Source: an uncultured virus (IMG/VR IMGVR_UViG_3300014043_000005)
Taxonomy: Duplodnaviria > Heunggongvirae > Uroviricota > Caudoviricetes
DNA: 64,000 nt
Direction: 5' to 3' (one strand)
IMG/VR virus record: IMGVR_UViG_3300014043_000005
Part shown: positions 1 through 64,000 of the stretch, piece after piece
Numbering within the stretch: the first letter of the stretch is position 1
Layout: each line of letters opens with the position of its first letter
Notes under the pieces: generated by a model
Told to the model about the DNA's origin: nothing
The model's input: the letters and a program-made list of their open reading frames with translations, nothing else
The model's database searches: none
Translations under genes and position numbers: made by a program

Positions 1-213
1 ATACAGGCGTTATAATTATCGGCTGCTTTGAATATTCTTGACGCGGCTGGACTAGCCGAGTCATTAAACGCCCGTAGAGGTGATGTAAGACGGAGGCTGG
101 CTTGCGCCAGCCGCAACGCTGACACCAATGATGCGGGAACCCACCGAACCATAAGCCTCCATTAAGGCGAACGGCGTAGGAATCCCACACCTTCAGGCGT
201 GGGAGGAAGTCAA
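1..213 (+). mobile_element. tnpB: 3' end of a tnpB gene and right end of an IS200/IS605-family element (cut by window edge)
   Basis: Translates ...NILDAAGLAESLNARRG, the same as the tnpB C-termini at 32390-32593 and ~59260-59310. Ends with the hairpin GGAATCCCACACCTTCAGGCGTGGGAGGAAGTCAA. Confidence 0.85.
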
Positions 214-337
214 GAAAAACGGATTACCAGATAACGCGCGCATTGTTCTGCTTTCATTGTTTTCATAGAGCGTGGATAAGCGGAAACTGACAGTGATGCA
301 ATCAGGGCATATTTCAACATATTTTCGCGTTAATGAA

Positions 338-480
338 AATCCGTGAGAATCGATGCCGTCCACAGAGCGCAGAATATTCGGCTCTGTGGACGGCTGTTTT
401 AATCGCAAATGATGAAAATCCGTTTTTCGATATGTTGCTCATGAAATGATGAAAATCGCCGTCAGAATTGAAATATGCGT
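338..480 (+). repeat. Dispersed ~140-bp palindrome-containing repeat, copy 1
   Basis: CCGTCCACAGAGC-N12-GCTCTGTGGACGG with conserved flanks (CCGTGAGAATCGATG..., TTTTCGAT..., AATCGCCGTCAGAATTGAAAT). Confidence 0.9.
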
Positions 481-689
481 TTTGCACTGTCGGAATATTC
501 TGAATCAGAATCCATGTTTTATGCATCCAATATATTCATCATACTGAATCAACAGAATACTTTTGTTTGATTTTGAACACAATGAATACATGAGCAAATG
601 TTAAAAAATGAACGCAATGAAATCAAAATCACCGGCGTGTCGCAGTTTTTTGAATCCATTGCGTTCAACATGAGTTCATTTCGTGCGTG

Positions 690-965
690 TTAGATTAGAT
701 GCGGTTCGCCATCATCGCTTGCAGGGCAAGTATCACCGGCACAATCACCACAATAACTTTCCTCGCACCTATCACAATAGCATTCACATTCACAGCAGAT
801 ATGATTATTACAACCATAGCATTCATAAATGCACTCAACGCAAACATGATTACCACATTCATCACACTTAAACGCAGTGGTATCACTGCCATCATATTCA
901 CAATCAGGGCACTGGCACGAGCCAGTGCAATCGCAATCCGTGATAATCAGTTCATCATCAGTCAT
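690..965 (-). CDS. Small Cys-rich (CxxC repeat) putative zinc-binding protein
   Basis: Many CxxC/CxC motifs. RBS GAAAGG before ATG 965 and a GACAC/TTGATT/TATACT promoter upstream. N-terminus resembles that of the 55083 CDS. Confidence 0.75.
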   Translation of the reverse strand: MTDDELIITDCDCTGSCQCPDCEYDGSDTTAFKCDECGNHVCVECIYECYGCNNHICCECECYCDRCEESYCGDCAGDTCPASDDGEPHLI

Positions 966-1002
966 TGTTCTTGCCTTTCGATATTTTTGATTGTATTTAA
1001 CA

Positions 1003-1045
1003 GTATACACTATACCATTCTTAAATCAAATGTCGGCGTGTCGCG
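1003..1045 (-). promoter_or_regulatory. GACAC-box sigma70-type promoter
   Basis: Minus strand reads GCGACACGCCGACAT-TTGATT-N16-TATACT. Confidence 0.65.
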
Positions 1046-1087
1046 AACATGTTAAACCACATATTTGCGAAATTATGAATCGTTATT

Positions 1088-1230
1088 TCCGTGAGAATCG
1101 ATGCCGTCCACAGAGCGCGTAATATTGCGCTCTGTGGACGAGCGCTTTAACCTAAATGATGAAAACCATGCTTTACGGAGGAGAACCAACACGAAATCAT
1201 GAAAACCGCCGCCAGATTTGAAATATGCGT
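1088..1230 (+). repeat. Dispersed palindrome-containing repeat, copy 2
   Basis: CGTCCACAGAGCGC-GTAATATT-GCGCTCTGTGGACG with flanks like copy 1. Confidence 0.9.
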
Positions 1231-1268
1231 GATGATTACATTGGAATCATTCTGATATCATTGACTGC

Positions 1269-2060
1269 ATGTTGACAACACCATTGAATCCAGCCCCGAT
1301 AACGAATCATGATAAAGGCACGCCGATTGAAACCTCAATCCAGAAGGAAGCCGCAACCGTGACTTCACCGAAAGCATATGAAGTCAGACATGTGAACAGG
1401 AATGAAATCAAGGAATTCATTGAAACATGGCATTATTCACATTCCATCAACGGTTTGAGCGCGACTCATTGTTTCGGTTTATACTATAAGAATGTTCTCA
1501 TTGGAGGCATGATTTACGGTCGGATGGCAATGAAAGGGCAGTCGGTGAAATATCAGGATACGCAGGTTCGTGATGCCGTGAAAGCTGGCATCATCACTGA
1601 AACCGATGCTGACATGACAGTTATTGAACTGCGTCGGCTTGCCTGCATTGATGATACTGCACGCAACACCGAATCATATTTCATCAGCAGGACATTGAAA
1701 TGGCTGAAACATCACACGACCATCCGCACCGTGGTTTCATATGCGGACACGTATTATGGTCATCAGGGAATCATTTATCAAGCCGCGAATTTCCAGCTTC
1801 TCGGTCAAACCGCAGTCGGCAGGATAATAGAACGGACTCATGCTGATGACAATGGGAACATGATAACTGAACATTATCATGACCATGCCATCAGGACGAA
1901 ATATAACGGTGAGCTGAAACCATTCGCACGCAGGTTGAAAACAGCACTTGAGAACGGTGAAGCGCATTATGTGATGACACCAGGTAAGAACATTTATGGA
2001 TACAGGCTCAAACCAGTGGATTCATCGTTCATGCCGGATAATGGTTTGTTCACGGAATGA
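1269..2060 (+). CDS. Mom-family (GNAT-like) DNA adenine modification protein
   Basis: Motifs WHYSH, FGLY, ELRRLAC, RNTESYFISRTL, VVSYAD, GHQGIIYQAANF are typical of phage Mu Mom-like proteins. The start may lie downstream. Confidence 0.75.
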   Translation: MLTTPLNPAPITNHDKGTPIETSIQKEAATVTSPKAYEVRHVNRNEIKEFIETWHYSHSINGLSATHCFGLYYKNVLIGGMIYGRMAMKGQSVKYQDTQVRDAVKAGIITETDADMTVIELRRLACIDDTARNTESYFISRTLKWLKHHTTIRTVVSYADTYYGHQGIIYQAANFQLLGQTAVGRIIERTHADDNGNMITEHYHDHAIRTKYNGELKPFARRLKTALENGEAHYVMTPGKNIYGYRLKPVDSSFMPDNGLFTE

Positions 2061-2687
2061 TGCTGGCATTGCATTCATGCTCATACTATCATTACGAACA
2101 TGAAAACGCATGTCAACATTATGATTTGAATGAACTGGAACCGCAGGAACGCGACTCGCTCATGTTCACACTGGGAACATTATCCGGTGATAGGGCATGA
2201 GATGTTGCAATGGATTACTGATATGATGTCATTTCAATCATCAGGAAAGTATTCACTGAGGTTTCAATGGGGACATCAGTGAATCAGGATTTGTTTGATT
2301 TCTATTTGAATCTGCCGAATAATGGTGATGTCGAATGGGAACCGTGCTGTTCCATGATTTGCGTCCTGATGTTGAACGCACTGAATGCATGTGGCATCTC
2401 ATTGGTTACATGCTGATCATGCCGGAATATTTGAAATGATAATATTCACTGAGCGAAACAGGCGACTGACGGAGCAACATGTCCATCTTTTTTTATACTA
2501 TGATGTAAGATGTTCACAAATGAATACAATAATGATAATGGCATGGAAACCATGATTATCGGTTTTCATGCCATTATCCTTCGTCCATGAGCGCATTGTA
2601 TTCAATGGCTTTCACAGTACTATTCCAGCCATAGTTCATGAGTTTAATGACACTCATGAATGCAATGCTCGCATGGTGTCAGTGGAA

Positions 2688-2762
2688 TGGTTTCAATGCA
2701 GGGATTCGAACCCTGACCTCCATGCTTTCGACATGGCATGCTGCCATTGACACCACATGACC
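2688..2762 (-). tRNA. tRNA-like gene or pseudo-tRNA (GAA triplet in anticodon loop, imperfect acceptor stem)
   Basis: 75 nt: GGTCATG-TG-GTGTCAATGGCAGCAT-G-CCATG-TCGAAAG-CATGG-AGGT-CAGGG-TTCGAAT-CCCTG-CATTGAAA-CCA. Perfect T arm and anticodon stem. Upstream TTGACA-N18-TATCAT promoter. Confidence 0.65.
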
Positions 2763-3456
2763 TTTTCCATCGGACATGTTATCAATGATAACATATGAAA
2801 ACAAATATTGTCAACATGCATTCACCGGGCAGAATAATGATGACATGCAATCATGTTTAAAACAATGATTGCAAACCAGTCCATCCGGTCGGCATATTCA
2901 TAATACTGACAATGATGCACACGGGAAACACGGTGTTCATGATTCCAATGCGTGGCATGACTGTTATGAAACGATTCACGGGTAATGTCCTCATTCCGGT
3001 CATCGTTGCAATGATTCTCATTCTCGGCCAAGGATATGCGCTCATGCAATCATATGGCGCGATGATAATGCCTGATGCGGATATGCACGCGCAATAAACT
3101 TACGCGATTCCGCGCCCGTTCAATATTGATTATTTCACTCGCGCCGGTTTACCTGGTTTCATTCCAATGGTTCCTAGGTTCATCCTCGCATCATTCATCA
3201 TCAAAATGTTAACATTGTTTACAATTTTAACACATTCTATTAACATGAAATAATGGCATGAGATGGTTTAATTTTTTCTGTTCCGTGCCATTTATTATTT
3301 CATTTCATATTCATGCATTCATCATGCACACAGAATGTTCGCATTATCATGCGGCGAACCGGATTCCGCGTTATGACGGGCTATGATGAACCATATGGAC
3401 GGCAACAGCTCCGCAAGCCGTGTTCATATGCTTGCGGGGCTGTTTTCATGGTTCAT

Positions 3457-3780
3457 TCAGGCTTCAACCAGTTCCCATCGGTCTCCGGCCTTTTCATCGA
3501 ATTCACCAAGTCGGAAACCGTATGCGGCGAGTCTGCTGTCCGCCGTCGCCTCCCATTCGTCCTCATCCTCGCCGTATATGTCTTCGACTCGTTCGGCGTC
3601 GGAGTGGGAATCGCCGCGTCCCAAGTTGATGAGCCATTGGGAGGGGTTTGCTCCCATCCAGATGCCGTTGCCGGTGCGGGCATCGACGATGAGAAGCGTG
3701 TCGTATGTGTCGCTTCCGTATACGGCGACCGGCTGGACGGCAACGGTCTCGTTGGTGTGGATGTCAAGTGCGGTGAACAT
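3457..3780 (-). CDS. Hypothetical acidic protein
   Basis: RBS GAAAGGA before ATG 3780. GACAC-TTGATT-N17-TATCAT promoter upstream. Higher GC than the surroundings. Confidence 0.7.
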   Translation of the reverse strand: MFTALDIHTNETVAVQPVAVYGSDTYDTLLIVDARTGNGIWMGANPSQWLINLGRGDSHSDAERVEDIYGEDEDEWEATADSRLAAYGFRLGEFDEKAGDRWELVEA

Positions 3781-3820
3781 TTCTTTTCCTTTCGGGCTTT
3801 TCGTTTTGCTTGATGATTTG

Positions 3821-3863
3821 ATGATACGGCAAGCGCCGTATGAAATCAACTTCGGCGTGTCGC
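3821..3863 (-). promoter_or_regulatory. GACAC-box promoter
   Basis: GCGACACGCCGAAG-TTGATT-N17-TATCAT. Confidence 0.65.
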
Positions 3864-4263
3864 GCGTTCCGTCATCGGATTGGAGCCATAAAAGCCACTG
3901 CTCAGAGCAATCCTGATTACAGCCTGCTGTCATGGAATCATGCCGCCGCGACCTGTAATCACGCGATACGGGCTATGGACAGGGATGAGATTTGCCCGTA
4001 ATGGGATGGATGTTAGCATTGCTGGCATTCATATGGCAGTGTTTCGTCAGGCGTGACGGATTACATACGGTCATGCAGTGGCGAATGCTCACGAGATTGT
4101 AGGCGATTACTACTACGATTTCATGGTTTCATGGGCTGCGGTTCGTATGAGGATTGAGTAGGCATATGTGCTTGTTGCCATCATGGTTTCGGGGACTGAG
4201 TCCCGTCCTGTCTTCATGGATGCCGATGATATGGCGGCTGGGATTGTAGGCATGTTCGCATTA

Positions 4264-4512
4264 TCACCATCCGCCGCTGAAACCGCCACCGGAACTTGAA
4301 CCACCCGAATAACTACTGGAACTGCTTGAATAATCGCTGCTGAAACCGCCTGATGAATAACCTCTGCTGAACCCACCGGATGATGAACTGGAACTACTAT
4401 GATATTCAGGTTCCTGATATGAACTGTCATTCGCGATGTTATCATGTGAATACACTGAATTCATCCATGCAAGTGCCATGCTGGTATTATAATGATTGCG
4501 ATATGTTTTCAT
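4264..4512 (-). pseudogene. Ser/Gly-rich C-terminal fragment (DUF2207/TPM-like tail ending GGGFSGGW)
   Basis: SSSSSSSGGFS...GGGFSGGW tail with no recognisable N-terminal domain. Confidence 0.45.
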
Positions 4513-4607
4513 GAAATCATTGTTATCACGCAGATGTTCCTTGAATTTATAATTCTTGAACCTGTTAGGTGTGTCAGTTTGTTTCTGAGAGGAGCTGAAT
4601 TAGATTA

Positions 4608-4643
4608 AAAAGGAACGGATTCTCATTGAATCCGTTCCTTTTT
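4608..4643. terminator. Intrinsic terminator, possibly bidirectional
   Basis: AAAAGGAACGGAT-loop-ATCCGTTCCTTTT. Confidence 0.7.
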
Positions 4644-4689
4644 ATTAAATCCATTTCCAATGTTCACATATTGTATTCAAATGCGTTCA

Positions 4690-5040
4690 TCAGATTGCGT
4701 CCACCGGGAAGATGATGGAACCAGCGGCTTTCGCAACCTTCATTTTCGCGCTGGGACTGTTCACATCACCGAACACGATGGTGTCAGAGGTGAAATGAGC
4801 GGGGTTGTTATCGAACTTGCCGCCATGCTCATTCACGAACTGCTCGAACTCAGCGCGATTACGCATTCCGGCGGGGCGGCGACCGGTGATGGCGACATGG
4901 CGACCCTTGATGAGCGCGATGATGTTCGTACCATCAGCGATTGCTTCCATTCGCGCTTCCACCGGCGCGGTCTTCTCAACGGTTTCCAGCGCCTTGTTGA
5001 AACCCTTGAACTCATAGTTTCCATAAGTTGCAGCGACCAT
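4690..5040 (-). CDS. Stand-alone BRCT-domain protein
   Basis: KGRHVAITG...RAEFEQFVNEHGGK...SAKMKVAKAAG resembles the BRCT of NAD-dependent ligases. RBS GAAAGGA. Confidence 0.65.
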   Translation of the reverse strand: MVAATYGNYEFKGFNKALETVEKTAPVEARMEAIADGTNIIALIKGRHVAITGRRPAGMRNRAEFEQFVNEHGGKFDNNPAHFTSDTIVFGDVNSPSAKMKVAKAAGSIIFPVDAI

Positions 5041-5107
5041 AATCCGTTTCCTTTCATCATGGAATCAAATGTTTTCGTCTGGTTCCTCGTTTTTGTTTGT
5101 TGATTAC

Positions 5108-5152
5108 ATCATAGCATAATCACAGTATTAATCAAATTATCGGCGTGTCGCG
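5108..5152 (-). promoter_or_regulatory. GACAC-box promoter with extended -10
   Basis: GCGACACGCCGATAAT-TTGATT-N16-TATGAT, with TG at the extended -10 position. Confidence 0.65.
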
Positions 5153-5170
5153 AATGCGTTCAATGTCTCC

Positions 5171-6100
5171 TCATTCATAATCCGGTTTCCTGTCGTTCAC
5201 AGTGATGATGTCCTTCCTCATGAGTTCCCAGCATGTTCCTTGAATGAACGCAGGTGAATCCAATGATGTCAAATCATTCGCATCACACAGGCAATGTTCC
5301 CATGAATCCATGATTTCAACCATGGTTAGTTCATCCATCCTGTCAAACCATTCATCCCATTGCCTGCCAGTCCATTGTCCTGATTCAGTGTAATCCGGTA
5401 TTGCGGAATGGTTCAGCATTCCATTCCATGCGTCAAAATCAGTTAACAGGATTCTGCTGTCATCAATGCGTGCATGAATCAAATCATAATCCTTGAAATT
5501 ACGGAATTCCATGAGTCGCCGGTCAGGTTTCCCTGTATCCATTGAATGCACCGTGCATGGCTCACCGGTTGTCTTGTCAAAATCGCTCCATTTCGCATAG
5601 AACCATAATGGTGTGATTGAACCAGATACCGCTGGTTCAGTCCAATAATCATCATTGAATGAACATGATGAGCACATTGTGTTCATGGAATCATTCAATG
5701 ACTGTTCTAATGGTATTCCAGTGCCATCATGATAGATTGTTCGTATTTCATTTGATAGCGCGTCAGAGTGCCGTTTAATCGCGTTCATTGGATTGATTCC
5801 ATGTGAATGCATCATGTTCATGAGCCATTCATAAGCGGGTTTGAACATCCTGCGAACCGACTTATTGTCATCCGCATCAACATTCCCGCTCCCGTTCATC
5901 ATGTGCTTGTCATCACCGATGAATGGACTCATGCTGGCATCAGCCGTGTACATGCCATCATTCAGTATCATATCACGGACATCATGCCAGTATTGGAATG
6001 TCCACAGGTCAATCATCATGTAATCAATGATAGCAGTATGATTCATATTATTGACATTATGTTTTGATATGAATGATGTTAAATCATGTTCGCATTGCAT
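5171..6100 (-). CDS. DUF3841-like protein
   Basis: LWTFQ, AYEWLM, PLWFYAKW, LLTDFDAWNGMLN, SWE and IQGTCWEL motif series. Confidence 0.6.
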   Translation of the reverse strand: MQCEHDLTSFISKHNVNNMNHTAIIDYMMIDLWTFQYWHDVRDMILNDGMYTADASMSPFIGDDKHMMNGSGNVDADDNKSVRRMFKPAYEWLMNMMHSHGINPMNAIKRHSDALSNEIRTIYHDGTGIPLEQSLNDSMNTMCSSCSFNDDYWTEPAVSGSITPLWFYAKWSDFDKTTGEPCTVHSMDTGKPDRRLMEFRNFKDYDLIHARIDDSRILLTDFDAWNGMLNHSAIPDYTESGQWTGRQWDEWFDRMDELTMVEIMDSWEHCLCDANDLTSLDSPAFIQGTCWELMRKDIITVNDRKPDYE

Positions 6101-6187
6101 TCATTCCAATGAGCGTTTCCGGCGTATCGCGGTATGGTTGTCATGCTATCAATCGTAAGCGCTTACGGAAAACACGGGAAAGGATTC

Positions 6188-6481
6188 ATGATGACGGAAA
6201 CCATGACTGATTATGATGGATTGAGCATGCTCATGCATACAGGCGCGGACTTGCTCATGTTTGAACTGAATGAAGAACGTAATCCTTTCCGTATCCTATG
6301 CATACTATTGCTTATCGCCGGTTTCAAACTAACCGGAATGCTCATCAACGAGAATATGAATGCGAATCATGTGAACATTATACGCAAGGCGCTCATTAAA
6401 CTGAGTGAATCGGTGTGGCGTCTCGTGAATCGCACCAATACTACTGTTCCCGCGCCTGTCATGTCCGTTATCGCCGCTTGA
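6188..6481 (+). CDS. Hypothetical protein
   Basis: ACACGGGAAAGGA leader/RBS before ATG 6188. Confidence 0.5.
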   Translation: MMTETMTDYDGLSMLMHTGADLLMFELNEERNPFRILCILLLIAGFKLTGMLINENMNANHVNIIRKALIKLSESVWRLVNRTNTTVPAPVMSVIAA

Positions 6482-6498
6482 TTAAAACTCATATGCGT

Positions 6499-7656
6499 TT
6501 ATTTGCCATCGTTCACATTCGCTGTTTTCAATTGCATCCATCTGTAAGCATCCAAACCAGCTTTCAAACGCGCTGGATATGATTCCACTGGATTCGCCGG
6601 GCGCACGAAACCGGCAAGGAAATGCCATGATGCCATGCGCACATCCCTGTCGGCATTGAATGCATCCAAACCCGCTTGCCCGTTCGCGCCGACATTACCA
6701 GTGAAATCCAATGGTTCACGCCATGAGTTCACATCATCAATTTCCAGCATCAGATACTCGACTTGCGTGTTTAAATCATCCCATTTCTCCTGTTTGCCAT
6801 CCGCGTAATCCAGATAAGCGATTGCTCGTGAACCAGTCCATTGCAACAGTCCGATTCCATGCGCACCGGTCTGAACCCATGCGCGCACTGCATCATTCGG
6901 ACAATTCTCACTCTCTCCATGCTCATAGACCTTACAGCCATCAGGATTAGTTCCATCAGTGCGTTCCAACGCAGTCGGATTCCCCTTGCTTTCACCATAC
7001 ACGACACCGATGATGGCGGCGGCATGAGTCGCATCCAAACCATGCAGGTTCATCATTATGCTGGCAAATGCCTGCATGTGCTCATCATCCATTGCCGTCG
7101 GTTTCACTATCGTTTTCGTTATGGTTTTCACAATCGGATTCGCATCCCTGTACAAGCCCTCACGGAACCTCCCGATTTTATAGGAAGCGTAACAACCGGC
7201 GATGATGAACACTATTATCATAATGTTGGCAATCACCCGGCGCATTATCCATCCGCATCCATGCTGTTTCCCTGCGTCCAATGATTCCATGTCAGCATAA
7301 TCCGTAAATGCGCTCACGCCGGATGATGAATTATCATTCGGCTGAACATTCATACTATGATGATTGTTCACATTGGAATCAATCACATTCATCTCATCAT
7401 GGACTTGATTATGCTTATTGGAACCGGTATGATTCAGATTCATGCGTGCATTGACTGCATCATGCTTATCATTAACCGGTTTGGCGGTATTATCCTGCAT
7501 TCCAGTATTATCATGCTCATTGGATGCATTGTCATGTTGTTCATTGGATGCATTGCGCGTCTTTAAAACCGGTATGACTGGAATGGCGGCATTATGTGAT
7601 TGCGATACCTGATTATCATCTACATCAATAAGGAACGGGTTATCATCAATTCTCAT
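6499..7656 (-). CDS. Membrane-anchored phage-tail-lysozyme-like (Phage_lysozyme2) peptidoglycan hydrolase
   Basis: Asn-rich N-terminus, one TM helix, then AAAIIG..ES.GNP, GIGLLQWTGSR, QVEYL and F.RPA motifs. Confidence 0.75.
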   Translation of the reverse strand: MRIDDNPFLIDVDDNQVSQSHNAAIPVIPVLKTRNASNEQHDNASNEHDNTGMQDNTAKPVNDKHDAVNARMNLNHTGSNKHNQVHDEMNVIDSNVNNHHSMNVQPNDNSSSGVSAFTDYADMESLDAGKQHGCGWIMRRVIANIMIIVFIIAGCYASYKIGRFREGLYRDANPIVKTITKTIVKPTAMDDEHMQAFASIMMNLHGLDATHAAAIIGVVYGESKGNPTALERTDGTNPDGCKVYEHGESENCPNDAVRAWVQTGAHGIGLLQWTGSRAIAYLDYADGKQEKWDDLNTQVEYLMLEIDDVNSWREPLDFTGNVGANGQAGLDAFNADRDVRMASWHFLAGFVRPANPVESYPARLKAGLDAYRWMQLKTANVNDGK

Positions 7657-7700
7657 GACATTATACGCTTCTAATCAAATCGACTATTCCACCGACAAGT

Positions 7701-7982
7701 TCAATCGCACCACCGGCAGTGGTGCGGCTTTTTCCCAGCATGGTTTTTATTCTTTTCCCGCCTGCCCAGCATGAACCCAATGAACCCGGTGATGATGAAC
7801 AACGCAGAACAGTCGATAATATCGACTAATATTATGTTGTTAACAGCGTATTCAAGAACAGCATTATAGAATACATATGCGGCAATTATGTACATGATGA
7901 TTCCAATGATACGCAGAGGCCATCTTAGCGCGGCGCGTATTGTATTCCATATGAGTCCAGCGGATGGTTTCGCTTTACGCAT
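7701..7982 (-). CDS. Small two-TM membrane protein
   Basis: Two hydrophobic segments and a basic tail. Start uncertain. Confidence 0.5.
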   Translation of the reverse strand: MRKAKPSAGLIWNTIRAALRWPLRIIGIIMYIIAAYVFYNAVLEYAVNNIILVDIIDCSALFIITGFIGFMLGRREKNKNHAGKKPHHCRWCD

Positions 7983-8501
7983 AATGATTGCATTGGAACC
8001 GGTTTCACTGATAGTATGATAATCATGTTTAACAGAATCCATGCTAATTAATATCGGCATGCAATCATCACAGTTGAACACGCTGATGACAATGGAATCG
8101 AAAATAGCGTGCGCATACAAATGTACGGGGATGATTTCCTGTTGACGGGTTTCACTGAACGTTCCCTTGGACTTGCAATCATGAGATTGTATGATGTCAT
8201 GGAATCATTGCAATCAGAACATTTAAACCAGTCGGATGAGCGAGCGATAAGATTTCATTGATAACATGAACAGTTATGAGTCCGCGAAACTCATCACCGG
8301 TGAGAATCCTTAGAACATGCGTTCAGTGAATACAATTACCACTTAGTCCAATAAAAATGGAAACCGGAATAGCGAAACCAATCATTGTTCCGGTTTCTTC
8401 TGTTAACATGAATGCATATGAGCACATTCATGCGACGCGCCGGATAATGGTAATAATCATAATAATATGATACAATCATCATATCACAGGAAAGGAAAAC
8501 A

Positions 8502-8852
8502 ATGAACATGAACGCATACTGGAACAGGCAAAAGAACATCATTCACACCGCGACGCATAGGAATGATGATAATCCAACGACAATAAGTTCATATGATTAC
8601 AATGCGGATAAGGGCTGGCTTGTCGGCGTATTCAACAAGGGTGAAATCCGGCAACGATTCGATGTCCAATGCGTCCGCATGGCAATGGCTGCATTGAACG
8701 CAGCGAATGCCGGTGTGAACGGGCGAGTGCATAATGTCCACATGGAAACGGATGATAATGGGAACACCATCATTCATGTGTCCGATGATAGTATTCCAAT
8801 GACTGCGATTGAACGCGCGTATTATGTCCGCCGTTTCATCCTCGGACACTGA
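8502..8852 (+). CDS. Hypothetical protein
   Basis: RBS GAAAGGA. GCGACGCGCCGG box and TGnTACAAT upstream. Confidence 0.65.
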   Translation: MNMNAYWNRQKNIIHTATHRNDDNPTTISSYDYNADKGWLVGVFNKGEIRQRFDVQCVRMAMAALNAANAGVNGRVHNVHMETDDNGNTIIHVSDDSIPMTAIERAYYVRRFILGH

Positions 8853-8867
8853 GATATTATTTTCAAT

Positions 8868-10266
8868 TTGACTTTCTCCCCACGTTTAAATCCGGGGGAT
8901 TCTGTATCTCACGATACAGGTTTCCTGCTCACGCCCTGACTGCTGGTGTACAGTGGGGTAGATTAATGATTTCAGGCGCGTCATACCATGCGATAGGCAT
9001 GGTATGACTTACCGCTAGTCCAGCGGTAAGAATATTCACAGCAGCATTCACATCACGGTCCAAATGAGCGCGACAACGCGGGCAAACCCACGACCTATCA
9101 GCGAGTGTTAAATCATGATTCTGATAACCACAATGCGAGCATAACTGCGAACTTGGGTAAAACCTACTCGCATGAATCACCTCACGACCATACCATGAGG
9201 CTTTATACAACAGCATGTGGTTGAACTCATACCATGATGCATCCAGTATGGATTTAGCCAAACCGGAATGCGCTGCCTGACCATTCCTGGTGAACGAACC
9301 ATCATCACTCATAACTGGTTCAACGCGCTTAACCATATTACGAACAGTTAGTGTTTCAAGGCAAATCACTTGATTATCATGAATCAGCCTTGTTGTCAGC
9401 TTCTGCAACCAGTCAGTGCGTTGATTCCGAGTATGCTCATGTAAACGAGCGATTTTCACACGCTGCTTCTCATAATTCCTGCCTTTCGGTTTCCTCCGTG
9501 ATAGTTTCCGTTGCTCACGAGCGAGTTTATCCTCATTCGCGCGATACCATTTAGGGTTCTCAACCTTCTCACCATCACTGGTTATAGCGTAATCCTTAAC
9601 ACCGAGATCAATCCCAATTACCTTATCAGTTTTTGGTAATTCCGGGATGTCCTCAACTGTGAGCAGGCTAATGAACCATTTACCAGAGGGTGTAAGCGTA
9701 ATGGTAACACTGTTAACAACAGCATTCCTCCTCAGCGTGCGCGACCACCGGATAACCAGGGGTTCACTCATTTTAGCAAGTTTCAGCGTGTGTTTCCTGT
9801 TATCATAAGTGAATGCGTTACTCATGAAAGTGGCGCTGCCACCATTCGCCTTACGCTTGAACCGGGGGTAACCAGCACCGGTTTTACGCATGTTCTTGAA
9901 TGCAGCGTTCAAATGACGAATGGATTGCTGCAGTGGAACGCTGCTCACCTCACGTAGGAAAGCGTAATCCTCATCCTTCTTCATTGAAGTGAGGTTCGCG
10001 TTCAGATTCACTTTCTCGTTCTCCGCACGGTTCATTATCCGTTCAAGACTCTTATTCCACACGAGACGCGTACAACCCACAGTGCGACGCAGCAGCTCCT
10101 CCTGTGTCGCGTCCGGGTAAAACCGGAACTTATACGCGCGTTCGTGTGTTATCATATTATCCATGTTATCATATGATTCACGTTCACGCAAGTTAGTTTG
10201 TTAACATTATGTTAACAGGTTGCTTATATCACCGTATCTGAAGATAGGGGGATTACGCAGCATTTG
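8868..10266 (-). mobile_element. TnpB-only IS200/IS605-family (IS1341-like) element
   Basis: Left-end hairpin after TTTAT|CAAATG (minus strand). Right-end hairpin ending GGGGAGAAAGTCAA. No tnpA. Confidence 0.85.
8929..10191 (-). CDS. tnpB: RNA-guided endonuclease TnpB (probable start ~10155, MITHERAYKFRFYP)
   Basis: HTH AYKFRFYP, RuvC GIDLG / ETL / DRD, zinc finger CSHC...CPRC. Confidence 0.93.
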   Translation of the reverse strand: MRERESYDNMDNMITHERAYKFRFYPDATQEELLRRTVGCTRLVWNKSLERIMNRAENEKVNLNANLTSMKKDEDYAFLREVSSVPLQQSIRHLNAAFKNMRKTGAGYPRFKRKANGGSATFMSNAFTYDNRKHTLKLAKMSEPLVIRWSRTLRRNAVVNSVTITLTPSGKWFISLLTVEDIPELPKTDKVIGIDLGVKDYAITSDGEKVENPKWYRANEDKLAREQRKLSRRKPKGRNYEKQRVKIARLHEHTRNQRTDWLQKLTTRLIHDNQVICLETLTVRNMVKRVEPVMSDDGSFTRNGQAAHSGLAKSILDASWYEFNHMLLYKASWYGREVIHASRFYPSSQLCSHCGYQNHDLTLADRSWVCPRCRAHLDRDVNAAVNILTAGLAVSHTMPIAWYDAPEIINLPHCTPAVRA

Positions 10267-10268
10267 AT

Positions 10269-10305
10269 AAAAATAGTCATCCGATAACGCCGGATGACTA
10301 TTTTT
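10269..10305. terminator. Bidirectional intrinsic terminator
   Basis: AAAAATAGTCATCCG-N7-CGGATGACTATTTTT. Confidence 0.7.
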
Positions 10306-10420
10306 ATTCTATAATTATTCGTGAAAAATGCCAGCATATTTTACGCGCCACGCCGATAATTTAACTTTCATGATTATCATTATTAGCATGTAATCAATGA
10401 TTGCATGAAAGGATGACACG

Positions 10421-11041
10421 ATGAGAATGCTGCGGAAACTGTATGTTCAAGCACGATTGGACATTGATGATGACATGATGGACGCAATGATTGCAAATGA
10501 GCATATTCCCACCGATCATGATGATAATGGAATACTGCGTGTGGACATGGATTCATGCGAACAATATATTAATAAGTATACGAATGAATCAACTGGCTTC
10601 ACTTATCCAACCGGTAATCGTAACAATACCTTTTCGCAAACATCATTGGATGACGCAATTAAAACCTTGCCTGATGATGTTAAGAATGTAATCAATGATT
10701 ACATGGATTCATTCAAACTTGTGCATGACAAGGAATGCAAGGAATTGCGAAAACAAGGTTTGATTCGCGCGAAAACCGGAATTATTTCATCAATGCTGCA
10801 TGTTAAGAACATGACATCAAAAGAAATCATCGCGAATGTTCCGCGCCGCCGCGTCAGAATGGCATCCACTGGAAAGAATGAATGGTTCTATGATTTGGAA
10901 ACAGTCATTAAACGATTGAATGATGGCACTGTTCCCATTGAACGCATTACATTCACGGATAAAGGCAAGGCGTTCCTGAAACATGGCGGGGATGAAAGCA
11001 TTGTTAACATCGTGAATGCACGCAATAATAAAGCATGCTGA
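10421..11041 (+). CDS. Hypothetical protein, possibly DNA-binding
   Basis: 206-aa ORF with RBS GAAAGGA and an upstream GCCACGCCG box. Confidence 0.65.
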   Translation: MRMLRKLYVQARLDIDDDMMDAMIANEHIPTDHDDNGILRVDMDSCEQYINKYTNESTGFTYPTGNRNNTFSQTSLDDAIKTLPDDVKNVINDYMDSFKLVHDKECKELRKQGLIRAKTGIISSMLHVKNMTSKEIIANVPRRRVRMASTGKNEWFYDLETVIKRLNDGTVPIERITFTDKGKAFLKHGGDESIVNIVNARNNKAC

Positions 11042-11058
11042 TAAAAGCAATCCCTATG

Positions 11059-11103
11059 AAAAAGAGCCGGAATAATCATCATGAACTATTCCGGCTCCTT
11101 TTT
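11059..11103. terminator. Bidirectional terminator between convergent genes
   Basis: AAAAAGAGCCGGAATA...TATTCCGGCTCCTTTTT. Confidence 0.7.
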
Positions 11104-11130
11104 CTTTATTATGCGATTTGAATTAAAATA

Positions 11131-12081
11131 TTATTTCGCTGGTTTCAAACCATTCCTGCGCGTCCGTGGCTTATTATTCCGTTGATTCCGCGTGTTCGCA
11201 TTCCGATTATCACCAGGTTTTCTGCTGGCATTGGATGCATTGGAATCATTACGTCCTCCGATATCCAAATGCTGCTCATCCTTATCATCCGCGCGAGTTA
11301 TGTCAATGTCATCATTGGATTCATAAGCCTCAGCGAACGCCGCAAGCATTTCCGGGGACATGTCCGTCGAATCCAATATTGCACGCACTGTTTTTACGCC
11401 GGTGAGTCCGAGGCGACGAGTGGATTGTTCATCAACATCATCTGCTTTCTCATCACGGACAAGTTTGTTCTGCAGTTTCCGTGGACGCATGGATTCATCA
11501 TAATCCAATAATGATAGCATGCTGGCGATTGCGGTTTCACGGGAAATCTCAGGATTCTCATTATCTCTGATTGCAATTACCGGCAACAATGCCAGTATAG
11601 CGCCGAGACGCACATCATCATTCGCTTGCACATTGAATGCTTCCAATGAATCCATCCAATCCTGATATGATGCTTTCAAATCATCAAACCCGTCATCCTG
11701 CGCATAATCACGGAAATATTTCAAATACGCGCCCTGTAATTGTTCAATGAAAGTAGGAACATCACGTTTCCTGCTCGTGAATCGTTCATGTTTGGATAAT
11801 CTCATGAGAATACTGTCATTCTTACCATTTGAGGTTATCAGCATGCGATGAATGATATTTGCCGGTTTCCCACGGAAACGTTCCGTGTCCAATAATGCAT
11901 CCAATGAATCCACTATTTCATCCTGCGTTTTATTCAAACGCTGCTTGCCGTCCATGAGGCGTTTCACGGTATCCGGTTCAGCGTTCAGCAGTATGCCGAT
12001 TTCCTTATCCGTGAGATTCGCGCGTCCAACGGTTTTAATCAAATCAGTCATGAAACCGATAATATCATAATATGCAATCAA
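11131..12081 (-). CDS. Hypothetical protein with possible N-terminal HTH and basic C-terminal tail
   Basis: LTDKEIGILLNAEPDTVKRLMDG is HTH-like. 316-aa open frame. Confidence 0.65.
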   Translation of the reverse strand: MIAYYDIIGFMTDLIKTVGRANLTDKEIGILLNAEPDTVKRLMDGKQRLNKTQDEIVDSLDALLDTERFRGKPANIIHRMLITSNGKNDSILMRLSKHERFTSRKRDVPTFIEQLQGAYLKYFRDYAQDDGFDDLKASYQDWMDSLEAFNVQANDDVRLGAILALLPVIAIRDNENPEISRETAIASMLSLLDYDESMRPRKLQNKLVRDEKADDVDEQSTRRLGLTGVKTVRAILDSTDMSPEMLAAFAEAYESNDDIDITRADDKDEQHLDIGGRNDSNASNASRKPGDNRNANTRNQRNNKPRTRRNGLKPAK

Positions 12082-14052
12082 ATAATTTCAATGATTATAG
12101 CATTGTAATGATCATGAATCAGGATGACATTCAACAATCCGTATTCAGCACATTGAACGCATGGTTTCAATACTCTCATGATGCTGGCATTCAAACATTG
12201 ATTGCAAATCCTGAAATTAGTTTAAACGCATTACCGAAGTTCAAGCCGAATGATAATATGATTACAATGCATTTAATGAAATCATGCTGATAATACTGCA
12301 TGACAGCATGAATTCGGATGAGACGATTAAATCCATCGCGACAATCATGTTTATCCATTCCGACTGATAAACATGATTGCAATGCGTTAAAACGTTCAAC
12401 ATTGCTTGACAGCGAAATCAATCTCATGAGAACACATGATTCTGGCTAATTATGCAACCGTGCGATGACAGGAAAAGCGATGATTGTTCATATGGATTTT
12501 ACAATGAAAACAAGCTGTTGCCGATACAACGTGGTTCGGAGGTTTCGAATAATGACCAACGACAGCCATGAACGCATCGATCACAGCCGCAATGCCGTTA
12601 TGGAGCAATGTGCCGTTCTCCGCGTTCCCGCCTCAGACTCTACCGCCATGATATTATGAATCTGAATGATTTCCACATGTCCCCGCATGTTGGATAGATA
12701 TTCACTGTTCGTGTGATATTCATCGAACAACGGAACCGCAGCAGGAACAATCCGATGGGATTGTCTGCAACATGAGCGCATGCATTCATGCAAACGCGGA
12801 AAACCAGCGACCGAAGACGATATGGCTTCGATATAACCGAAAATCACAGGTTCCGAACACCATCATACACTTCCATGATGACGGAGCCGACCCCGCAGGA
12901 GCACAGCTTCCGAGAAAAGCACGCGCGACAGCAGCAATGCGAACAATGGCTACATACCATGCATGCATAACGCATTGCGATGACATCGTGAGACGGCAAG
13001 TATCGGATAGGACGGGTCATACTGCGCCAGTCATGTACAATGCTGGCAATGCAGCAAAAGCTGGCCGCAGGTCAAAGCGCGGGCGTCGAGTCAGAGTCGC
13101 GTGGCCTAACCGACCGATCAGATGCGGACGATGACCGAAGACATTCCCACCGAAAACATCTGATGGCACCGGTCAAGATACGCCAAACGCATCGAAGCCG
13201 GTTGTCTGAAGCCAGTTGTGGAATAATCGAAGCATGCCGACGCAACGGAGCAGGAAGAGAACAAGCGGAAACGAGCTTCACGGATTTGCCCGCGCTGCAT
13301 GGGAGTAATGAACCATGCGCGGATGAAGAGCCTGGCAGCAACCTCACAAGGAAACAGAACAACAAAAACCTGAATCTCAAATGCGGATGCAGCGAGACTA
13401 TTCATATATATAAGTAAGTAAGTTTGAAATATATATAACGCCGCTCTGAAACGCGCCATATAGCTTCGCAATGAACACACTAGAGAATAATCATGTGGAT
13501 GACAGACATCCTGACATGCCTGCGATGCAATCATCTGATTGCATTCTGGCAGACTTTGATTCAATGTGTTCATTGTGGGTTCGTGGCGTGATACAGGGCG
13601 GAATCTGCGACCGGCACGATTTCCTACAAACAAACACCTCCTACTTCTACCAGGCCAGGTACGGATATTCCAAACTGCAGTCTTTCGCATCTGCAGACTC
13701 AGGCTGTCAACGACCTATCTTCCGACCCTAAACCATCATATATCATGAGAGATTCACCGATGAAACCAATGATAATTAATGTTAATGTTCACACTTCTTC
13801 GATAATCCAAACGGCAAAAACCCATCTCACTCAGGTTTCGATAACACCATTGCTTCGCTTATGATGTGAACACGCAGATACGACAATATGTTCTCATTTT
13901 CATATAAGTTCCCGCAACAAGAACTAACCATGTGCAAATCTCCGTTTCCGGCATTCCTCTCCGCGCTTCAGGAATGGTTCTTCACCAGCTTGGTGACGTG
14001 CGTGAAAAAAAAGAAAAAGAAAAAACAGTACAGTAGTGACAGCGCCGCATTT

Positions 14053-14096
14053 TTTTTTGAAATCAGCCGGAGCGCTTTTTTGAAATCAGCCGGAGC
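14053..14096 (+). repeat. 21-bp direct repeat x2
   Basis: TTTTTTGAAATCAGCCGGAGC at 14053-14073 and 14076-14096, next to an A-tract at ~14005-14024. Confidence 0.85.
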
Positions 14097-14391
14097 TTGG
14101 AAGTGGAAACGATGGAGTCGGGCATGACGGAACCCTCAATACATGAACCCTCGGAGGTATGACGGCGGCAAGTCCATGTCCGGTATGTCCCGCCGGACGA
14201 AACCGCAATCATCGTCGCGTCGCATATCTCATCGCGGGCATGCTGTCAGCATCATCTCAACCGCACATTCCTAACGCCCGCACGGACATGTCATCTCACA
14301 CACTCCGCGCATCCTCTAATGCATTTCATGCACGACACGGCTTTTCAATGCGTGACGCACGCTGTTTTGCTTTTTGATACTCCCGTGAATC

Positions 14392-14646
14392 ATGTTCATA
14401 TTGCTCGTTGAACATAATGAAATAAATGATGGTGAGCCATTGAGCATGTATCTTGCAAGTTATTTCACTAAGCAGGATAAGCAATTATTGGAATCATTCG
14501 GTATTGTTAACATGAATGCACGCACTAAGTATGATGCCAGCATAACCGGTTATAAAAAGGATTCAAATGATACCATTCAGCGTGTCATGACATTCGCATC
14601 ATTAAGTAAGTTCAATAATGCGTTCAATGATTACAATTTAGAATAA
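14392..14646 (+). CDS. Hypothetical protein
   Basis: 84-aa ORF convergent with the next gene. Confidence 0.4.
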   Translation: MFILLVEHNEINDGEPLSMYLASYFTKQDKQLLESFGIVNMNARTKYDASITGYKKDSNDTIQRVMTFASLSKFNNAFNDYNLE

Positions 14647-15300
14647 TCAATGTTTATTTCGCTTATTATTCCTATGATTACCATCATGCAGAACGGAACG
14701 ATGTTTCGATCCTGTTTTCGCTTCCAAATCATAAATACGACTGCGTGAATTACGATTCTTACGTTTCAATCGTTTTATTCTCTGTTCCAATTCAATGTTC
14801 TCTGTTTTTAATGATGAATTCATTGCACGCAATTCTGCAAGTTCATGAATCATTGCCTGTTCACGGGATTGTCCATCCGTTTCAGTTTCAAACCGCTCAC
14901 GTTCGGATTCAATGTCAATCATACTGTATTCAATGGGAATAATATGCTCATGTGCAAGCAAATCCAAATAATTCGCAATCAAAAATCGTGAAAATTCATT
15001 GCCTTTATCAGTATCATCCATCATTGAACGCATCATGATTGCAATGTCAGCATATGATAACGGTTTCCAATGTTCATATGATTTCGGCGCATCCGATTTC
15101 TTAACGCCTTTACCATCGGGTGCCAATAGAATATATGCGCGATTCCAGTATGGAGAATATTTGAAATCATTATCCAAATCATTCTCAATATAAGAATAAT
15201 ACCTATCCAGTTGATTATCATGCACGTTTGAGAATACCTTGTTTTCAATGCAAATAAGCATCCTGTTCCTGCGTGATGTAATGAGAATGTCAATGTTATC
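14647..15300 (-). pseudogene. 5'-truncated PD-(D/E)XK nuclease-family protein with C-terminal coiled coil
   Basis: In-frame NIDILI...ICIENK...DNQLDRYY motif. An in-frame TGA lies just upstream of the D motif, so the N-terminus is missing. Confidence 0.6.
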
Positions 15301-15392
15301 GCGGTTTCATGAATCATGACAACACGTTAACAGCATTGGAAACGAATTTCATCACTGTAATCATGAACGGACAAGTGCCATTAAAAGCAGCT

Positions 15393-15530
15393 GATTTCAA
15401 TTCTGGCGCGAATTTTAATCATTTTGTGAGCAAACATATCGAAAACAGTGTTTTCCATCATTCTAATTTAAATCGTCGTCCACAGAGCGCGTAATATTGT
15501 GCTCTGTGGACGACATCAAAATTCACGGAA
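15393..15530 (-). repeat. Dispersed palindrome-containing repeat, copy 3 (inverted)
   Basis: GTCGTCCACAGAGC...GCTCTGTGGACGAC. Flanks match copies 1 and 2 on the minus strand. Confidence 0.85.
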
Positions 15531-15747
15531 AACAATACTAATGATTTTCATATGAAAAACACGCTGTTCACACTGATACCATGATCATCATAATAAAATA
15601 CTCTCCGATAGTCCACAAATGTAGACAAATATAAGCATTCCGCTTTTAATAATTATATTTGATTATTGTTCCTGATACATTCCCACAACACTCTGGTAAT
15701 TCTAATAATGCACACATGAACGATTCCATGAATACAGCATTATGGTT

Positions 15748-17253
15748 TCATATGCATTTTATTTTTATTATTCTGTTTATTCTCTTATTCTTATGCTTGC
15801 ATGTTTTCCTATATGATTTCGGACGCTCCTGCATTAATAGTTCCTTATCCCTGCGAACATTGAAATCATTGAAACCATTCTCATGACATAAATCATTAAA
15901 CCATTCCGCGTATGATTTCCATAAACCTGTCCTGTCAGTGCAATCCTGAATGTTCGCCTTGGATGCCAATCCAATGTATACAATTGTCCGCAAATCAATC
16001 ATAATACCATCAGTATGCTGGATGACATTGCGGACATGCCTATGATTATATTTCAATGATTTCACACTCATACGCACATGCAGCATACCATGCTCATCAA
16101 ATTTGTAATCACGTTTCATAAAATGCATGCATCCTGATTGCAATGGGAACATTTTCAACTTATGCGGATTCATAGTCAGTCCAATTCTGTCGGATTCTTT
16201 TATAAGCATTCGTTTGAATGATTCCGCTGATTGTCTATCAGGGCAAATGCAATAACCATCATCCATGTACCTGCCATAATAACCATAGGATGATGCCATA
16301 TGATCGATTTTATTCACGAACCATATCGCCATTGTCTGACTTGTCTGATTTCCCAGCCCTAAATGTTTCTCATCATGAATGAAAATCCTGAGAATATCCA
16401 ATATTTTCTGAATGTTATCCTTGAACGCATTGAATTCATTCTGCTCATCAGGTTGCACGAATGGTTCCATGTCAATCGCATAATGTTCATACATTGATTG
16501 TAATTGTTCAAATACAATCATACTATCAATGCTTCCGAAATAATTATGATAATCAAACACGACAACATGCGGATCAATCCATTTATTATCCTGAATATGA
16601 TTTTTATTCATTCCACGTAATTCATCATTATTCTCATATAGCAGATTAACCTTATCCTGATTACATTGTTTCCATGATTCACCAGCCGCATTATTCTCAT
16701 GATTCACACTATCAGAATCATTATTATTGTTATTCATTTCGTTCATGCATACATTCATGTAATCATTATTCACATTCCGGACATACTGATTGAATGCTTT
16801 CAACATGTCATTCCGCAACCGGTTCCGTGTGAATGATGTCCCTTTACCTGATAATGATGCACCATTATCATAAATGAGAGTATTGGATACAATGGGAACA
16901 AGATTATTATCACACAGTGAACGTTGAACATCCCTATCCCTGAATCTGACTGCACTGATGAGCCGTTCCTTGTCGCGTTCATTCAGAATGAAATGGACTG
17001 GTTCACGTTTCCTATAATCACCGTTCATGATTTCATCATGCAGCATTATCGCATGTGCAAGATTTGTTTTAATGTGTTCAATGACGGATTGTTTCCACCA
17101 TACACCATTCTTACATGTTTTCGCCGCGTCAAACAATGCCTGCGCACCGAACACATTCTCTGGTTCCATGAGTGGTTTCATGCGTTCATACTTACGCCTG
17201 ATGCGGTTCTCCCTGCGTCGCGCCGCTTTCAACGCGCGTTTAGTTGCACTCAT
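15748..17253 (-). CDS. DGR reverse transcriptase
   Basis: ERDKERLI..VRFRDRDVQRSL, YDNGASLSGKGT, FDYHNYFGSID, LGLGNQTSQ (DGR-type SQ motif) and YGRYMDD. A TR/VR pair lies nearby. Confidence 0.93.
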   Translation of the reverse strand: MSATKRALKAARRRENRIRRKYERMKPLMEPENVFGAQALFDAAKTCKNGVWWKQSVIEHIKTNLAHAIMLHDEIMNGDYRKREPVHFILNERDKERLISAVRFRDRDVQRSLCDNNLVPIVSNTLIYDNGASLSGKGTSFTRNRLRNDMLKAFNQYVRNVNNDYMNVCMNEMNNNNNDSDSVNHENNAAGESWKQCNQDKVNLLYENNDELRGMNKNHIQDNKWIDPHVVVFDYHNYFGSIDSMIVFEQLQSMYEHYAIDMEPFVQPDEQNEFNAFKDNIQKILDILRIFIHDEKHLGLGNQTSQTMAIWFVNKIDHMASSYGYYGRYMDDGYCICPDRQSAESFKRMLIKESDRIGLTMNPHKLKMFPLQSGCMHFMKRDYKFDEHGMLHVRMSVKSLKYNHRHVRNVIQHTDGIMIDLRTIVYIGLASKANIQDCTDRTGLWKSYAEWFNDLCHENGFNDFNVRRDKELLMQERPKSYRKTCKHKNKRINRIIKIKCI

Positions 17254-17558
17254 GTGTTCTCCTTGTGTTCATTATGCATTCATTGTGAACATACAATAAT
17301 ATTGTTTGATTATATGTGATGTTAATGCATGACATAAGCATGTTATCATTTGATTTTCATGTGCTCATGTTTAATAAATATTATCTCATGCATTGTATTT
17401 GCGCAAATTATTCATTATGAAAATTTGATGATTATATTATTTCATGCTATCATTTGTATGAAATACGAATAAATAAGCATGTTATCAAGTATTATTATAT
17501 TTGGTTCTTATGTTTATTGTCCGCATGATTACAATGTTTTCAGTTCTGGAGATGATTT

Positions 17559-18620
17559 ATGGCTGTTGTTAAAAGCAAGCGTGGTGAAGCGGCGAGTGAG
17601 TTCGTGAAACAAGCTGATATTGTGTTCGACACGACGAATCGTTTAATCAGAAAACTATATAAGAAAACTGAGAATCATCGCCACATGTGCAACTGGTTCA
17701 TTGATTGCGCATATCGTATCCGTGATGACGCCTTTAAAGCCGATACCATTTACGTAACTGACATGTATGAGGCTAAGGAACGATTGGATTATCTGGATGA
17801 TGCGCGTGGTATTTTAAGCTCAATGCTCGGTTATACGGACAGATGGATGAAGGAAACACCAGCATTGGATATGAAATACATCAATGGGAACAATGATAAA
17901 CTGGATAAGAAGAAAATCATTAACTATGCTGGAACAATAATGAAAGCACTGGGCGCATTCATCAGCGCCGTGAAATCAGCACGAACGCGATTCACGAATT
18001 TACAGAAGAAAACAGAAGATGAAACCATGTTGACATTGGCGAAAGTATTGGCTAACCCGGAACAATATATTCAGGATTATGAGGGTGCGCATAAAAGAAA
18101 GGACAAACAGAAACCAGTGAAACCAATACTGACATCCAATGAAGTCAAACATATCATTGATAATGTATTCAATGCGAACATTATTCCATTGCATGAGAAC
18201 AGCATTCCTGATAAACCTGCGGTTCCTGCATCACCGGATAATAATATTGATAATAATATTCATGTTTATAATGCGGATAATAATATGACTGTGAGCAATG
18301 AGCATCATAACATCGTAAATAATGACAATGCTCATAATGCAAACATGACTTATAATGAGCATGAATCAGTAGTGGACATTGTTAATCATTATCATAATAT
18401 TATCGGCAGGACTGATGACATTGATATGCGGAATGTTCACATGAATTCAAATGATAAGCATTCAGTCAATCCATGGGAACATGTTGCATGCGAGAATGAA
18501 TCCAATGAACACAATCATGCTCCTGATGACGATGATTCGGTTCCTGTTTCATTCTGGGATGAGCTGTTCGGTTCGGATGATGTTCTCATGGATTCGAATG
18601 ATAATCATACATCAGAATAA
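17559..18620 (+). CDS. Avd-like DGR accessory protein with long Asn/His/Asp-rich C-terminal extension
   Basis: MAVVKSKR.E...EF start and A..IY....E..ER helical pattern typical of Avd/four-helix-bundle DGR accessories. Located upstream of TR on the same strand. Confidence 0.7.
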   Translation: MAVVKSKRGEAASEFVKQADIVFDTTNRLIRKLYKKTENHRHMCNWFIDCAYRIRDDAFKADTIYVTDMYEAKERLDYLDDARGILSSMLGYTDRWMKETPALDMKYINGNNDKLDKKKIINYAGTIMKALGAFISAVKSARTRFTNLQKKTEDETMLTLAKVLANPEQYIQDYEGAHKRKDKQKPVKPILTSNEVKHIIDNVFNANIIPLHENSIPDKPAVPASPDNNIDNNIHVYNADNNMTVSNEHHNIVNNDNAHNANMTYNEHESVVDIVNHYHNIIGRTDDIDMRNVHMNSNDKHSVNPWEHVACENESNEHNHAPDDDDSVPVSFWDELFGSDDVLMDSNDNHTSE

Positions 18621-19128
18621 GCGGATGACATATCAAATAAGCATGTTGAAACCAATGAGAACAAGCTAGATTCAACGAATAACTGAATTCGCCGCGCATG
18701 TCATCATCTCGATTGAGGACACGCAGCTCGTTAATCTGATGAAATCGCCTGCGCCGGTTGAGGACCCGTTGAAACCGGGGCACTACCTGCCGAATGGGAG
18801 GGCTGCTAAACGGGGTTTGAATCGTTTACTCAGTATGTCACGGTTGGGAAGCGTTCCGTGATATGCTTTACTTATAAGGCTGCGGCTGCTGGCCGTGTGC
18901 TTGTGCTTCCCCGTTAGGGGAATGAAACCATCATGTTCACATTGAACGCATCATATGAAGTGAACGCATAATAGTATGTTCTGGCATGTTAATAGTGTGC
19001 CAGAGTTGCATGCATTGGATTCATGTGCTATCATTAATCGTGTGCAGTCAGTTAATACCCGATTGTGCATTTTGATAACTTAATAGTGAGCGGTTGCATC
19101 CGCAAGTGGTGTCGGTTGCTGTGCTGTT

Positions 19129-19255
19129 TTGGCGGTGGGAGCGTTCGTCTTCCCCCCCCCCCAACAACAACAATTTCCTAAATATCAACAATAACGGCGA
19201 TCCCTCTAATAACAATAATGCCAACAATAATAATGGCGTTGTGCCGTGATTCTCC
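19129..19255 (+). ncRNA. DGR template repeat (TR)
   Basis: AAC/AAT-rich. Aligns to the reverse complement of 20830-20950 with substitutions at TR adenines. Confidence 0.95.
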
Positions 19256-20759
19256 AATCATGGAACATTGTGTTAATGCATACATCCAATATGTGATTAA
19301 CCCGTCGCATTCATTCGTTTCAGTGCAGGGGAAACATACATGCAATTTCTGGTTGCATGCATGTCCGCATCATGAATGTGATTCATATTGACGAATGATA
19401 CCATGTGTATTCATGGTATCAGGTCTTTTTAACAAGGAGAAGGGGATGCAATCGGGCAAGCATATCATCATGCTCATGATATGCTTCAAATAAGGGAACT
19501 TTTCACAGTCATAGTCAGAGTGAATGAACGCCTCAACAATAATTGCATGCAATTGCATGCATATGGTTTAAGCAATAATACTCCAGTTGCAGGTAGTTGA
19601 CAAATGCATGGGAATGAACCATTACCGCCGCTTATGATTAAAGCAATGCAATCATAAGATTATTTTGGTTGAAATGATGGAACATGTTGAACCACCATTG
19701 AATCATCATATAATCCAGTATGATGCATCCAATGTGTTCAATAATGGGAAATCATGGTAAGTACATGTTCAACGGTTCATGATGAATGCTTTTCTGACGC
19801 ATTATCGATACGATTCACTGCGGTTCCAGTGAATCGACAATGCTGATGAATATGAGAATTCCTATAATTATGGTTTTAAGCGCGAAAATCATGAAAACTG
19901 GCGAGAAGCGATGATTGAAATACTATCGGAGCAGAGAACCTGATGGATTGATTGACACGGCGGATGGGATGAATAATAAATGGATTCAATGCTGTCATTT
20001 GATTACAGAGCAGAAAATAAAGGTAATCATTGTTAACAATGAATCCACCATCCGCGTTTTTATTCTTTTAACAAATATGTTCAATGATGAAACTTATTAA
20101 ATGGTATTATTAATCGGATTCATTGTTAACATAATGTGAACAGCTATCCAGTTAATCATAAATTGATTATGATTAACAGCATTATGTCTCATGGATCGTT
20201 ATGTGCTCATTTGAATTCATAATATGCATTATAATCATAAATCTTACAAATATGTTTAAAACAATAAAGCTGTTGATTCCAAATAAAATTGATAATATCG
20301 TTAATGATTCGTAATAAATAATAAAAGCATGATTATTTATTATTGGAATCATGCCATTGCCATATGCAAAAGCAAAATATGATAAGCGATGAATAACATA
20401 TTGCAACTGATTGTGAATTTATGCGAATTATTCAAATAACAATATTCCATCGCTTATTACAATAACTATAATAGCACATGATTCACATTCATGCAAAAAT
20501 CCCATTGCTAACATCATGTTAACAATATGAAATCATAATGTGAACAAACTGATTATGACTTCATATAAACTTGGATCATATATGCCACAACCGGTTATTT
20601 TAATGATATGCTTATTGTTGTATTCAAATGATAACAATGTGGACATGGATGGGTCCATAATAATAAATATTGATAATATAGAAAATTTTAAAATAACGAA
20701 AAAGGTTTTCCACCATGCTCATGGTGGAAAACCCGAATGAACACAATTGTTAACAATTG

Positions 20760-20809
20760 TTTGCGGATGCCTACATGCGCGACACAGCACGCATTCCGGC
20801 ATCCGCAAA
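20760..20809 (-). promoter_or_regulatory. Stem-loop just downstream of the VR/IMH (DGR target-recognition hairpin)
   Basis: TTTGCGGATGCC (20760-71) and GGCATCCGCAAA (20798-809) form a perfect 12-bp inverted repeat 14 nt after the target stop codon. Confidence 0.75.
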
Positions 20810-20823
20810 TGTAGCCAAAATTT

Positions 20824-21747
20824 TTAGAAGGAAAAGCACGGCACAACGCCATTAAGATCGTCGGCAAGAAAGTTACCAGAGGGATCGCCGGAATCGTAGA
20901 TAAAGAGGAAAGAGCCGCTGCCGGGGGAAGACGAACGCTCCCACCGCCAACTATAAGATGCTTTAATATGAGAACTATTTAATACCGTATTTGGTGAATA
21001 ATTCCGTGTAACCTTATTTTTAAAGAAATAATATTGAGAACCCTCATATTCTATTGCATTATGCCACCAATATGAAGTTTCAACCAGTTCATTATAACTT
21101 ATAAGCCATAGCTTATCAACAGTTGATGAAACATTAGCTTTTTTATAATAAGAACCTGTTGCAGGACCATTATCTGTTATCTTTATAACAGGTGAAATAT
21201 TTGATTGAAACTCTTGTGGCATCAATGTCCATATATCGCCACTATTCATTTGCTTGCGCAAGTCAGTATCACGCCATCCGCCATTTACATAAGTATGGTT
21301 TGATGAAGTAAACATTGCATGAGCTGGAATCTTACTTGCATCTGTTGCCATAAAAGTCAAACCTGCTTTACCTGTTCCATCTGCTTTATCATCATGGTTC
21401 ATTCCAATAAGACGGAACTCCATAGTCGAGCCATTTGTCATTTTCACGTTTCCGCGTTTATCACCATCACCGTATGAATCAGCTAAATCCATATATCTCT
21501 TGAATTGCGCATAATATTTACTATTTTCACCGTTTGCGCTCATATCATTGGCAATTTGTTTCAACTGTGCAGCATTGTATCCATTGCCATCATTTGGATA
21601 ACATACTGATTCCTGTGAACAGTCATGAGCCTGTATTTCTTCCGCGTGTCCGACATGCATGGTTCCAGCTGCAATCATGCATATAGCCGCCGCTGACGCG
21701 GCTATTGACAGCACGCGATGTTTCCGTTGCGCTTTTGTTAAAATCAT
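20824..21747 (-). CDS. DGR target: secreted DUF6273/C-type-lectin-like protein
   Basis: Sec signal peptide (KAQRKHR-hydrophobic-GHA|EE). FRLIGMNHD, GGWRDTDLR, DKLWLISYNE and WWERS-like...GVVPCF motifs. VR at the C-terminus. Confidence 0.88.
   Translation of the reverse strand: MILTKAQRKHRVLSIAASAAAICMIAAGTMHVGHAEEIQAHDCSQESVCYPNDGNGYNAAQLKQIANDMSANGENSKYYAQFKRYMDLADSYGDGDKRGNVKMTNGSTMEFRLIGMNHDDKADGTGKAGLTFMATDASKIPAHAMFTSSNHTYVNGGWRDTDLRKQMNSGDIWTLMPQEFQSNISPVIKITDNGPATGSYYKKANVSSTVDKLWLISYNELVETSYWWHNAIEYEGSQYYFFKNKVTRNYSPNTVLNSSHIKASYSWRWERSSSPGSGSFLFIYDSGDPSGNFLADDLNGVVPCFSF
20830..20950 (-). repeat. DGR variable repeat (VR)
   Basis: Encodes WRWERSSSPGSGSFLFIYDSGDPSGNFLADDLNGVVPCFS. My manual alignment gives 25 substitutions at TR A positions and 1 C>T near the 3' end. 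Confidence 0.95.
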
Positions 21748-21901
21748 AATCCAATCCTTCCAATGTTAACAAGTGTAAGCAAATGGAAATGGAACCAGAT
21801 GAGGTTGGTTTCGGATATGGTGTCATCCGGTTCCATTCGCCAGTGTTTTAATGAATGCAATGCTTATTATTGTTCACATTGCATTCAAGTGTTTTAAATT
21901 A

Positions 21902-24900
21902 TCAATCTTGTTCCTTGTCAATCATTCGGATTCGCCAGATAGTGATTCCAGTGATGACAATGAGTGCAATCAACAGCAGGATGAGTCTGGAGCCAGTCAA
22001 TGGGAAATCAGAAGACCATACTTTATCCAGCACATAACCAGCATCAATATTCGGATGTGATTGATCGGTTTTCACATTCATCCATTGAACCTCAACTGTT
22101 GACTGTGCATAAGTGGACTCATCCTTCTTATCCGTGTGAACATCAGAATCATCCGTTGCATCATGATAAGCATTAGTGTTAGATGAAGCCACGTCGGATT
22201 CAGTGAATGAATAGGATGGAATCTCACTGAACATCACACGATACTTCAATGATGAACATGCATTCATGGTTCCATCCGAATCAATTTCGCCGCATTTCGC
22301 TGATGAACCATCCACATTCTGATCGATTGGCAAATCAGTGAACTCATAGGAACCATCAGCGTTTACTTTCTTCTCATCAATCTTATCCTTCAATGAACCA
22401 TCCGTACTCACTGTCCACAGTGAGACAGCTTTGCCGGCGACAACTTTCTGATTATCCGTGTTAGACAGCTCATCAGCCTGCTGGATACCATCCTTATTCG
22501 AGTCTATCCAATAACGACCGGAAATCGTTCCGAATATTGCGCCATGAGCCTGACCTGAGATGAACACGCCGACTTGATCGCATTGATCCTCATTGTGTGC
22601 AATCGTGGATACAGTGTCCGCAGCATCTTTCGCAGAATCCGTTGTCGCACGATACTGATTGAATGGTTTGCCATAAATGTGTTCATTCACTTCACCGAAC
22701 GCATAACCAGCGCGGCAAGTGTAAGTCGCATCATGAACATCCTGTGTTCCATTGCGTGCAATGCCATCAGTGGTTTCACCTTGCGATTTCAGTACGGAAC
22801 CGAATGATTCCGATTCTGCGTTCCAATCACCAGTCGGATGACCTGCGTTCGCAATGTTCCCAGTGTCCGCAGTGGCATCCCAGTCATTCACGGTTTCAGA
22901 AGGGGCAGCGGGTCCATTATTCACAATGTTTCCAGCATGAGTCCGCGCGTTCGGAGTCTTATCAAATGGAGTTTCCGTGCTCGTGAACCATGCCTGATTC
23001 ACGACATATTTAGCAGCGCCAGCCTGATAAGTCTTATCTGCTTTCATAATGGCGGCATTCTTGTTCACAGTGCCTTCAAACACGAACACAAGTTCATTGC
23101 CAGCCGGAATGTCATATGGAATGCTGTATTCACGTTTAGTCAATGCCGTGCCAGCATCTGTTCCTTCCGGTGTGTCAATTGTGATCATGTTAGAAGTGTC
23201 AACATAATCAGAACCATAGATTTTCGCTTTGCCAATGGATTCCGGTGTAAGATTACCAATCTTATATACATTCCATGAGCCATCATCAGCATCAGCCCTA
23301 TGATTCTTATTGATGTTCGCTCCATCCGAGTAAGCGTCATAACCTGCAACCATGACTTCACCTGAATTCATCGAATACAAGGAATGATTGAAACCGAGAG
23401 CAATCAGGTTCGCGTTCTTCGTTATATTGGAACCATCCACAGTCATGGACACAGATGATCGCGGAGATGGTTTTTCATTCTTACCTACATACACCGGATT
23501 ACCATCTGCGTCTTTAACGGTATCTCCATTCTTATCAACCTCATACTGATTACCGTTCTTATATGCTATTCCGATTTTATCAGAATCAGTTCCAGTCGCC
23601 AGATTACCATACAAATCCAATCCCCATGTCCACACGGCTCCATCTGATTTCACAGCGGCTGAGCTCATGTATCCAGCGGACACGGAAACAAAACCGGTGT
23701 TATCTGATGGTTTAGCAGTCTGACCGAAATTAGAATCACCAGCAGTGATAATGCTTCCAGTTGATGTCAATGCAACCACATGATTGAAACCCGCCGCGAC
23801 CTGCGTGAAACCTGAACCGTACACTGATGATAATGATGGCGCGGATGTAGTAGTCGCGCTTGTCGTGTATTTCGCATTACCATCGGAATCAATGGCCGCA
23901 ATGGTTCCACTGAATGCAGACAAGGAACCAGCATAAGTCTTATATTTAGTGCCGGTATCCACTTGTGTCCATGAACCATTTGATTGCGTGATGAACATGT
24001 TTCCATTACTATCAATGATAACAGTGTAATCAGCGCCAGCCGCGACCAGAACAGGTGTTCCAGCACCAGTAACCGTAACCGGTGTCGGAGTCGCATGTGC
24101 AGCCGGAGTCGAATCATGTGAACCATTGCCGAGCTGACCGGAATCATTCAAACCCCATGTATACAACTTATCACCGCAAATAGCCGCTGAATGCATGCTG
24201 CCGGTGTCCGCAGAAGTGCATTTGCCTTCAATGCTGGTTAAAGCATTCGTGGATGGTTTCACAGAGTCGCCATTATCAGATGCTTTACCGACCTGACCAT
24301 ACTTATTGTATCCCCATGAATACAATTTGTCATTCGCAAGGACAAGAGAATGATCGCCATCCGTGAACACTTGCGCGGTGCTTTTCTTCAATGCGCTCAA
24401 ATAGGATTTCACATCCTTAACCTCATTGCTCATCGTATCAACAAGTTTAGTGTTTCCATTATTCGCATGAATGACAGTGTTGCCATTATTCTTCACTGAA
24501 ATCGCATACTGGATTGTACATTTGCTTCCAATGCATGCAGTGTTAGTCACTTGTTTGTTCACGGCGGCGAGCGGATGCGGCGCGTAATAACCATAATCCA
24601 CATTCGGACGGTCGCCTCCAGCGGGAACATTAGCATCAGTTGACCAATCATGCGCCGCCCGCTCGCATTCATCGCCATCAGACGGCTGCTTACCGTTCGT
24701 GCAACCGGAAATGCTGTCATATGAATAAGTGTTCGCAACCTGCCGTTCCGTATTATAATAATCCTGTGATTTATCAATACGAGTCGGAATTGCATGGTTA
24801 ATGATGGAGCCATCTTTACCATCGGTTTTGCCAGCATTGTCCGCACGGGACACAATGGTTACATAATCACCGGAATGAAGTTCAATGAACTTATAACCAC

Positions 24901-27900
24901 CCTTCCATGCTTTCTTAACAATGGAATCAGCGTCAGTTGTATTCATGTAATCATTTTTCCATCCGGTTGAATCATTCTCAACATCATCAGCAGTCCATGT
25001 ATGCATTGTGCGCAATGCTTTAGAATTATGATTATCACCGCAGAATTTATGAGTCATCGTTGATTGCTTGCCGCCAACTGTGATGTCAATGGTTCCATCG
25101 ATAATATCGGACTTATTGCAGAGAACCACTTTCACGTCCGGTATTCTCTGTTCATTGTCATCCATGTATGCATCGTTGGAATCATCCCACCAGAGAGTGC
25201 CGGAGAGAGTGCCTGCGACAACCTTGTTTACATCAGCCCAGGGTTGAGTGTTCTCATAGGTGCCTTTCTTACCATCGGTGCCAGCATTGCAATCAGCGGT
25301 TCCATTGGATTCAAGACAGTTCCGCCCAATCCATGCGACATACTGTTCACCGGAATGATTAGCGTTCTTATACGCTTTCGGGCTGGAATCAGTATCCACA
25401 GGTGTAATGGTTATCGTTCCATTAGCGGCTGCGACAGGCAGTGTTTCCGAACCATCCTTAATCTTATCAAAATGTGATTTAATGAGAATCGCGTTAATGT
25501 TCTTCTTATCATTATCCGATAGAGCATTCCATGATTTCCATGTGTAATCAGCAGGATTATCCGAGTTCTTATTCTCATTACCAACAGCATACATGAATTC
25601 AACATCAGTGCTGTTATTAGTTTTTACTTCCGGTTCAGCTGTCAGTTCCCAGCCGCCAGTGTAATCACTGGAACCCCGATCATACTCATGCCATGAGCAG
25701 TCAATACCAGGCATGTTGTTCTTGTTATCACCGATTCCTTCCGTGTTCACTTCTGTCTTACCATTGGATTCATAAATGCATGTGTTCTTACCGATGTTAG
25801 CGGAACCACCCATGATTTCATCATTCAATGCTGGCATGCGGACAACTGTCTGCACATAATCATTACCAGCATAAGCGGAACCACGAGTGAACACATTGAA
25901 ATTCCAATTCATGGAATCATTCACTTCCACGGTGTTCCCAGCTGTGATCTGACCGCCGCTGTTCTTCTCATCACTGATTGTCATCACATTGCTTTCATTA
26001 GCCGGACCCACATTATTATGGTTGTAAACCGGTTCCGCATTCGCTTTGTTGATGTCATAAGTCAGTTCAGAGGTTGTCGTAATGGAACCAATTGCACGAT
26101 TGGATATATCCGCAGTCCATTTGATTTCAGGGAAATGACCATTACCATCAGCATCCAATGCCGGGACATAACCATCATCCGGAATGTTCAATGTGAATGT
26201 GATACCTTGAACATTTCCTTTATTATCGGTTTTAATGTCCGCAGTCCATTCCTTGGATGCACTGGATGCGTTAATGAGTCCAGTTGACGGGTCAACTTTC
26301 ACTGTGACTGTCGCACGGGTGATTGTCGCGTTTGAATACGCGATGTTCTCATAATACGGTTGAATCGTGTAAGTCGCTTTATCACCGGGTAGTGTAATGC
26401 ATGCATTGGATTCAGCGTTCCCATGAACAGCATCGCAATTATTAATGACTTTATTGCCGAATGATGGACGAGTAGCAGTTAGTTTATTCGTGATTGATGC
26501 TTTCGGATCACCGACTTTATCAACATTATAGCAAACCGATGAACGACCAGACGCACCACTGTTCACGGAACCATCAACAACATCACAGACATTATTCAAT
26601 GAACCATTCGCAGTGCTTGCTATTTCCTTCAAATCAAACTGGAGATAATAATTATCACCAGCCTGATAATCCAAACCATCATGCAATACCACGCGGACAG
26701 CTGTGATTTTATCCCATTCTGATTCAGCAGGAATACCAGTATTCCATTCAGCGGTTTTATCACTGGAGCTGGATACATTAGTGTCGCCAATGCTTCCATT
26801 GCCATCAATGCTTTCATCCTTATTTTCGCCGCCGGTCCAGTTCAAATGGCTTGCCGTCCATTGGAAAGTGTAATCAGATGTGTTCAGTTCGCCATCACCG
26901 TAATCATCCGTATTATCATTGTTTCCGGTGAATGAATACACGCCATTGCGCTTCATGAATACATGGACATTACCACGGAACACCTGTTTTGCATTATCCC
27001 ATGAATCGGACACCGTGAATAATTTCGGAGCTGGATTCTTAGCACTGTTTTGAATACCAGCGCTGACAGTTGCACGAATCATCGTTCCCTGTGAAACATG
27101 ACCGCGATCGGATGAAACAATATTCTTACCTGATAGGAATGTTTTGTGTCCATTTGAACCATTTTCATCGAATGATTTGCTTTCATCATCGAAAATGGTT
27201 TTACCATTCGCATATGGTTGTTCAAGTTTCTTATTGAATACATAGCAATCCGTTGTGTCGCTATTGCACGGTGGAACATAAGTGTGAACCGTATCCGAGC
27301 GGCGGATTATACCACGGGACCAGTCATTGTTCGCATATGGATAACCGCGCATACTTCCAGTGTTCTCACTTTTAGTGCTTGTATCCCTATCAGTGTCCCA
27401 ACCGGGTTCACCGCCATGGCCCTGATTCATCATGACTTTCTCATCGGTTCCAGCAGCGAACACATATTTATCCGGTATGATGCGAATTGGAAGATAAGCA
27501 TTGGAACCATTTGATTTCAATGCAGATAGTTTGGAATCAATGTTTTCATTAACAGAGCATTCTTCCGTATAGGATTCGTCATCCTTTACACCATCCGGTT
27601 TCTTGCATGTGTAACCGATTTCAGATGCTGGAATGCTCCATGTTAATTTCGCTTCACCTGTCATAACATCAGTCGGCGTGTAAGTCAGTATTTTACCGCC
27701 ATTGCCGATTTTAGTGTTTCCAATAGTGAATACAGTGCTTGCAGGCCATGCGGTCGCATCAATTTTAATCGGACGATCCGGCGAAGCCCATGCGCCGGAT
27801 GCGGTTGTTCCCAGTGATGACCATCCTTTGTAAGCAAGTTCATTATCACGCTTAATGTAAAATGAACCAGTATAATCACCATCTGAATATGCATCATCCT

Positions 27901-28708
27901 TAGTATTGCCGTCGCTTAATTCATCATATCTTTCCGAACCATAACGATTATGCGGATCAGCGCCATTATCAAGATATAAATCACTATTCGGAGCTGACAC
28001 AACGGTTATCGGATCGGATGTTGATGTGTATGATGAGCCACCTTTCCTGGAAACCGTCATTTTCACAGAATTATTCGTTTTCACGGTTCCATTTGTATCC
28101 AATGCGGACAGGAACACCTTTTGTTCCACGCTGGTTGATACGCCAGCAGGAACGGAATAGGTGCAGCCGAGTTCAGGTTTGGACTCATCAACCCATTTAG
28201 CGCTCACCATGTTATTTGATGAGCAGAATGAACCACCGCTGATGAGTTTCAAATATTTTACATCATCCTTGGAATCATTCCATAATGAATCGAATTTAAC
28301 AGTGATTTCACGCTGTTTAGCAGCAGTGAAAGTCAGTTTAACATTATATCGGACTGTATCGCCTGATGCTACAACATTGTCATCAGGCGCGTTATCACCG
28401 GGAGTGAAACCATTCTCCTTCGTTATGAAAGTATGAGAACCCTTCTTAGGAGTCCATTTCTCATCATCATTCTGAATGCCATCATTATTCTTATCACCAT
28501 CCCAGCCTGTGCCATCCATGATTTTGACTATACTGGCATTAGTGTAAGGATTCGGTCTCTCAGTCGCTTCAGCGGAGTGCCCCCCGTCGTGTGTCATCAT
28601 GAATCCAGTGAAACCAGCCGCGCCGATAGTCGCCACAAGCAGACTGATTCCAATGGTTTTTAACCATTTATTATGTGTTTTCATTTGTAATCCAATCCCA
28701 TCAAACAT
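21902..28708 (-). CDS. Giant sortase-anchored surface adhesin (RCC1/BLIP-II-like repeats, SdrD-B/Cna-B-like domains)
   Basis: Signal peptide; WG.N..GQ.G repeats; two SG..W.DSN.D domains; C-terminal FPLTG followed by a TM helix and charged tail. Confidence 0.85.
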   Translation of the reverse strand: MFDGIGLQMKTHNKWLKTIGISLLVATIGAAGFTGFMMTHDGGHSAEATERPNPYTNASIVKIMDGTGWDGDKNNDGIQNDDEKWTPKKGSHTFITKENGFTPGDNAPDDNVVASGDTVRYNVKLTFTAAKQREITVKFDSLWNDSKDDVKYLKLISGGSFCSSNNMVSAKWVDESKPELGCTYSVPAGVSTSVEQKVFLSALDTNGTVKTNNSVKMTVSRKGGSSYTSTSDPITVVSAPNSDLYLDNGADPHNRYGSERYDELSDGNTKDDAYSDGDYTGSFYIKRDNELAYKGWSSLGTTASGAWASPDRPIKIDATAWPASTVFTIGNTKIGNGGKILTYTPTDVMTGEAKLTWSIPASEIGYTCKKPDGVKDDESYTEECSVNENIDSKLSALKSNGSNAYLPIRIIPDKYVFAAGTDEKVMMNQGHGGEPGWDTDRDTSTKSENTGSMRGYPYANNDWSRGIIRRSDTVHTYVPPCNSDTTDCYVFNKKLEQPYANGKTIFDDESKSFDENGSNGHKTFLSGKNIVSSDRGHVSQGTMIRATVSAGIQNSAKNPAPKLFTVSDSWDNAKQVFRGNVHVFMKRNGVYSFTGNNDNTDDYGDGELNTSDYTFQWTASHLNWTGGENKDESIDGNGSIGDTNVSSSSDKTAEWNTGIPAESEWDKITAVRVVLHDGLDYQAGDNYYLQFDLKEIASTANGSLNNVCDVVDGSVNSGASGRSSVCYNVDKVGDPKASITNKLTATRPSFGNKVINNCDAVHGNAESNACITLPGDKATYTIQPYYENIAYSNATITRATVTVKVDPSTGLINASSASKEWTADIKTDNKGNVQGITFTLNIPDDGYVPALDADGNGHFPEIKWTADISNRAIGSITTTSELTYDINKANAEPVYNHNNVGPANESNVMTISDEKNSGGQITAGNTVEVNDSMNWNFNVFTRGSAYAGNDYVQTVVRMPALNDEIMGGSANIGKNTCIYESNGKTEVNTEGIGDNKNNMPGIDCSWHEYDRGSSDYTGGWELTAEPEVKTNNSTDVEFMYAVGNENKNSDNPADYTWKSWNALSDNDKKNINAILIKSHFDKIKDGSETLPVAAANGTITITPVDTDSSPKAYKNANHSGEQYVAWIGRNCLESNGTADCNAGTDGKKGTYENTQPWADVNKVVAGTLSGTLWWDDSNDAYMDDNEQRIPDVKVVLCNKSDIIDGTIDITVGGKQSTMTHKFCGDNHNSKALRTMHTWTADDVENDSTGWKNDYMNTTDADSIVKKAWKGGYKFIELHSGDYVTIVSRADNAGKTDGKDGSIINHAIPTRIDKSQDYYNTERQVANTYSYDSISGCTNGKQPSDGDECERAAHDWSTDANVPAGGDRPNVDYGYYAPHPLAAVNKQVTNTACIGSKCTIQYAISVKNNGNTVIHANNGNTKLVDTMSNEVKDVKSYLSALKKSTAQVFTDGDHSLVLANDKLYSWGYNKYGQVGKASDNGDSVKPSTNALTSIEGKCTSADTGSMHSAAICGDKLYTWGLNDSGQLGNGSHDSTPAAHATPTPVTVTGAGTPVLVAAGADYTVIIDSNGNMFITQSNGSWTQVDTGTKYKTYAGSLSAFSGTIAAIDSDGNAKYTTSATTTSAPSLSSVYGSGFTQVAAGFNHVVALTSTGSIITAGDSNFGQTAKPSDNTGFVSVSAGYMSSAAVKSDGAVWTWGLDLYGNLATGTDSDKIGIAYKNGNQYEVDKNGDTVKDADGNPVYVGKNEKPSPRSSVSMTVDGSNITKNANLIALGFNHSLYSMNSGEVMVAGYDAYSDGANINKNHRADADDGSWNVYKIGNLTPESIGKAKIYGSDYVDTSNMITIDTPEGTDAGTALTKREYSIPYDIPAGNELVFVFEGTVNKNAAIMKADKTYQAGAAKYVVNQAWFTSTETPFDKTPNARTHAGNIVNNGPAAPSETVNDWDATADTGNIANAGHPTGDWNAESESFGSVLKSQGETTDGIARNGTQDVHDATYTCRAGYAFGEVNEHIYGKPFNQYRATTDSAKDAADTVSTIAHNEDQCDQVGVFISGQAHGAIFGTISGRYWIDSNKDGIQQADELSNTDNQKVVAGKAVSLWTVSTDGSLKDKIDEKKVNADGSYEFTDLPIDQNVDGSSAKCGEIDSDGTMNACSSLKYRVMFSEIPSYSFTESDVASSNTNAYHDATDDSDVHTDKKDESTYAQSTVEVQWMNVKTDQSHPNIDAGYVLDKVWSSDFPLTGSRLILLLIALIVITGITIWRIRMIDKEQD

Positions 28709-28717
28709 GTTTTGATT

Positions 28718-28769
28718 TCCTGTTATTAATAATATCAGATAAATCCTGTTATTAATAATATCAGATAAA
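28718..28769 (+). repeat. 26-bp tandem duplication in the adhesin leader
   Basis: TCCTGTTATTAATAATATCAGATAAA x2. Confidence 0.9.
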
Positions 28770-29189
28770 ACCGGTAATCAGAACTTTCAATCAGAATCAT
28801 AATTATACTAATGATTATCCCATGATATGCAATGAAAGCAATGTGGTCAATCCATGAAAAAATGGGAATTGGCGACGAACCGGCGTTAACAAATTGTCGT
28901 CAATTCCCTGCATGCATTCTGTAAGCATTGCATACAGGGGATGAACGGTTAATGGATATGTAATGGATATGGTTTGTTCATCCCACTGGATTATTCACAG
29001 GGGAACAATCAGAATTGATATTCCACTGTGAATCTGAACACTATTATATCATTCAAACGGAATCAAATCGGAAACATATCATGAACACAATGAATATGCT
29101 CTGAACATTACGTATGATAATCAAACCATGATAGTATAGAATAATGGCGTTCAATGATGACATTTGCATTCATTGAACGCCATTGGAAA

Positions 29190-30329
29190 TCAGTTAATCT
29201 TACCATACCATACTTTACCATCCGGTCCGCATGTCTGCACATATTGACCGCCATCATCAACGCCATATGGTTTGCCGTTGATGTATGTAGCCTGTTGCCA
29301 ACCGGAAACGGAATGATTCTGACCGTTGATGTTCACGGAACCCTGACCCCAGAAACTGGAACCACCGGAGCTATTATGAATCTGATAATAAGTGGAACCG
29401 CCAGCTGTCGTCATTAAATTCATGACGCCATAACCATTCCTGTCAATGTTTGACTGGCATGCCGCGACATTAGAACCATCACATGAACTGCCGACACTGT
29501 AACCATTGGAACCACCGCTGTATGCGCCATATGAACGGCTGGAACCACCGGAATAATATGAACCGGAACCATTGGATACATTGGAACTACCATAATATGC
29601 AGTCTGCTGAGCGGCGGCCTCCTCGGAGGCGGCTTTTTCCGCTGCAATCCTGCCAGCACGCGCCTGAACAGCCCCATTCACTTTATTCATCGCGTCATCA
29701 ATTGTCTTGCCGGACGCTTTCATGTTCACGATTGAACGCTCCTTGATTTTATTGCCAGCGTCAGCCAATGCGTTCTGCAAGGTTTCACGGACGGCATTAT
29801 CATCCACGTTATTCTCACTTAATTTCATGAGAGCATTGCCATCATCAATTTTCTTCTGCAATGCTTTACTCGCATCATCAATCAGCTTATTCTCATGAGC
29901 AAGTTCAACTGTATCCATGCTTGAATGCAATGAACGTGTGAGACGCGCCTGTATGGTTGCAGTGTCCTCATGGGATGCAATCCATTCCTTCAGTTCCGCA
30001 TAATTCAACCGCTCCAGATCACTGCCCGTTCCATCATCGGTTAATGACTGTCGGGCGTTCACTGCGATTGAATGCATTGCAGCCATACTGATTTTACCAG
30101 CGTCCAGTACATCCTTATCAGTGTATTCGCGCTGCTTGCTTTCTGCGTAAGAATCATACGCTGTTTTCAGATAGGTTCTGCTTGCATTGATTTCATTCTG
30201 CATTTCAATTGCCGTCTGACGGGCACTCAGGATACTTAAATCAAATACGGTGCCAGCGCCGACACCACCGACTGACAGGGCGAACGCGGCAAATGTGCTG
30301 ATTGGGCGCAGCATCATCGGGATAATCAT
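29190..30329 (-). CDS. Exported coiled-coil protein with Ser/Gly-rich linker and small C-terminal domain
   Basis: Hydrophobic N-terminus, Ala-rich helical middle, SG-rich linker, Cys-containing C-terminal domain. Confidence 0.75.
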   Translation of the reverse strand: MIIPMMLRPISTFAAFALSVGGVGAGTVFDLSILSARQTAIEMQNEINASRTYLKTAYDSYAESKQREYTDKDVLDAGKISMAAMHSIAVNARQSLTDDGTGSDLERLNYAELKEWIASHEDTATIQARLTRSLHSSMDTVELAHENKLIDDASKALQKKIDDGNALMKLSENNVDDNAVRETLQNALADAGNKIKERSIVNMKASGKTIDDAMNKVNGAVQARAGRIAAEKAASEEAAAQQTAYYGSSNVSNGSGSYYSGGSSRSYGAYSGGSNGYSVGSSCDGSNVAACQSNIDRNGYGVMNLMTTAGGSTYYQIHNSSGGSSFWGQGSVNINGQNHSVSGWQQATYINGKPYGVDDGGQYVQTCGPDGKVWYGKIN

Positions 30330-30885
30330 ATTGCTTTCCTTCCAAAATTAATTGTTCAGTTAATGTTCGCATATGTTAACAATTATTCTCATTACGACGC
30401 GAACAATCACAATGTTATCACATGATCTCTAAATGTGCAAATATCATTATTGCAAGAAAACATTGTTAACCAACATTGAAATAACATTCTTGTGAACCGC
30501 ATGATTCCAACGATGCAACCGCTTGCACCGGAATGATAGAATGCATGCATGAGCACAAGAAAAATTATATTTGCAATTGGTCAAAACTCATGGCGTGTCA
30601 TGGATTAAACATGCTAATTTCCTTCTAATGAAAACATACGATTCAACACGAATGATTACGGTATGGAAACATTTGCTATCATATTGTAATATTGCCTTCC
30701 GCATTTATTAGCATTATGATGATTTGCTTGCATATGCATTCAATTGCAAACATACTGTGAATGTTTCAGCATTATATTGCGTATTCATATTTGGTTTCAT
30801 GAACACATACATGAACCAGCATTCATCACTGGTTCATGCAATATCGGAATTATTGATAAAATTAGAATATCAGATGATGAAAACA

Positions 30886-30925
30886 ATTAATGGGATGAGT
30901 GATAAAAAAAACTCATCCCATTAAT
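30886..30925. terminator. Hairpin terminator
   Basis: ATTAATGGGATGAGT-loop-ACTCATCCCATTAAT. Confidence 0.65.
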
Positions 30926-30945
30926 ACTATTTTTTGAACCTGATT

Positions 30946-31713
30946 TCATGCGTTCATGTGAACAGCATGATTATCCTGTCCGGCATCAGATTGTCCATAA
31001 TCATCATTCTCATCATTGGCTTCATCCGTGTTCGCATTGGCATCATTGTTCACTCGGTTCATGATGCGTTCACTGTTCACTTGCCATGCTGATAGAATGG
31101 CAATCGGGCAGGGGATAGTGAACAATGCGTTCATGTCATCAGCGTTACCACCTGTGATGCGTCGGATGAGATTATAATCATCCATTGATTGCGGATTCGC
31201 CATCATCATACTGTCATTTGACTGCATGCCAGTGCGGATGTCATCAATGAATGCATCATATTCATGTTTGCGCGCGTTCAGCCGGTATAAGTTCCTCACG
31301 CAAGCCCAGAGCCATTCATTTGAAAGCAATGATGCCATGTCATATGAATCCATTCGCCGGATGATACGGTGAATGATATTCCGTGAATGATTCCGTCCCG
31401 TTGACTCATAAGGCATCCATTTCACCATTGCCTTATAAGCGTCCGGGTTCTGCAATAACAATTCCACGGCGGTGAGTTTGATTTTTTCTTTATCCGGTTC
31501 GCTTGTCAGATGCCATGAATGGCATACAGGGCATTCATACGCACGGGTTTCCCTTTTCGCTTTCTTCCTGTATCGTGTTCCAATGAGTTCCACTGCGGTG
31601 CGATGCAGGTTAATCCAATCCAATGCGAGCATCGCATCCTTCTCGGATGCATAGGACTGTTTACCGCTGAATTCGCATACGCCGGTTTGCAATTGTTCAA
31701 TCCATTCGCTCAT
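30946..31713 (-). CDS. Hypothetical protein with N-terminal zinc-finger-like motif
   Basis: C..SGK..Y.SE..A...RAYECPVCHSWHLTS, a motif seen in small phage proteins. Confidence 0.7.
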   Translation of the reverse strand: MSEWIEQLQTGVCEFSGKQSYASEKDAMLALDWINLHRTAVELIGTRYRKKAKRETRAYECPVCHSWHLTSEPDKEKIKLTAVELLLQNPDAYKAMVKWMPYESTGRNHSRNIIHRIIRRMDSYDMASLLSNEWLWACVRNLYRLNARKHEYDAFIDDIRTGMQSNDSMMMANPQSMDDYNLIRRITGGNADDMNALFTIPCPIAILSAWQVNSERIMNRVNNDANANTDEANDENDDYGQSDAGQDNHAVHMNA

Positions 31714-31959
31714 AATTTTTCATCCATGTCCTTTCCATTTTTCTCTTGCTTTCATGTCTCCCGTTAACAATTATATCGCCGGGATGCTTAAAATGATAGC
31801 ATATTATCGGAAAACAGGCAAAACCGGCATGTTGAACTTTCAAAACCATGCTTAGAACCTACCCCACCCTGTAATTCCCTCTAAAAAAGCAATTAAAAGG
31901 GGCATGACAAGCGGGGAATAATGTAAACATTGTGAAAACAATGGCAATCATTGTTGCGT

Positions 31960-32640
31960 GAGTGGGCACCGTCTCTTCAGGGCAGCGAGGAACCGCACAT
32001 CCACTTCCTCCGTCTCAATGCCATCAATCGAAATATCTGAACTTTCGCGAAATCGAACTTGTATCCTCCGCAAGGATGTGCTATCATGACGGATATGAGT
32101 TCATACAGGCGATACAACTATCGCGCATGCCACACGCAAGGGCAATGCCATGCCTTATCACGCTTGTATGATGCATGCAGATATGCCTACAACTTGGTGA
32201 TCGACCAGCGCGAACTCATGCGCGCCGTCTGGCTAAAAGCCTATTGGATGCGAACTGGACGCGCATCATCGACCGTATCAGGCAGTTCGCCGTCCAATAC
32301 GGCAGGACGGTCAAACTCAACTCATCGACCGGTGGAAGCCAACGAGTCAGACATGCTCCGTATGCAGGCATCGTGATGGCAGGAAATCGTTGAGCGTCCG
32401 CGCATGGGAGTGTCCCGAATGCGGCTCATTCCTTGACCGTGATTGGAATGCCGCTGTGAATATTCTTGACGCCGCAGGGCTTGCGGAGTCGTTAAACGCC
32501 CGTGAAGGCGATGTAAGACGGAGGCTGGCATGTTCCGGCTGCAACGCGAACGCCCGTGAAGCGGGAACCCGCCGAACCCCAAGCCTCCATTAAGGCGACA
32601 GACGTAGGAATCCCCCGCCTGAAGGCGGGGAGGAAGTCAA
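31960..32640 (+). mobile_element. tnpB: Internally deleted, frameshifted tnpB element (IS200/IS605 remnant)
   Basis: Fragments YRRYNYRA...CRYAYN, LAKSLLDANW and WECPECGSFLDRDWNAAVNI in different frames. Right end ...GGGGAGGAAGTCAA. Left boundary approximate. Confidence 0.85.
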
Positions 32641-33047
32641 TATTGATGACATGAGCACATTGGATTATCATACTACAGGCATTGATGATGAACACATGAC
32701 GGCATCGGCACCTGTTGATGGGAAACCATCATCGCGGAAACAACAATCAATGCTTCTCATCACTGTCATCATTGATGGGCTCATTGCAATCATTGCGCTC
32801 ATCACGGAAATCATATGCTGTGCTCATATGATAATCAGCATGATTCATGCTGAGGCAACCATGACATCAGTGGAGGGATTTCCTGATACCATTCATCATC
32901 ATTCAAATCGGGAATTGTATCAAATCGGGAATTGGATTAACATGATAATGGATATGACATGTCCAATGGAATGATTCAAACATGGCGTGTCGCAAAGAAT
33001 CATATGCTATCATTGAAAACAACAAGGAACACGGGAAGGGACGGATA

Positions 33048-33299
33048 ATGACAGTGAAACACACTACGTTCAGTGATGCGCCGGGCGCTCATGCGGCTGA
33101 CATTCTCAATGAGTACATTGAATCCAATCATTCCGTTATCGCTCATGAAACAGCTCGTGTGAAACTATTGAAGCTCATTGATGGCAATGCGTTTACATTG
33201 AACGCATACCTGTTATGGTGCCGTCGTTTGAACGATGTTGACGCAGGGCGTCCAATCACCAGCGCGTTCATCGGTAATCCGAACTATCATAAGATTTAA
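33048..33299 (+). CDS. Hypothetical protein
   Basis: ACACGGGAAGG leader, TGnTATCAT and GGCGTGTCGC box upstream. Confidence 0.6.
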   Translation: MTVKHTTFSDAPGAHAADILNEYIESNHSVIAHETARVKLLKLIDGNAFTLNAYLLWCRRLNDVDAGRPITSAFIGNPNYHKI

Positions 33300-33537
33300 T
33301 TGCAGGCATGAACGCAATAATCATGTTCACCTATGATGCAATATGAACATGATGAGCATAAACGTTATTCCAAATCATTAATCATCACTATCATATGCAT
33401 TCCCGTCATACTGCTCACAACTGGTTTCATAATTGATTCAACACCATCAGATGATGTTCAAACACGGGAAGCGAACATGAAATATTTCATTGGAGGCGGG
33501 AATGCCATCATGATTCCAATCTGCTATCATTGCAATC

Positions 33538-34401
33538 ATGAAACCAGTCAATACCGCGCGATTCAGCATCATGTCGCTTCCACGTTCATTCACGGATGAA
33601 CACAATGCGCTCATGAAAGCACATGCAAGCATGAATGATTACATTACAAGCATGAAAAGCATGTTCCCATACAAGAACATGCTGGATGATGAGATTCTAA
33701 CTCAATGGCTGGAATCATGCTGGCATCATAACAACATGCAGGATTCCGCATTGATTCCAATGCTTGCAACGAACATGATTCATAATGGCGCGATTGAACA
33801 TGAAACATGGGAATTCCTGTTCAATCCCATAACAATCAATATGATGCTGCAATGTCCATCATCAATCATCATGATAATCACACGGAACAACACCATATTG
33901 AATGGTTTCATGCGTTTAATCAGACAATTAGATGAGAATCATATTGGTTTCAATGATGATGTTAAACTCATGCTCACCGCGACGCTATATTCAACATCAA
34001 CAACCAATCCTGATTACAATGATGACATGATTCGTTCACTCAGTCTCATGCCTGATGCATGCATGATGCCATTTGACTGCATTCCGGAGCATGATAACGC
34101 ATTCATAACCGCAATGAGAATGCAGTCAATCCAGCATCGTTCATTAACGTTCAACCCGGCAATAACCACTGGCAGCGATGAAACGATAATAATCATGTTT
34201 TGGATGCTGAGAATAATGCATGCGATGTATCCAGGCAGGATAATTAATCTGGAACATGATTATCGGGAACATGGCATTGAACCAGTGGTGAATTCAATCA
34301 TGAACGCGCATGACACCACTATTGGCTATCCCTTGGAATACCGCAGGGAAATCGTGAGAATCGCCTTGGATGATTTGCCAGCATTCAACACCGGTGATTG
34401 A
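33538..34401 (+). CDS. Hypothetical helical protein (P.EY..E family)
   Basis: 287-aa ORF with C-terminal GYPLEYRREIV. Confidence 0.6.
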   Translation: MKPVNTARFSIMSLPRSFTDEHNALMKAHASMNDYITSMKSMFPYKNMLDDEILTQWLESCWHHNNMQDSALIPMLATNMIHNGAIEHETWEFLFNPITINMMLQCPSSIIMIITRNNTILNGFMRLIRQLDENHIGFNDDVKLMLTATLYSTSTTNPDYNDDMIRSLSLMPDACMMPFDCIPEHDNAFITAMRMQSIQHRSLTFNPAITTGSDETIIIMFWMLRIMHAMYPGRIINLEHDYREHGIEPVVNSIMNAHDTTIGYPLEYRREIVRIALDDLPAFNTGD

Positions 34402-35404
34402 TTACATATACTTTCATGATAGCACGGAATAGGAATCATCCATTCAACAGCATGTGAATGTTTTTAACGCAGATTGCATGCAACGGTTTCACGAATGAAT
34501 CCATCAGGCGACCATCATCATATCAACGTGCAATATGGCGTTCATCGGATATTGGAACCGCGTTATGAATAATGTTGATGGCATTTGAATCCAATGCGCA
34601 ATCATAATTTTCAGCCATGAATTATTCCATGCCCTGTATCAGGCAATTCAAATCAGCATCATGCTTATCAGCATGAATAATGCCATGAATACATACAATG
34701 TATTCATATGAAAGCATGAACAATGGTCAATCACATTATAATGCATACGCATAATGAATCCCATGATTGCATTGAAATCATTACGGTATCCGATATGCAG
34801 TCATTCAAATGCCGATAAATGCATACGCATGATTCTCAGTATAAGCAAGCGTATTATCCGCATTGGTTTCATCATAACCATATTTCATGGCATATGATGT
34901 GAGTTTTGATGCCATTGTATGCGGGATGCATCACGGCACGGGTCCATGATTGACGCCTTGCGAAAACCGGATCACGCAAGGTTGATGAGCCTATTGCATC
35001 CATCGTCAGTGAACTGATTCAACGTGAATTTCATAATATGTTCGCCGTGAATCCAACCATCGAAAACAACATCCGAATATGATAACACGACAATGATGCA
35101 ATCATAATATGCGACAGTTCCATGCTCGTTCAATGGCTCGATGACTGTATCATTAAGTCGTTCATTGAATTGTTCACAGCGCCGCCGTCATCATGCTTAT
35201 ATTGCCATTCCGTGTCTGTGTTCATCAATGTATCCAATGATAGCATATTATCATGCCGCTGCCATGCCGTTGGCGAATGTAATGTAATCATATCATTAGA
35301 ATGCCAGCATGTACACATATGTTCAACTGGAAGTGGATCGTGCCGTGATGCGTGATGGTTCTGCAGGTGCGAACACACCACCCCACCGTGCTTGGTGTCG
35401 CTCG

Positions 35405-36667
35405 CTGAAAACTCACACGGGTACTCGTACTCCCTGCTTGCTTTCAGGTGAACCAGGTCAAAACGAGTTCTTGAACAGTATGATTATATAATGATAATCA
35501 TTGATAACATGATACTGCCAATGTGGAATTGATTACATGCTTTCATTTGATGGCGCGATAACATGTGCGATGTGTCCTTTAACCGGGTGAATCATGTATT
35601 TCATCCGGATCAATCATGTCCGCGTCATTCAATGCCGCGTTTAAATACGCAGTGCCTTTCATGTTATTTCCTTTTTAATGCGTTCAATTGCATTCATGTT
35701 AACATGAGAATAATTCAAGAACCAAATTATCCGGCACGCGCATGGAATCAATACAGGTTAATTGGATTGGTATGCCGGTTCACCTGAAAGCGATTTACGT
35801 TTTCATTATTTATCATGGAGACCTCATGTCTTGTGCATGAGGAGGAATGTTGACAAACCAGTTGACATATGATAGCATTGATAGTATGAGTAATAAACTG
35901 TCAATTAGAGTGCGCGTGAAACCAGACGCTCAGGATGAGCGCACGCGGGATTGAGGACAGACTCATCCCAGAGTTTGATAATTGAAAATATATAGTATAT
36001 TATAGCGGTTATGAGCAATGCTTATGATAATCACTGATATGTTAAGGGTGATGAACGCTGCGGTGTTGTCAATCACCGCCCGTCCACCAGCAATTCTGGT
36101 ATGATGATATGACGGTCTGGCATGCGGATAACTTACACGCCAGTCAGGAATTAACTTGTTAGTTCCTGATGCCCGTTCCACGGACTCGGAGCACATAGGG
36201 TATCCAGTCACAAACCATGACTCTTGTAGTCATGGTAATTGATATGCTCTCATTTGCATGCATAATTGCTGTGCTGTTGTATTGCTGTTGTATTGATGAG
36301 CGCTTCAATACGAAGAAGAAGTATTCCCATACTGGGAATCCGTGAAAATCGACGTTAATGAAATCAGAGCATGATATCGGCATGAAATTGCGAAACGATT
36401 GAATGCTGAAAATCGATGCCGTCCACAGAGCCGAATATTCCGCGCTCTGTGGACGGCTGTTTTAATCAGAATCGTGGTGAACCCTGTTTTCGATGCGTTT
36501 GCTCACAAAACAAGTAAAATCGCCGTCAGAATCGAAATCAAATATTTCGGTTATCTGATTTTTCATGTGCTTAATACATTGAAACCTGCATGTAATCGCG
36601 TTTAAAAACGGCTTTCTGACCTGGTTCACCTGAAAGCAAGCAGGGAGTACCCCTGTGAGTTTCAGGG
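35405..36667. repeat. Inverted-repeat-bounded non-coding module A
   Basis: Long repeat + at ~35405-35459 and - at ~36617-36667, short core at 35775-35792, palindromic repeat copy 4 at 36407-36545. Confidence 0.85.
35814..35970 (+). mobile_element. Probable IS200/IS605 left-end remnant with a tnpB-like start
   Basis: TTTAT|CA junction, hairpin CCTCATG...CATGAGG, short ORF MSNKLSIRVRVKPD. Confidence 0.45.
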
Positions 36668-37203
36668 CGCGACAGACAGCTGGAAAACCCTCACGGCTCC
36701 CTGTACAACATGCGCTCCTGATTATCTGTTCGCTGCATGATGCCAGCATGTTCACGGCATGCCAACAGGTGTGTGCGGAATCATTGAATATGAATCATGA
36801 GCGACCAGTGACGGCGGCGTCATTATTTTCAAATATGGCTGTCCAGCATACCGGCATTCCAATATGAGAATCATGCCATTCCGCGCGTATCTCTCATACA
36901 TTATTGCATTCATGTTCTCACAATGCCCGCATCAATTGTATTCGCTGCCGTCAATGTCCGCAAGCAAGCGCATTATCCCCTGTAAGCCATTTAAACGCCT
37001 CTATGACGGCATGAACGCATGAAAACATATAACTTATCATGTTCAAGCATGTTAAGCGGTTAGAACGACGTTAAACGCATTACGCGCGTTCTATACATGC
37101 GGTAGATCATTGATTGTGTCCAATTCACGCGACACGCCGGTTGTTTGATTCTGATTGGAATAATGTTATAATGATGGCATTGGATGCAGGAAAGGATAAT
37201 ATT

Positions 37204-37554
37204 ATGAGGAAACAATATGATAACAGCACTGTGAACATTGGCGATTACATCATCGTGTCATGGGGCGCGACAATGACATTGCATGATTTCTATCAGGTTA
37301 TTGCAATCAATGGACGCACGCAGGTTACAGTGCAGTCAGTCGAGAAGGAAATCGTGCCGTCGCCGCGCCCGTTCGAACGTGGCGCGCGAATCAAACAACA
37401 GGCGAACACGTATGGTGCGATGGAACGCCATTATGTCCGTCGTGTGAACACTGTTAACGGTGAGCATTACGTGATTGATTTCAACAAGTATCAGCATGGT
37501 TATAAGATTGATGATGTGAACCATGTATACATTGAAAACACTTGCGGAAACTGA
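37204..37554 (+). CDS. Hypothetical protein
   Basis: GCGACACGCCGG-TTGATT-N16-TATAAT promoter and RBS GGAAAGGA. Confidence 0.7.
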   Translation: MRKQYDNSTVNIGDYIIVSWGATMTLHDFYQVIAINGRTQVTVQSVEKEIVPSPRPFERGARIKQQANTYGAMERHYVRRVNTVNGEHYVIDFNKYQHGYKIDDVNHVYIENTCGN

Positions 37555-37968
37555 TTAATTGACATTTATAATAATCGGTTTCAATTGAATATGCCGTATC
37601 CGTGATTTCACGGATACGGCACCGGCAGTGAGCGTGGAATGATACTTATGATTCACACGGAGTAATTGCCTGTTTTTTCATATAATCATCTCATGAAACC
37701 GGACATGACATTATTCGGCATGTCCGGTTTCAATATACGCCATGAGCGAATCATATTGATTGAACGCATCGTGAACGATTGCGCGTATGCTTTCTTTCAT
37801 CATCCATCAATGTCCACAAATGTGGACATTGATTGTTTGTTTTTGCAAACACGATTCCGCGTGATATGGATGATTAATGGATATGAATTCGTTCAGAGCC
37901 AGCGGAATGAACAAGCTTCGCGCTGGCTCGTTTTTTTAACATGGTATTCCAAATGATATACTATTATC

Positions 37969-39510
37969 ATGATAACATTGAACACAATCATCCAATGGTT
38001 CATGAAACCATTACGCCATGCATCATGGTTGAATCGATTCCGGGGACTCATTCTGATTGCATCCAGTGCAATCATGCTGGCATTCGCTTTAAGCACGCCA
38101 TATGATTACGCGGAGCATGATTCCTTTGCGGTGGATGATTATCGTGGTGGACACGCCGCGTACATATGGTGGATGAGTGATGACCATCTGTTTGAAATAC
38201 CATCATGGGACACACGGGTTGTCAAGGATGGCGTGTTCAATGCATCCAATGGCGGCATGTGGAGTTGGAATAATCCGCCATTATATTATTGGCTCATGGC
38301 TATACCCGTATGGTTCGCAAGACTGCTCACGAACATGTTCAATCTGGGTTGGACCGTTAACGGGATAATGCTCGTTCCGCAAGTGTTCGGCGTGATAATC
38401 ATGATTGCGTTCATGCTATTATCAATTGAAACCATGCATGCATTGGAATTAGATGACAGGATGCTGAACATTGGAACATTATTATTATGTTCCGCGCCAA
38501 CACTAATGTATGAGTCACGTTCAATCGGAAATGATGTCCTGCTTGCATTATTGTTTCTGCTTGGATTACGATTCCTGATGACATGGTGGCATGAACCATC
38601 ATTGAAAAACAGCGCGATAATCGCTTTAATCACAGGATTGGCTTGTATGACGAAAGTGAATGGTTTCATTCTCATGCTCATTGCATTCATTGTGTTCATC
38701 ATCCGCGTCATCGCATGGTTCCATGAGAACAGGAAAACCGGTGAGAATAAGACAACCGGCGATGATGGCATTATGATGACATGGTTTGATTGGTTGAAGG
38801 ATGCTGGCATGTTCACTTTGATTGCATTGCCATTATCATTCTGGTATCAATTATATGAGTATGTTGAATTCCATGTTCCATTGTTTTTCGTTCAGCGTCC
38901 ATTCTATGCCGGTGAGGTGAAAGGTTATGATAACCCTGAACCGGCGATAGGATTCAATGGCGGTGTGAGCAGATGGTTCCATGCTGTCATCAATCAGCCT
39001 ACGATTTCACCGGATGATGATTCGAACATTCCAGTGAATGCAGTGAAATCATATGTGAACAGCCTGTTCATGCCCCGTGAACCATTCCTGGGATTATTGC
39101 ACTGGATTGGATTCGGACTGGGACTAATAATGCTTATCATCATGTTCATTTTCATGATGACAGGTTTAACCGGCATTATGAAACGCGGATTCCATGGCTT
39201 ATCACCGGAATGGATTATAAGCGGTGTCAGCATTATGATAATGGGTTTATTCTATGTGTATTGTTGTTATCGTGAACCGGTCACGTCAACGCCGAATGTC
39301 CGTTACATCATAATGTTGTTCCCGTTCATCATATCCATTATCATGCATGCAATGCAATCATTGCTGGAATCAAATAACATCATCATGAGAAGAATCGGCA
39401 TTGTAATCATGATTATCAGCATATTATTCGCCATGACATGTTTCATGATAAATGGAACGCTGACAATTGATTGCATGACTGGCATTGCGTTTAAGCCAAT
39501 CATGAAATGA
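37969..39510 (+). CDS. GT-C membrane glycosyltransferase (ArnT/PMT, GT39-like)
   Basis: Many TM helices; DD..GHAAY, NPPLYY, SIGNDVL and GLACMTK motifs; C-terminal RY. Confidence 0.8.
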   Translation: MITLNTIIQWFMKPLRHASWLNRFRGLILIASSAIMLAFALSTPYDYAEHDSFAVDDYRGGHAAYIWWMSDDHLFEIPSWDTRVVKDGVFNASNGGMWSWNNPPLYYWLMAIPVWFARLLTNMFNLGWTVNGIMLVPQVFGVIIMIAFMLLSIETMHALELDDRMLNIGTLLLCSAPTLMYESRSIGNDVLLALLFLLGLRFLMTWWHEPSLKNSAIIALITGLACMTKVNGFILMLIAFIVFIIRVIAWFHENRKTGENKTTGDDGIMMTWFDWLKDAGMFTLIALPLSFWYQLYEYVEFHVPLFFVQRPFYAGEVKGYDNPEPAIGFNGGVSRWFHAVINQPTISPDDDSNIPVNAVKSYVNSLFMPREPFLGLLHWIGFGLGLIMLIIMFIFMMTGLTGIMKRGFHGLSPEWIISGVSIMIMGLFYVYCCYREPVTSTPNVRYIIMLFPFIISIIMHAMQSLLESNNIIMRRIGIVIMIISILFAMTCFMINGTLTIDCMTGIAFKPIMK

Positions 39511-39607
39511 TGGCTCCCGTCTTAACATGACGTATTGGAATCAAGCATGTTCACAGGAATCATTCGGAATCATGGCATTATATCACTGATATGAAATCAT
39601 GATTACA

Positions 39608-39919
39608 TTAAATGCGCACGATGAAGCCAATGATGGCTATCACGCTGGCGGTCAGGTAAGCGATAACGAGAATGTTCGCATTGAATACAGTGGACAGAAT
39701 GATTGAAATGAGAGTATTCAGGATGATAATGTGGAATTTCATGAGTTCGGTGAATGGCGTATCCTGTTTAACCGGTTCATTCTGTGGCTTTCTTTCCGCA
39801 TGTATGATACTATCATTAGATGCACTGATAGTATGATAATCGTTCTTTCTCATGGATTCTATGATTTCCTTTCTATCTGATGATTCAATCATGAAATACA
39901 ATCGTGTACATGAATGCAT
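39608..39919 (-). CDS. Small membrane protein
   Basis: Two C-terminal hydrophobic segments. Start uncertain. Confidence 0.4.
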   Translation of the reverse strand: MHSCTRLYFMIESSDRKEIIESMRKNDYHTISASNDSIIHAERKPQNEPVKQDTPFTELMKFHIIILNTLISIILSTVFNANILVIAYLTASVIAIIGFIVRI

Positions 39920-39958
39920 GTGTTCGCTGGAATTAAACCATTGATATCAGAAGCATGC

Positions 39959-41269
39959 TCATACCACCATTCTCATGGTTTCAATCAGATACTCATCCGG
40001 CATATCCCAGTCAGTTATGATGGTAGTCAATGGTGCGTTCAAATCATACTCATCCCCATTGAACGCGCTCATAAGAATCTTGATAATACGATTGAATGCA
40101 ATGAAATCATTCTCATTCCTGCATGAATCCATGATTGCATATAATACATCATTATCATTAACCATGCGCATCGCTTTAATCATTTCATCGGATAGCGCTA
40201 ATGCGTTCATATCAGCATGAGTCCAATCAAATGATAATGCACGATCAATGAAAACAGTATTGAATAAATAAATCTTATGCATGATACACAGTGATGGTGA
40301 ATAGAATGATTGTGATAACATGTTTAAAATCATGATTGGATTATAATCCGAATCATTCATTGCAATAATATTATCCAGCATACTATTAATGCTCTCATAT
40401 GCATGCATGACATCACTCATGGTTCTCACTGCATGTAATCCCAATGTTCTGTTGATATTTGCATCAACCATTATTTTCCATGATGTTTGATAATTATAAT
40501 TGAACTGCGCATCATCATTCTCATACATGCGTTCAATGGAATCAATTTTGTTGTTAATGCTGGTTTCTTTCAATCCGGTTTTCAATTCATACATGCCTAT
40601 GAACTCATGAACACATGGAAACGAACTATTATAAGCAGTTTCTCGTATTCTCAATGGAATCCATGCCAGTGATTCCTCCTCATTGAACGGGAACATGGTA
40701 CCATTGAACGCCATCAGGAAATCATTGAATGACATTGGATTGCCATGATGCTTATACATCATGAACGCATGATGCGCAAGCGGTTGGCAACTGGCTTTAT
40801 CAATGAAATCCAATGCGTGCATGAGTTCATTCGTGTTCACTTCCATGAGCATGTTAATGATTCGGGCGCGCATGTTCTCGACAATGAAATTAAAACAGAA
40901 CGGATCATTTGCGTTCATTGCTTTTAGATTATTAATAATATTGTCAATACGCTTACCATATTTCGTTCTTATGCCGCTGATTTTTAATGATTCCAGCATG
41001 TCATGGATTATTTTCATGCGTCCAATGATAGCATGATTCATCATTCTCATGGTTTCAATCAGGTGCTCATCCGGCATGTTCAAATCATTAATGATTGGAT
41101 TCATGATGTGCTGGGATATCTGTAAATCGATGCCGTTCACGGGGCTTATTATTGCGTGCTCTGAAACTAAGAGTGCTCTCATCGGATTAATGGAAAGCAT
41201 GGTTTTCGATATGTTGATTACAATGATTCCAGAATGATTCCATTGAACACATGCGGACGCCATGAACAA
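39959..41269 (-). CDS. Hypothetical helical protein (P.EY..E family, motif present twice)
   Basis: MPDEHLIETMRM near the N-terminus and MPDEYLIETMRM at the C-terminus. Confidence 0.6.
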   Translation of the reverse strand: MFMASACVQWNHSGIIVINISKTMLSINPMRALLVSEHAIISPVNGIDLQISQHIMNPIINDLNMPDEHLIETMRMMNHAIIGRMKIIHDMLESLKISGIRTKYGKRIDNIINNLKAMNANDPFCFNFIVENMRARIINMLMEVNTNELMHALDFIDKASCQPLAHHAFMMYKHHGNPMSFNDFLMAFNGTMFPFNEEESLAWIPLRIRETAYNSSFPCVHEFIGMYELKTGLKETSINNKIDSIERMYENDDAQFNYNYQTSWKIMVDANINRTLGLHAVRTMSDVMHAYESINSMLDNIIAMNDSDYNPIMILNMLSQSFYSPSLCIMHKIYLFNTVFIDRALSFDWTHADMNALALSDEMIKAMRMVNDNDVLYAIMDSCRNENDFIAFNRIIKILMSAFNGDEYDLNAPLTTIITDWDMPDEYLIETMRMVV

Positions 41270-41322
41270 GGGGTTGATTACATTATGTTCATGGCGTCCA
41301 ATAATGGATCATGCTGGCTTGT

Positions 41323-44300
41323 TCAGCGTCCAGCGGGTTTCATGATATTACGCGCTGGTGGGCAATCCGGGACATGTGATTTAATGTAAATCCAGTCATC
41401 ATCCGTGAGTATACCCGCGAACACTGTTTTCAGATCATCATCCGTCCAATCCGAATCATAACCTGTCTTACCAGTCCGGGGATTCACAGTCTCGGATAAG
41501 TCTGGAATGAAACGATATACGGTCTTAAGGGTATCCTGATTGAATGCAGTGGCATTCAATATATACATGAAAAGATTTGTATTTATATATGAAATAAAAT
41601 TATTGCATGTATCTTTTGTATCAAATGCAGACACGATAAAACTATCACAACATGCTTCATTTGGAAGAAGCATTCCAGCGTCTCTTCCCATCCTGTATGC
41701 GCCGGATTTAGGTAATAATACTTTATAAGAGTCAAATATATTCAGCTTATCAGAAAATACTGGAACATATGCTTTTATACTATTATCATAATCTTTTAAT
41801 CCTTCCGGTATAATCCAGAAGTCATAATCAGAATTGTCCTTGTTTCGCATCCATGATTTAATTCCGGATCCTGTTTTCACAATATGATTATATGCTTCAC
41901 GGGTTGAATCTGTTGTGAGATAACCCCGGATTCCGAATGGATTCCACCCTGTTATCCTGTCGCTAACAGGGCGGAATCCAGTAATGGAATCCACCTTCTT
42001 AATAATCTGCTTATCCGCATCATCCATATAGGATAATTCAGATGAAATATCCTTAGAATCAATGAATACACCATTATCATAGAATGGAATCAAACCATTA
42101 TTATCATATGAATCATCACGAACGACAATATTCACCTTATCTGGTAATCCAGCTCCCGGGAACATTTCATTCGATGGATAATCATCAACCATGATGATGC
42201 CGGTATCAGCACGCATGATATCATGCCCGCCTGATCCTGATGCCTTTCCGGATGATGTTCTCCATCCTACCATGAAAACCATGTCTACAATGTGTGCAAT
42301 CTCACGCGAGGCAAGATAGAAGAACTGATACAGGTTCTCTGTCTTATTATGTTCTTTCGTGTTATACGGTGGATTGCCAACCGCGACATCGAACAATGAC
42401 GCATCATCAGAAACCGGAATGGATGCAATGTAATCATGAATGGATTGCTTGACTGCTTTATCCGATGCTTTCGCGATTTTCGGTTTACCAGTTTTCTTAT
42501 CCATAATCACATTCCCGTTCTTATCTATTCGCGTGTAATCATGAATGATGAAACCATCATTCATTGTATATGATATCAACTGCTGACCATTATTATCCTT
42601 CACAACATTCCGTAATGTCGAATCCCACGATTTCGCCATTATATCAAGTTTATTATGAATATCCTTGAAGTCAGTGAACGCATATGGCAATAGTTTACGA
42701 ACATCAGTTTCATCGCATTTCAACATGATTCTCATAATGGATGGAATATTGACATACGAGACATGCTCATCCAGTTCATTCGCATCCATGATTCTCGCGC
42801 CGTTCAGGATGGTTCGGGCAATGAATGCACTGGATGCATTCGCCGCGAGAACATACACGCCATGATGCGTCTTATTATCATTAATGGAATCGGATTGTTC
42901 GCAATGTCTGCCGATGGTTTCACCTGCGACGGCACGATGCCAATAACACCATTGTTGCTCATTCGGTAATTCATTGAAATCATCGCATTCAATGATGCCA
43001 TTGATCTTATCATCATTGAACAATGCAATGATGCGTGTAATGATTGCCAGCATTGCATAACGAGAGTCCTTCGCGCCGATTTCCAGTATGGAATCATGTA
43101 ACCAGTCAATGTTTGCACTGGATTCATTGGATTCACTATCAGAATTATCATTCACGCTGGCATCATTGTCCTCATTGGAATCATTAATACTGATAATACC
43201 AGCTGGTTTAATGATGTTGCCAGTGAATTCACTTGTCAGATTATTAATGTCAACGACTCCAATGGTTCGTCTCAAATGATTGAAAGCAGTATTCAACGGC
43301 GTGAACACTTGCGTGCCTGAACCAATGAATCTATCCAACGCATTATTAATAGTATGATAGAATTCCATTACACTGACGGCATTATAATCCAATGCGCGTT
43401 TGAATGATTCCCATAATGTCTGCAACCATGAGTCCACAATGCTATTATCCGTGTATTTGATGATTGCCTGCTGCATATGCTTATCATAAGCAGTGTTCAC
43501 ATTGTAATCATTCATGACTGCAATGCGAATCTTCTTATCACAGCCATTCCATATGTCCGCATGAGTCGGTTCGCTGTCCTTGAATGCATTGCATGTGCTC
43601 ATTGAAGCCAGCATTATGAGTGGAATCATTCGTAGTATGTTCAGCATTGCCTTGTTGAAATCATCAGTGCTCATAACACTGGTTGATGAGCCAGTATTGC
43701 CTCCTGATACTGTCTTATTCGCTGTTTTATTAGTCTGTTGCTTCGTTGTTTTACCAGTATTCCTATGTTTATTTGCCGTTCGCGTGTTTACATTACGGTT
43801 CTTGCGTTCATTCACATTCATGAATGCAGTCATGAGTTCCCTGTAAGCGTCATTAGTCGGTGCCGATAACAGCGCGTTCATGTTAACTGCGTTAATGAAC
43901 GCAGTGCTGATTCCATTCGCTCCCAGTATTGAACGCATTGTGTTCTCATTCAATGCGTTCCTGATTGACTTAACCAAATCATTCGATTCGATGCGTTTCA
44001 TGCAATCGCCATCGGAACCATACACAGTGAACGCATCCGCCATCGTATCATCAATATTCTGTTTATTCTCATTGTGTTCATTGTCATCATCACAGTGATT
44101 ATTATGGTGATTCACAATACCATTCAACACGACATACTGACGGTTTGGATTCATGTCGAATATGAAGCATTGTGTTTTCGCATGGGATTCATTGGATTCA
44201 TTATCATCATTGATGATCCAACCATGCTTGTCATAATGACATGGCGTTTTCGCCCTGCAATATCGTTGCCAGCATACATTCGCATCAGTTGAATCTGTCA

Positions 44301-46074
44301 TGTCAATCACAGCGTTGATTCCGGGAATTGTCGTTCCGACTGTGGCTTTATCAACAGTGATGATAATGACTCCATCATAATGATGGTCATCATGTTTGCA
44401 ATCATTAATATGCTTATTCACATTGGCTTCAACTGTTGATGAATTGAATTCCTTGTTATCATTCCCGGAAATGTTCAATATATCATAATTATCATAACCA
44501 TCCATTGTTTTCAATAATGATTCCAATGCTTTCGCTGATGCCACTGATGGCACTGTAATCATAGTGTATCTGAAATCATCACGATTATTACCGGAATACG
44601 GGAACATTGTATCCGAGCTGGAATCATTCAAACGATGGAACAATGATTTCACTGCTTGTGGATTGTCAAACGCATATTTGCTATTGCCTGCTGCATGCGC
44701 TGCCAACAGTTCATTCATCGGAGTGTTACCATTCTTATTCTCGCTCATGCTGTAATGCATGAATACCATTTCAGGCAGTTCCGCGTATGGATTGAATTTC
44801 GCTTCACCGGACTTGACTTTCTCATCCCATTTCATTGCATCCATGCGTTCATCATAATAATCATAATATGAACTGGATTCATCATCGAACATACCGGCGA
44901 CTCGTAATGGAGTTCCAGTCAGCCATATGAACGCTGAATCAGGAGATGATTTCCTGATTGCATTGAGAACATTATCCGCGAGTTCAGTCCGTGTTCCTTC
45001 ATGTCCTTCATCAATAAGCACACCATCAAACCGCGTTGAACCATCGAATAACCATGCGTTCTTCTGCTTATCAATAACAGGATTACCTTTCTCGTTTGTT
45101 TTCAATGACCCGTCATCATTCATTGTGAATGTTTCACGGGCATCCTGCATACTGATGAACGCAGTGAATTCATTGTAATCATTATGCTTATTCCAGTTAC
45201 CGGTTTTCTCTGAAATGAACTCATGCTTATGATGCTCGGTGTTTTCCATGACAAGATCGCTGTCCTTGTGCCAGCTGTCAATGACATTCGGACGATGAGT
45301 GATAATGAGGATTTTCTTCCAATTGAGGGTTTTCGCAATGTTCATGGATGTGAATGTCTTGCCATACCTCGGAACGGCACCAATAAGATAACCGGGTTTA
45401 TTCGTTTTGAATCCATTGGATACATTATTATGGAACCATTTAACGCATCTGTCATGGATTATAAGCTGGTTTTCACGGAGTTTTCGTTTATCCTTGTATG
45501 AATTCATGTGATTCAATGCGGCGAATTCACTTGCTTTTGAAATTACAGTATCACCGCGTTTCGCCGCTCGGACAGCCAGTTTAATGACAGGTAATGGCGC
45601 ATCCATGAATTCACCGGTTCCATTATTCTTGATTGTGTTGATTTTATGATAACCTGAATTCATGAGAACATTATGCACATCATGATCTGTCAATGGATTA
45701 CCATTGGTATCAATGAGCATGTCCGTGTGAATTACTGTGAACACATCACCCAATTGCAATGTTGTTAACTCGCTGTCTTTATAATAGCGTTTTAATGTCG
45801 CATATTCAAATGCGTTCATTGATTGCATTTTGTTCGTTTGATAATTTTTAAGCAATAAGTTCGGTGCTTGGATAATGCTGGCATTGTCAAATGGATTGCT
45901 TTTGCAGGATTCTATTATTTTATTAATATTCCAACCGGTTCCAGCAAGATCCTTATCAGTGAGTTTAGCCATTCCTATTTTCAGTTCTTTCCTATCCGAA
46001 ACTTCAAGAACATACATGCATTCAATGGAATTATAATGCCGTGATGCGGTATTATTAACGCTATTTGTAATCAT
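41323..46074 (-). CDS. Single-chain restriction-modification enzyme (GIY-YIG-like nuclease + SF2 helicase + Eco57I-type N6-adenine MTase + TRD)
   Basis: YVLE...LKIGMA; Walker A PRYGKT; DEGH; LTGTP; VFTP; FDVAVGNPPY. Confidence 0.8.
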   Translation of the reverse strand: MITNSVNNTASRHYNSIECMYVLEVSDRKELKIGMAKLTDKDLAGTGWNINKIIESCKSNPFDNASIIQAPNLLLKNYQTNKMQSMNAFEYATLKRYYKDSELTTLQLGDVFTVIHTDMLIDTNGNPLTDHDVHNVLMNSGYHKINTIKNNGTGEFMDAPLPVIKLAVRAAKRGDTVISKASEFAALNHMNSYKDKRKLRENQLIIHDRCVKWFHNNVSNGFKTNKPGYLIGAVPRYGKTFTSMNIAKTLNWKKILIITHRPNVIDSWHKDSDLVMENTEHHKHEFISEKTGNWNKHNDYNEFTAFISMQDARETFTMNDDGSLKTNEKGNPVIDKQKNAWLFDGSTRFDGVLIDEGHEGTRTELADNVLNAIRKSSPDSAFIWLTGTPLRVAGMFDDESSSYYDYYDERMDAMKWDEKVKSGEAKFNPYAELPEMVFMHYSMSENKNGNTPMNELLAAHAAGNSKYAFDNPQAVKSLFHRLNDSSSDTMFPYSGNNRDDFRYTMITVPSVASAKALESLLKTMDGYDNYDILNISGNDNKEFNSSTVEANVNKHINDCKHDDHHYDGVIIITVDKATVGTTIPGINAVIDMTDSTDANVCWQRYCRAKTPCHYDKHGWIINDDNESNESHAKTQCFIFDMNPNRQYVVLNGIVNHHNNHCDDDNEHNENKQNIDDTMADAFTVYGSDGDCMKRIESNDLVKSIRNALNENTMRSILGANGISTAFINAVNMNALLSAPTNDAYRELMTAFMNVNERKNRNVNTRTANKHRNTGKTTKQQTNKTANKTVSGGNTGSSTSVMSTDDFNKAMLNILRMIPLIMLASMSTCNAFKDSEPTHADIWNGCDKKIRIAVMNDYNVNTAYDKHMQQAIIKYTDNSIVDSWLQTLWESFKRALDYNAVSVMEFYHTINNALDRFIGSGTQVFTPLNTAFNHLRRTIGVVDINNLTSEFTGNIIKPAGIISINDSNEDNDASVNDNSDSESNESSANIDWLHDSILEIGAKDSRYAMLAIITRIIALFNDDKINGIIECDDFNELPNEQQWCYWHRAVAGETIGRHCEQSDSINDNKTHHGVYVLAANASSAFIARTILNGARIMDANELDEHVSYVNIPSIMRIMLKCDETDVRKLLPYAFTDFKDIHNKLDIMAKSWDSTLRNVVKDNNGQQLISYTMNDGFIIHDYTRIDKNGNVIMDKKTGKPKIAKASDKAVKQSIHDYIASIPVSDDASLFDVAVGNPPYNTKEHNKTENLYQFFYLASREIAHIVDMVFMVGWRTSSGKASGSGGHDIMRADTGIIMVDDYPSNEMFPGAGLPDKVNIVVRDDSYDNNGLIPFYDNGVFIDSKDISSELSYMDDADKQIIKKVDSITGFRPVSDRITGWNPFGIRGYLTTDSTREAYNHIVKTGSGIKSWMRNKDNSDYDFWIIPEGLKDYDNSIKAYVPVFSDKLNIFDSYKVLLPKSGAYRMGRDAGMLLPNEACCDSFIVSAFDTKDTCNNFISYINTNLFMYILNATAFNQDTLKTVYRFIPDLSETVNPRTGKTGYDSDWTDDDLKTVFAGILTDDDWIYIKSHVPDCPPARNIMKPAGR

Positions 46075-46796
46075 ACCGCAATTATATCATATATAATCAT
46101 TAAACCGGAAACAATGAATCGCGCCGTATTCATCCGTATGCATTAGAATATATAATAAGAAGTGAACGAGAATAGCGTGTTATTCCGGTTCGCTCCCATT
46201 GAAGATAATGAATATGTTTTGTAATCATTATCATCAATCAGCGGATTGGCTGAACACGATAATAAGATTCATCATCACTGATAACACAGGCATGTGCTTT
46301 CATAAGTTCAAACATATACTCATCCAGTATGTTATGCATGCTATCCGTATTCAATTGTTTAATGCCAATCAGGATTGAAATCAGCCTCCGCCAAATGATG
46401 CCTTACGATAGTCTGAAATGGCATGATAATGGTTTCAATGAGCGCATTGCATTCATCCTCATGCACTGGACTAATCGTGCGGATAACATTGAACTCATTG
46501 CTGGTATTCTGGCGTGCAAACCAATTACTGCTTGCCAGCGTCAGTTTACGAATGTTGGATTCCCGGTGGGTTCCCGGATTATGATAACGCTGTTCTCATT
46601 GAGGATGGAATCCCATTGCTTATCATTCCGTATGAAACGTTCAAGTTTAACGAGAACGGCGTTGATTTTCATGAGGCCCTCACTAATGTTCATGACATGA
46701 TAACATCTCAGATTGCCGACATTAATTAAAATATAATGAACGCAATGAGAACAATGAATCATCATGCTCTCATTGCGTTCATTATATATTCATTTA

Positions 46797-47024
46797 TTAT
46801 TTAATGAGTGTTTTAATCCTATCCGGTTGATAACCACTCCATGACTCACCATCCGCTTTCACGACAGGCATTTGTTTGAAACCTTCATTAATGGGCTGTT
46901 CACAAATGCTCTCATTATCATCAATGTTAACATCAGTATACACAATGCCGAGCTTATCCATGAGTCGCATGGTCATCCGGCATTGCTGGCAACCATTCTT
47001 ATGATACACGATAACATTATCCAT
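46797..47024 (-). CDS. nrdH: Glutaredoxin-like protein NrdH
   Basis: VY.K.GCQQC, GFKQMPVV and WSGYQPDRIK. Confidence 0.88.
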   Translation of the reverse strand: MDNVIVYHKNGCQQCRMTMRLMDKLGIVYTDVNIDDNESICEQPINEGFKQMPVVKADGESWSGYQPDRIKTLIK

Positions 47025-47192
47025 TATTATTCCTCCTTTAATGCGTTAACATGAAAACATGCGTTAACAATGATATCAATGGATAATGGAAAGGGACGCG
47101 CCGGATAATCAAATGTTGACAATCATATGGTATCATTATATCATATGAGCATAATCAAACACGATTATTGTTTTGAAAGGAAACTTGTTAAA

Positions 47193-47384
47193 ATGGATAC
47201 ACGCAAAATGTATGATGAAATCGTTGATTATTTCATGGCTTGCGGGCAGGATAGCGGTGATTGGAATATTGATGGACTCATTGATGACATTGACAACAAG
47301 TATCCTGATATCAACAGTATTGATGATATTCCGGAGGATGAATTCACCGGCATGCTCATTAAACATGACACAACCGTTGAATAA
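47193..47384 (+). CDS. Small acidic hypothetical protein
   Basis: RBS GAAAGGA with TTGACA promoter upstream. Very Asp-rich. Confidence 0.65.
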   Translation: MDTRKMYDEIVDYFMACGQDSGDWNIDGLIDDIDNKYPDINSIDDIPEDEFTGMLIKHDTTVE

Positions 47385-47655
47385 CCAGTTCAATGAATGC
47401 ATGTGAACAAAAATATAAGGGAACGCGAACAAAATAGCCATTGATGCTTGCGTTCCCTGTTTTATTATTGTTTATAATGTTATCTTATCAATTCATGCCA
47501 ATCGCTTTCACCGATGTCATCATTAACGGTCATGAGTTTCCTATGAAAGAACGCTGAGGGAAAACCGGCGCACTTATCTGATGGCAATAATACATCCAAT
47601 GTATTATCATTCAGTTCAGTTCTGTTTTCAAATCAATCTCAAATCAACCATATTT

Positions 47656-48078
47656 TCACCAGTTCATTCCACCGTCATCTGCATTCATCGCCATCATGCT
47701 GTCAGCATCCATGTATTCACGTGGACGCACACCAGCACCGCTTCTTGCTCCTGAAACCGCTCTCATGAGCAGCCTGCGAACATTCATGCCATCAATCACA
47801 TTCACTAATCGTGCAACACCGCCAGTTGAAACATCATAAGCGTTCACAACAACAGTTGACAGTCCGAACATACGCTGCAATAATGTGCGTTCCACGGTAA
47901 CATCCATAATGCGATACAATGGAATGCTATCTATTTTCTGACGGATGATCCCCTGTTCAATGATCAATTCACTATCTGTGAGAGTGTACACGGTGAATGA
48001 AAATTTCGTCCGGCACCAGTTCCGTTTACGTTGCTTCCAGATTATCTCACCATCAGAATAATCCCTTGTCCCGGCCAT
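47656..48078 (-). CDS. Bacterial PH-domain (bPH_2) protein
   Basis: YTLTD.ELII.QG....D.IPLYRI.DV...RTLLQRMFGL pattern. Confidence 0.8.
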   Translation of the reverse strand: MAGTRDYSDGEIIWKQRKRNWCRTKFSFTVYTLTDSELIIEQGIIRQKIDSIPLYRIMDVTVERTLLQRMFGLSTVVVNAYDVSTGGVARLVNVIDGMNVRRLLMRAVSGARSGAGVRPREYMDADSMMAMNADDGGMNW

Positions 48079-48135
48079 GCTGTTAAACCTTTCATATTAA
48101 TAATCATAATCATAATATCCATATTAATGCCGGTA

Positions 48136-50667
48136 TTATGCGTTCATGCTCTCATTGAATACACGTTTCACGACATCATGCTGGATTCTTGTTTTCATAT
48201 TATTGAATGAACGATAACCATCATTCTGATATTCCACGACAGGTTCACGTTGAGCATAACCACGCAAACCGACGCTGATTTTCAAATAATCCATTTCATA
48301 CAAATGTTCACGCCATTTCCCATCAACCGCTTCCATGAACGCTGAACGCATCATACTATCAAACCTGTCATCGCCTGTTTTCTCATGATATGATTCCAAT
48401 GCGTCCAATGCGCGCGATGTAATGCAATCAGTCATCATGTTCACGGCATTACGAGGTTTAACATCATGAATCATCGCTTTCAATGAATCCACAGTGAGTT
48501 TCACATCGGGAATCATATCAATCACATCATGGATGATTCCAATGTAATCCCATGCATCCAATGGTTTCAATTTGCCTTGTTTCATGCTGTCAGCGGATTG
48601 TTCATGAGCATGATTCATGATAATCCGATGAATGACATCATGAACGCAATCATTGAAATCAGCGTTCACATCAGCACCATGCAATATGAGATTACGTTCC
48701 GCATACACTATCCTTCGTTGCTTATTCAACACATCATCATATTTCAACGTGTCCTTACGCTGCTCATAATTCATGTTCTCACGGTTCTTCTGCGCTGTCC
48801 GCACGCCTTTCGTGATGCGTTTTGACGTGAGCGCATCACCTGTTGGAATCATTGTGTTCATGACAGCCGCCACGGTTCGAGTATTGAACAATCTCATGAG
48901 ATCATCCTCCAATGACACGTAGAAACGGCTTTCACCCGGATCTCCCTGCCGTCCCGCACGCCCACGCAACTGATTATCAATACGGCGAGCCTCATGGCGT
49001 TCAGAACCAATCACATACAATCCACCAAGTTCAATGATTTCATCATGCGCCGCCTTCACTTTTGCCTTCATTGTTTTCAATGCATCCGGGAACGCCGCAT
49101 CATACGCAGCCGGTGTCCCGGATGGTGTCAAACCCTGTTCACGCAGGGTTTCATCAGTCATGTATTCAACATTCCCACCGAGCATGATGTCAGTTCCGCG
49201 TCCAGCCATGTTCGTCGCGACTGTCACCGCTCCCTTGCAACCGGCCATTGCGACAATGCCAGCTTCCTGTTTATTGTTCTTGGCATTGAGTACAGTGTGT
49301 TCAATGCCTGCGACATCCAACAACGCACTGATTTCCTCGCTTGATTCCACGCTTGCGGTTCCAATTAGAACGGGTTGACCGGTTTTATGATGTTCAGCGA
49401 CATCCTCGATTATCGCTTTCAGCTTATCATTCTTATGCAGGTAAATCATGTCATCATGATCCACACGGACACATGGTTTATTCGATGGAATCGGAATCAC
49501 CGGCAGTTTATAAGTGTTCATGAATTCCGCCGCTTCCGTTTCCGCCGTGCCGGTCATGCCAGCGAGTTTATCATACAAACGGAAATAATTCTGCAAGGTT
49601 ACCGTCGCGTAAGTCTGATTTTCAGGTTGGATTTCCACTTTTTCTTTAGCTTCAATCGCCTGATGCAAACCATCATTATACCGGCGACCCGGCAGAATGC
49701 GTCCAGTGTGTTCATCCACTATCAGAACCTCGCCTTTTTTAACCACATAATCCCTGTCCCGTTGGAATAATTCCTTCGCTTTCAATGCATTCATCATGCA
49801 TCCGATGAGTTCAGCGTTCCCGTTCTCATAAGCATTATCCACTCCGATATACTCATTAAGTTTCCGGACACCGGAATCCAGCATGCACACGGTTTTCTTC
49901 TTCTCATCAACAGTGTAATCATCATCACGTTTCAATGTTCGCACGAACGCAGCCATTGGTTTGAACCATTTGCTGTCATCATTCTCAGCCGGGCCGGAAA
50001 TAATCAATGGTGTGCGAGCCTCATCAATGAGAATGGAATCAACCTCATCCACTATCGCGTAATTATGCCCGCGTTGGACAATGCCGTCAATGCTTTCAGT
50101 CATGTTATCACGCAGATAATCAAAACCAAATTCATTATTCGTGCCATAAGTGATATCACAATCATACTGGCGTTTACGTTCCGCAGGGGATTGTTCAGTG
50201 AGAATACAACCAGTTGACAATCCCATGAACCGAAATACGCGCCCCATTTGATCCGCCGCGTATTTCGCAAGATAATCATTCACTGTGATGACATGGACGC
50301 CTTTGCCGGTGAGAGCGTTCAAATAAGCTGGCATGATGGTAACAAGCGTTTTACCTTCCCCTGTTGCCATTTCTGAAATGCAACCCTGATGCAAGGCGAT
50401 TCCACCCATTATCTGAACCGGGAATGGTTTCATGTTCAATATGCGCCATGCCGCTTCCCTGATGGCGGCGAACGCCGGAATCAGAATGGAATCAATGCTG
50501 TCGCCTGCATCCAGTTGGCGTTTGAACATTTCCGTTTTCTCTTTCAGTTCAGCGTCAGTAAGCGCAGTGTAATCGGCATCCAATGCAATAACTTGATTCG
50601 CTTTCGCCTGCAAATCACGTAACCGTTTGCCTTCACCGATTCGCAATGCCTTGTCCATTAAATCCAT
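48136..50667 (-). CDS. secA: Preprotein translocase ATPase SecA (lacks C-terminal tail)
   Basis: EMATGEGKT, DEVDSILIDEARTPLIISG, TNMAGRGTDI and RRIDNQLRGRAGRQGDPG. RBS GAAAGGA before ATG 50667. Confidence 0.97.
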   Translation of the reverse strand: MDLMDKALRIGEGKRLRDLQAKANQVIALDADYTALTDAELKEKTEMFKRQLDAGDSIDSILIPAFAAIREAAWRILNMKPFPVQIMGGIALHQGCISEMATGEGKTLVTIMPAYLNALTGKGVHVITVNDYLAKYAADQMGRVFRFMGLSTGCILTEQSPAERKRQYDCDITYGTNNEFGFDYLRDNMTESIDGIVQRGHNYAIVDEVDSILIDEARTPLIISGPAENDDSKWFKPMAAFVRTLKRDDDYTVDEKKKTVCMLDSGVRKLNEYIGVDNAYENGNAELIGCMMNALKAKELFQRDRDYVVKKGEVLIVDEHTGRILPGRRYNDGLHQAIEAKEKVEIQPENQTYATVTLQNYFRLYDKLAGMTGTAETEAAEFMNTYKLPVIPIPSNKPCVRVDHDDMIYLHKNDKLKAIIEDVAEHHKTGQPVLIGTASVESSEEISALLDVAGIEHTVLNAKNNKQEAGIVAMAGCKGAVTVATNMAGRGTDIMLGGNVEYMTDETLREQGLTPSGTPAAYDAAFPDALKTMKAKVKAAHDEIIELGGLYVIGSERHEARRIDNQLRGRAGRQGDPGESRFYVSLEDDLMRLFNTRTVAAVMNTMIPTGDALTSKRITKGVRTAQKNRENMNYEQRKDTLKYDDVLNKQRRIVYAERNLILHGADVNADFNDCVHDVIHRIIMNHAHEQSADSMKQGKLKPLDAWDYIGIIHDVIDMIPDVKLTVDSLKAMIHDVKPRNAVNMMTDCITSRALDALESYHEKTGDDRFDSMMRSAFMEAVDGKWREHLYEMDYLKISVGLRGYAQREPVVEYQNDGYRSFNNMKTRIQHDVVKRVFNESMNA

Positions 50668-50746
50668 TATCCATAATCCTTTCAAACTTTCATCATGCAT
50701 ATGTTTTCATGCGTTCAATTCCGCTATCAATGATAGCATTGAGCCG

Positions 50747-52117
50747 TCATGCCGCATGCTTCCTGTCCGCTTCCAGCATTGCAGTGAAATCAACATGATT
50801 CGCTTTCTCCGCATGAGGCAGGAAACCTGTATAATGCCATTGTGCGGTGTTCGCTTTAACCTGACGTAAAGTATCCAGACCGACACCGGCGATAATAAGG
50901 ATGGTGGTTCCGCCGAATGGCAGTCGTTCGTTCAATTGCAATGTCATGATGAGAACAGTTGGAATCAACGCGACTGCAAGCAGGTAAACGCTGCCGACCG
51001 TATTCAGTTTATTCATGACATAACCGAGATACGCCGCTGTCTTATGACCGGCTGGCACACCCGGAATGAACGCACTGGATTCATTCAATTGCTCAGCTGT
51101 TTCATGCGTATCCAACGCGATTGACGAATAGAAGAACGTGAACCCGATAATCATGAACGAATACAATGCGATATACCAGATGGAAGTGCTGTTCGACAGG
51201 TTCGATTGAATCCATTGCGCCCAATTGGAATCAGGACTGATGAAAACCAGCATGGATGGAATAGCGAGAATGCTCATTGCGAAAATCGGCGGCATGACAC
51301 TGCTCATGTTGATTTTCAATGGAATGTAACTCATGCTTTCACGGGGCGCACTGTCATCCAGAATGCGTTTCGTGTATTGGATTGGAATGCGACGCTGGCA
51401 AAGCTCCACGAAAACAATGAACATGAGAACGATAATGAGGACGCTGATGACAATGCCGAATTTCAACCAGTCGCCATCCGAACCATTCGAACCATAACCG
51501 ATGTCCCAGAGTCGCGGCAGGAAACCGGAGCAGATGCTCATGAAAATGAGAATGCTCATTCCCTGACCGATTCCCTTATCCGTGATGAGTTCCGCCATCC
51601 ACATGATGAAACCACTGCCTCCAATGAGAACAAGCGTCATTATAATAAGATTGAACACGCTGCCATCCGGTATGACCTGACCGCATTTTCCGGCGAACAA
51701 TGAACCACTGCGTGCAGTGAGGACAATGCCAGCTGATTGAATGACGGCGAGTCCAATCGCAAGATAACGAGTGTACTGGTTCAGTTTGGTTTCACCGGGT
51801 TGTCCTTCCCTGTGGAGTTCCTCAAAATGCGGAATGAGAATTTTCAACAATTGGACGATGATGCTGGCGTTAATATAAGGCATGACACCGAGAGCGAACA
51901 CTGACAGTTGCAGCATCGCGCCACCTGAGAACAGGTTAACGAGCCCGATGAAATCCTCGGAACCGCTGATTTTCGTCATGCATTCATTGATTACACTGTA
52001 ATCAACACCGGGTGCCGGAATGAATGAACCGATACGGTAAATGAGAATGAGTCCAATTGTGAACAGTATCCGGTTCCGTATGTCCGGTGTCCTGAATGCG
52101 TTCATTATCGTTCGCAT
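50747..52117 (-). CDS. secY: Preprotein translocase SecY
   Basis: YRIGSFIP.PG, SVFALGVMPYINASIIVQLL, KGIGQGMS and FGGTTILI. Confidence 0.97.
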   Translation of the reverse strand: MRTIMNAFRTPDIRNRILFTIGLILIYRIGSFIPAPGVDYSVINECMTKISGSEDFIGLVNLFSGGAMLQLSVFALGVMPYINASIIVQLLKILIPHFEELHREGQPGETKLNQYTRYLAIGLAVIQSAGIVLTARSGSLFAGKCGQVIPDGSVFNLIIMTLVLIGGSGFIMWMAELITDKGIGQGMSILIFMSICSGFLPRLWDIGYGSNGSDGDWLKFGIVISVLIIVLMFIVFVELCQRRIPIQYTKRILDDSAPRESMSYIPLKINMSSVMPPIFAMSILAIPSMLVFISPDSNWAQWIQSNLSNSTSIWYIALYSFMIIGFTFFYSSIALDTHETAEQLNESSAFIPGVPAGHKTAAYLGYVMNKLNTVGSVYLLAVALIPTVLIMTLQLNERLPFGGTTILIIAGVGLDTLRQVKANTAQWHYTGFLPHAEKANHVDFTAMLEADRKHAA

Positions 52118-52151
52118 GTTATTAAATTCCTTTCTGCTTAATGCAATGCTG

Positions 52152-52385
52152 TCATTGCATGAGTCCGACCGTGATAATGAGCACGAACCAGATTATCGCT
52201 ATTATCACAGTCCATCGGTTCAGGTTCTTTTCCGCGACGCCGCTTGTTCCGGCGTTCCGCATGAGTCCACCGCCGAACATGTCGGACAGCCCCCCGCCCT
52301 TGCCTTTATGCAACAGGATGAGCAGAGTCAGGAACAGGCTTAGAATTCCAATTATGATTTTCATTATGATGAGCAATGTATTCAT
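52152..52385 (-). CDS. secG: Preprotein translocase SecG
   Basis: ILLHKGKGGGLSDMFGGG...AEKNLNRWT (actinobacterial SecG). Confidence 0.95.
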   Translation of the reverse strand: MNTLLIIMKIIIGILSLFLTLLILLHKGKGGGLSDMFGGGLMRNAGTSGVAEKNLNRWTVIIAIIWFVLIITVGLMQ

Positions 52386-52426
52386 GAGGATTATCCTTTA
52401 TAATATTATGCTGGTTTCCAATAAGT

Positions 52427-52615
52427 TCAGTTTCCGAATATTCTTAAAGTGAGTTCACCGAGCACTCCATCCAAACCGGTCATGGCAAGCATGAGACACA
52501 GGACGAACACAAGAACGGCAATACTCCAACCCAGCCATTCTTTAACGGTTGGTGTGACTGTTTTCCTGAGTTCGGTTATAATACCGGCGATGAACCCGCC
52601 TATTCTTGTAAGCAT
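52427..52615 (-). CDS. secE: Preprotein translocase SecE
   Basis: ELRKTVTPT.KE followed by a single TM helix and D..LG. Confidence 0.9.
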   Translation of the reverse strand: MLTRIGGFIAGIITELRKTVTPTVKEWLGWSIAVLVFVLCLMLAMTGLDGVLGELTLRIFGN

Positions 52616-53398
52616 GATGCCAGTTCCCTTTCATCCCATGTTGACTATTATTGTTTCTTTAATCAATGATATCACCGGGTTGAAACCTGATGGAAAAGGA
52701 CTATTCATACATTGATTATGATGCTGACGGATTTGACACCGGTTCCGCTTAACACGGTTGCATCAATTATCAGTATTCATTCGTTCATTGCATTCATGCG
52801 AACAAAACATAATGGGGATTCAACCAGTATGCTGCGTTCCCGTCAGTGTGATATTATTGACTGGGACGCCTGCGCAGGTTCTTTCCTTTCTCACTGCGCA
52901 GGCGTCACTTCCTCCCTTCCCTTTTAATGACTATTTTCACTTTAAACAACCTCTCTTTAATGAACACATTGTATTCACGTTGAATCATAACATCGGCTTA
53001 TATCCAAATGCCGGACAATAGGATACAGTATGATTAACGGTATTTGAATGTGAACATTGAATACAACATGAATCAGCATCATGCTCTGGAACACGTTTAA
53101 ACGACATTCTAACGCGCTATCATGATAAATATGAACTGAGACTCACAACCATTATGAAAACGCCGCCAGAAAGTCAAATTCGCATTATCATGAAATTGAA
53201 CAACGCAGACGTTGCTGACATGTGTATTTCAAAAATATAATCGCCGCTGTCCGCCACCGGACATAACCATTACCCCTGCCAATCGTTCTCTGCATGAGCA
53301 CACTGCGGGCAAGCATGAGTCTCGGTTCGCTTGGGCAGCGCGTAGTCACGTCAGGGCGGAAAGCAGGGGACGGTAAGGCGGCAGGCGTGCTGGTTACT

Positions 53399-53475
53399 AA
53401 AACTCACACGGGTACTCCCTGCTTGCTTTCAGGTGAACCAGGTCAGAATGAGTTTTCAAACAGTATGATTATCGT
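53399..53475 (+). repeat. Solo copy of the long repeat
   Basis: AAACTCACACGGGTACTCCCTGCTTGCTTTCAGGTGAACCAGGTCAGAATGAGTT. Short core again at ~53606-53621. Confidence 0.9.
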
Positions 53476-53910
53476 TTGATAATGAATACTAAAATGACAT
53501 ATTCGCGCGTTCTCATAATATCTTATTATGATTATGCCTCATATGTATGTTCAATACAATTATGAATGAATGAGATTAATGCGGTGAACGATGCCCACGG
53601 AGTTCCGCTTTCAGGTGAACCGCATTCAAATATATTATTTCTGGCATCACTTGCCATATGAACGGCATGATAATAATAGACTCCCTGTTAGCTTAACAAG
53701 CAGGGAGTCTATTATTGGAGTTGGAGATCATGAATGTATTTTGTTCACATTATGATGAACACATTAATAATATCATGCGAACAGTAGGATGAGCGCGGCG
53801 ATTCCAATGAATATAATAAATAGTTTCAGGATGAATTTGATTGCGCTGAAAACGAAACGGAGCACGAAACCGATTATCAGTGTCGCAAGTATCAGGTCAA
53901 GCATCACGCA

Positions 53911-54849
53911 TCATTCCTTATCATTCATGCTACCATTGTTATCATACTCTATCATATCATTAATCATGGACATTATGAATTCAATCATGCTATTGCATGC
54001 TGGACTCCAATCATGCTTTTCCAACAAGTCCTGCGCTTTAATGATTTGCTGACTTATGTTTTCATTGTTCTCATTATGCGCGCATGATAGGAACCAGTTG
54101 ATTTCATCATGATTATCAGTGATGAGCATGGTTGCCATCATGCTGGTTATTGTGCGGATCCAATCCTCACCGTGTGCTTTCACTGTTTCCATGTCCATAT
54201 CATTTTTGATTATCCATTCCGCGTAATAATCCTGTGCTTGTTTGAACGCATTGGAGCCAATGATTCCACGGACATGCCGTTCGGTTTCCGGTTTCACAGT
54301 GTCAAGGAAACCATGTTTGCGGATGAATGCAATGGATTCATCAGAATACGGATCGTTAATCATGAGCAGTCTCATGCAATCATTAATGCTCATTGTCCGC
54401 ATGCATCCACTGTTGCAGATGGCAGTGAAAACATTCTCATTATGAGCGATTGCAATTAGTTTAATCATTGAAATGCATTCATCATGTTTCCATTGTGCGT
54501 TCATGAGCTTGCGTCGGATGGCAAGAGTTGCATCATAATCCGGTGTGACACCATGTTGTTTCAAGGATTCCAATATTGTTTTATCATCCAATGCTATCAT
54601 GTCATGCGTGTGCGCGTGTGCGTTCATGAGTTCAATGATGCCATCAGTGTTCATGTTCCCGCCATCATGCCATGATTCCCATAGGCATCGTGCTTTCCAC
54701 AGGTGATGTTCATCCAATGTGAACATTGTTATCAGGATTGATTGCAATAGTTCATCCAGTTCCGGATAATTCTCATGAGCCATTCTATTGATTGTACTCA
54801 TGTTGATGGTTTCAGCGCTGGTTTCATCATTCTCACTATTATCAGTCAT
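53911..54849 (-). CDS. Hypothetical protein
   Basis: 312-aa ORF with backbone-like composition. Confidence 0.6.
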   Translation of the reverse strand: MTDNSENDETSAETINMSTINRMAHENYPELDELLQSILITMFTLDEHHLWKARCLWESWHDGGNMNTDGIIELMNAHAHTHDMIALDDKTILESLKQHGVTPDYDATLAIRRKLMNAQWKHDECISMIKLIAIAHNENVFTAICNSGCMRTMSINDCMRLLMINDPYSDESIAFIRKHGFLDTVKPETERHVRGIIGSNAFKQAQDYYAEWIIKNDMDMETVKAHGEDWIRTITSMMATMLITDNHDEINWFLSCAHNENNENISQQIIKAQDLLEKHDWSPACNSMIEFIMSMINDMIEYDNNGSMNDKE

Positions 54850-55082
54850 GATTGCAATGATAGCATGTGTTCACAATTATGGTTATTATTAATTAATGTT
54901 TTGATGGTTAACGCAAACTGGTTCATGATAGCAATGCACGCATAAATGATTATTAATGATAAAATAATTGTAATAATGATTTATTATATTTTCAGTCAGA
55001 ATCGGCGTGTCATGATTTGAAAAACATGCTCGCATATGTTATCATGAACACAGTTGAAAAACACGGGAAGGAAACCGCTATC

Positions 55083-56057
55083 ATGTGGACGGATGACAAT
55101 GAACTCATTGAATGCGACTGGTGCGGTGAATCATTCAATGATTATGAACTCACTGAATGCAAGGAACCCATGTGCAATAAACAGTATTGCTCGGATTGCA
55201 TTGAACGGCATTGCCTGCAGTGCGTGTCCTGTGAACGGACTTATTGTCTGGATGAACTCATTGAATGCAGTGAATGCGGCGCGTTTGTATGTGAACGCTG
55301 CATTGAAAAATGTGAAATCTGCGATGCGTTCCTGTGCCGTTATTGCAATAACGAACATGATTGCGAATACATTGAAACAGTGAAACCGGAATATACTGCC
55401 ACACCGGAGGGTTTTTCAATTGGAGTGGAAATTGAGGTTCCTGGCGTGCATGATCACTGGAGTTTTGCTAACAGCGAACTCATCGCCGGATGGGAACATG
55501 ATGGTTCACTCGGTGACATCGGCGCGATTGAATACCAATCCCAGCCGTTCACATATGATGAGAATGCCATCAATGAACTCACCGGACTCATTGATTCAGT
55601 GAGACTGGATGTTAATGGGAATCCGAATGACGCTGGCGGTCATATTCATGTTCAGCGCACGCCGCGCCAGAATGCGGATGCGTGGATGGAAGCATTGCTT
55701 GCATTGAATGCGGATGAATGCAATGCGTTCAACATGCGGCATGCTGATTGCGAACGGAATTATTATTGTATGCCGATTCCATCACATACCGGTAAGCATT
55801 GTCTGGTGAATGATGAGCATGAGAACACCATTGAAATCCGTTCATTCGGATGCTGGTGGCATGAATCCAGCGCGTCATTCGCGCCTGCCGTTGAATGGTT
55901 GCATGAAATGTGGGAATGGTTTGAAACGCCTAACCCTGTCATTGGACACAATGGAATCAGGAATCATGATGCCGCGATGCGCGCGATCCGTGAACATGCG
56001 CATGAAACAGCCGAACGCATCTTGAACCCCAAGCCTCCATTAAGGCGACGGGCGTAG
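55083..56057 (+). CDS. Cys-rich N-terminus fused to a putative amidoligase (COOH-NH2 ligase type 2) domain
   Basis: GVEIEV, DGSL, EYQS.P, GGHIHV and TIEIRSF motifs. TTGAAA-N17-TATCAT promoter and ACACGGGAAGG leader. Confidence 0.75.
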   Translation: MWTDDNELIECDWCGESFNDYELTECKEPMCNKQYCSDCIERHCLQCVSCERTYCLDELIECSECGAFVCERCIEKCEICDAFLCRYCNNEHDCEYIETVKPEYTATPEGFSIGVEIEVPGVHDHWSFANSELIAGWEHDGSLGDIGAIEYQSQPFTYDENAINELTGLIDSVRLDVNGNPNDAGGHIHVQRTPRQNADAWMEALLALNADECNAFNMRHADCERNYYCMPIPSHTGKHCLVNDEHENTIEIRSFGCWWHESSASFAPAVEWLHEMWEWFETPNPVIGHNGIRNHDAAMRAIREHAHETAERILNPKPPLRRRA

Positions 56058-56091
56058 GAATCCCCAGCCTTCAGGCAGGGGAGGAAGTCAA
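56024..56091 (+). mobile_element. Orphan IS200/IS605 right-end fragment
   Basis: GAACCCCAAGCCTCCATTAAGGCGAC...GGAATCCCC...GGGGAGGAAGTCAA, nearly identical to 32574-32640. Confidence 0.85.
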
Positions 56092-56374
56092 TAGAACCTA
56101 TGTCCGGCATGGCGATGTTTGAAAACAGTGAACGTTTTAATGATGCGTTTCCCTGATTATTCTCACTGGATGCTTATGATATGCGACAAGTGTCAACATG
56201 ATTCCAATGATGAAACCAATTATGTTCATGTTAATTAAACTTTCTTCCAAAACTTATAATAATAATTATAATCATAGAATATGATTCTTAACAGGAATAG
56301 TATAATTAATAATGATTATAATGATTTCACGGGATATTCACATTATGGTGATTTTGCAGGAAGGATAAATCATA

Positions 56375-56848
56375 ATGGTTGATTTGATTGATTGGAAAAC
56401 AGCATTGAAAGCGAATCCGGGTGCGTTGGATGGCAAATGGGCGTCATTTGACTCATTCACCGGCCAGCACATGGAAGGCATTGTATTCACTGATAACAGG
56501 AAGAACCTGCTATTGCAGACAGCGGCGGATGCACCAGCGGATGGCACTGACGATAAACGCCAACCGGGGTTGAACACGAAACCTCATGGCATTCCGTTCA
56601 TGCAGCATCTCGGCGGTACGTTCGTTCCTGATCCCACTGTGTTCACTGCAAGCATCCGTGTCATTGAACCGTTCAGCATGCCTCGCATCCTGCTATTGGA
56701 CGGAACTAATCTGAGCGGTGATTTCAAACCTCATGGTGATAATGCGTATGATGTCATCCTGTTGGATGGCAGGAAACTTCTGGTTCCATTGACGGCAGTG
56801 AAATATGTCGTTCAGACGGTATTGGATGAAGGGAATCCTTTCGCATGA
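56375..56848 (+). CDS. Hypothetical protein
   Basis: RBS GGAAGGA. Overlaps the next ORF (ATGA). Confidence 0.7.
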   Translation: MVDLIDWKTALKANPGALDGKWASFDSFTGQHMEGIVFTDNRKNLLLQTAADAPADGTDDKRQPGLNTKPHGIPFMQHLGGTFVPDPTVFTASIRVIEPFSMPRILLLDGTNLSGDFKPHGDNAYDVILLDGRKLLVPLTAVKYVVQTVLDEGNPFA

Positions 56849-57420
56849 TTGCATTCATTATCCCGCCATTAATGTTGAAGGAAAACTGGACGCCGATTGA
56901 TGTGTTCGCTGAGGCATTCAAAAACGAATGGTCGTTAACGAATAAACCTGCGTTTTTCATTCTCATTGCCAGCATAGTCTCATTAGCAACATTATATAAA
57001 CGTGCGAACAGCAAAAAAATCAAGGTGGAATCAAGAAGAACAGCGGCACGCATGCTGAAATGGCTTCTTGTTCCATTGACTATCGCGATTTTCATCACCG
57101 GATGGATTAACCTGACTCATATAGGTAATTTCATACTGGGAATATGCGGTGCGATTGTTCTCGTTTTCATGCTTGGAGCAGTTGCGTCGGATTGGGGCAA
57201 ACCATCGGAACCAGTGAAATATGCGTATCGTGATGGTTATGCCACACGGGAAACTGGACGCATTGTGAACACGTATACAGGGGAAGTCCGTTACATGAGC
57301 GATCTGCATGATGGACGGAAACTTCCATCCGGGTTTGTTATCGCGGATGATTTCACCAAGGTTGATATTGATCCCGGTTTGAAACTGCATGATGCGCCAT
57401 TAAGCAAACGATTCATGTGA
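56845..57420 (+). CDS. Membrane protein
   Basis: Three hydrophobic segments. Translationally coupled to the previous gene. Terminator at ~57436-57490. Confidence 0.7.
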   Translation: MIAFIIPPLMLKENWTPIDVFAEAFKNEWSLTNKPAFFILIASIVSLATLYKRANSKKIKVESRRTAARMLKWLLVPLTIAIFITGWINLTHIGNFILGICGAIVLVFMLGAVASDWGKPSEPVKYAYRDGYATRETGRIVNTYTGEVRYMSDLHDGRKLPSGFVIADDFTKVDIDPGLKLHDAPLSKRFM

Positions 57421-58029
57421 ATAATACTCCTTTAACGGGAATGAACACAATGAGAACATGCCGTGTTCATTCCCGTTTTAGTTTTTTTTTCAGATGAACC
57501 AGTATGGAATAATTTGAATGATTATGGTTTCCGTGTTGGTTCGCATAATCCGATTATCATAAATGAGCCTCTATCATGCTGTCTCAAAAAAGAATCGCCG
57601 CCGTCACTGGTCGCTCATGTGAATGTCCGTAAGCCTGTAATCATTCCCGTGTCCTGCTGCATGCGTATCCTGCTGCATGCATGTGAACACCAGTATCTCT
57701 AACCGTTCGAGTCGCGCCGACACATAACCGTGCCCTGATGCTCGCGCCCCCGTATGCTCACCCTGAAACTCACACGGGTACTCCCTGCTTGCTTTCAGGT
57801 GAACCAGGTCAGAATGAGTTTTTGAACAGTATGATTATATAATGATAATCCATGATAATATGATTATATTGCAAACATTAACCTTATGCTATTGAAAAAT
57901 GTTAATCTTTTTTGTTGCAAGCATTGAATACAATCATCATCAGATGCGGTTCCATTATTTAATTATTAGCGCATGTCTTGAACGCATTTGCAAACATTCA
58001 ATAACCGGTTCACCTGAAAGCGGACTTAT

Positions 58030-59449
58030 CAAATTATTGTGCTGGAATACCCCTATTTTTAAATATGAGGGATGACAGCGCAATATCTAACTAAAAAGTT
58101 AAAAAATAACATTTAAAAGTTGCATACTAGTGGGAGAGTGTGATATCATAGTAAGTATGACAACAGCAGGTAATAATATGCAGACTGTCAGGTATAATTA
58201 CCGATTGTACCCGACTAAAACTCAAGAGACTGTGTTGAACCGCCTCTTTGGGTGCTGCCGTGTTGTCTATAATGATACTATTGATTTCTTTAATAATAAT
58301 TTTAACCCTAATAATCAGAGTAAACTACCAACCGCAGCGAATGCTAGTAAACAAATACTAACAAGTGCTAAGAAAACCGTTAAGAGAGCCTTTCTGAAGG
58401 AAGTCTCCAGTGTCGCACTTCAGCAGGAGTTCCGTAATGCTTGGTTAGCTTGTTTGCATGGTGTAAGTCATACTAGTAATCAGAAACCAGCAAAGCGTAA
58501 GACTAAGAAGCATAATCCAGTGAACTCAGCTAACTTCACTAGTAATGGTTTCAGTATTAACCAGCATGGTGTGTATATATCGAAAATCGGGGTTATTAAA
58601 ACCAAGTGGTCACGCCCCATGCCTAGTGAACCAACTAGTTGCACTATTAGTCATGCTAGGAATGGTCGTTGGTATGCTAGTTTTGTTGTTAAGCGTCCTA
58701 AAACACCATTCGCGCAGTGTGATAATAATGCTGGCATTGACATGGGACTCACTGATATGGCTACGATTGTTAATACGAAAGGTGATAGGTGGAAGATAGC
58801 AAACCCGCGTAATTACGCTAAAATACAGGATAAGATTGGTCGTTTACAGCGACACCTTAGTAAGCAGACTAAAGGTTCTAAGAGGTATGAGCGAACCCGC
58901 CATCAGATAGCATTACTCTATTCTAAGGCTCATGATGCCCTTGCTGATTACCAATGGAAGAATGTTCTCAATATCATACGCGAGACCCAAGCTATTGGTG
59001 TTGAGACACTTGACATTAAAAGTATGACTGCTAAGCATGGTAAGAGTGTACGTGATGCTTCTATGCGTTCATTCCTTAATAAACTGGGTTCTAAGGCTGA
59101 TGAGCATTGTAGGGTTATTATCCGGCTTAATCAGTGGTTGGTTACGACTAAAGTGTGTGCTCTTTGTAAGCATAAGTTGAAGGTTGGGTTGCCTGAGTAT
59201 GCTAGGCATTGGGTGTGCCCGAAGTGTGGGGCTCACCTGGATCGTGATTATAATGCTGCTCTTAATATCCTCGACGCGGCAGGGCTTGCCGGGTCGTTAA
59301 ATGCGCGTGGAGGGAGCGTAATATCATTCTTAGCTTCTGCTGAGAATGGCTGCTCTCGTAGAACCGCGTACCACCCTAATTTCTAGTGATTAGAGTTCGC
59401 TAGTATACGGTTAGGAATCACCCGACTTTAGTCGTGGTGAGGAAGTCAA
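58030..59449 (+). mobile_element. TnpB-only IS200/IS605-family element
   Basis: CTTAT|CAAA left junction and LE hairpin. RE GGAATCACCCGACTTTAGTCGTGGTGAGGAAGTCAA. Composition differs from the backbone. Confidence 0.85.
58130..59386 (+). CDS. tnpB: RNA-guided endonuclease TnpB
   Basis: RYNYRLYPT, GIDMG / ETL / DRD RuvC residues, CALC...CPKC. True start probably 58157 or 58178. Confidence 0.93.
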   Translation: MGECDIIVSMTTAGNNMQTVRYNYRLYPTKTQETVLNRLFGCCRVVYNDTIDFFNNNFNPNNQSKLPTAANASKQILTSAKKTVKRAFLKEVSSVALQQEFRNAWLACLHGVSHTSNQKPAKRKTKKHNPVNSANFTSNGFSINQHGVYISKIGVIKTKWSRPMPSEPTSCTISHARNGRWYASFVVKRPKTPFAQCDNNAGIDMGLTDMATIVNTKGDRWKIANPRNYAKIQDKIGRLQRHLSKQTKGSKRYERTRHQIALLYSKAHDALADYQWKNVLNIIRETQAIGVETLDIKSMTAKHGKSVRDASMRSFLNKLGSKADEHCRVIIRLNQWLVTTKVCALCKHKLKVGLPEYARHWVCPKCGAHLDRDYNAALNILDAAGLAGSLNARGGSVISFLASAENGCSRRTAYHPNF

Positions 59450-60399
59450 AATTCATATGGATTAATTTGAATAACATGTGGCATTATTCAAATTTCACAG
59501 TGGTTCACCTGAAAGCGATACTGCAACAAGCGGATAATTCTGATTGCATTGTTAACATAATCAGTATGATTTTTTCATTGAATTCATGAATACGGGAAAC
59601 CGTGAAAATCGATGCCGTTCACAGAGCGCAGAATAATAGGCTCTGTGGACGGCTGTTTTAACCGGAATCACGGAAAACCCTGTTTTCGATGCGTGTCTCA
59701 TGAAACATATAGAATCGCCGTCAGAATCGAAATAAGAGTTTTTTATGATGTGAAAAATCACCATGAATACTCTGAACAACGCATCATCCTGAACTCTTGA
59801 AAATGGCTTTTTAACCTGGTTCACCTGAAAGCAAGCAGGGAGTACCCGTGTGAGTTTCAGGGTGAGCAATCAGCGCGACCAGTATGGCTGGCTCCGACTG
59901 GTACAGTGGACAGTATTCATATACGGGCTGGCATCATGCAGGCAACAACGTGATGGATACGGGCAACATGTGACGGAGGCGATTCTATTTTGAAAACAGC
60001 ACTTACGATAGATGTGATTTGATGTGGTTTCAGCCCTGCTCTGCTCAGTTTGCATCTATGACGAAAACCGCGTAGTCGTTGCCCTTGCGGTAGGAACTGC
60101 GCATCGTACACGTCGCATTCGGAGCGAATGACATGACAGCGGAACTATTGGATGGTTTGCTGTCATGTGATTTCGGTGAATGCATGAAACCTTGTTCACA
60201 GGGCGACATTGGTTATGCGAAGTCACTCATGGGTGTTGCGCGGAATGAATTGAGCATGGATGATTTCCGATTGTTCATTTGGATGCGAACAATGAATGCA
60301 TGTGAGCGGTACGCGCCGGTTTTGCGCGTAATAATATGCTTGCAATGTTTGATGATGCGATGCACAATGAGATTGCTTATATTATGAGTCATGGTTTGA

Positions 60400-61311
60400 A
60401 TGCTTATCGGTTCTCATGCTATCATTGGCTGCATGATATCAAATGATGAAATGCAGGAAATTCGGGATTACATTGACAGTTTGATGCATGAGCATGGCGG
60501 AAACGGGTATTATGATAAGATGTATGCCGTCAGTGAGATTCCCGCGTTTGAAACCATTGTTAATTACAGTAATGCGAACATTGGACTCATTCATGAGTAT
60601 GTGAATGATTATGTGGAAACCGGTAGGGTGAGGTCATTCCTTGCAGGTTCGGACATTTATAATTCAGTGTCATTTTTCAATGAGTTGAATATTTTCATTT
60701 ATCATCATCATGATTATGATAATCTGGTTCCTAAGAATATTCGTGATGCAATGCGCACATGGACAATGTTATGTGTTCCACATGGTATTATGAATGCTAA
60801 TGGGTTCAAATTGACATCATCTTTTTCATCTATGAGTCAATACATGCATTATCTCATGCGTAAAAATGATATGAATAACAGTGAAATCAGTCATGCTCTT
60901 GCTGACCCGTCATATTATCCGCGTGTCATTCGTGATGAAACCGATGCATTCATTGGGGATGTCATTAACGGGAACCGTCGTAATACTGAAACCTTATTGA
61001 AATTCATAATGAAATATAATGAACCTGTATCATCATATGATTTGGATACATTGGTTTCAAATGAAACCATTATGAGCATATCATATGACGATATGCTTCC
61101 CGGTATTCTCATGACTGATAATTGGAATGAACGCCTTGCATTCATGAAAGCATTCAATATTATGAAAACATATGCTGATGTCATAAGTGATTTCAATGGG
61201 AACATGACATTGAATGATGCGATGCCAGCATTAATAGAAAATATGAATGGAATGCCTTTTGAATACACGTTGGAAATAATGAAAACCGGTATGCCTGATT
61301 GCGTATCATAA
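60400..61311 (+). CDS. Hypothetical helical protein (P.EY..E family)
   Basis: C-terminal GMPFEYTLEIMK. Confidence 0.65.
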   Translation: MLIGSHAIIGCMISNDEMQEIRDYIDSLMHEHGGNGYYDKMYAVSEIPAFETIVNYSNANIGLIHEYVNDYVETGRVRSFLAGSDIYNSVSFFNELNIFIYHHHDYDNLVPKNIRDAMRTWTMLCVPHGIMNANGFKLTSSFSSMSQYMHYLMRKNDMNNSEISHALADPSYYPRVIRDETDAFIGDVINGNRRNTETLLKFIMKYNEPVSSYDLDTLVSNETIMSISYDDMLPGILMTDNWNERLAFMKAFNIMKTYADVISDFNGNMTLNDAMPALIENMNGMPFEYTLEIMKTGMPDCVS

Positions 61312-62011
61312 TTGATGGCATGCATTCAAATGTTGGCATTATGAATATGGAATTGAAAACAGCTGGTGAACGCGGGATGCCAATGGAATTGAACGCAATA
61401 TCGGTGGATGCGCATGATTATGATTTCAAGTATTTGCATGGATTCGTTGATGACTATGAGCATATCTCATACTGGACGCATTGAACCGAGGAGATTATTG
61501 ATGAGTCCCATCATCGCGGAATATCATCAGTATGTCATGAATCATGATTAGCGTGAGAATATTGATGACGAATCCGAATTATTTGAAAACATGGAATGGC
61601 ATTCTGGATGAAAGCAAAATGATTAAATTGGATTATTATAATCATGATTCGATGCGTGCGTTATTGAATCCTATGAACAATCATTGAAAACAATGGAATC
61701 ATAATGCATCAATTCATTGCAGGTACCATTGAATGCTTTATTATTGCGTGATTGCAAACAGGTGATTAATGATTACTCAATGGAATATTGCACGGGAACA
61801 ATCGAAAATTATTACTCATTCATGATATTTATATGCTATCATTGTAGACAAATGAAATCATTCTGAAAGGAACATGATATGACTGTTAATATTATTCTCA
61901 TGTTCCATGCGTCCCATCATTGAACATGAAACTATTCCATGTGAACAATGATGATAGCATGGAAACAACATGATAACAAGCATTTATTATATTTTTTGAT
62001 GGGAGTTTAAC

Positions 62012-63154
62012 ATGATTGATTTAACTGATTTGGATACTGGTTTGCGTTCGATGGAAACCAGACTTGATGTGAACGAATTGATTGCACGTAATGATGCTAT
62101 TCGTTCAATGATGGATTCATCGGATTATTGGGTACGGCGTGGTGATGATGCCAGCATGATAGCAAGTGAACTCACACGGAACCAGAAATTATTGGATGAT
62201 TACACTGGTTTGAAAAACGACATCGCTGGTTTGCATGATTACACTGAACTCATGAATGATGATGAACTCACGGATGATGACCGCAATTGTCTCATTGCGG
62301 AACATGATAGGCTCATGAACGCATTGAATGCAATGCGATTGGACATCGCAGTGAGCGGCATTGATTATGCGGACAGGGACGCGATTATCACGATTCATGC
62401 TGGTTCAGGCGGAACGGAATCGGAAAACTGGTGCTGGATGCTATCACGAATGTATATGCGTTATGTTGAAACCAATGATTACAATTCGGACATTGATGAT
62501 GTCGCTTATGGTGATGGCGGCGCAGGTTATGATTTATTGCGTTCAATCAGCATCCGGATAAGCAAACAGAAGAATCACCATTATGATGGCATGTATTCAT
62601 TTCCATTTGCGTTATTTTCACGGGAAGCGGGACGGCAGAAACTCATCAGAATCTCACCTTTTGACAAGAATCATCGCAGGCAAACCAGCGTGTGCTCAGT
62701 TGATGTGATTCCTGTTTTAGATGAACACATTACAAGCATTAAAGACATTATAATCGATCCGAAAGATTTGAAAACCGATGTGTTCTGCGCATCCGGGCCG
62801 GGTGGACAATGCGTGAACACTACGTATTCAGCTGTCCGTCTGACGCATATTCCAACTGGTATTGTAGTCAGTCAACAGGATGAACGTGATCAGCATCGTA
62901 ATCGTGAGAAAGCAATGCTTGTATTGAAAACGCGGTTATTATTGTTGAAACAACAGGAACAGAAGGAGAAGCTGAAATCACTGGGCAATGATGTTGGTAC
63001 TACAATGGGTGGAACAATCCGGAATTATGTCCTGTATCCTTATGAACAGGTTAAGGATACACGGACTGGATGCGTTGCAACCAATGTGGACATCATGCTG
63101 GAAACAGGTGAAGGATTAGATGATTTCCTGCGCACGGAACTATTCGTTTTATAA
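62012..63154 (+). CDS. prfB: Peptide chain release factor 2 homolog
   Basis: AGSGGTES..W, RISPFD (SPF specificity motif), GPGGQ.VNTT.SAVRLTHIPTG and IRNYVL.PY..VKD.RTG. Confidence 0.92.
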   Translation: MIDLTDLDTGLRSMETRLDVNELIARNDAIRSMMDSSDYWVRRGDDASMIASELTRNQKLLDDYTGLKNDIAGLHDYTELMNDDELTDDDRNCLIAEHDRLMNALNAMRLDIAVSGIDYADRDAIITIHAGSGGTESENWCWMLSRMYMRYVETNDYNSDIDDVAYGDGGAGYDLLRSISIRISKQKNHHYDGMYSFPFALFSREAGRQKLIRISPFDKNHRRQTSVCSVDVIPVLDEHITSIKDIIIDPKDLKTDVFCASGPGGQCVNTTYSAVRLTHIPTGIVVSQQDERDQHRNREKAMLVLKTRLLLLKQQEQKEKLKSLGNDVGTTMGGTIRNYVLYPYEQVKDTRTGCVATNVDIMLETGEGLDDFLRTELFVL

Positions 63155-63211
63155 TCAATGCATGTGATATTTCCACATTGCGTTCAATGAGAACAGGAAA
63201 GCAGGTGGATT

Positions 63212-63583
63212 ATGTCGAATGATGAGATTTTCAAGATGCATGGAATACTGGTACCATTTATTTTCATTGCGTTTCATCTTGTCGGTTCACTGACTGCGGT
63301 TCATCCATTATGGCTTGCGATAATAATCGGATTCATTGACATCATTGGAGGCAGTGTGTTAATGTCATTCATCATCACCGTTACATGGTTGAATGGACAT
63401 TTGGATAAATTCAGGAATGGTATTATAATCAGTGTCATCATCATGCTTGCAGGTGCATTCACTTTCATGCCGCCGAGCTGGATGGGAGTTTTGACAACCG
63501 TGCTGCTGGCAGGTGAATACGCGCTCATATGGGCGTGTGCGACGAATAATCCAGTGGATGAACAGCCAACTGAGGAATGGTGA
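63212..63583 (+). CDS. Four-TM membrane protein
   Basis: Four hydrophobic segments and an upstream RBS. Confidence 0.65.
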   Translation: MSNDEIFKMHGILVPFIFIAFHLVGSLTAVHPLWLAIIIGFIDIIGGSVLMSFIITVTWLNGHLDKFRNGIIISVIIMLAGAFTFMPPSWMGVLTTVLLAGEYALIWACATNNPVDEQPTEEW

Positions 63584-64000
63584 ACTAGTGATGCCGTTAA
63601 AAGTGAACATATTGTGATCATTTGATGGCGGTGCCATTCATGATTGGCATTTCATATGAGTGTTTTGCTGTAATCATAATGTTGACATGAGCGCATAATC
63701 AATGAACATACCATTGGCTGTTGCATGTGATATAATGCTTATATGATAACCGGTATTGATTACAATGATTCCAATGCAATCATTCATGATGATACGCATG
63801 GCGATGTAACCGTGCGATTGGATAACATTGGGAACATGCGCATGGATGGTTTCAATATTAACGGGAAACCATTGGATTGGATGCATCGCGCGATCATTTG
63901 TCGTGAAATCATCGATTACGCGAACAAACATGACATGGATGTTGCCCTCATTGATTCAAGTGGAATCATACGATACGCAAGCATTGAAAACATGCTGACA

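Follow-up and report, generated by a model that had tools for sequence, protein, structure and literature searches.

Does a template repeat lying on the strand opposite to both its reverse transcriptase and its target belong to a working DGR, and from what did such a layout arise? The question comes from one locus of the window, which is the whole 64,000-nucleotide stretch of DNA analysed here. As developed below, it is very probable that this locus is an active chromosomal DGR, flipped in its avd-TR module from a canonical cassette, that randomizes a C-type-lectin-like target. Its features are as follows.

15748..17253, minus strand: DGR reverse transcriptase (RT), 501 aa, assigned by a PDB sequence match, a phrog match and motifs.
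17254..17558, no strand: intergenic region from which RT and avd diverge, where two promoters are presumed from promoter-like matches.
17559..18620, plus strand: Avd-like accessory gene, 353 aa, from a position matching that in relatives and a low-confidence helical model.
18706..18902, plus strand: fragment of a TnpB (IS605-family) gene between avd and TR, with 50% identity across 40 aa to a TnpB of relative L014 that Pfam confirms.
19129-19255, plus strand: template repeat (TR) with 16 AAY codons, from inverted-repeat and alignment comparison with VR.
19235-19248, plus strand: IMH* in TR, GGCGTTGTGCCGTG, then ATTCTCC.
19256..19430, plus strand: spacer-like RNA downstream of TR, ending in a terminator-like hairpin (19396-19421) plus a T run.
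20703..20734, minus strand: hairpin resembling a terminator for the target gene, with a 14-bp stem and a T run.
20760..20809, minus strand: two-tier GC-rich hairpin beginning 15 nt past the target stop, candidate DGR target-site inverted repeat.
20824..21747, minus strand: target gene, 307 aa, with a signal-peptide-like N-terminus, then a DUF6273 domain, and VR at the extreme C-terminus.
20830-20950, minus strand: variable repeat (VR), target codons 266-306 of 307, from repeat and alignment comparison.
20837-20850, minus strand: IMH in VR, GGCGTTGTGCCGTG, then CTTTTCC.
20951..20959, minus strand: codons 264-266, just 5' of VR, with DGR-like variability but outside the present TR.
21902..28708, minus strand: RCC1-repeat surface protein, 2268 aa, with FPLTG, a hydrophobic segment and a basic tail.

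The original prediction had announced a complete DGR, and indeed an RT, an accessory gene, a TR and a VR inside the target ORF were all present; the RT, avd and target ORFs were found at the coordinates and on the strands it had given. The combination [LIVM]GxxxSQ plus YxDD is the motif that marks DGR RTs. The predicted RT carries LGNQTSQ at residues 300-306 and YMDD at 329-332, and G301, S305, Q306 and Y329-D332 were invariant in 34 of 34 aligned relatives. Its single match among PDB sequences was the Bordetella DGR RT (8ub7_A, E 4.5e-10), from an entry whose title names a DGR RNP, and it matched phrog_1423 at 1.4e-33. The nearest GenBank phage matches include the RTs of the Faecalibacterium phages Pioen and Roos, described as DGR phages in passages of PMC11792537. 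On its motifs and matches, the product of 15748-17253 (minus strand) is of the DGR class. Residues 158-222 are an N-rich insert (about 65 aa) missing in relatives, where the tblastn matches are split.

We then compared the two repeats. They were recovered as an inverted repeat at the predicted coordinates and strands, in two segments: 19129-19156 pairs with 20923-20950 (28 nt, 100%) and 19158-19255 pairs with 20830-20927 (98 nt, 73%). A 25-mer from the 5' end of the repeat is present at TR and VR only (0 expected, 100 shuffles), and the two repeats are 1.57 kb apart. Realignment gave the TR to VR codon list as first reported, and its substitutions stood; what had been overlooked is a 6-nt indel in a poly-C run (C11 in TR, C5 in VR). 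Once this length difference is taken out, the alignment covers 121 nt, and TR adenines account for 25 of its 26 substitutions (nine A>T, ten A>G and six A>C), the sole other change being C>T. Because the aligned TR has 37 A among its 121 nt, the chance of such a concentration on adenines is about 3e-12 by our own arithmetic. The counts of 25 A-specific changes and one C>T were therefore as predicted, but the final two, TGA>TGC and C>T, are a fixed IMH*/IMH difference and not mutagenesis. Both sites share the GC-rich GGCGTTGTGCCGTG and differ in the bases that follow, CTTTTCC in VR against ATTCTCC in TR; the same contrast (A/C and C/T) recurs in the 53%-GC relatives, and Cys304 of the target is invariant in 40 homologs.

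The activity of the lineage was read from an alignment of all 40 target homologs at 88-100% identity. These came as 40 separate matches, in contrast with the RT and Avd searches of sequence clusters, each of which gave one cluster at 99% identity (74 and 20 members, respectively) and nothing else above 47%. Each of the 16 AAY-templated codons showed 7-13 residue types (2.46-3.38 bits), whereas the 18 VR codons without A at positions 1-2 had a mean of 0.20 bits and the remainder of the protein 0.10 bits. Single-A codons mostly varied as predicted (ATC to I/F/V/L; GAT to D/V/A/G plus one Y; GAG to E/G). In some pairs of homologs, such as P0136 and P0145, the 5' half of VR was identical and the 3' half different. 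We also compared, between samples only, assembled contigs of four ruminant-gut metagenome runs from four studies (X2, X3, X5 and X10), in which the 6.1-kb locus shows few differences. TR was free of substitutions in both X2 and X3; the X5 copy carries just two, C>A at 19160 and 19161, which add an AAC codon. TR length varied within the C/AAC run in X2, X3 and X5, the TRs of X2 and X3 having C5. In X3 and X5, on the other hand, 70-73 different letters stand in place of VR positions 20851-20922, where the assembly of X10 breaks. The DGR lineage is thus active: its templated codons are hypervariable while TR is constant between samples. Absence of VR variation, which had been named as the sign of an inactive element, was not what we found. 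Altogether, the locus has an A-site TR/VR pair, the RT motifs, a VR at the 3' end of a target ORF with a C-type-lectin-like fold, IMH and IMH* with a hairpin, and a varying VR beside a stable TR.

Some variation also occurs outside the hypervariable codons that the present TR templates. Codons 264-266 vary in a DGR-like pattern yet are not covered by the present TR, and so were probably templated formerly and orphaned since. Codon 268 and several target loops (residues 92, 142-153, 197-199, 226-229 and 248-252) are also polymorphic with no template in the present TR, and the 15 target SNPs listed outside VR are all non-synonymous.

As for the protein that is diversified, the target matched PF19789 (DUF6273) at 4.4e-10, and its AF2 model (pLDDT 85.2) found its closest solved fold by VIA in the C-type-lectin-like N-terminal domain of the T. 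ramosa IgA peptidase (9qa6_A, Z 12.9). Passages of PMC12237041 also speak for the C-type-lectin-like fold. On this model the target is an enlarged C-type-lectin-like protein of the DUF6273 type, in line with the CLec fold that had been proposed for checking. The N-terminus, a basic and hydrophobic stretch ending in 'GHA', reads by eye as a signal peptide, in agreement with the Sec signal predicted, and the protein is probably a secreted, ligand-binding one. That it is not a phage tail fibre also held: it is a stand-alone DUF6273 C-type-lectin-like protein. Among GenBank phages it has one weak match (35% identity across 45% of the query), and its nearest named relatives are Bifidobacterium proteins. 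The claim that the system is borne by a phage or other mobile element, in contrast, was not supported: next to it lie a giant protein anchored in the cell wall and IS debris, and no phage structural module was present among the ORFs scanned. The best explanation, which we consider very likely as a whole, is a chromosomal DGR of an uncultured low-GC (42%) ruminant-gut bacterium. In 17 of 20 relatives the gene directly upstream of the target encodes a homolog of the giant RCC1-repeat protein; the 2268-aa protein is thus a conserved upstream neighbour and at most a candidate part of the DGR.

The accessory gene was more difficult to assign. Its coordinates and strand were as predicted, but membership of the Avd family by sequence was not borne out. 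The protein matched nothing in Pfam, NCBIfam or PDB sequences, 14 of its relatives searched against Pfam/NCBIfam at E up to 0.1 gave no match (PF22296 (bAvd) and PF05635 included), and a profile of 15 sequences found no Avd in the PDB. Only the first ~165 of its 353 aa would form a helical bundle, followed by an N/D/H-rich low-complexity tail that is apparently disordered. A single-sequence AF2 model of low confidence (pLDDT 48.6) has four long helices; VIA gave Z scores of 9.7 to Avd (4dwl_A), 9.8 to 8ub7_B and 11.8 to 2rld_A, a range common among helix bundles, and the atlas leads include an 'Avd-like' cluster (TM 0.67). In 16 of 20 relatives a gene of ~150 aa, 37-39% identical to our protein, lies between target and TR. 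From this position and the low-confidence helical model, we infer that 17559..18620 encodes an Avd-like accessory protein.

RT, VR and target are on the minus strand, and only avd-TR is opposite to RT. We looked at relatives, namely 20 IMG/VR loci on 53%-GC contigs (L001-L020), 8 of which were tested for TR, and 68 related loci with detectable TR and VR. The canonical order is giant surface protein, target, avd, TR and RT, with target, avd and RT on one strand in 16 of 20; among the 8 examined for it, 6 have a same-strand TR of ~168 nt. In none of the 68 related loci is TR or VR flipped, although the same script does detect the layout of our locus. From the canonical relatives and this absence, the flipped layout appears to have arisen from a co-oriented cassette by a local inversion of the avd-TR module. 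The TnpB debris adjoins the inverted module; the repeat search found no flanking inverted repeats able to explain the inversion. Compared with the TRs of relatives, ours lacks ~45 nt of 5' homology, including three or four AAY codons. The inverted architecture itself is supported, by the independent contigs described below, but not its novelty. Published descriptions (passages of PMC3521204 and PMC5758913) already include DGRs whose TR and RT occupy different strands and VRs that lie opposite TR, and the locus is of an uncommon but previously described kind.

The prototype, the mtd-avd-TR-brt system of Bordetella phage BPP-1 (as described in part of PMC5758913), shares with our locus an RT with G...SQ and YMDD, an accessory gene, probably helical, immediately upstream of an AAC/AAT-rich TR, and a target of C-type-lectin fold whose 3' end carries VR, with IMH/IMH* and a downstream inverted repeat. 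It differs in that our avd-TR is opposite to both RT and target, TR and VR lie 1.57 kb apart, RT and Avd carry large low-complexity additions, and the target is a stand-alone protein with a signal-peptide-like N-terminus next to a giant cell-wall protein instead of a tail fibre. The cassettes of L001-L020, probably Bifidobacterium-like, have the same gene set and neighbourhood (identities of 40-47% for the DUF6273 target, 37-39% for the Avd-like protein and 37-45% for RT) and an orthologous TR framework and IMH/IMH* contrast; in contrast to ours they are co-oriented, have the longer TR with four more AAY codons, and lack the TnpB fragment between avd and TR, the RT insert and the Avd tail. Membership of the 'inverted' DGRs of DiGReF group 4 (Shewanella, Vibrio, Photobacterium) was rejected: there, according to PMC3521204, TR, VR and target are jointly opposite RT, whereas our VR and target are on the strand of RT and avd-TR alone is opposite. 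The same paper gives opposite-strand VRs for a Pseudogulbenkiania DGR. The DGRs of Faecalibacterium phages (Roos, Pioen, Lelie, CP11) and nd4/nd12 target2 have, in passages of PMC11792537 and PMC10743442, DUF6273 C-type-lectin-like targets with VR at the C-terminal end of the domain, as here; they are phage proteins in canonical cassettes, whereas the match of our target to any GenBank phage is weak. Finally, Treponema denticola offers a cellular case, the exported DGR variable protein TvpA (2y3c); its fold is of the C-type-lectin/FGE type, and its likeness to our target is low (VIA Z 5.7, rmsd 4.8 over 145 residues; Foldseek E 0.04).

Could the layout, or the diversity, have another origin? 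An assembly artefact created by the TnpB fragment or by the TR/VR repeat is highly improbable. It is true that the fragment is multi-copy (depth ~5 to 12 times that of the flanks), that contigs of three of the four runs break at 18777-18873, inside it, and that in one X2 contig the VR flank runs on into sequence identical to TR. Nevertheless, another X2 contig (8937 nt) runs from RT through avd and the TnpB repeat into the start of TR, and those of X3 (16487 nt) and X5 (13348 nt) run from 18873 through TR and spacer into the opposite-strand target; these contigs from separate studies all agree with our layout, and at the 3' end TR and VR share no exact match longer than 18 nt. We hold it to be practically out of the question that the RT falls outside the DGR class, as that of a group II intron, a retron or a defence system, with the repeat a coincidence: the partial matches in that direction (group II RT, 29.1 bits; Drt4, 28.6 bits; UG9, 45 bits) are weak and, where curated cutoffs exist (300 and 450 for the first two), far under them, the best matches are a DGR RT structure and DGR phage RTs, and both the TR/VR signature and the orthologous canonical cassettes indicate a DGR. 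If the C-terminal diversity came from ordinary mutation, recombination and diversifying selection with no retrohoming, the polymorphic untemplated loops and the 15 of 15 non-synonymous SNPs would be accounted for; we find this extremely improbable, as variability tracks the TR adenines codon by codon and spares the interleaved A-less codons, a DGR-type RT and a conserved TR are close by, and relatives with their own TRs show 16-25 A-site differences against 3-5 others, gaps included.

A more serious alternative is that the DGR was recently active in the lineage while the copy in the window is now disabled or decaying, its VR frozen from an earlier TR allele. We consider it unlikely. Its TR has 6 extra C that neither its own VR nor the X2 and X3 TRs share, but the C11 tract keeps the frame, and homing that was only partial, its 5' crossover falling past the C run, as the pair P0136/P0145 would illustrate, would spare the VR tract. 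Residue 94 of its RT is D, in place of the G found in at least 90% of the 34 relatives and also in the alleles of X3 and X10. None of the 7 RT SNPs listed is synonymous (there are 31 further differences beyond these), which is statistically weak (P ~0.13 by our own arithmetic if a quarter were expected to be synonymous). The genome has much IS debris and a low coding density; yet all three ORFs (RT, avd, target) are intact, and RT retains its catalytic motifs. With its C11 TR and D94 RT, this copy may be less fit than its lineage.

Returning to an active, flipped DGR, we infer its transcripts, its priming, the role of Avd, secretion and a ligand as follows. A plus-strand transcript would contain avd, the TnpB remnant, TR and a spacer of ~140 nt, and end at the hairpin 19396-19421, while RT would be translated from a separate, divergently transcribed mRNA; the promoter-like matches at 17425-17453 (plus) and 17325-17296 (minus) are consensus matches only, 47 having been found in the region against 33.5 expected. 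By analogy with the Bordetella model the spacer would take part in priming; the fold of 19090-19440 has a z of -2.07. RT and the Avd-like protein would copy TR RNA into cDNA, misincorporating opposite template adenines, and the cDNA would replace VR at the 3' end of the target on the other strand, where IMH and the downstream hairpin would mark it. As DNA this hairpin (20760-20809) folds at -21.3 kcal/mol (z -4.16; 0 of 200 shuffles equally stable), and a GC-rich hairpin lies just past the target 3' end in 5 of 8 relatives tested. The outcome would be 16 randomized Asn-templated codons on a C-type-lectin-like, probably secreted, ligand-binding protein.

On a further reading, duplications at the 5' junction (SSSP and WxWER repeats) together with TR slippage would feed VR length variation, and the element would therefore make indel as well as substitution diversity. 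The full history, an IS-associated flip of the avd-TR-spacer module with a clip of the TR 5' end, diversification continuing, orphan codons frozen and TR slippage feeding indels, is a tentative proposal, possible but doubtful when all its parts are taken jointly. If true, it would be a natural experiment in which the DGR RNA module is self-contained: it would work in trans to the RT gene and could point either way with respect to a VR 1.6 kb distant; clipping would have left codons 264-266 as 'orphan' codons, earlier diversity now frozen, and TR would evolve by repeat slippage, in AAC copy number and in C5 versus C11.

The cassette lies where the original prediction had put it: all three ORF placements were correct, and a repeat finder returned TR and VR as an inverted repeat in two blocks.

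15748-17253 (-), RT, 501 aa
17559-18620 (+), avd-like gene, 353 aa
20824-21747 (-), target gene, 307 aa
19129-19156 with 20923-20950, inverted repeat I3, 28 nt, 100% identity
19158-19255 with 20830-20927, inverted repeat I1, 98 nt, 73% identity

The I3 and I1 blocks are offset because a C run differs by 6 nt in length, with eleven residues in TR (C11) and five in VR (C5). Once this indel was removed, TR and VR differed by 26 substitutions over 121 aligned nt, 25 at TR adenines and one a C>T, just as had been counted from the sequence, and the predicted codon list was reproduced exactly upon realignment. With 37 A in the 121-nt aligned TR, we calculated that the chance of 25 of the 26 substitutions falling on A is about 3e-12. 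Two of the differences, TGA>TGC and the C>T, do not come from mutagenesis. These two 3'-most differences are a fixed contrast between the mutagenesis-homing sequences of the TR end (IMH*) and of the VR end (IMH), since Cys304 is invariant in 40 target homologs and the A/C plus C/T contrast recurs in distant relatives. A TR/VR 25-mer gave no match in genome_contigs, metagenome_contigs or viral_contigs. The exact 10-mer GCATCCGCAA has only three copies in the window, at 19096-19105 (+), 20761-20770 (-) and 20799-20808 (+); the first belongs to a small hairpin that lies 24 nt upstream of TR, and the other two fall one in each arm of the hairpin downstream of VR.

Variation of VR across strains and samples, which the original prediction had proposed to look for, was found at the templated codons. 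The target search gave 136 proteins, and the best 40 of these 136 (88-100% identity) were all aligned. The 16 codons templated by AAC or AAT (AAY) carried 7-13 residue types each (2.46-3.38 bits) and the three single-A codons (GAG, ATC, GAT) 2-5 types, mostly as expected from A changes; elsewhere entropy was low, averaging 0.20 bits for the 18 VR codons that lack A in their first two positions and 0.10 bits over residues 35-263. Searches with RT and with Avd, by contrast, each gave one cluster of 99% identity, which comprises 74 sequences for RT and 20 for Avd, and no other match above 47%. Of the 24 public runs listed, 20 contain the stretch 15700-21800; they come from 12 studies and are all labelled bovine, sheep or unspecified gut metagenomes, and one is possibly the source of the window. 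We compared the contigs, not the reads, of four gut metagenome runs from four studies (X2, X3, X5 and X10) with the window. The locus differed little among them, and TR had no substitution in X2 and X3 and only C>A at 19160 and 19161 in X5. In X3 and X5, 70-73 letters that could not be aligned stood in place of the VR core (20851-20922), and the X10 assembly broke at both VR edges. On one X2 contig, the VR 3' flank (19248/20836) continued into 119 nt identical to TR; this could be a naive VR allele that has not been mutated, or a route taken by the assembler through a mixed population. Pairs of target homologs such as P0136/P0145 had the VR 5' half in common and a different 3' half, a pattern that fits the fixed 3' start and homology-dependent 5' boundary published for DGR homing (PMC5758913). 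From these sequence comparisons we conclude that the window carries a real, complete DGR, active as a lineage.

TR length varied across samples: the window has C11 and four AAY codons, X2 and X3 have C5 and four, and X5 has C5 and five. VR lengths in the target homologs match these alleles, Pro being accompanied by three, four or five variable residues, and rarer duplications (SSSP-SSSP, WxWER-WxWER) occur near the VR 5' junction. As the window VR has the C5 form, its last writing either used a C5 template or had its crossover 3' of the C tract. The window RT carries D94 where relatives conserve G, and none of the seven listed RT SNPs is synonymous, the locus having 31 differences beyond those listed. 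In view of D94, these SNPs and the C11 tract, the window's own strain may be less active than the lineage.

By its sequence matches, the RT is of the DGR type and not that of a group II intron. Its single PDB sequence match was 8ub7_A (E 4.5e-10), an entry titled 'Diversity-generating retroelement (DGR) ribonucleoprotein reverse transcriptase', and it matched phrog_1423 'Reverse transcriptase' at 1.4e-33; it remained far under the cutoffs for group II intron RT (29 bits vs 300) and Drt4 (29 vs 450), with weak partial matches only in PADLOC. It contains the motifs LGNQTSQ (residues 300-306) and YMDD (329-332), of which G301, S305, Q306 and the entire YMDD are unchanged in 34/34 aligned RT relatives; G...SQ is a mark of DGR RTs. 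The nearest GenBank phage RT matches include those of Faecalibacterium phages Pioen and Roos and Roseburia phage Shimadzu, and a single-protein search found no close RT relatives in viral_contigs or genome_contigs.

For the avd-like protein, Pfam, NCBIfam and the PDB gave no sequence match. When its residues 1-164 were searched exhaustively with HMMER, 15 relatives came up at E <= 1e-3, none of which has a Pfam family, and the profile made from these relatives did not find Avd in the PDB; a word-index search, bounded by a length window, returned its own cluster only. In a single-sequence model (pLDDT 48.6), residues 14-165 form four long helices and disorder follows. This model aligned with Avd 4dwl_A at Z 9.7 (rmsd 2.6, 107/109 residues), a range common to any helix bundle, and with 8ub7_B at Z 9.8 as well as with the four-helix proteins 2rld and 2gsc, values again usual for helix bundles; structure-atlas matches also pointed towards Avd, as leads only. 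The predicted complex of RT and the Avd-like protein had a median score of 0.27 vs a mark of 0.32, which counts neither for nor against such a complex. The strongest argument is position, as a homolog of ~150 aa (37-39% identity) lies between target and TR in 16 of 20 related loci, and it is chiefly on this basis that we regard the 353-aa protein as Avd-like, from its position and probable fold and not by family membership. Its N/D/H-rich tail of ~185 aa (residues ~170-353) and an N-rich RT insert of ~65 aa (residues 158-222; window 16588-16782) are absent from the relatives with 53% GC.

The inverted layout is not a misassembly, since contigs from separate runs agree: one of X2 (8937 nt) covers RT, avd and the start of TR, and those of X3 (16487 nt) and X5 (13348 nt) run from 18873 through TR and the spacer into the oppositely oriented target. 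An IMG/VR search with the target family gave 20 loci (GC ~53%) whose targets are 40-47% identical. Target, Avd-like gene and RT are successive on one strand in 16 of them; another (L016) has RT without an avd match, and L010, L013 and L019 have a target and neither RT nor avd within the flank, L019 with two target copies. A same-strand TR of ~168 nt lies between avd and RT in six of the eight loci tested, and in the relatives' TR/VR pairs 16-25 differences fall on A sites and 3-5, gaps included, elsewhere. Their TR is orthologous to that of the window and reaches ~45 nt further 5', the extra part including AAC AAC AAC AAT just before the TGG..GAGCG framework. A search by RT alignment brought 80 related loci, with a TR/VR pair detectable in 68; in all 68, TR is on the RT strand and VR is direct, whereas the same script scores the window as TR-opposite and VR-inverted. 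Because all 68 are canonical in this respect, the window locus is, on comparative grounds, a canonical cassette with a local inversion of the avd-TR-spacer module.

As for inverted repeats that might have mediated such an inversion, the repeat finder returned only AT-rich 30-nt pairs at 70-73% identity. The spacer (19256-20823) and the intergenic regions had no blastn similarity to the relatives, and the sole tblastx match was a TnpB fragment. The TnpB (IS605-family) fragment between avd and TR (18706-18902) is 50% identical over 40 aa, in its part 18706-18858, to a TnpB confirmed by Pfam. It occurs in multiple copies in each of the four metagenomes, with a depth ~5-12x that of its flanks, and contigs break there in three. 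A relationship with the two full TnpB genes of the window was rejected, as no alignment was obtained and another TnpB lineage matches. Both the inversion and the loss of the TR 5' part may plausibly have been caused by IS activity.

Among the 40 homologs, codons 264-266 show the kind of variation seen at templated codons, although they lie just beyond the present TR/VR homology: codon 265 is N14, D10, Y10, G2, H or E, and codon 266 has six types. As their counterparts in the relatives' TR are the extra AAY codons, we read codons 264-266 as orphaned, their diversity being older than the TR truncation. Alternatively, a second TR elsewhere in the genome would explain their variability; in the 64-kb window, two motif searches and an adenine-wildcard scan with the target gene on both strands found neither a second TR nor further VRs. 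Backbone site 69 shows linkage to site 265 (p 0.001 by permutation), and the templated codons tested differ from site 265 in this; given the many tests run, the linkage is suggestive only. Besides the presumed orphaned codons, target loops 92, 142-153, 197-199, 226-229 and 248-252 are polymorphic. Among the target SNPs listed outside VR, 15 in number, none is synonymous and there is no specificity for adenine; the equivalent of the 142-153 loop varies in relatives too. Ordinary diversifying selection acting close to the binding face would most simply explain these upstream loops.

The target matches DUF6273 (PF19789) at 4.4e-10, and its AlphaFold model (54 sequences; pLDDT 85.2, pTM 0.84) bears out the C-type-lectin-like fold expected for it. 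The best structural match was the T. ramosa IgA peptidase's N-terminal domain (9qa6_A, Z 12.9), which its depositors call an enlarged C-type-lectin-like core (PMC12237041), followed by Lcl (8q4e, Z 6.0) and the DGR variable protein TvpA (2y3c, Z 5.7); some 40 C-type lectin domains matched at Z 3.4-4.6, and Foldseek gave E values of 2.3e-4 and 0.04, the latter for TvpA. Phage DGR targets with DUF6273, a C-terminal VR and this fold are among those already reported in PMC10743442 and PMC11792537. The N-terminus, with basic residues, a 17-residue hydrophobic stretch and then 'GHA', reads by eye as a putative signal peptide. A 2268-aa RCC1-repeat protein (21902-28708 (-)) has at its end FPLTG, a segment of hydrophobic residues and a basic tail. 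Seventeen of the 20 related loci have a homolog of it directly upstream of the target, as does the window, and this conserved adjacency suggests a functional link between the giant surface protein and the target.

As for the mechanism, the sequences show the parts, the adenine signature, a population diversity restricted to templated codons, a stable TR and the layout. Beyond these, RT and avd would be transcribed from divergent promoters in 17254-17558, where only consensus matches were found, and an avd-TR-spacer RNA would end at a terminator-like hairpin (19396-19421); the fold of this presumed TR-spacer RNA has a z of -2.07. After the Bordetella model, an RT-Avd-RNA complex would form and priming would occur within the spacer. 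VR would be recognised through IMH and a two-tier hairpin at 20760-20809 (z -4.16).

Regarding the rest of the window, ORFs of at least 150 aa cover 63% of it, a low coding density. An alternative code (TGA = Trp) added mostly spurious overlapping frames and left gene ends unchanged, and TAG recoding likewise offered no explanation; the window thus seems to come from a genome in which many genes have decayed. More TnpB debris lies at 32229-32491 and 16-108. The 204-aa ORF adjoining RT (14647-15261 (-)) is probably a truncated gene, its only matches being to the PADLOC candidate PDC-S26 and, over the C-terminal half alone, to the PD-(D/E)XK_4 profile. Upstream are a Mom-family protein (1269-2060 (+)) and a phage-tail-lysozyme-domain protein (6499-7656 (-)); the window ORFs scanned contained no phage structural module. 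Full-length SecA and SecY genes are adjacent (48136-52117 (-)), an arrangement that we take to be reminiscent of accessory Sec systems. In Rfam, the region 18500-20900 gave a single snoRNA-like match, put down to chance (E 0.25), and the whole window only a weak tRNA-like match unconfirmed by ARAGORN. A motif like ATGTTCACATTGAACGCAT, which may be a regulatory or promoter-associated word, is partially repeated at about 17 places, including the following and about 12 more.

18930-18955, ATGTTCACATTGAACGCAT-like motif
17271-17292, ATGTTCACATTGAACGCAT-like motif
15022-15036, ATGTTCACATTGAACGCAT-like motif
10930-10947, ATGTTCACATTGAACGCAT-like motif
63179-63198, ATGTTCACATTGAACGCAT-like motif

The layout of this DGR is rare, but its kind is already catalogued. 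Schillinger et al. 2012 (PMC3521204) include 'inverted' DGRs with RT opposite TR/VR and another DGR with VRs opposite TR, and already concluded that separate transcripts are involved; PMC5758913 is another published source for such layouts, and a 2024 survey counts 'components situated in different strands' among frequent DGR variants (PMC11661182). Since such layouts are on record, the window DGR leaves the understanding of DGRs unchanged. The bifidobacterial DGRs treated in PMC8705816 and bioRxiv 10.64898/2026.02.18.706556 are prophage tail-targeting, and our literature search found no description of a chromosomal family combining a giant surface protein with a DUF6273 target. The target family, lectin-like, with DUF6273 and putatively secreted, whose genes follow that of a giant wall-anchored protein, may serve Bifidobacterium-like gut bacteria as a variable adhesin or receptor. 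The particular value of the window DGR, a cellular one from ruminant-gut metagenomes, lies in its direct comparison with canonical orthologs: because the relatives keep the canonical layout, they and the window form a before-and-after comparison of template-module inversion and TR truncation, which is useful for what a DGR needs in cis and helps to read hypervariable codons that have no template.

Follow-up and report, generated by a model that had tools for sequence, protein, structure and literature searches.

A secE-secG-secY-secA operon with altered SecY docking loops on a large, probably extrachromosomal element

SecYEG and SecA are usually regarded as fixed chromosomal housekeeping genes. 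IMG/VR record IMGVR_UViG_3300014043_000005, assigned to an uncultured virus, carries all four in a single operon within the 64,000 nucleotides analysed here (the window), which raises the question of what such an element does with a Sec translocase of its own. Four consecutive, co-oriented sec genes followed by a bPH_2 gene had been described in a first-pass annotation, and coordinates, Pfam and NCBIfam agree with that description. The operon runs from 52615 to 47656 on the minus strand, in the order secE, secG, secY, secA, bPH_2:

52427..52615, minus strand: secE (62 aa), the operon's first gene; PF00584 1.2e-09, TIGR00964 43.5 bits against a cut-off of 27.55
52152..52385, minus strand: secG (77 aa); PF03840 6.2e-17, TIGR00810 62.5 bits against 30.85
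50747..52117, minus strand: secY (456 aa), the channel subunit, its cytosolic docking loops altered; TIGR00967 378.2 bits against 253.6
48136..50700, minus strand: secA (854 aa), motor ATPase of housekeeping type that lacks the C-terminal linker and zinc finger; NF009538 1084.7 bits against 814
47656..48078, minus strand: bPH_2-domain protein (140 aa), the operon's last gene; PF03703 5.2e-15

Intergenic gaps are 41, 34, 46 and 57 nt in operon order, and a purine-rich stretch precedes most of the starts. The true secA start likely lies a few codons downstream of the annotated one, because the first ATG is absent in two related loci (L025 and L026). An alternative genetic code was rejected and code 11 kept. 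Among the ORFs of 100 aa or more (46), the stops are TGA (32), TAA (11) and TAG (3); treating TAG as sense makes almost no difference, and what is gained by treating TGA as sense matches what read-through of the commonest stop would give.

As in a canonical SecYEG-SecA system, SecY, SecE, SecG and SecA all score above the curated NCBIfam housekeeping cut-offs, SecA also with a second model (TIGR00963, 1021.6 against 800). Pfam recognised SecY (2e-93) and, in SecA, SecA_DEAD (1.6e-121) with the P-loop, PPXD and wing/scaffold domains. SecA2 models all fell below their cut-offs (TIGR03714 756.5/930, TIGR04397 832.7/1085, NF012136 631.1/1100, TIGR04221 594.3/725), as did both SecY2 models (NF009082 159/353, TIGR02920 141.2/249.6). 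The SecA ATPase motifs are intact: MATGEGKT, DEVD at 218 and GRAGRQG at 580, which we take to be Walker A, Walker B and the arginine finger (GRxGRxG). The protein ends directly after the scaffold/wing region, and alignment with seven Bifidobacteriaceae SecA proteins, which continue for roughly 85-180 further residues and terminate in CPCGSGRKYKMCH, upholds the first-pass call of a missing C-terminal tail. Chromosomal secA open frames are 929-1029 aa long (30 loci). The linker and zinc-binding domain are typical of canonical SecA, not universal, and the zinc motif is likewise missing from the SecA of a Micrococcales outgroup (L071).

The surroundings of the operon resemble a mobile element, as the first-pass annotation had supposed. 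Window GC is 42%, most genes are ORFans, and a Pfam match was obtained for 17 of the 74 other ORFs scanned, at the thresholds used. Recognisable genes include two TnpB, Mom, a reverse transcriptase and a ResIII/Eco57I giant; besides the sec genes, only one glutaredoxin and one RF2-like gene are recognisable as cellular in the 64 kb, and the RF2-like protein shares 34-46% identity with any named bacterial RF2. The reported lack of ribosomal-protein, nusG and adk neighbours was confirmed by the Pfam scan of these 74 ORFs. ARAGORN found no tRNA in the window and Rfam gave one borderline match (30.8 bits against 29); genes for a capsid, replication or conjugation were not recognised there. Other metagenomes yielded three near-identical copies, distinguished by TnpB insertions. 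A cluster 96% identical to the bPH protein is located on a 553,788-bp contig, and one 375,007-bp contig carries relatives of both RF2 and bPH. Together these features point to a piece of a very large, AT-rich, mobile element that is probably extrachromosomal.

No match to window DNA (24 kb, megablast) was found in phage and plasmid collections, and SecY and an RF2 alignment found no relative in IMG/VR. None of 13 IMG/VR SecA loci had SecY, SecE or SecG in flanks of up to 8 kb per side (tblastn, E<=1e-3). Matches within the "phages" collection (SecY in 14 records, SecA in 31) were read as host DNA and not as phage genes, because those listed either are "UNVERIFIED_ORG" fragments with no annotation or hold secY between rplO and rpmJ.

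All four Sec proteins trace to the Bifidobacteriaceae lineage. SecE shares 54-60% identity with SecE of five Bifidobacteriaceae chromosomes and a B. longum megaplasmid, SecG 62-71% and SecY 59-67% with their family counterparts, and SecA 49-59% in near-full-length matches in 41 of 41 Bifidobacteriaceae genomes. In agreement with the first-pass proposal of host-derived genes, the SecY tree joins the element clade to the Bifidobacteriaceae total group with support of 100/100, and the SecA tree does so with 100; the clade lies beside, not clearly inside, the sampled family. The apparent intermediate relatives P0002 and P0003 were rejected as B. longum SecY with internal duplications, and L034 is a frameshifted SecY on a contig of 58.8% GC. 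Third-position GC of the sec genes (0.47-0.67) has shifted well below that of chromosomal orthologues (0.78-0.85; 19 neighbouring ORFs, 0.44), which indicates long residence on the element. Chromosomal sec genes had been described as unlinked, and this holds in the genome checked (G001: secE C5:94854, secY C5:210019, secA C6:236467, secG C8:136711). In all 236 Bifidobacteriaceae genomes compared as DNA, a comparison that may miss spacer-sized matches, window 44001-64000 hits, among the matches listed, only the cores of secA and secY, at 65-68% identity. The most likely hosts are Gram-positive relatives of the Bifidobacteriaceae in the cattle gut.

The trees also bear on a quite different origin, in which these are the sole sec genes of a cellular chromosome belonging to an AT-rich, fast-evolving, small-genome Bifidobacteriaceae relative. 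A position beside the sampled family would suit such a lineage, as would the complete Sec set and the 553,788-bp contig, the size of a tiny genome. The near absence of cellular genes and tRNAs from 64 kb, the divergence of the RF2-like protein and the TnpB insertions that vary between copies are not what such a chromosome would lead one to expect, and we find this origin very hard to credit.

The sec genes are intact and under strong purifying selection. Their dN/dS is 0-0.12 overall (secY 0.05-0.07, secA 0.11, secE and secG 0-0.08), with 0.27-0.31 for two neighbouring genes; these ratios come from small numbers of differences (for secY and secA, 2-13.5 non-synonymous ones), and two of the loci compared, L026 and L027, are not independent. 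Against L025-L027, secE has 0-1 non-synonymous and 2-4 synonymous differences, and secG has no non-synonymous difference. The relaxed selection that would have spoken against a working operon is thus not seen, within the few differences available. As to expression, near-identical pieces of secA, secY, secG with secE, and bPH occur in contigs of four RNA libraries from two studies, which is consistent with transcription, with the limits that strand is not given and DNA carry-over is possible. The same contigs cover the operon and leave window 44000-46334 almost uncovered, and missing cover of this kind is not evidence.

The element SecY departs from its relatives at 27 of 148 comparator-invariant positions, and it lacks the conserved basic C4 and C5 residues of a canonical translocase, with D255/S256 in place of E. 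coli R255/R256 and P355 in place of R357. A basic C5 residue is kept in all 15 panel SecY proteins, four plasmid paralogues included, and GR[RKQ] in C4 in the ten Actinomycetota among them; the C4 basic pair is absent from the panel's two Firmicutes SecY and is not universal. Among the other 119 top database matches, 116 have [IV]R at C5 (the pattern did not match three) and all 119 have GR[KR] in C4. A chromosome whose sole SecY lacked these residues would be unexpected. R255/R256 and R357 are reported to bind ribosome, FtsY and SecA (PMC3575545), which suggests that the element SecY has lost ribosome docking. Because ribosomes are reported to gate SecYEG even with the R357E change on its own (PMC3689939), and because the C4 pair is not found throughout, this loss is to be read as probable rather than proven. 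Changes in SecA at comparator-invariant positions are concentrated in the PPXD (24.6%) and the scaffold/wing (23.6%), the regions that contact preprotein and channel; the nucleotide-binding domains show 8-13%.

Two further accounts of these changes need to be weighed. In one, the operon is a general capacity booster or back-up with which a huge phage or megaplasmid raises or keeps ordinary host secretion and membrane insertion while burdening or taking over the cell, with neither a private route nor special clients. Housekeeping-type HMM scores and intact ATPase motifs suit this account, and another host-machinery gene, the RF2-like one, lies about 10 kb from the operon; large phages often carry translation genes. 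A back-up would be expected, however, to keep ribosome and FtsY docking for co-translational membrane insertion, and the residues concerned are replaced here while being kept across the panel and in the readable database matches. The lost SecA tail and the concentration of SecA changes in the PPXD and scaffold/wing likewise argue against a mere back-up, which we consider possible but unlikely. In the other account, divergent SecY and SecA export nothing; they occupy or poison the host's translocon, for instance to keep competitors out or to bring the host to a halt. R357 mutations of E. coli SecY behave as export-defective alleles, which, with the replaced docking residues, would suit interference. 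All four subunits and the motor are kept, the ATPase motifs are intact and dN/dS is very low from end to end, which exceeds the needs of a blocker, and the Hodor megaplasmids, as far as the preprint text available describes them (PMC12934698), pair a Sec operon with secreted giant proteins. Interference therefore seems highly improbable to us.

Several window genes encode proteins that such an operon could export:

21902..28708, minus strand: 2268-aa RCC1-repeat surface protein with a signal-like N-terminal segment, candidate client
20824..21747, minus strand: 307-aa DUF6273 protein with a signal peptide, candidate client; PF19789 4.4e-10, N-terminus MILTKAQRKHRVLSIAASAAAICMIAAG...
6499..7656, minus strand: 385-aa protein with one TM segment (hydrophobic segment 133-151) followed by Phage_lysozyme2, candidate client; PF18013 1.2e-22 at residues 194-374
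37969..39510, plus strand: 513-aa polytopic membrane protein, possible client; eight hydrophobic segments, weak TIGR03663 match (2.5e-06, below cut-off)

Signal, TM and sortase calls are heuristic readings of hydropathy and motifs, not the output of a trained predictor. The 2268-aa protein ends in FPLTG, a hydrophobic stretch and RIRMIDK, a sortase-type sorting signal, and is a candidate client of the element translocase. Pfam recognised no sortase or chaperone gene within the 64 kb. The bPH_2 protein has no predicted TM segment. Its 20 database relatives, 39-98% identical to it where they align, include those on the two large contigs; its family occurs in one of five Bifidobacteriaceae genomes, on a contig other than that of secA. 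An AlphaFold model (pLDDT 73) gives a PH-like beta-sandwich and a helix, for which a fold search of the PDB returned generic PH domains only, none at E<=0.001. A complex prediction of SecA (12-854) with the bPH protein scored 0.00 and weighs neither for nor against binding.

We propose, at a probability of roughly 0.6, that the element-owned Sec operon is a co-adapted, largely insulated, post-translational and SecA-driven export route for the element's own proteins. The element would long ago have captured secE, secG, secY and secA from a Bifidobacteriaceae-related host lineage, joined them with the bPH_2 gene into one operon and kept them functional. Their products would give the host membrane an additional SecYEG channel, driven by a dedicated SecA motor, beside an assumed chromosomal Sec system. 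Without the basic C4/C5 residues that dock ribosome, FtsY and SecA, this channel would be served by a tail-less SecA that may have co-adapted to it, mainly through its preprotein-binding and scaffold/wing regions. Clients would be element-encoded exports such as the 2268-aa sortase-anchored surface protein, presumably to the element's benefit. We infer the insulated route from the loss of SecY docking residues, the loss of the SecA tail and the changes in the SecA PPXD and scaffold/wing; the dedicated export role draws on the first two and on the Hodor analogy.

That a giant mobile element can retain a whole Sec set long-term under strong purifying selection, while reshaping the channel surfaces that meet cytosolic partners, extends what is expected of these genes. 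If the route is insulated from host machinery, it would be a natural orthogonal Sec system, a tool for probing the roles of R255/R256/R357 and of the SecA tail, and possibly a part for engineered secretion in bifidobacteria.

Known systems differ from the window in instructive ways. Accessory Sec systems use an additional SecA, in some cases along with an additional SecY, for narrow sets of exports that are often large cell-wall-anchored adhesins; streptococci and staphylococci have SecA2/SecY2 with Asp1-3, and mycobacteria, Listeria and Bacillus have SecA2 only. The window operon, in contrast, is of housekeeping type and below the SecA2 and SecY2 cut-offs, includes SecE and SecG, lies on a mobile element, and has no Asp1-3 or glycosyltransferase genes among the 74 other window ORFs (Pfam). 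Plasmid-borne SecY, SecE and SecG sets do exist, and the lack of precedent implied by the first-pass annotation was overstated: they occur on B. longum, Micrococcaceae and Hodor megaplasmids. The Micrococcaceae plasmids pACHL01 (NC_011879.1) and pYJN5-1 (NZ_CP053545.1), of 427-440 kb, carry adjacent secG-secY among hypothetical genes, and pACHL01 also carries a distant secE and no SecA. Their SecY shares about 40% identity with the window's and keeps the docking residues, and the pACHL01 sec region has 65% GC against 42% in the window. Closer in host family are B. longum megaplasmids (e.g., NZ_CP143940.1, 183,781 bp, with RepA), likewise mobile replicons with a full SecYEG: SecY and secE-hyp-secG away from the spc and nusG contexts. 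With 96.8% identity to the chromosomal SecY of B. longum, against 67% to that of the window, their SecY is a recent capture. It keeps the docking residues (GRK, IR) that the window SecY does not; secY lies about 31 kb from secE/secG in a region of 57% GC, and a PF07517 search of the megaplasmid found no SecA.

The nearest likeness, judged by description and not by sequence, is to Hodor, conjugative megaplasmids of human-gut Bacillota (~357 kb, 44-47% GC), as far as the preprint available describes them (PMC12934698, bioRxiv Feb 2026). Their Sec operon, hyp-SecY-SecG-SecE, lies beside giant secreted proteins and sortases, and the preprint's authors propose that it provides the pore for giant proteins that the element encodes. 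The window shares SecY, SecG and SecE in one operon on a giant low-GC element (here probably extrachromosomal), a giant signal-peptide surface protein expected to be sortase-anchored (by heuristic calls), TnpB (frequent in Hodor) and Phage_lysozyme2; Hodor elements, too, are easily mistaken for viruses. It differs in donor (Bifidobacteriaceae, Actinomycetota, against Bacillota), in habitat (bovine against human gut) and in gene order (E-G-Y-A, with SecA and bPH_2, against Y-G-E). Of the Hodor traits sortase, trigger factor, Rep_3/ParAB and T4SS, none was found in the 64 kb. SecA is not mentioned in the preprint text or in the available part of its Supplementary Table 2. Searches of the literature, within the texts available, found no report of a phage or plasmid with SecA and SecYEG; by term search, the accessible text of 10.64898/2026.10.24.761521 names no SecY, SecE, SecG, SecA or translocase, and that of PMC8313286 no SecY, SecE, SecG or translocase. 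The window adds an actinobacterial, cattle-gut lineage to the recently recognised giant elements that encode giant surface proteins and an export channel of their own. Only tentatively would we call it the first mobile element with a whole orthogonal Sec translocase: a channel unable to dock host ribosome, FtsY or SecA, a co-evolved tail-less SecA, a private ribosome-independent export lane and, as a new accessory factor, a soluble and conserved PH-domain protein. Three things are new relative to the systems compared: the operon includes the SecA motor, a bPH_2 gene accompanies the sec genes, and the docking loops are rewired.

Five co-oriented genes occupy 52615..47656 on the minus strand of the window, with protein lengths from the ORF listing:

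52615..52427, minus strand: secE, 62 aa
52385..52152, minus strand: secG, 77 aa
52117..50747, minus strand: secY, 456 aa
50700..48136, minus strand: secA, 854 aa
48078..47656, minus strand: bPH_2 gene, 140 aa

The intergenic gaps are 41, 34, 46 and 57 nt, and a purine-rich stretch lies upstream of most gene starts. Pfam matches in the operon comprise SecE, SecG, SecY, bPH_2 and each of the four SecA domains. The four Sec proteins score above the curated NCBIfam cut-offs of the housekeeping equivalogs and below the cut-offs of every NCBIfam SecA2 and SecY2 model. The sec operon described in the first-pass annotation is borne out in full by ORFs, Pfam and NCBIfam.

The operon is also present on three metagenome contigs (L025, L026 and L027) with protein identities of 95.9–100%; their DNA is 95–98.6% identical to the window, with TnpB copies at different places. 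The first ATG of the window secA ORF is missing from L025 and L026, so translation probably begins a few codons further downstream. Nei-Gojobori comparison of the window with L025 and with L026 (which L027 matches exactly in this region) gave dN/dS values of 0.05–0.07 for SecY (12–16 synonymous and 2–4 non-synonymous changes), 0.11–0.12 for SecA (14–31.5 and 6–13.5), 0–0.08 for SecE and 0.15–0.58 for bPH, with zero non-synonymous changes in SecG, all of these operon estimates being based on small difference counts; two neighbouring genes gave 0.27–0.31. Near-identical operon pieces occur in Logan contigs from four RNA libraries, which belong to two studies, including one contig over secE and secG (52143–52625), one across the secY-secA junction (50366–50800) and several within secA, secY and bPH. 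These contigs are consistent with transcription of the operon; they are strandless, and DNA carry-over is possible.

Judged by alignment, the altered docking loops of SecY are the most unusual feature of the operon. With E. coli SecY (5abb_A, native numbering) as reference, D255 and S256 of the window protein align with R255 and R256 in cytosolic loop C4, and P355 aligns with R357 in loop C5. One study describes R255, R256 and R357 as conserved sites at which the ribosome, FtsY and SecA bind, and reports that ribosome binding was lost in a charge-reversal triple mutant of these residues (PMC3575545), although a contrary report has ribosome gating still possible with R357E alone (PMC3689939). 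The element SecY differs at 27 of 148 positions invariant among 29 actinobacterial comparators, and the radical changes are grouped in C4 (G254D, R255D) and C5 (K345N, G348S, G349A, R355P) and common to all four element copies. The C5 residue is basic in 15/15 SecY proteins of a wider panel, which takes in plasmid-borne paralogues from B. longum, Pseudarthrobacter, Paenarthrobacter and Streptomyces; all ten of its Actinomycetota have GR[RKQ] in C4, and its two Firmicutes sequences deviate there. Among the 120 best database matches, VP together with ILDDS is confined to the element's own cluster. The 119 others all have GR[KR] in C4, and 116 have [IV]R at C5, with three unmatched by the pattern used.

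Alignment of the window SecA with seven Bifidobacteriaceae SecA proteins and one from Micrococcales agreed with the earlier description of a protein without its C-terminal tail. The window protein ends just past the scaffold/wing region, and all seven Bifidobacteriaceae proteins continue for a further ~85–180 residues, with an acidic linker and the terminus CPCGSGRKYKMCH. SecB and ribosomes bind to this tail, which also modulates SecA activity. The ATPase motifs MATGEGKT, DEVD218 and GRAGRQG580 are retained, and the motor is predicted to be intact. Changes affect 53 of 360 comparator-invariant positions, at rates of 24.6% in the preprotein-binding domain, 23.6% in the scaffold/wing and 8–13% in the nucleotide-binding domains. 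Defects in SecY C5/C6 can be rescued by secA suppressors.

From the loss of the docking residues and of the SecA tail, together with the kept motor, we infer that the element SecY and SecA may form a co-adapted pair. Such a pair would have shed its ribosome-facing features, would act post-translationally and would be at least partly insulated from the host machinery. A dedicated export route via the element's own Sec set is the best reading, with a probability of about 0.6. A simple hydropathy and motif scan gave four candidate clients:

21902-28708, minus strand: 2268-aa RCC1-repeat protein with a signal-like N-terminus and C-terminal FPLTG, hydrophobic segment and RIRMIDK
directly downstream of the 2268-aa gene: DUF6273 protein of 307 aa that carries a signal peptide
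385-aa protein with one membrane segment, then a Phage_lysozyme2 domain
513-aa polytopic membrane protein

The FPLTG motif, hydrophobic segment and RIRMIDK of the 2268-aa protein make up a predicted sortase-type sorting signal, which points to a Gram-positive host.

The best SecY database match is the element's own cluster (99%), followed by 119 matches listed at 61–67%, of which the named ones are nearly all Bifidobacterium, with one Galliscardovia. Two apparent intermediate SecY relatives proved to be assembly artefacts. The window SecA was matched in all 41 Bifidobacteriaceae genomes at 49–59% identity, near-full-length and with one main locus per genome; SecE and SecG are 54–60% and 62–71% identical to Bifidobacteriaceae proteins and 42% to Pseudarthrobacter plasmid copies. 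In the SecY tree, the element clade groups with Bifidobacteriaceae against Micrococcales (support 100/100). Its placement as sister to the sampled Bifidobacteriaceae, as opposed to nested within them, received 95 SH-aLRT under LG+G4 but only 66/83 under a mixture model. The SecA tree gave the same picture with support of 80 and a very long stem. GC3 is 0.47–0.67 in the four sec genes, 0.78–0.85 in chromosomal orthologues and 0.44 on average in 19 neighbouring ORFs. Taken together, identities, trees and GC3 argue for an old capture, with composition largely shifted to that of the element. The bPH_2 family was found in one of five Bifidobacteriaceae genomes, on a different contig from secA, which argues that bPH_2 was not captured together with the sec genes.

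The DNA around the operon has the character of a mobile element rather than of a chromosome. Window GC is ~42%, and the standard genetic code fits. Pfam matches were obtained, at the thresholds used, for 17 of the 74 other window ORFs scanned, among them Mom, DUF3841, Phage_lysozyme2, two TnpB and one HTH fragment, a PD-(D/E)XK nuclease, a reverse transcriptase, DUF6273, the RCC1-repeat protein, a ResIII/Eco57I-like protein of 1583 aa, a glutaredoxin and an RF2-like factor. None is a ribosomal protein, nusG or adk, as the first-pass annotation had noted, and a PHROGs search added little. No capsid, replication or conjugation genes were recognised within the 64-kb window, and the element was not found in IMG/VR, phage or plasmid collections. 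A 553,788-bp contig is on record for the bPH cluster with 96% identity, and more distant relatives of bPH (70%) and RF2 (53%) are both recorded on a 375,007-bp contig, which argues that the element is large. Operon DNA occurs in at least 20 sequencing runs from 12 studies, nearly all labelled bovine gut among the matches listed.

ARAGORN found no tRNA in the window; a borderline Rfam tRNA match at 2696-2758 (minus strand; 30.8 bits, gathering score 29) was not called by it. The RF2-like release factor (62012-63154, plus strand) is a single ORF scoring 291 bits against TIGR00020, below the cut-off of 370. It is 34–46% identical to named bacterial RF2 and 51–54% to three unnamed proteins, of which one is encoded on the 375,007-bp contig; TGA is the stop of 32 of 46 element ORFs. 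The 1583-aa protein (41323-46074, minus strand; dN/dS 0.28 between copies) combines a ResIII helicase domain at its N-terminus with a weak match to Eco57I-type methylases, a layout resembling that of the large anti-restriction proteins with helicase and methylase parts that phages and plasmids encode. Other genes encode a Mom-like DNA-modification protein (1269-2060, plus strand; PF25680, 4.4e-31; phrog_1384, 2e-48), a 501-aa reverse transcriptase (15748-17253, minus strand; phrog_1423, 1.4e-33; it also matches group II intron and Drt4 models weakly) and a 346-aa protein without family match whose N-terminal third is very cysteine-rich, with many CxxC pairs (55017-56057, plus strand). The predicted window proteins have an unusually high content of Asn (7.2%), Asp (7.1%), Met (4.5%) and His (3.4%), and the majority lack a Pfam, PHROGs or NCBIfam match. 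The window has two TnpB genes and several families of dispersed repeats (57–181 nt):

8929-10191, minus strand: TnpB gene
58130-59386, plus strand: TnpB gene
146-218, 32574-32646, 56024-56096, 344-435, 1092-1183, 36407-36498, 59603-59694, 35412-35512, 53397-53497, 57763-57863: dispersed repeats

Hairpin-forming inverted stretches in repeat families D1 and D5 suggest IS200/605-type ends. RNA-library contig depth in the stretch compared peaks (68.9 in X17) at the 56024-56096 repeat copy, and this peak may represent a TnpB guide-RNA-like transcript or reads of other organisms.

The core of the original proposal, that a mobile element carries a private Sec set of host origin, holds, but precedents in Hodor, B. 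longum and Micrococcaceae plasmids mean that the kind is no longer unheard of. According to a 2026 preprint, Hodor megaplasmids average ~357 kb with 44–47% GC, frequently carry TnpB and Phage_lysozyme2 domains, and encode SecY, SecE and SecG in 38/38 curated genomes, with genes for a trigger factor, for sortases and for two giant secreted proteins alongside; SecA is not mentioned in its text or in the portion of the supplement searched (PMC12934698). The B. longum megaplasmid NZ_CP143940.1 likewise has secY and a secE-hyp-secG cluster without SecA, and its SecY shares 96.8% identity with the chromosomal protein. Neighbours of this second secY are WhiB and type I-E cas genes, and the secE-hyp-secG cluster adjoins a gene for DivIVA. 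A secY 66–67% identical to the window's is present in three more B. longum plasmid records (193–198 kb), and no paper on B. longum megaplasmid sec genes was found in the literature collection searched. In the Micrococcaceae megaplasmids pACHL01 (NC_011879.1, 427 kb) and pYJN5-1 (NZ_CP053545.1, 440 kb), secG and secY are adjacent; pACHL01 adds secE and is without SecA. Their shared syntenic block, with dihydrofolate reductase and secG-secY among hypothetical genes, suggests a conserved plasmid-borne Sec module in Micrococcaceae too. A linear plasmid of Streptomyces carries secY alone. None of 13 IMG/VR contigs with SecA had SecY, SecE or SecG in the fetched flanks. Plasmid records number 99 with SecY and 148 with SecA, and the overlap among the 30 listed of each consists of Mb-scale replicons or chromosome fragments. 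Literature searches listed no paper describing SecA together with SecYEG on one element. Relative to these systems, the new features are a tail-less motor SecA within the same operon as the channel genes, a bPH_2 partner gene (database relatives 39–98% identical over the aligned part, at least two on very large contigs), the loss of conserved SecY docking residues, and the actinobacterial lineage and cattle-gut habitat.
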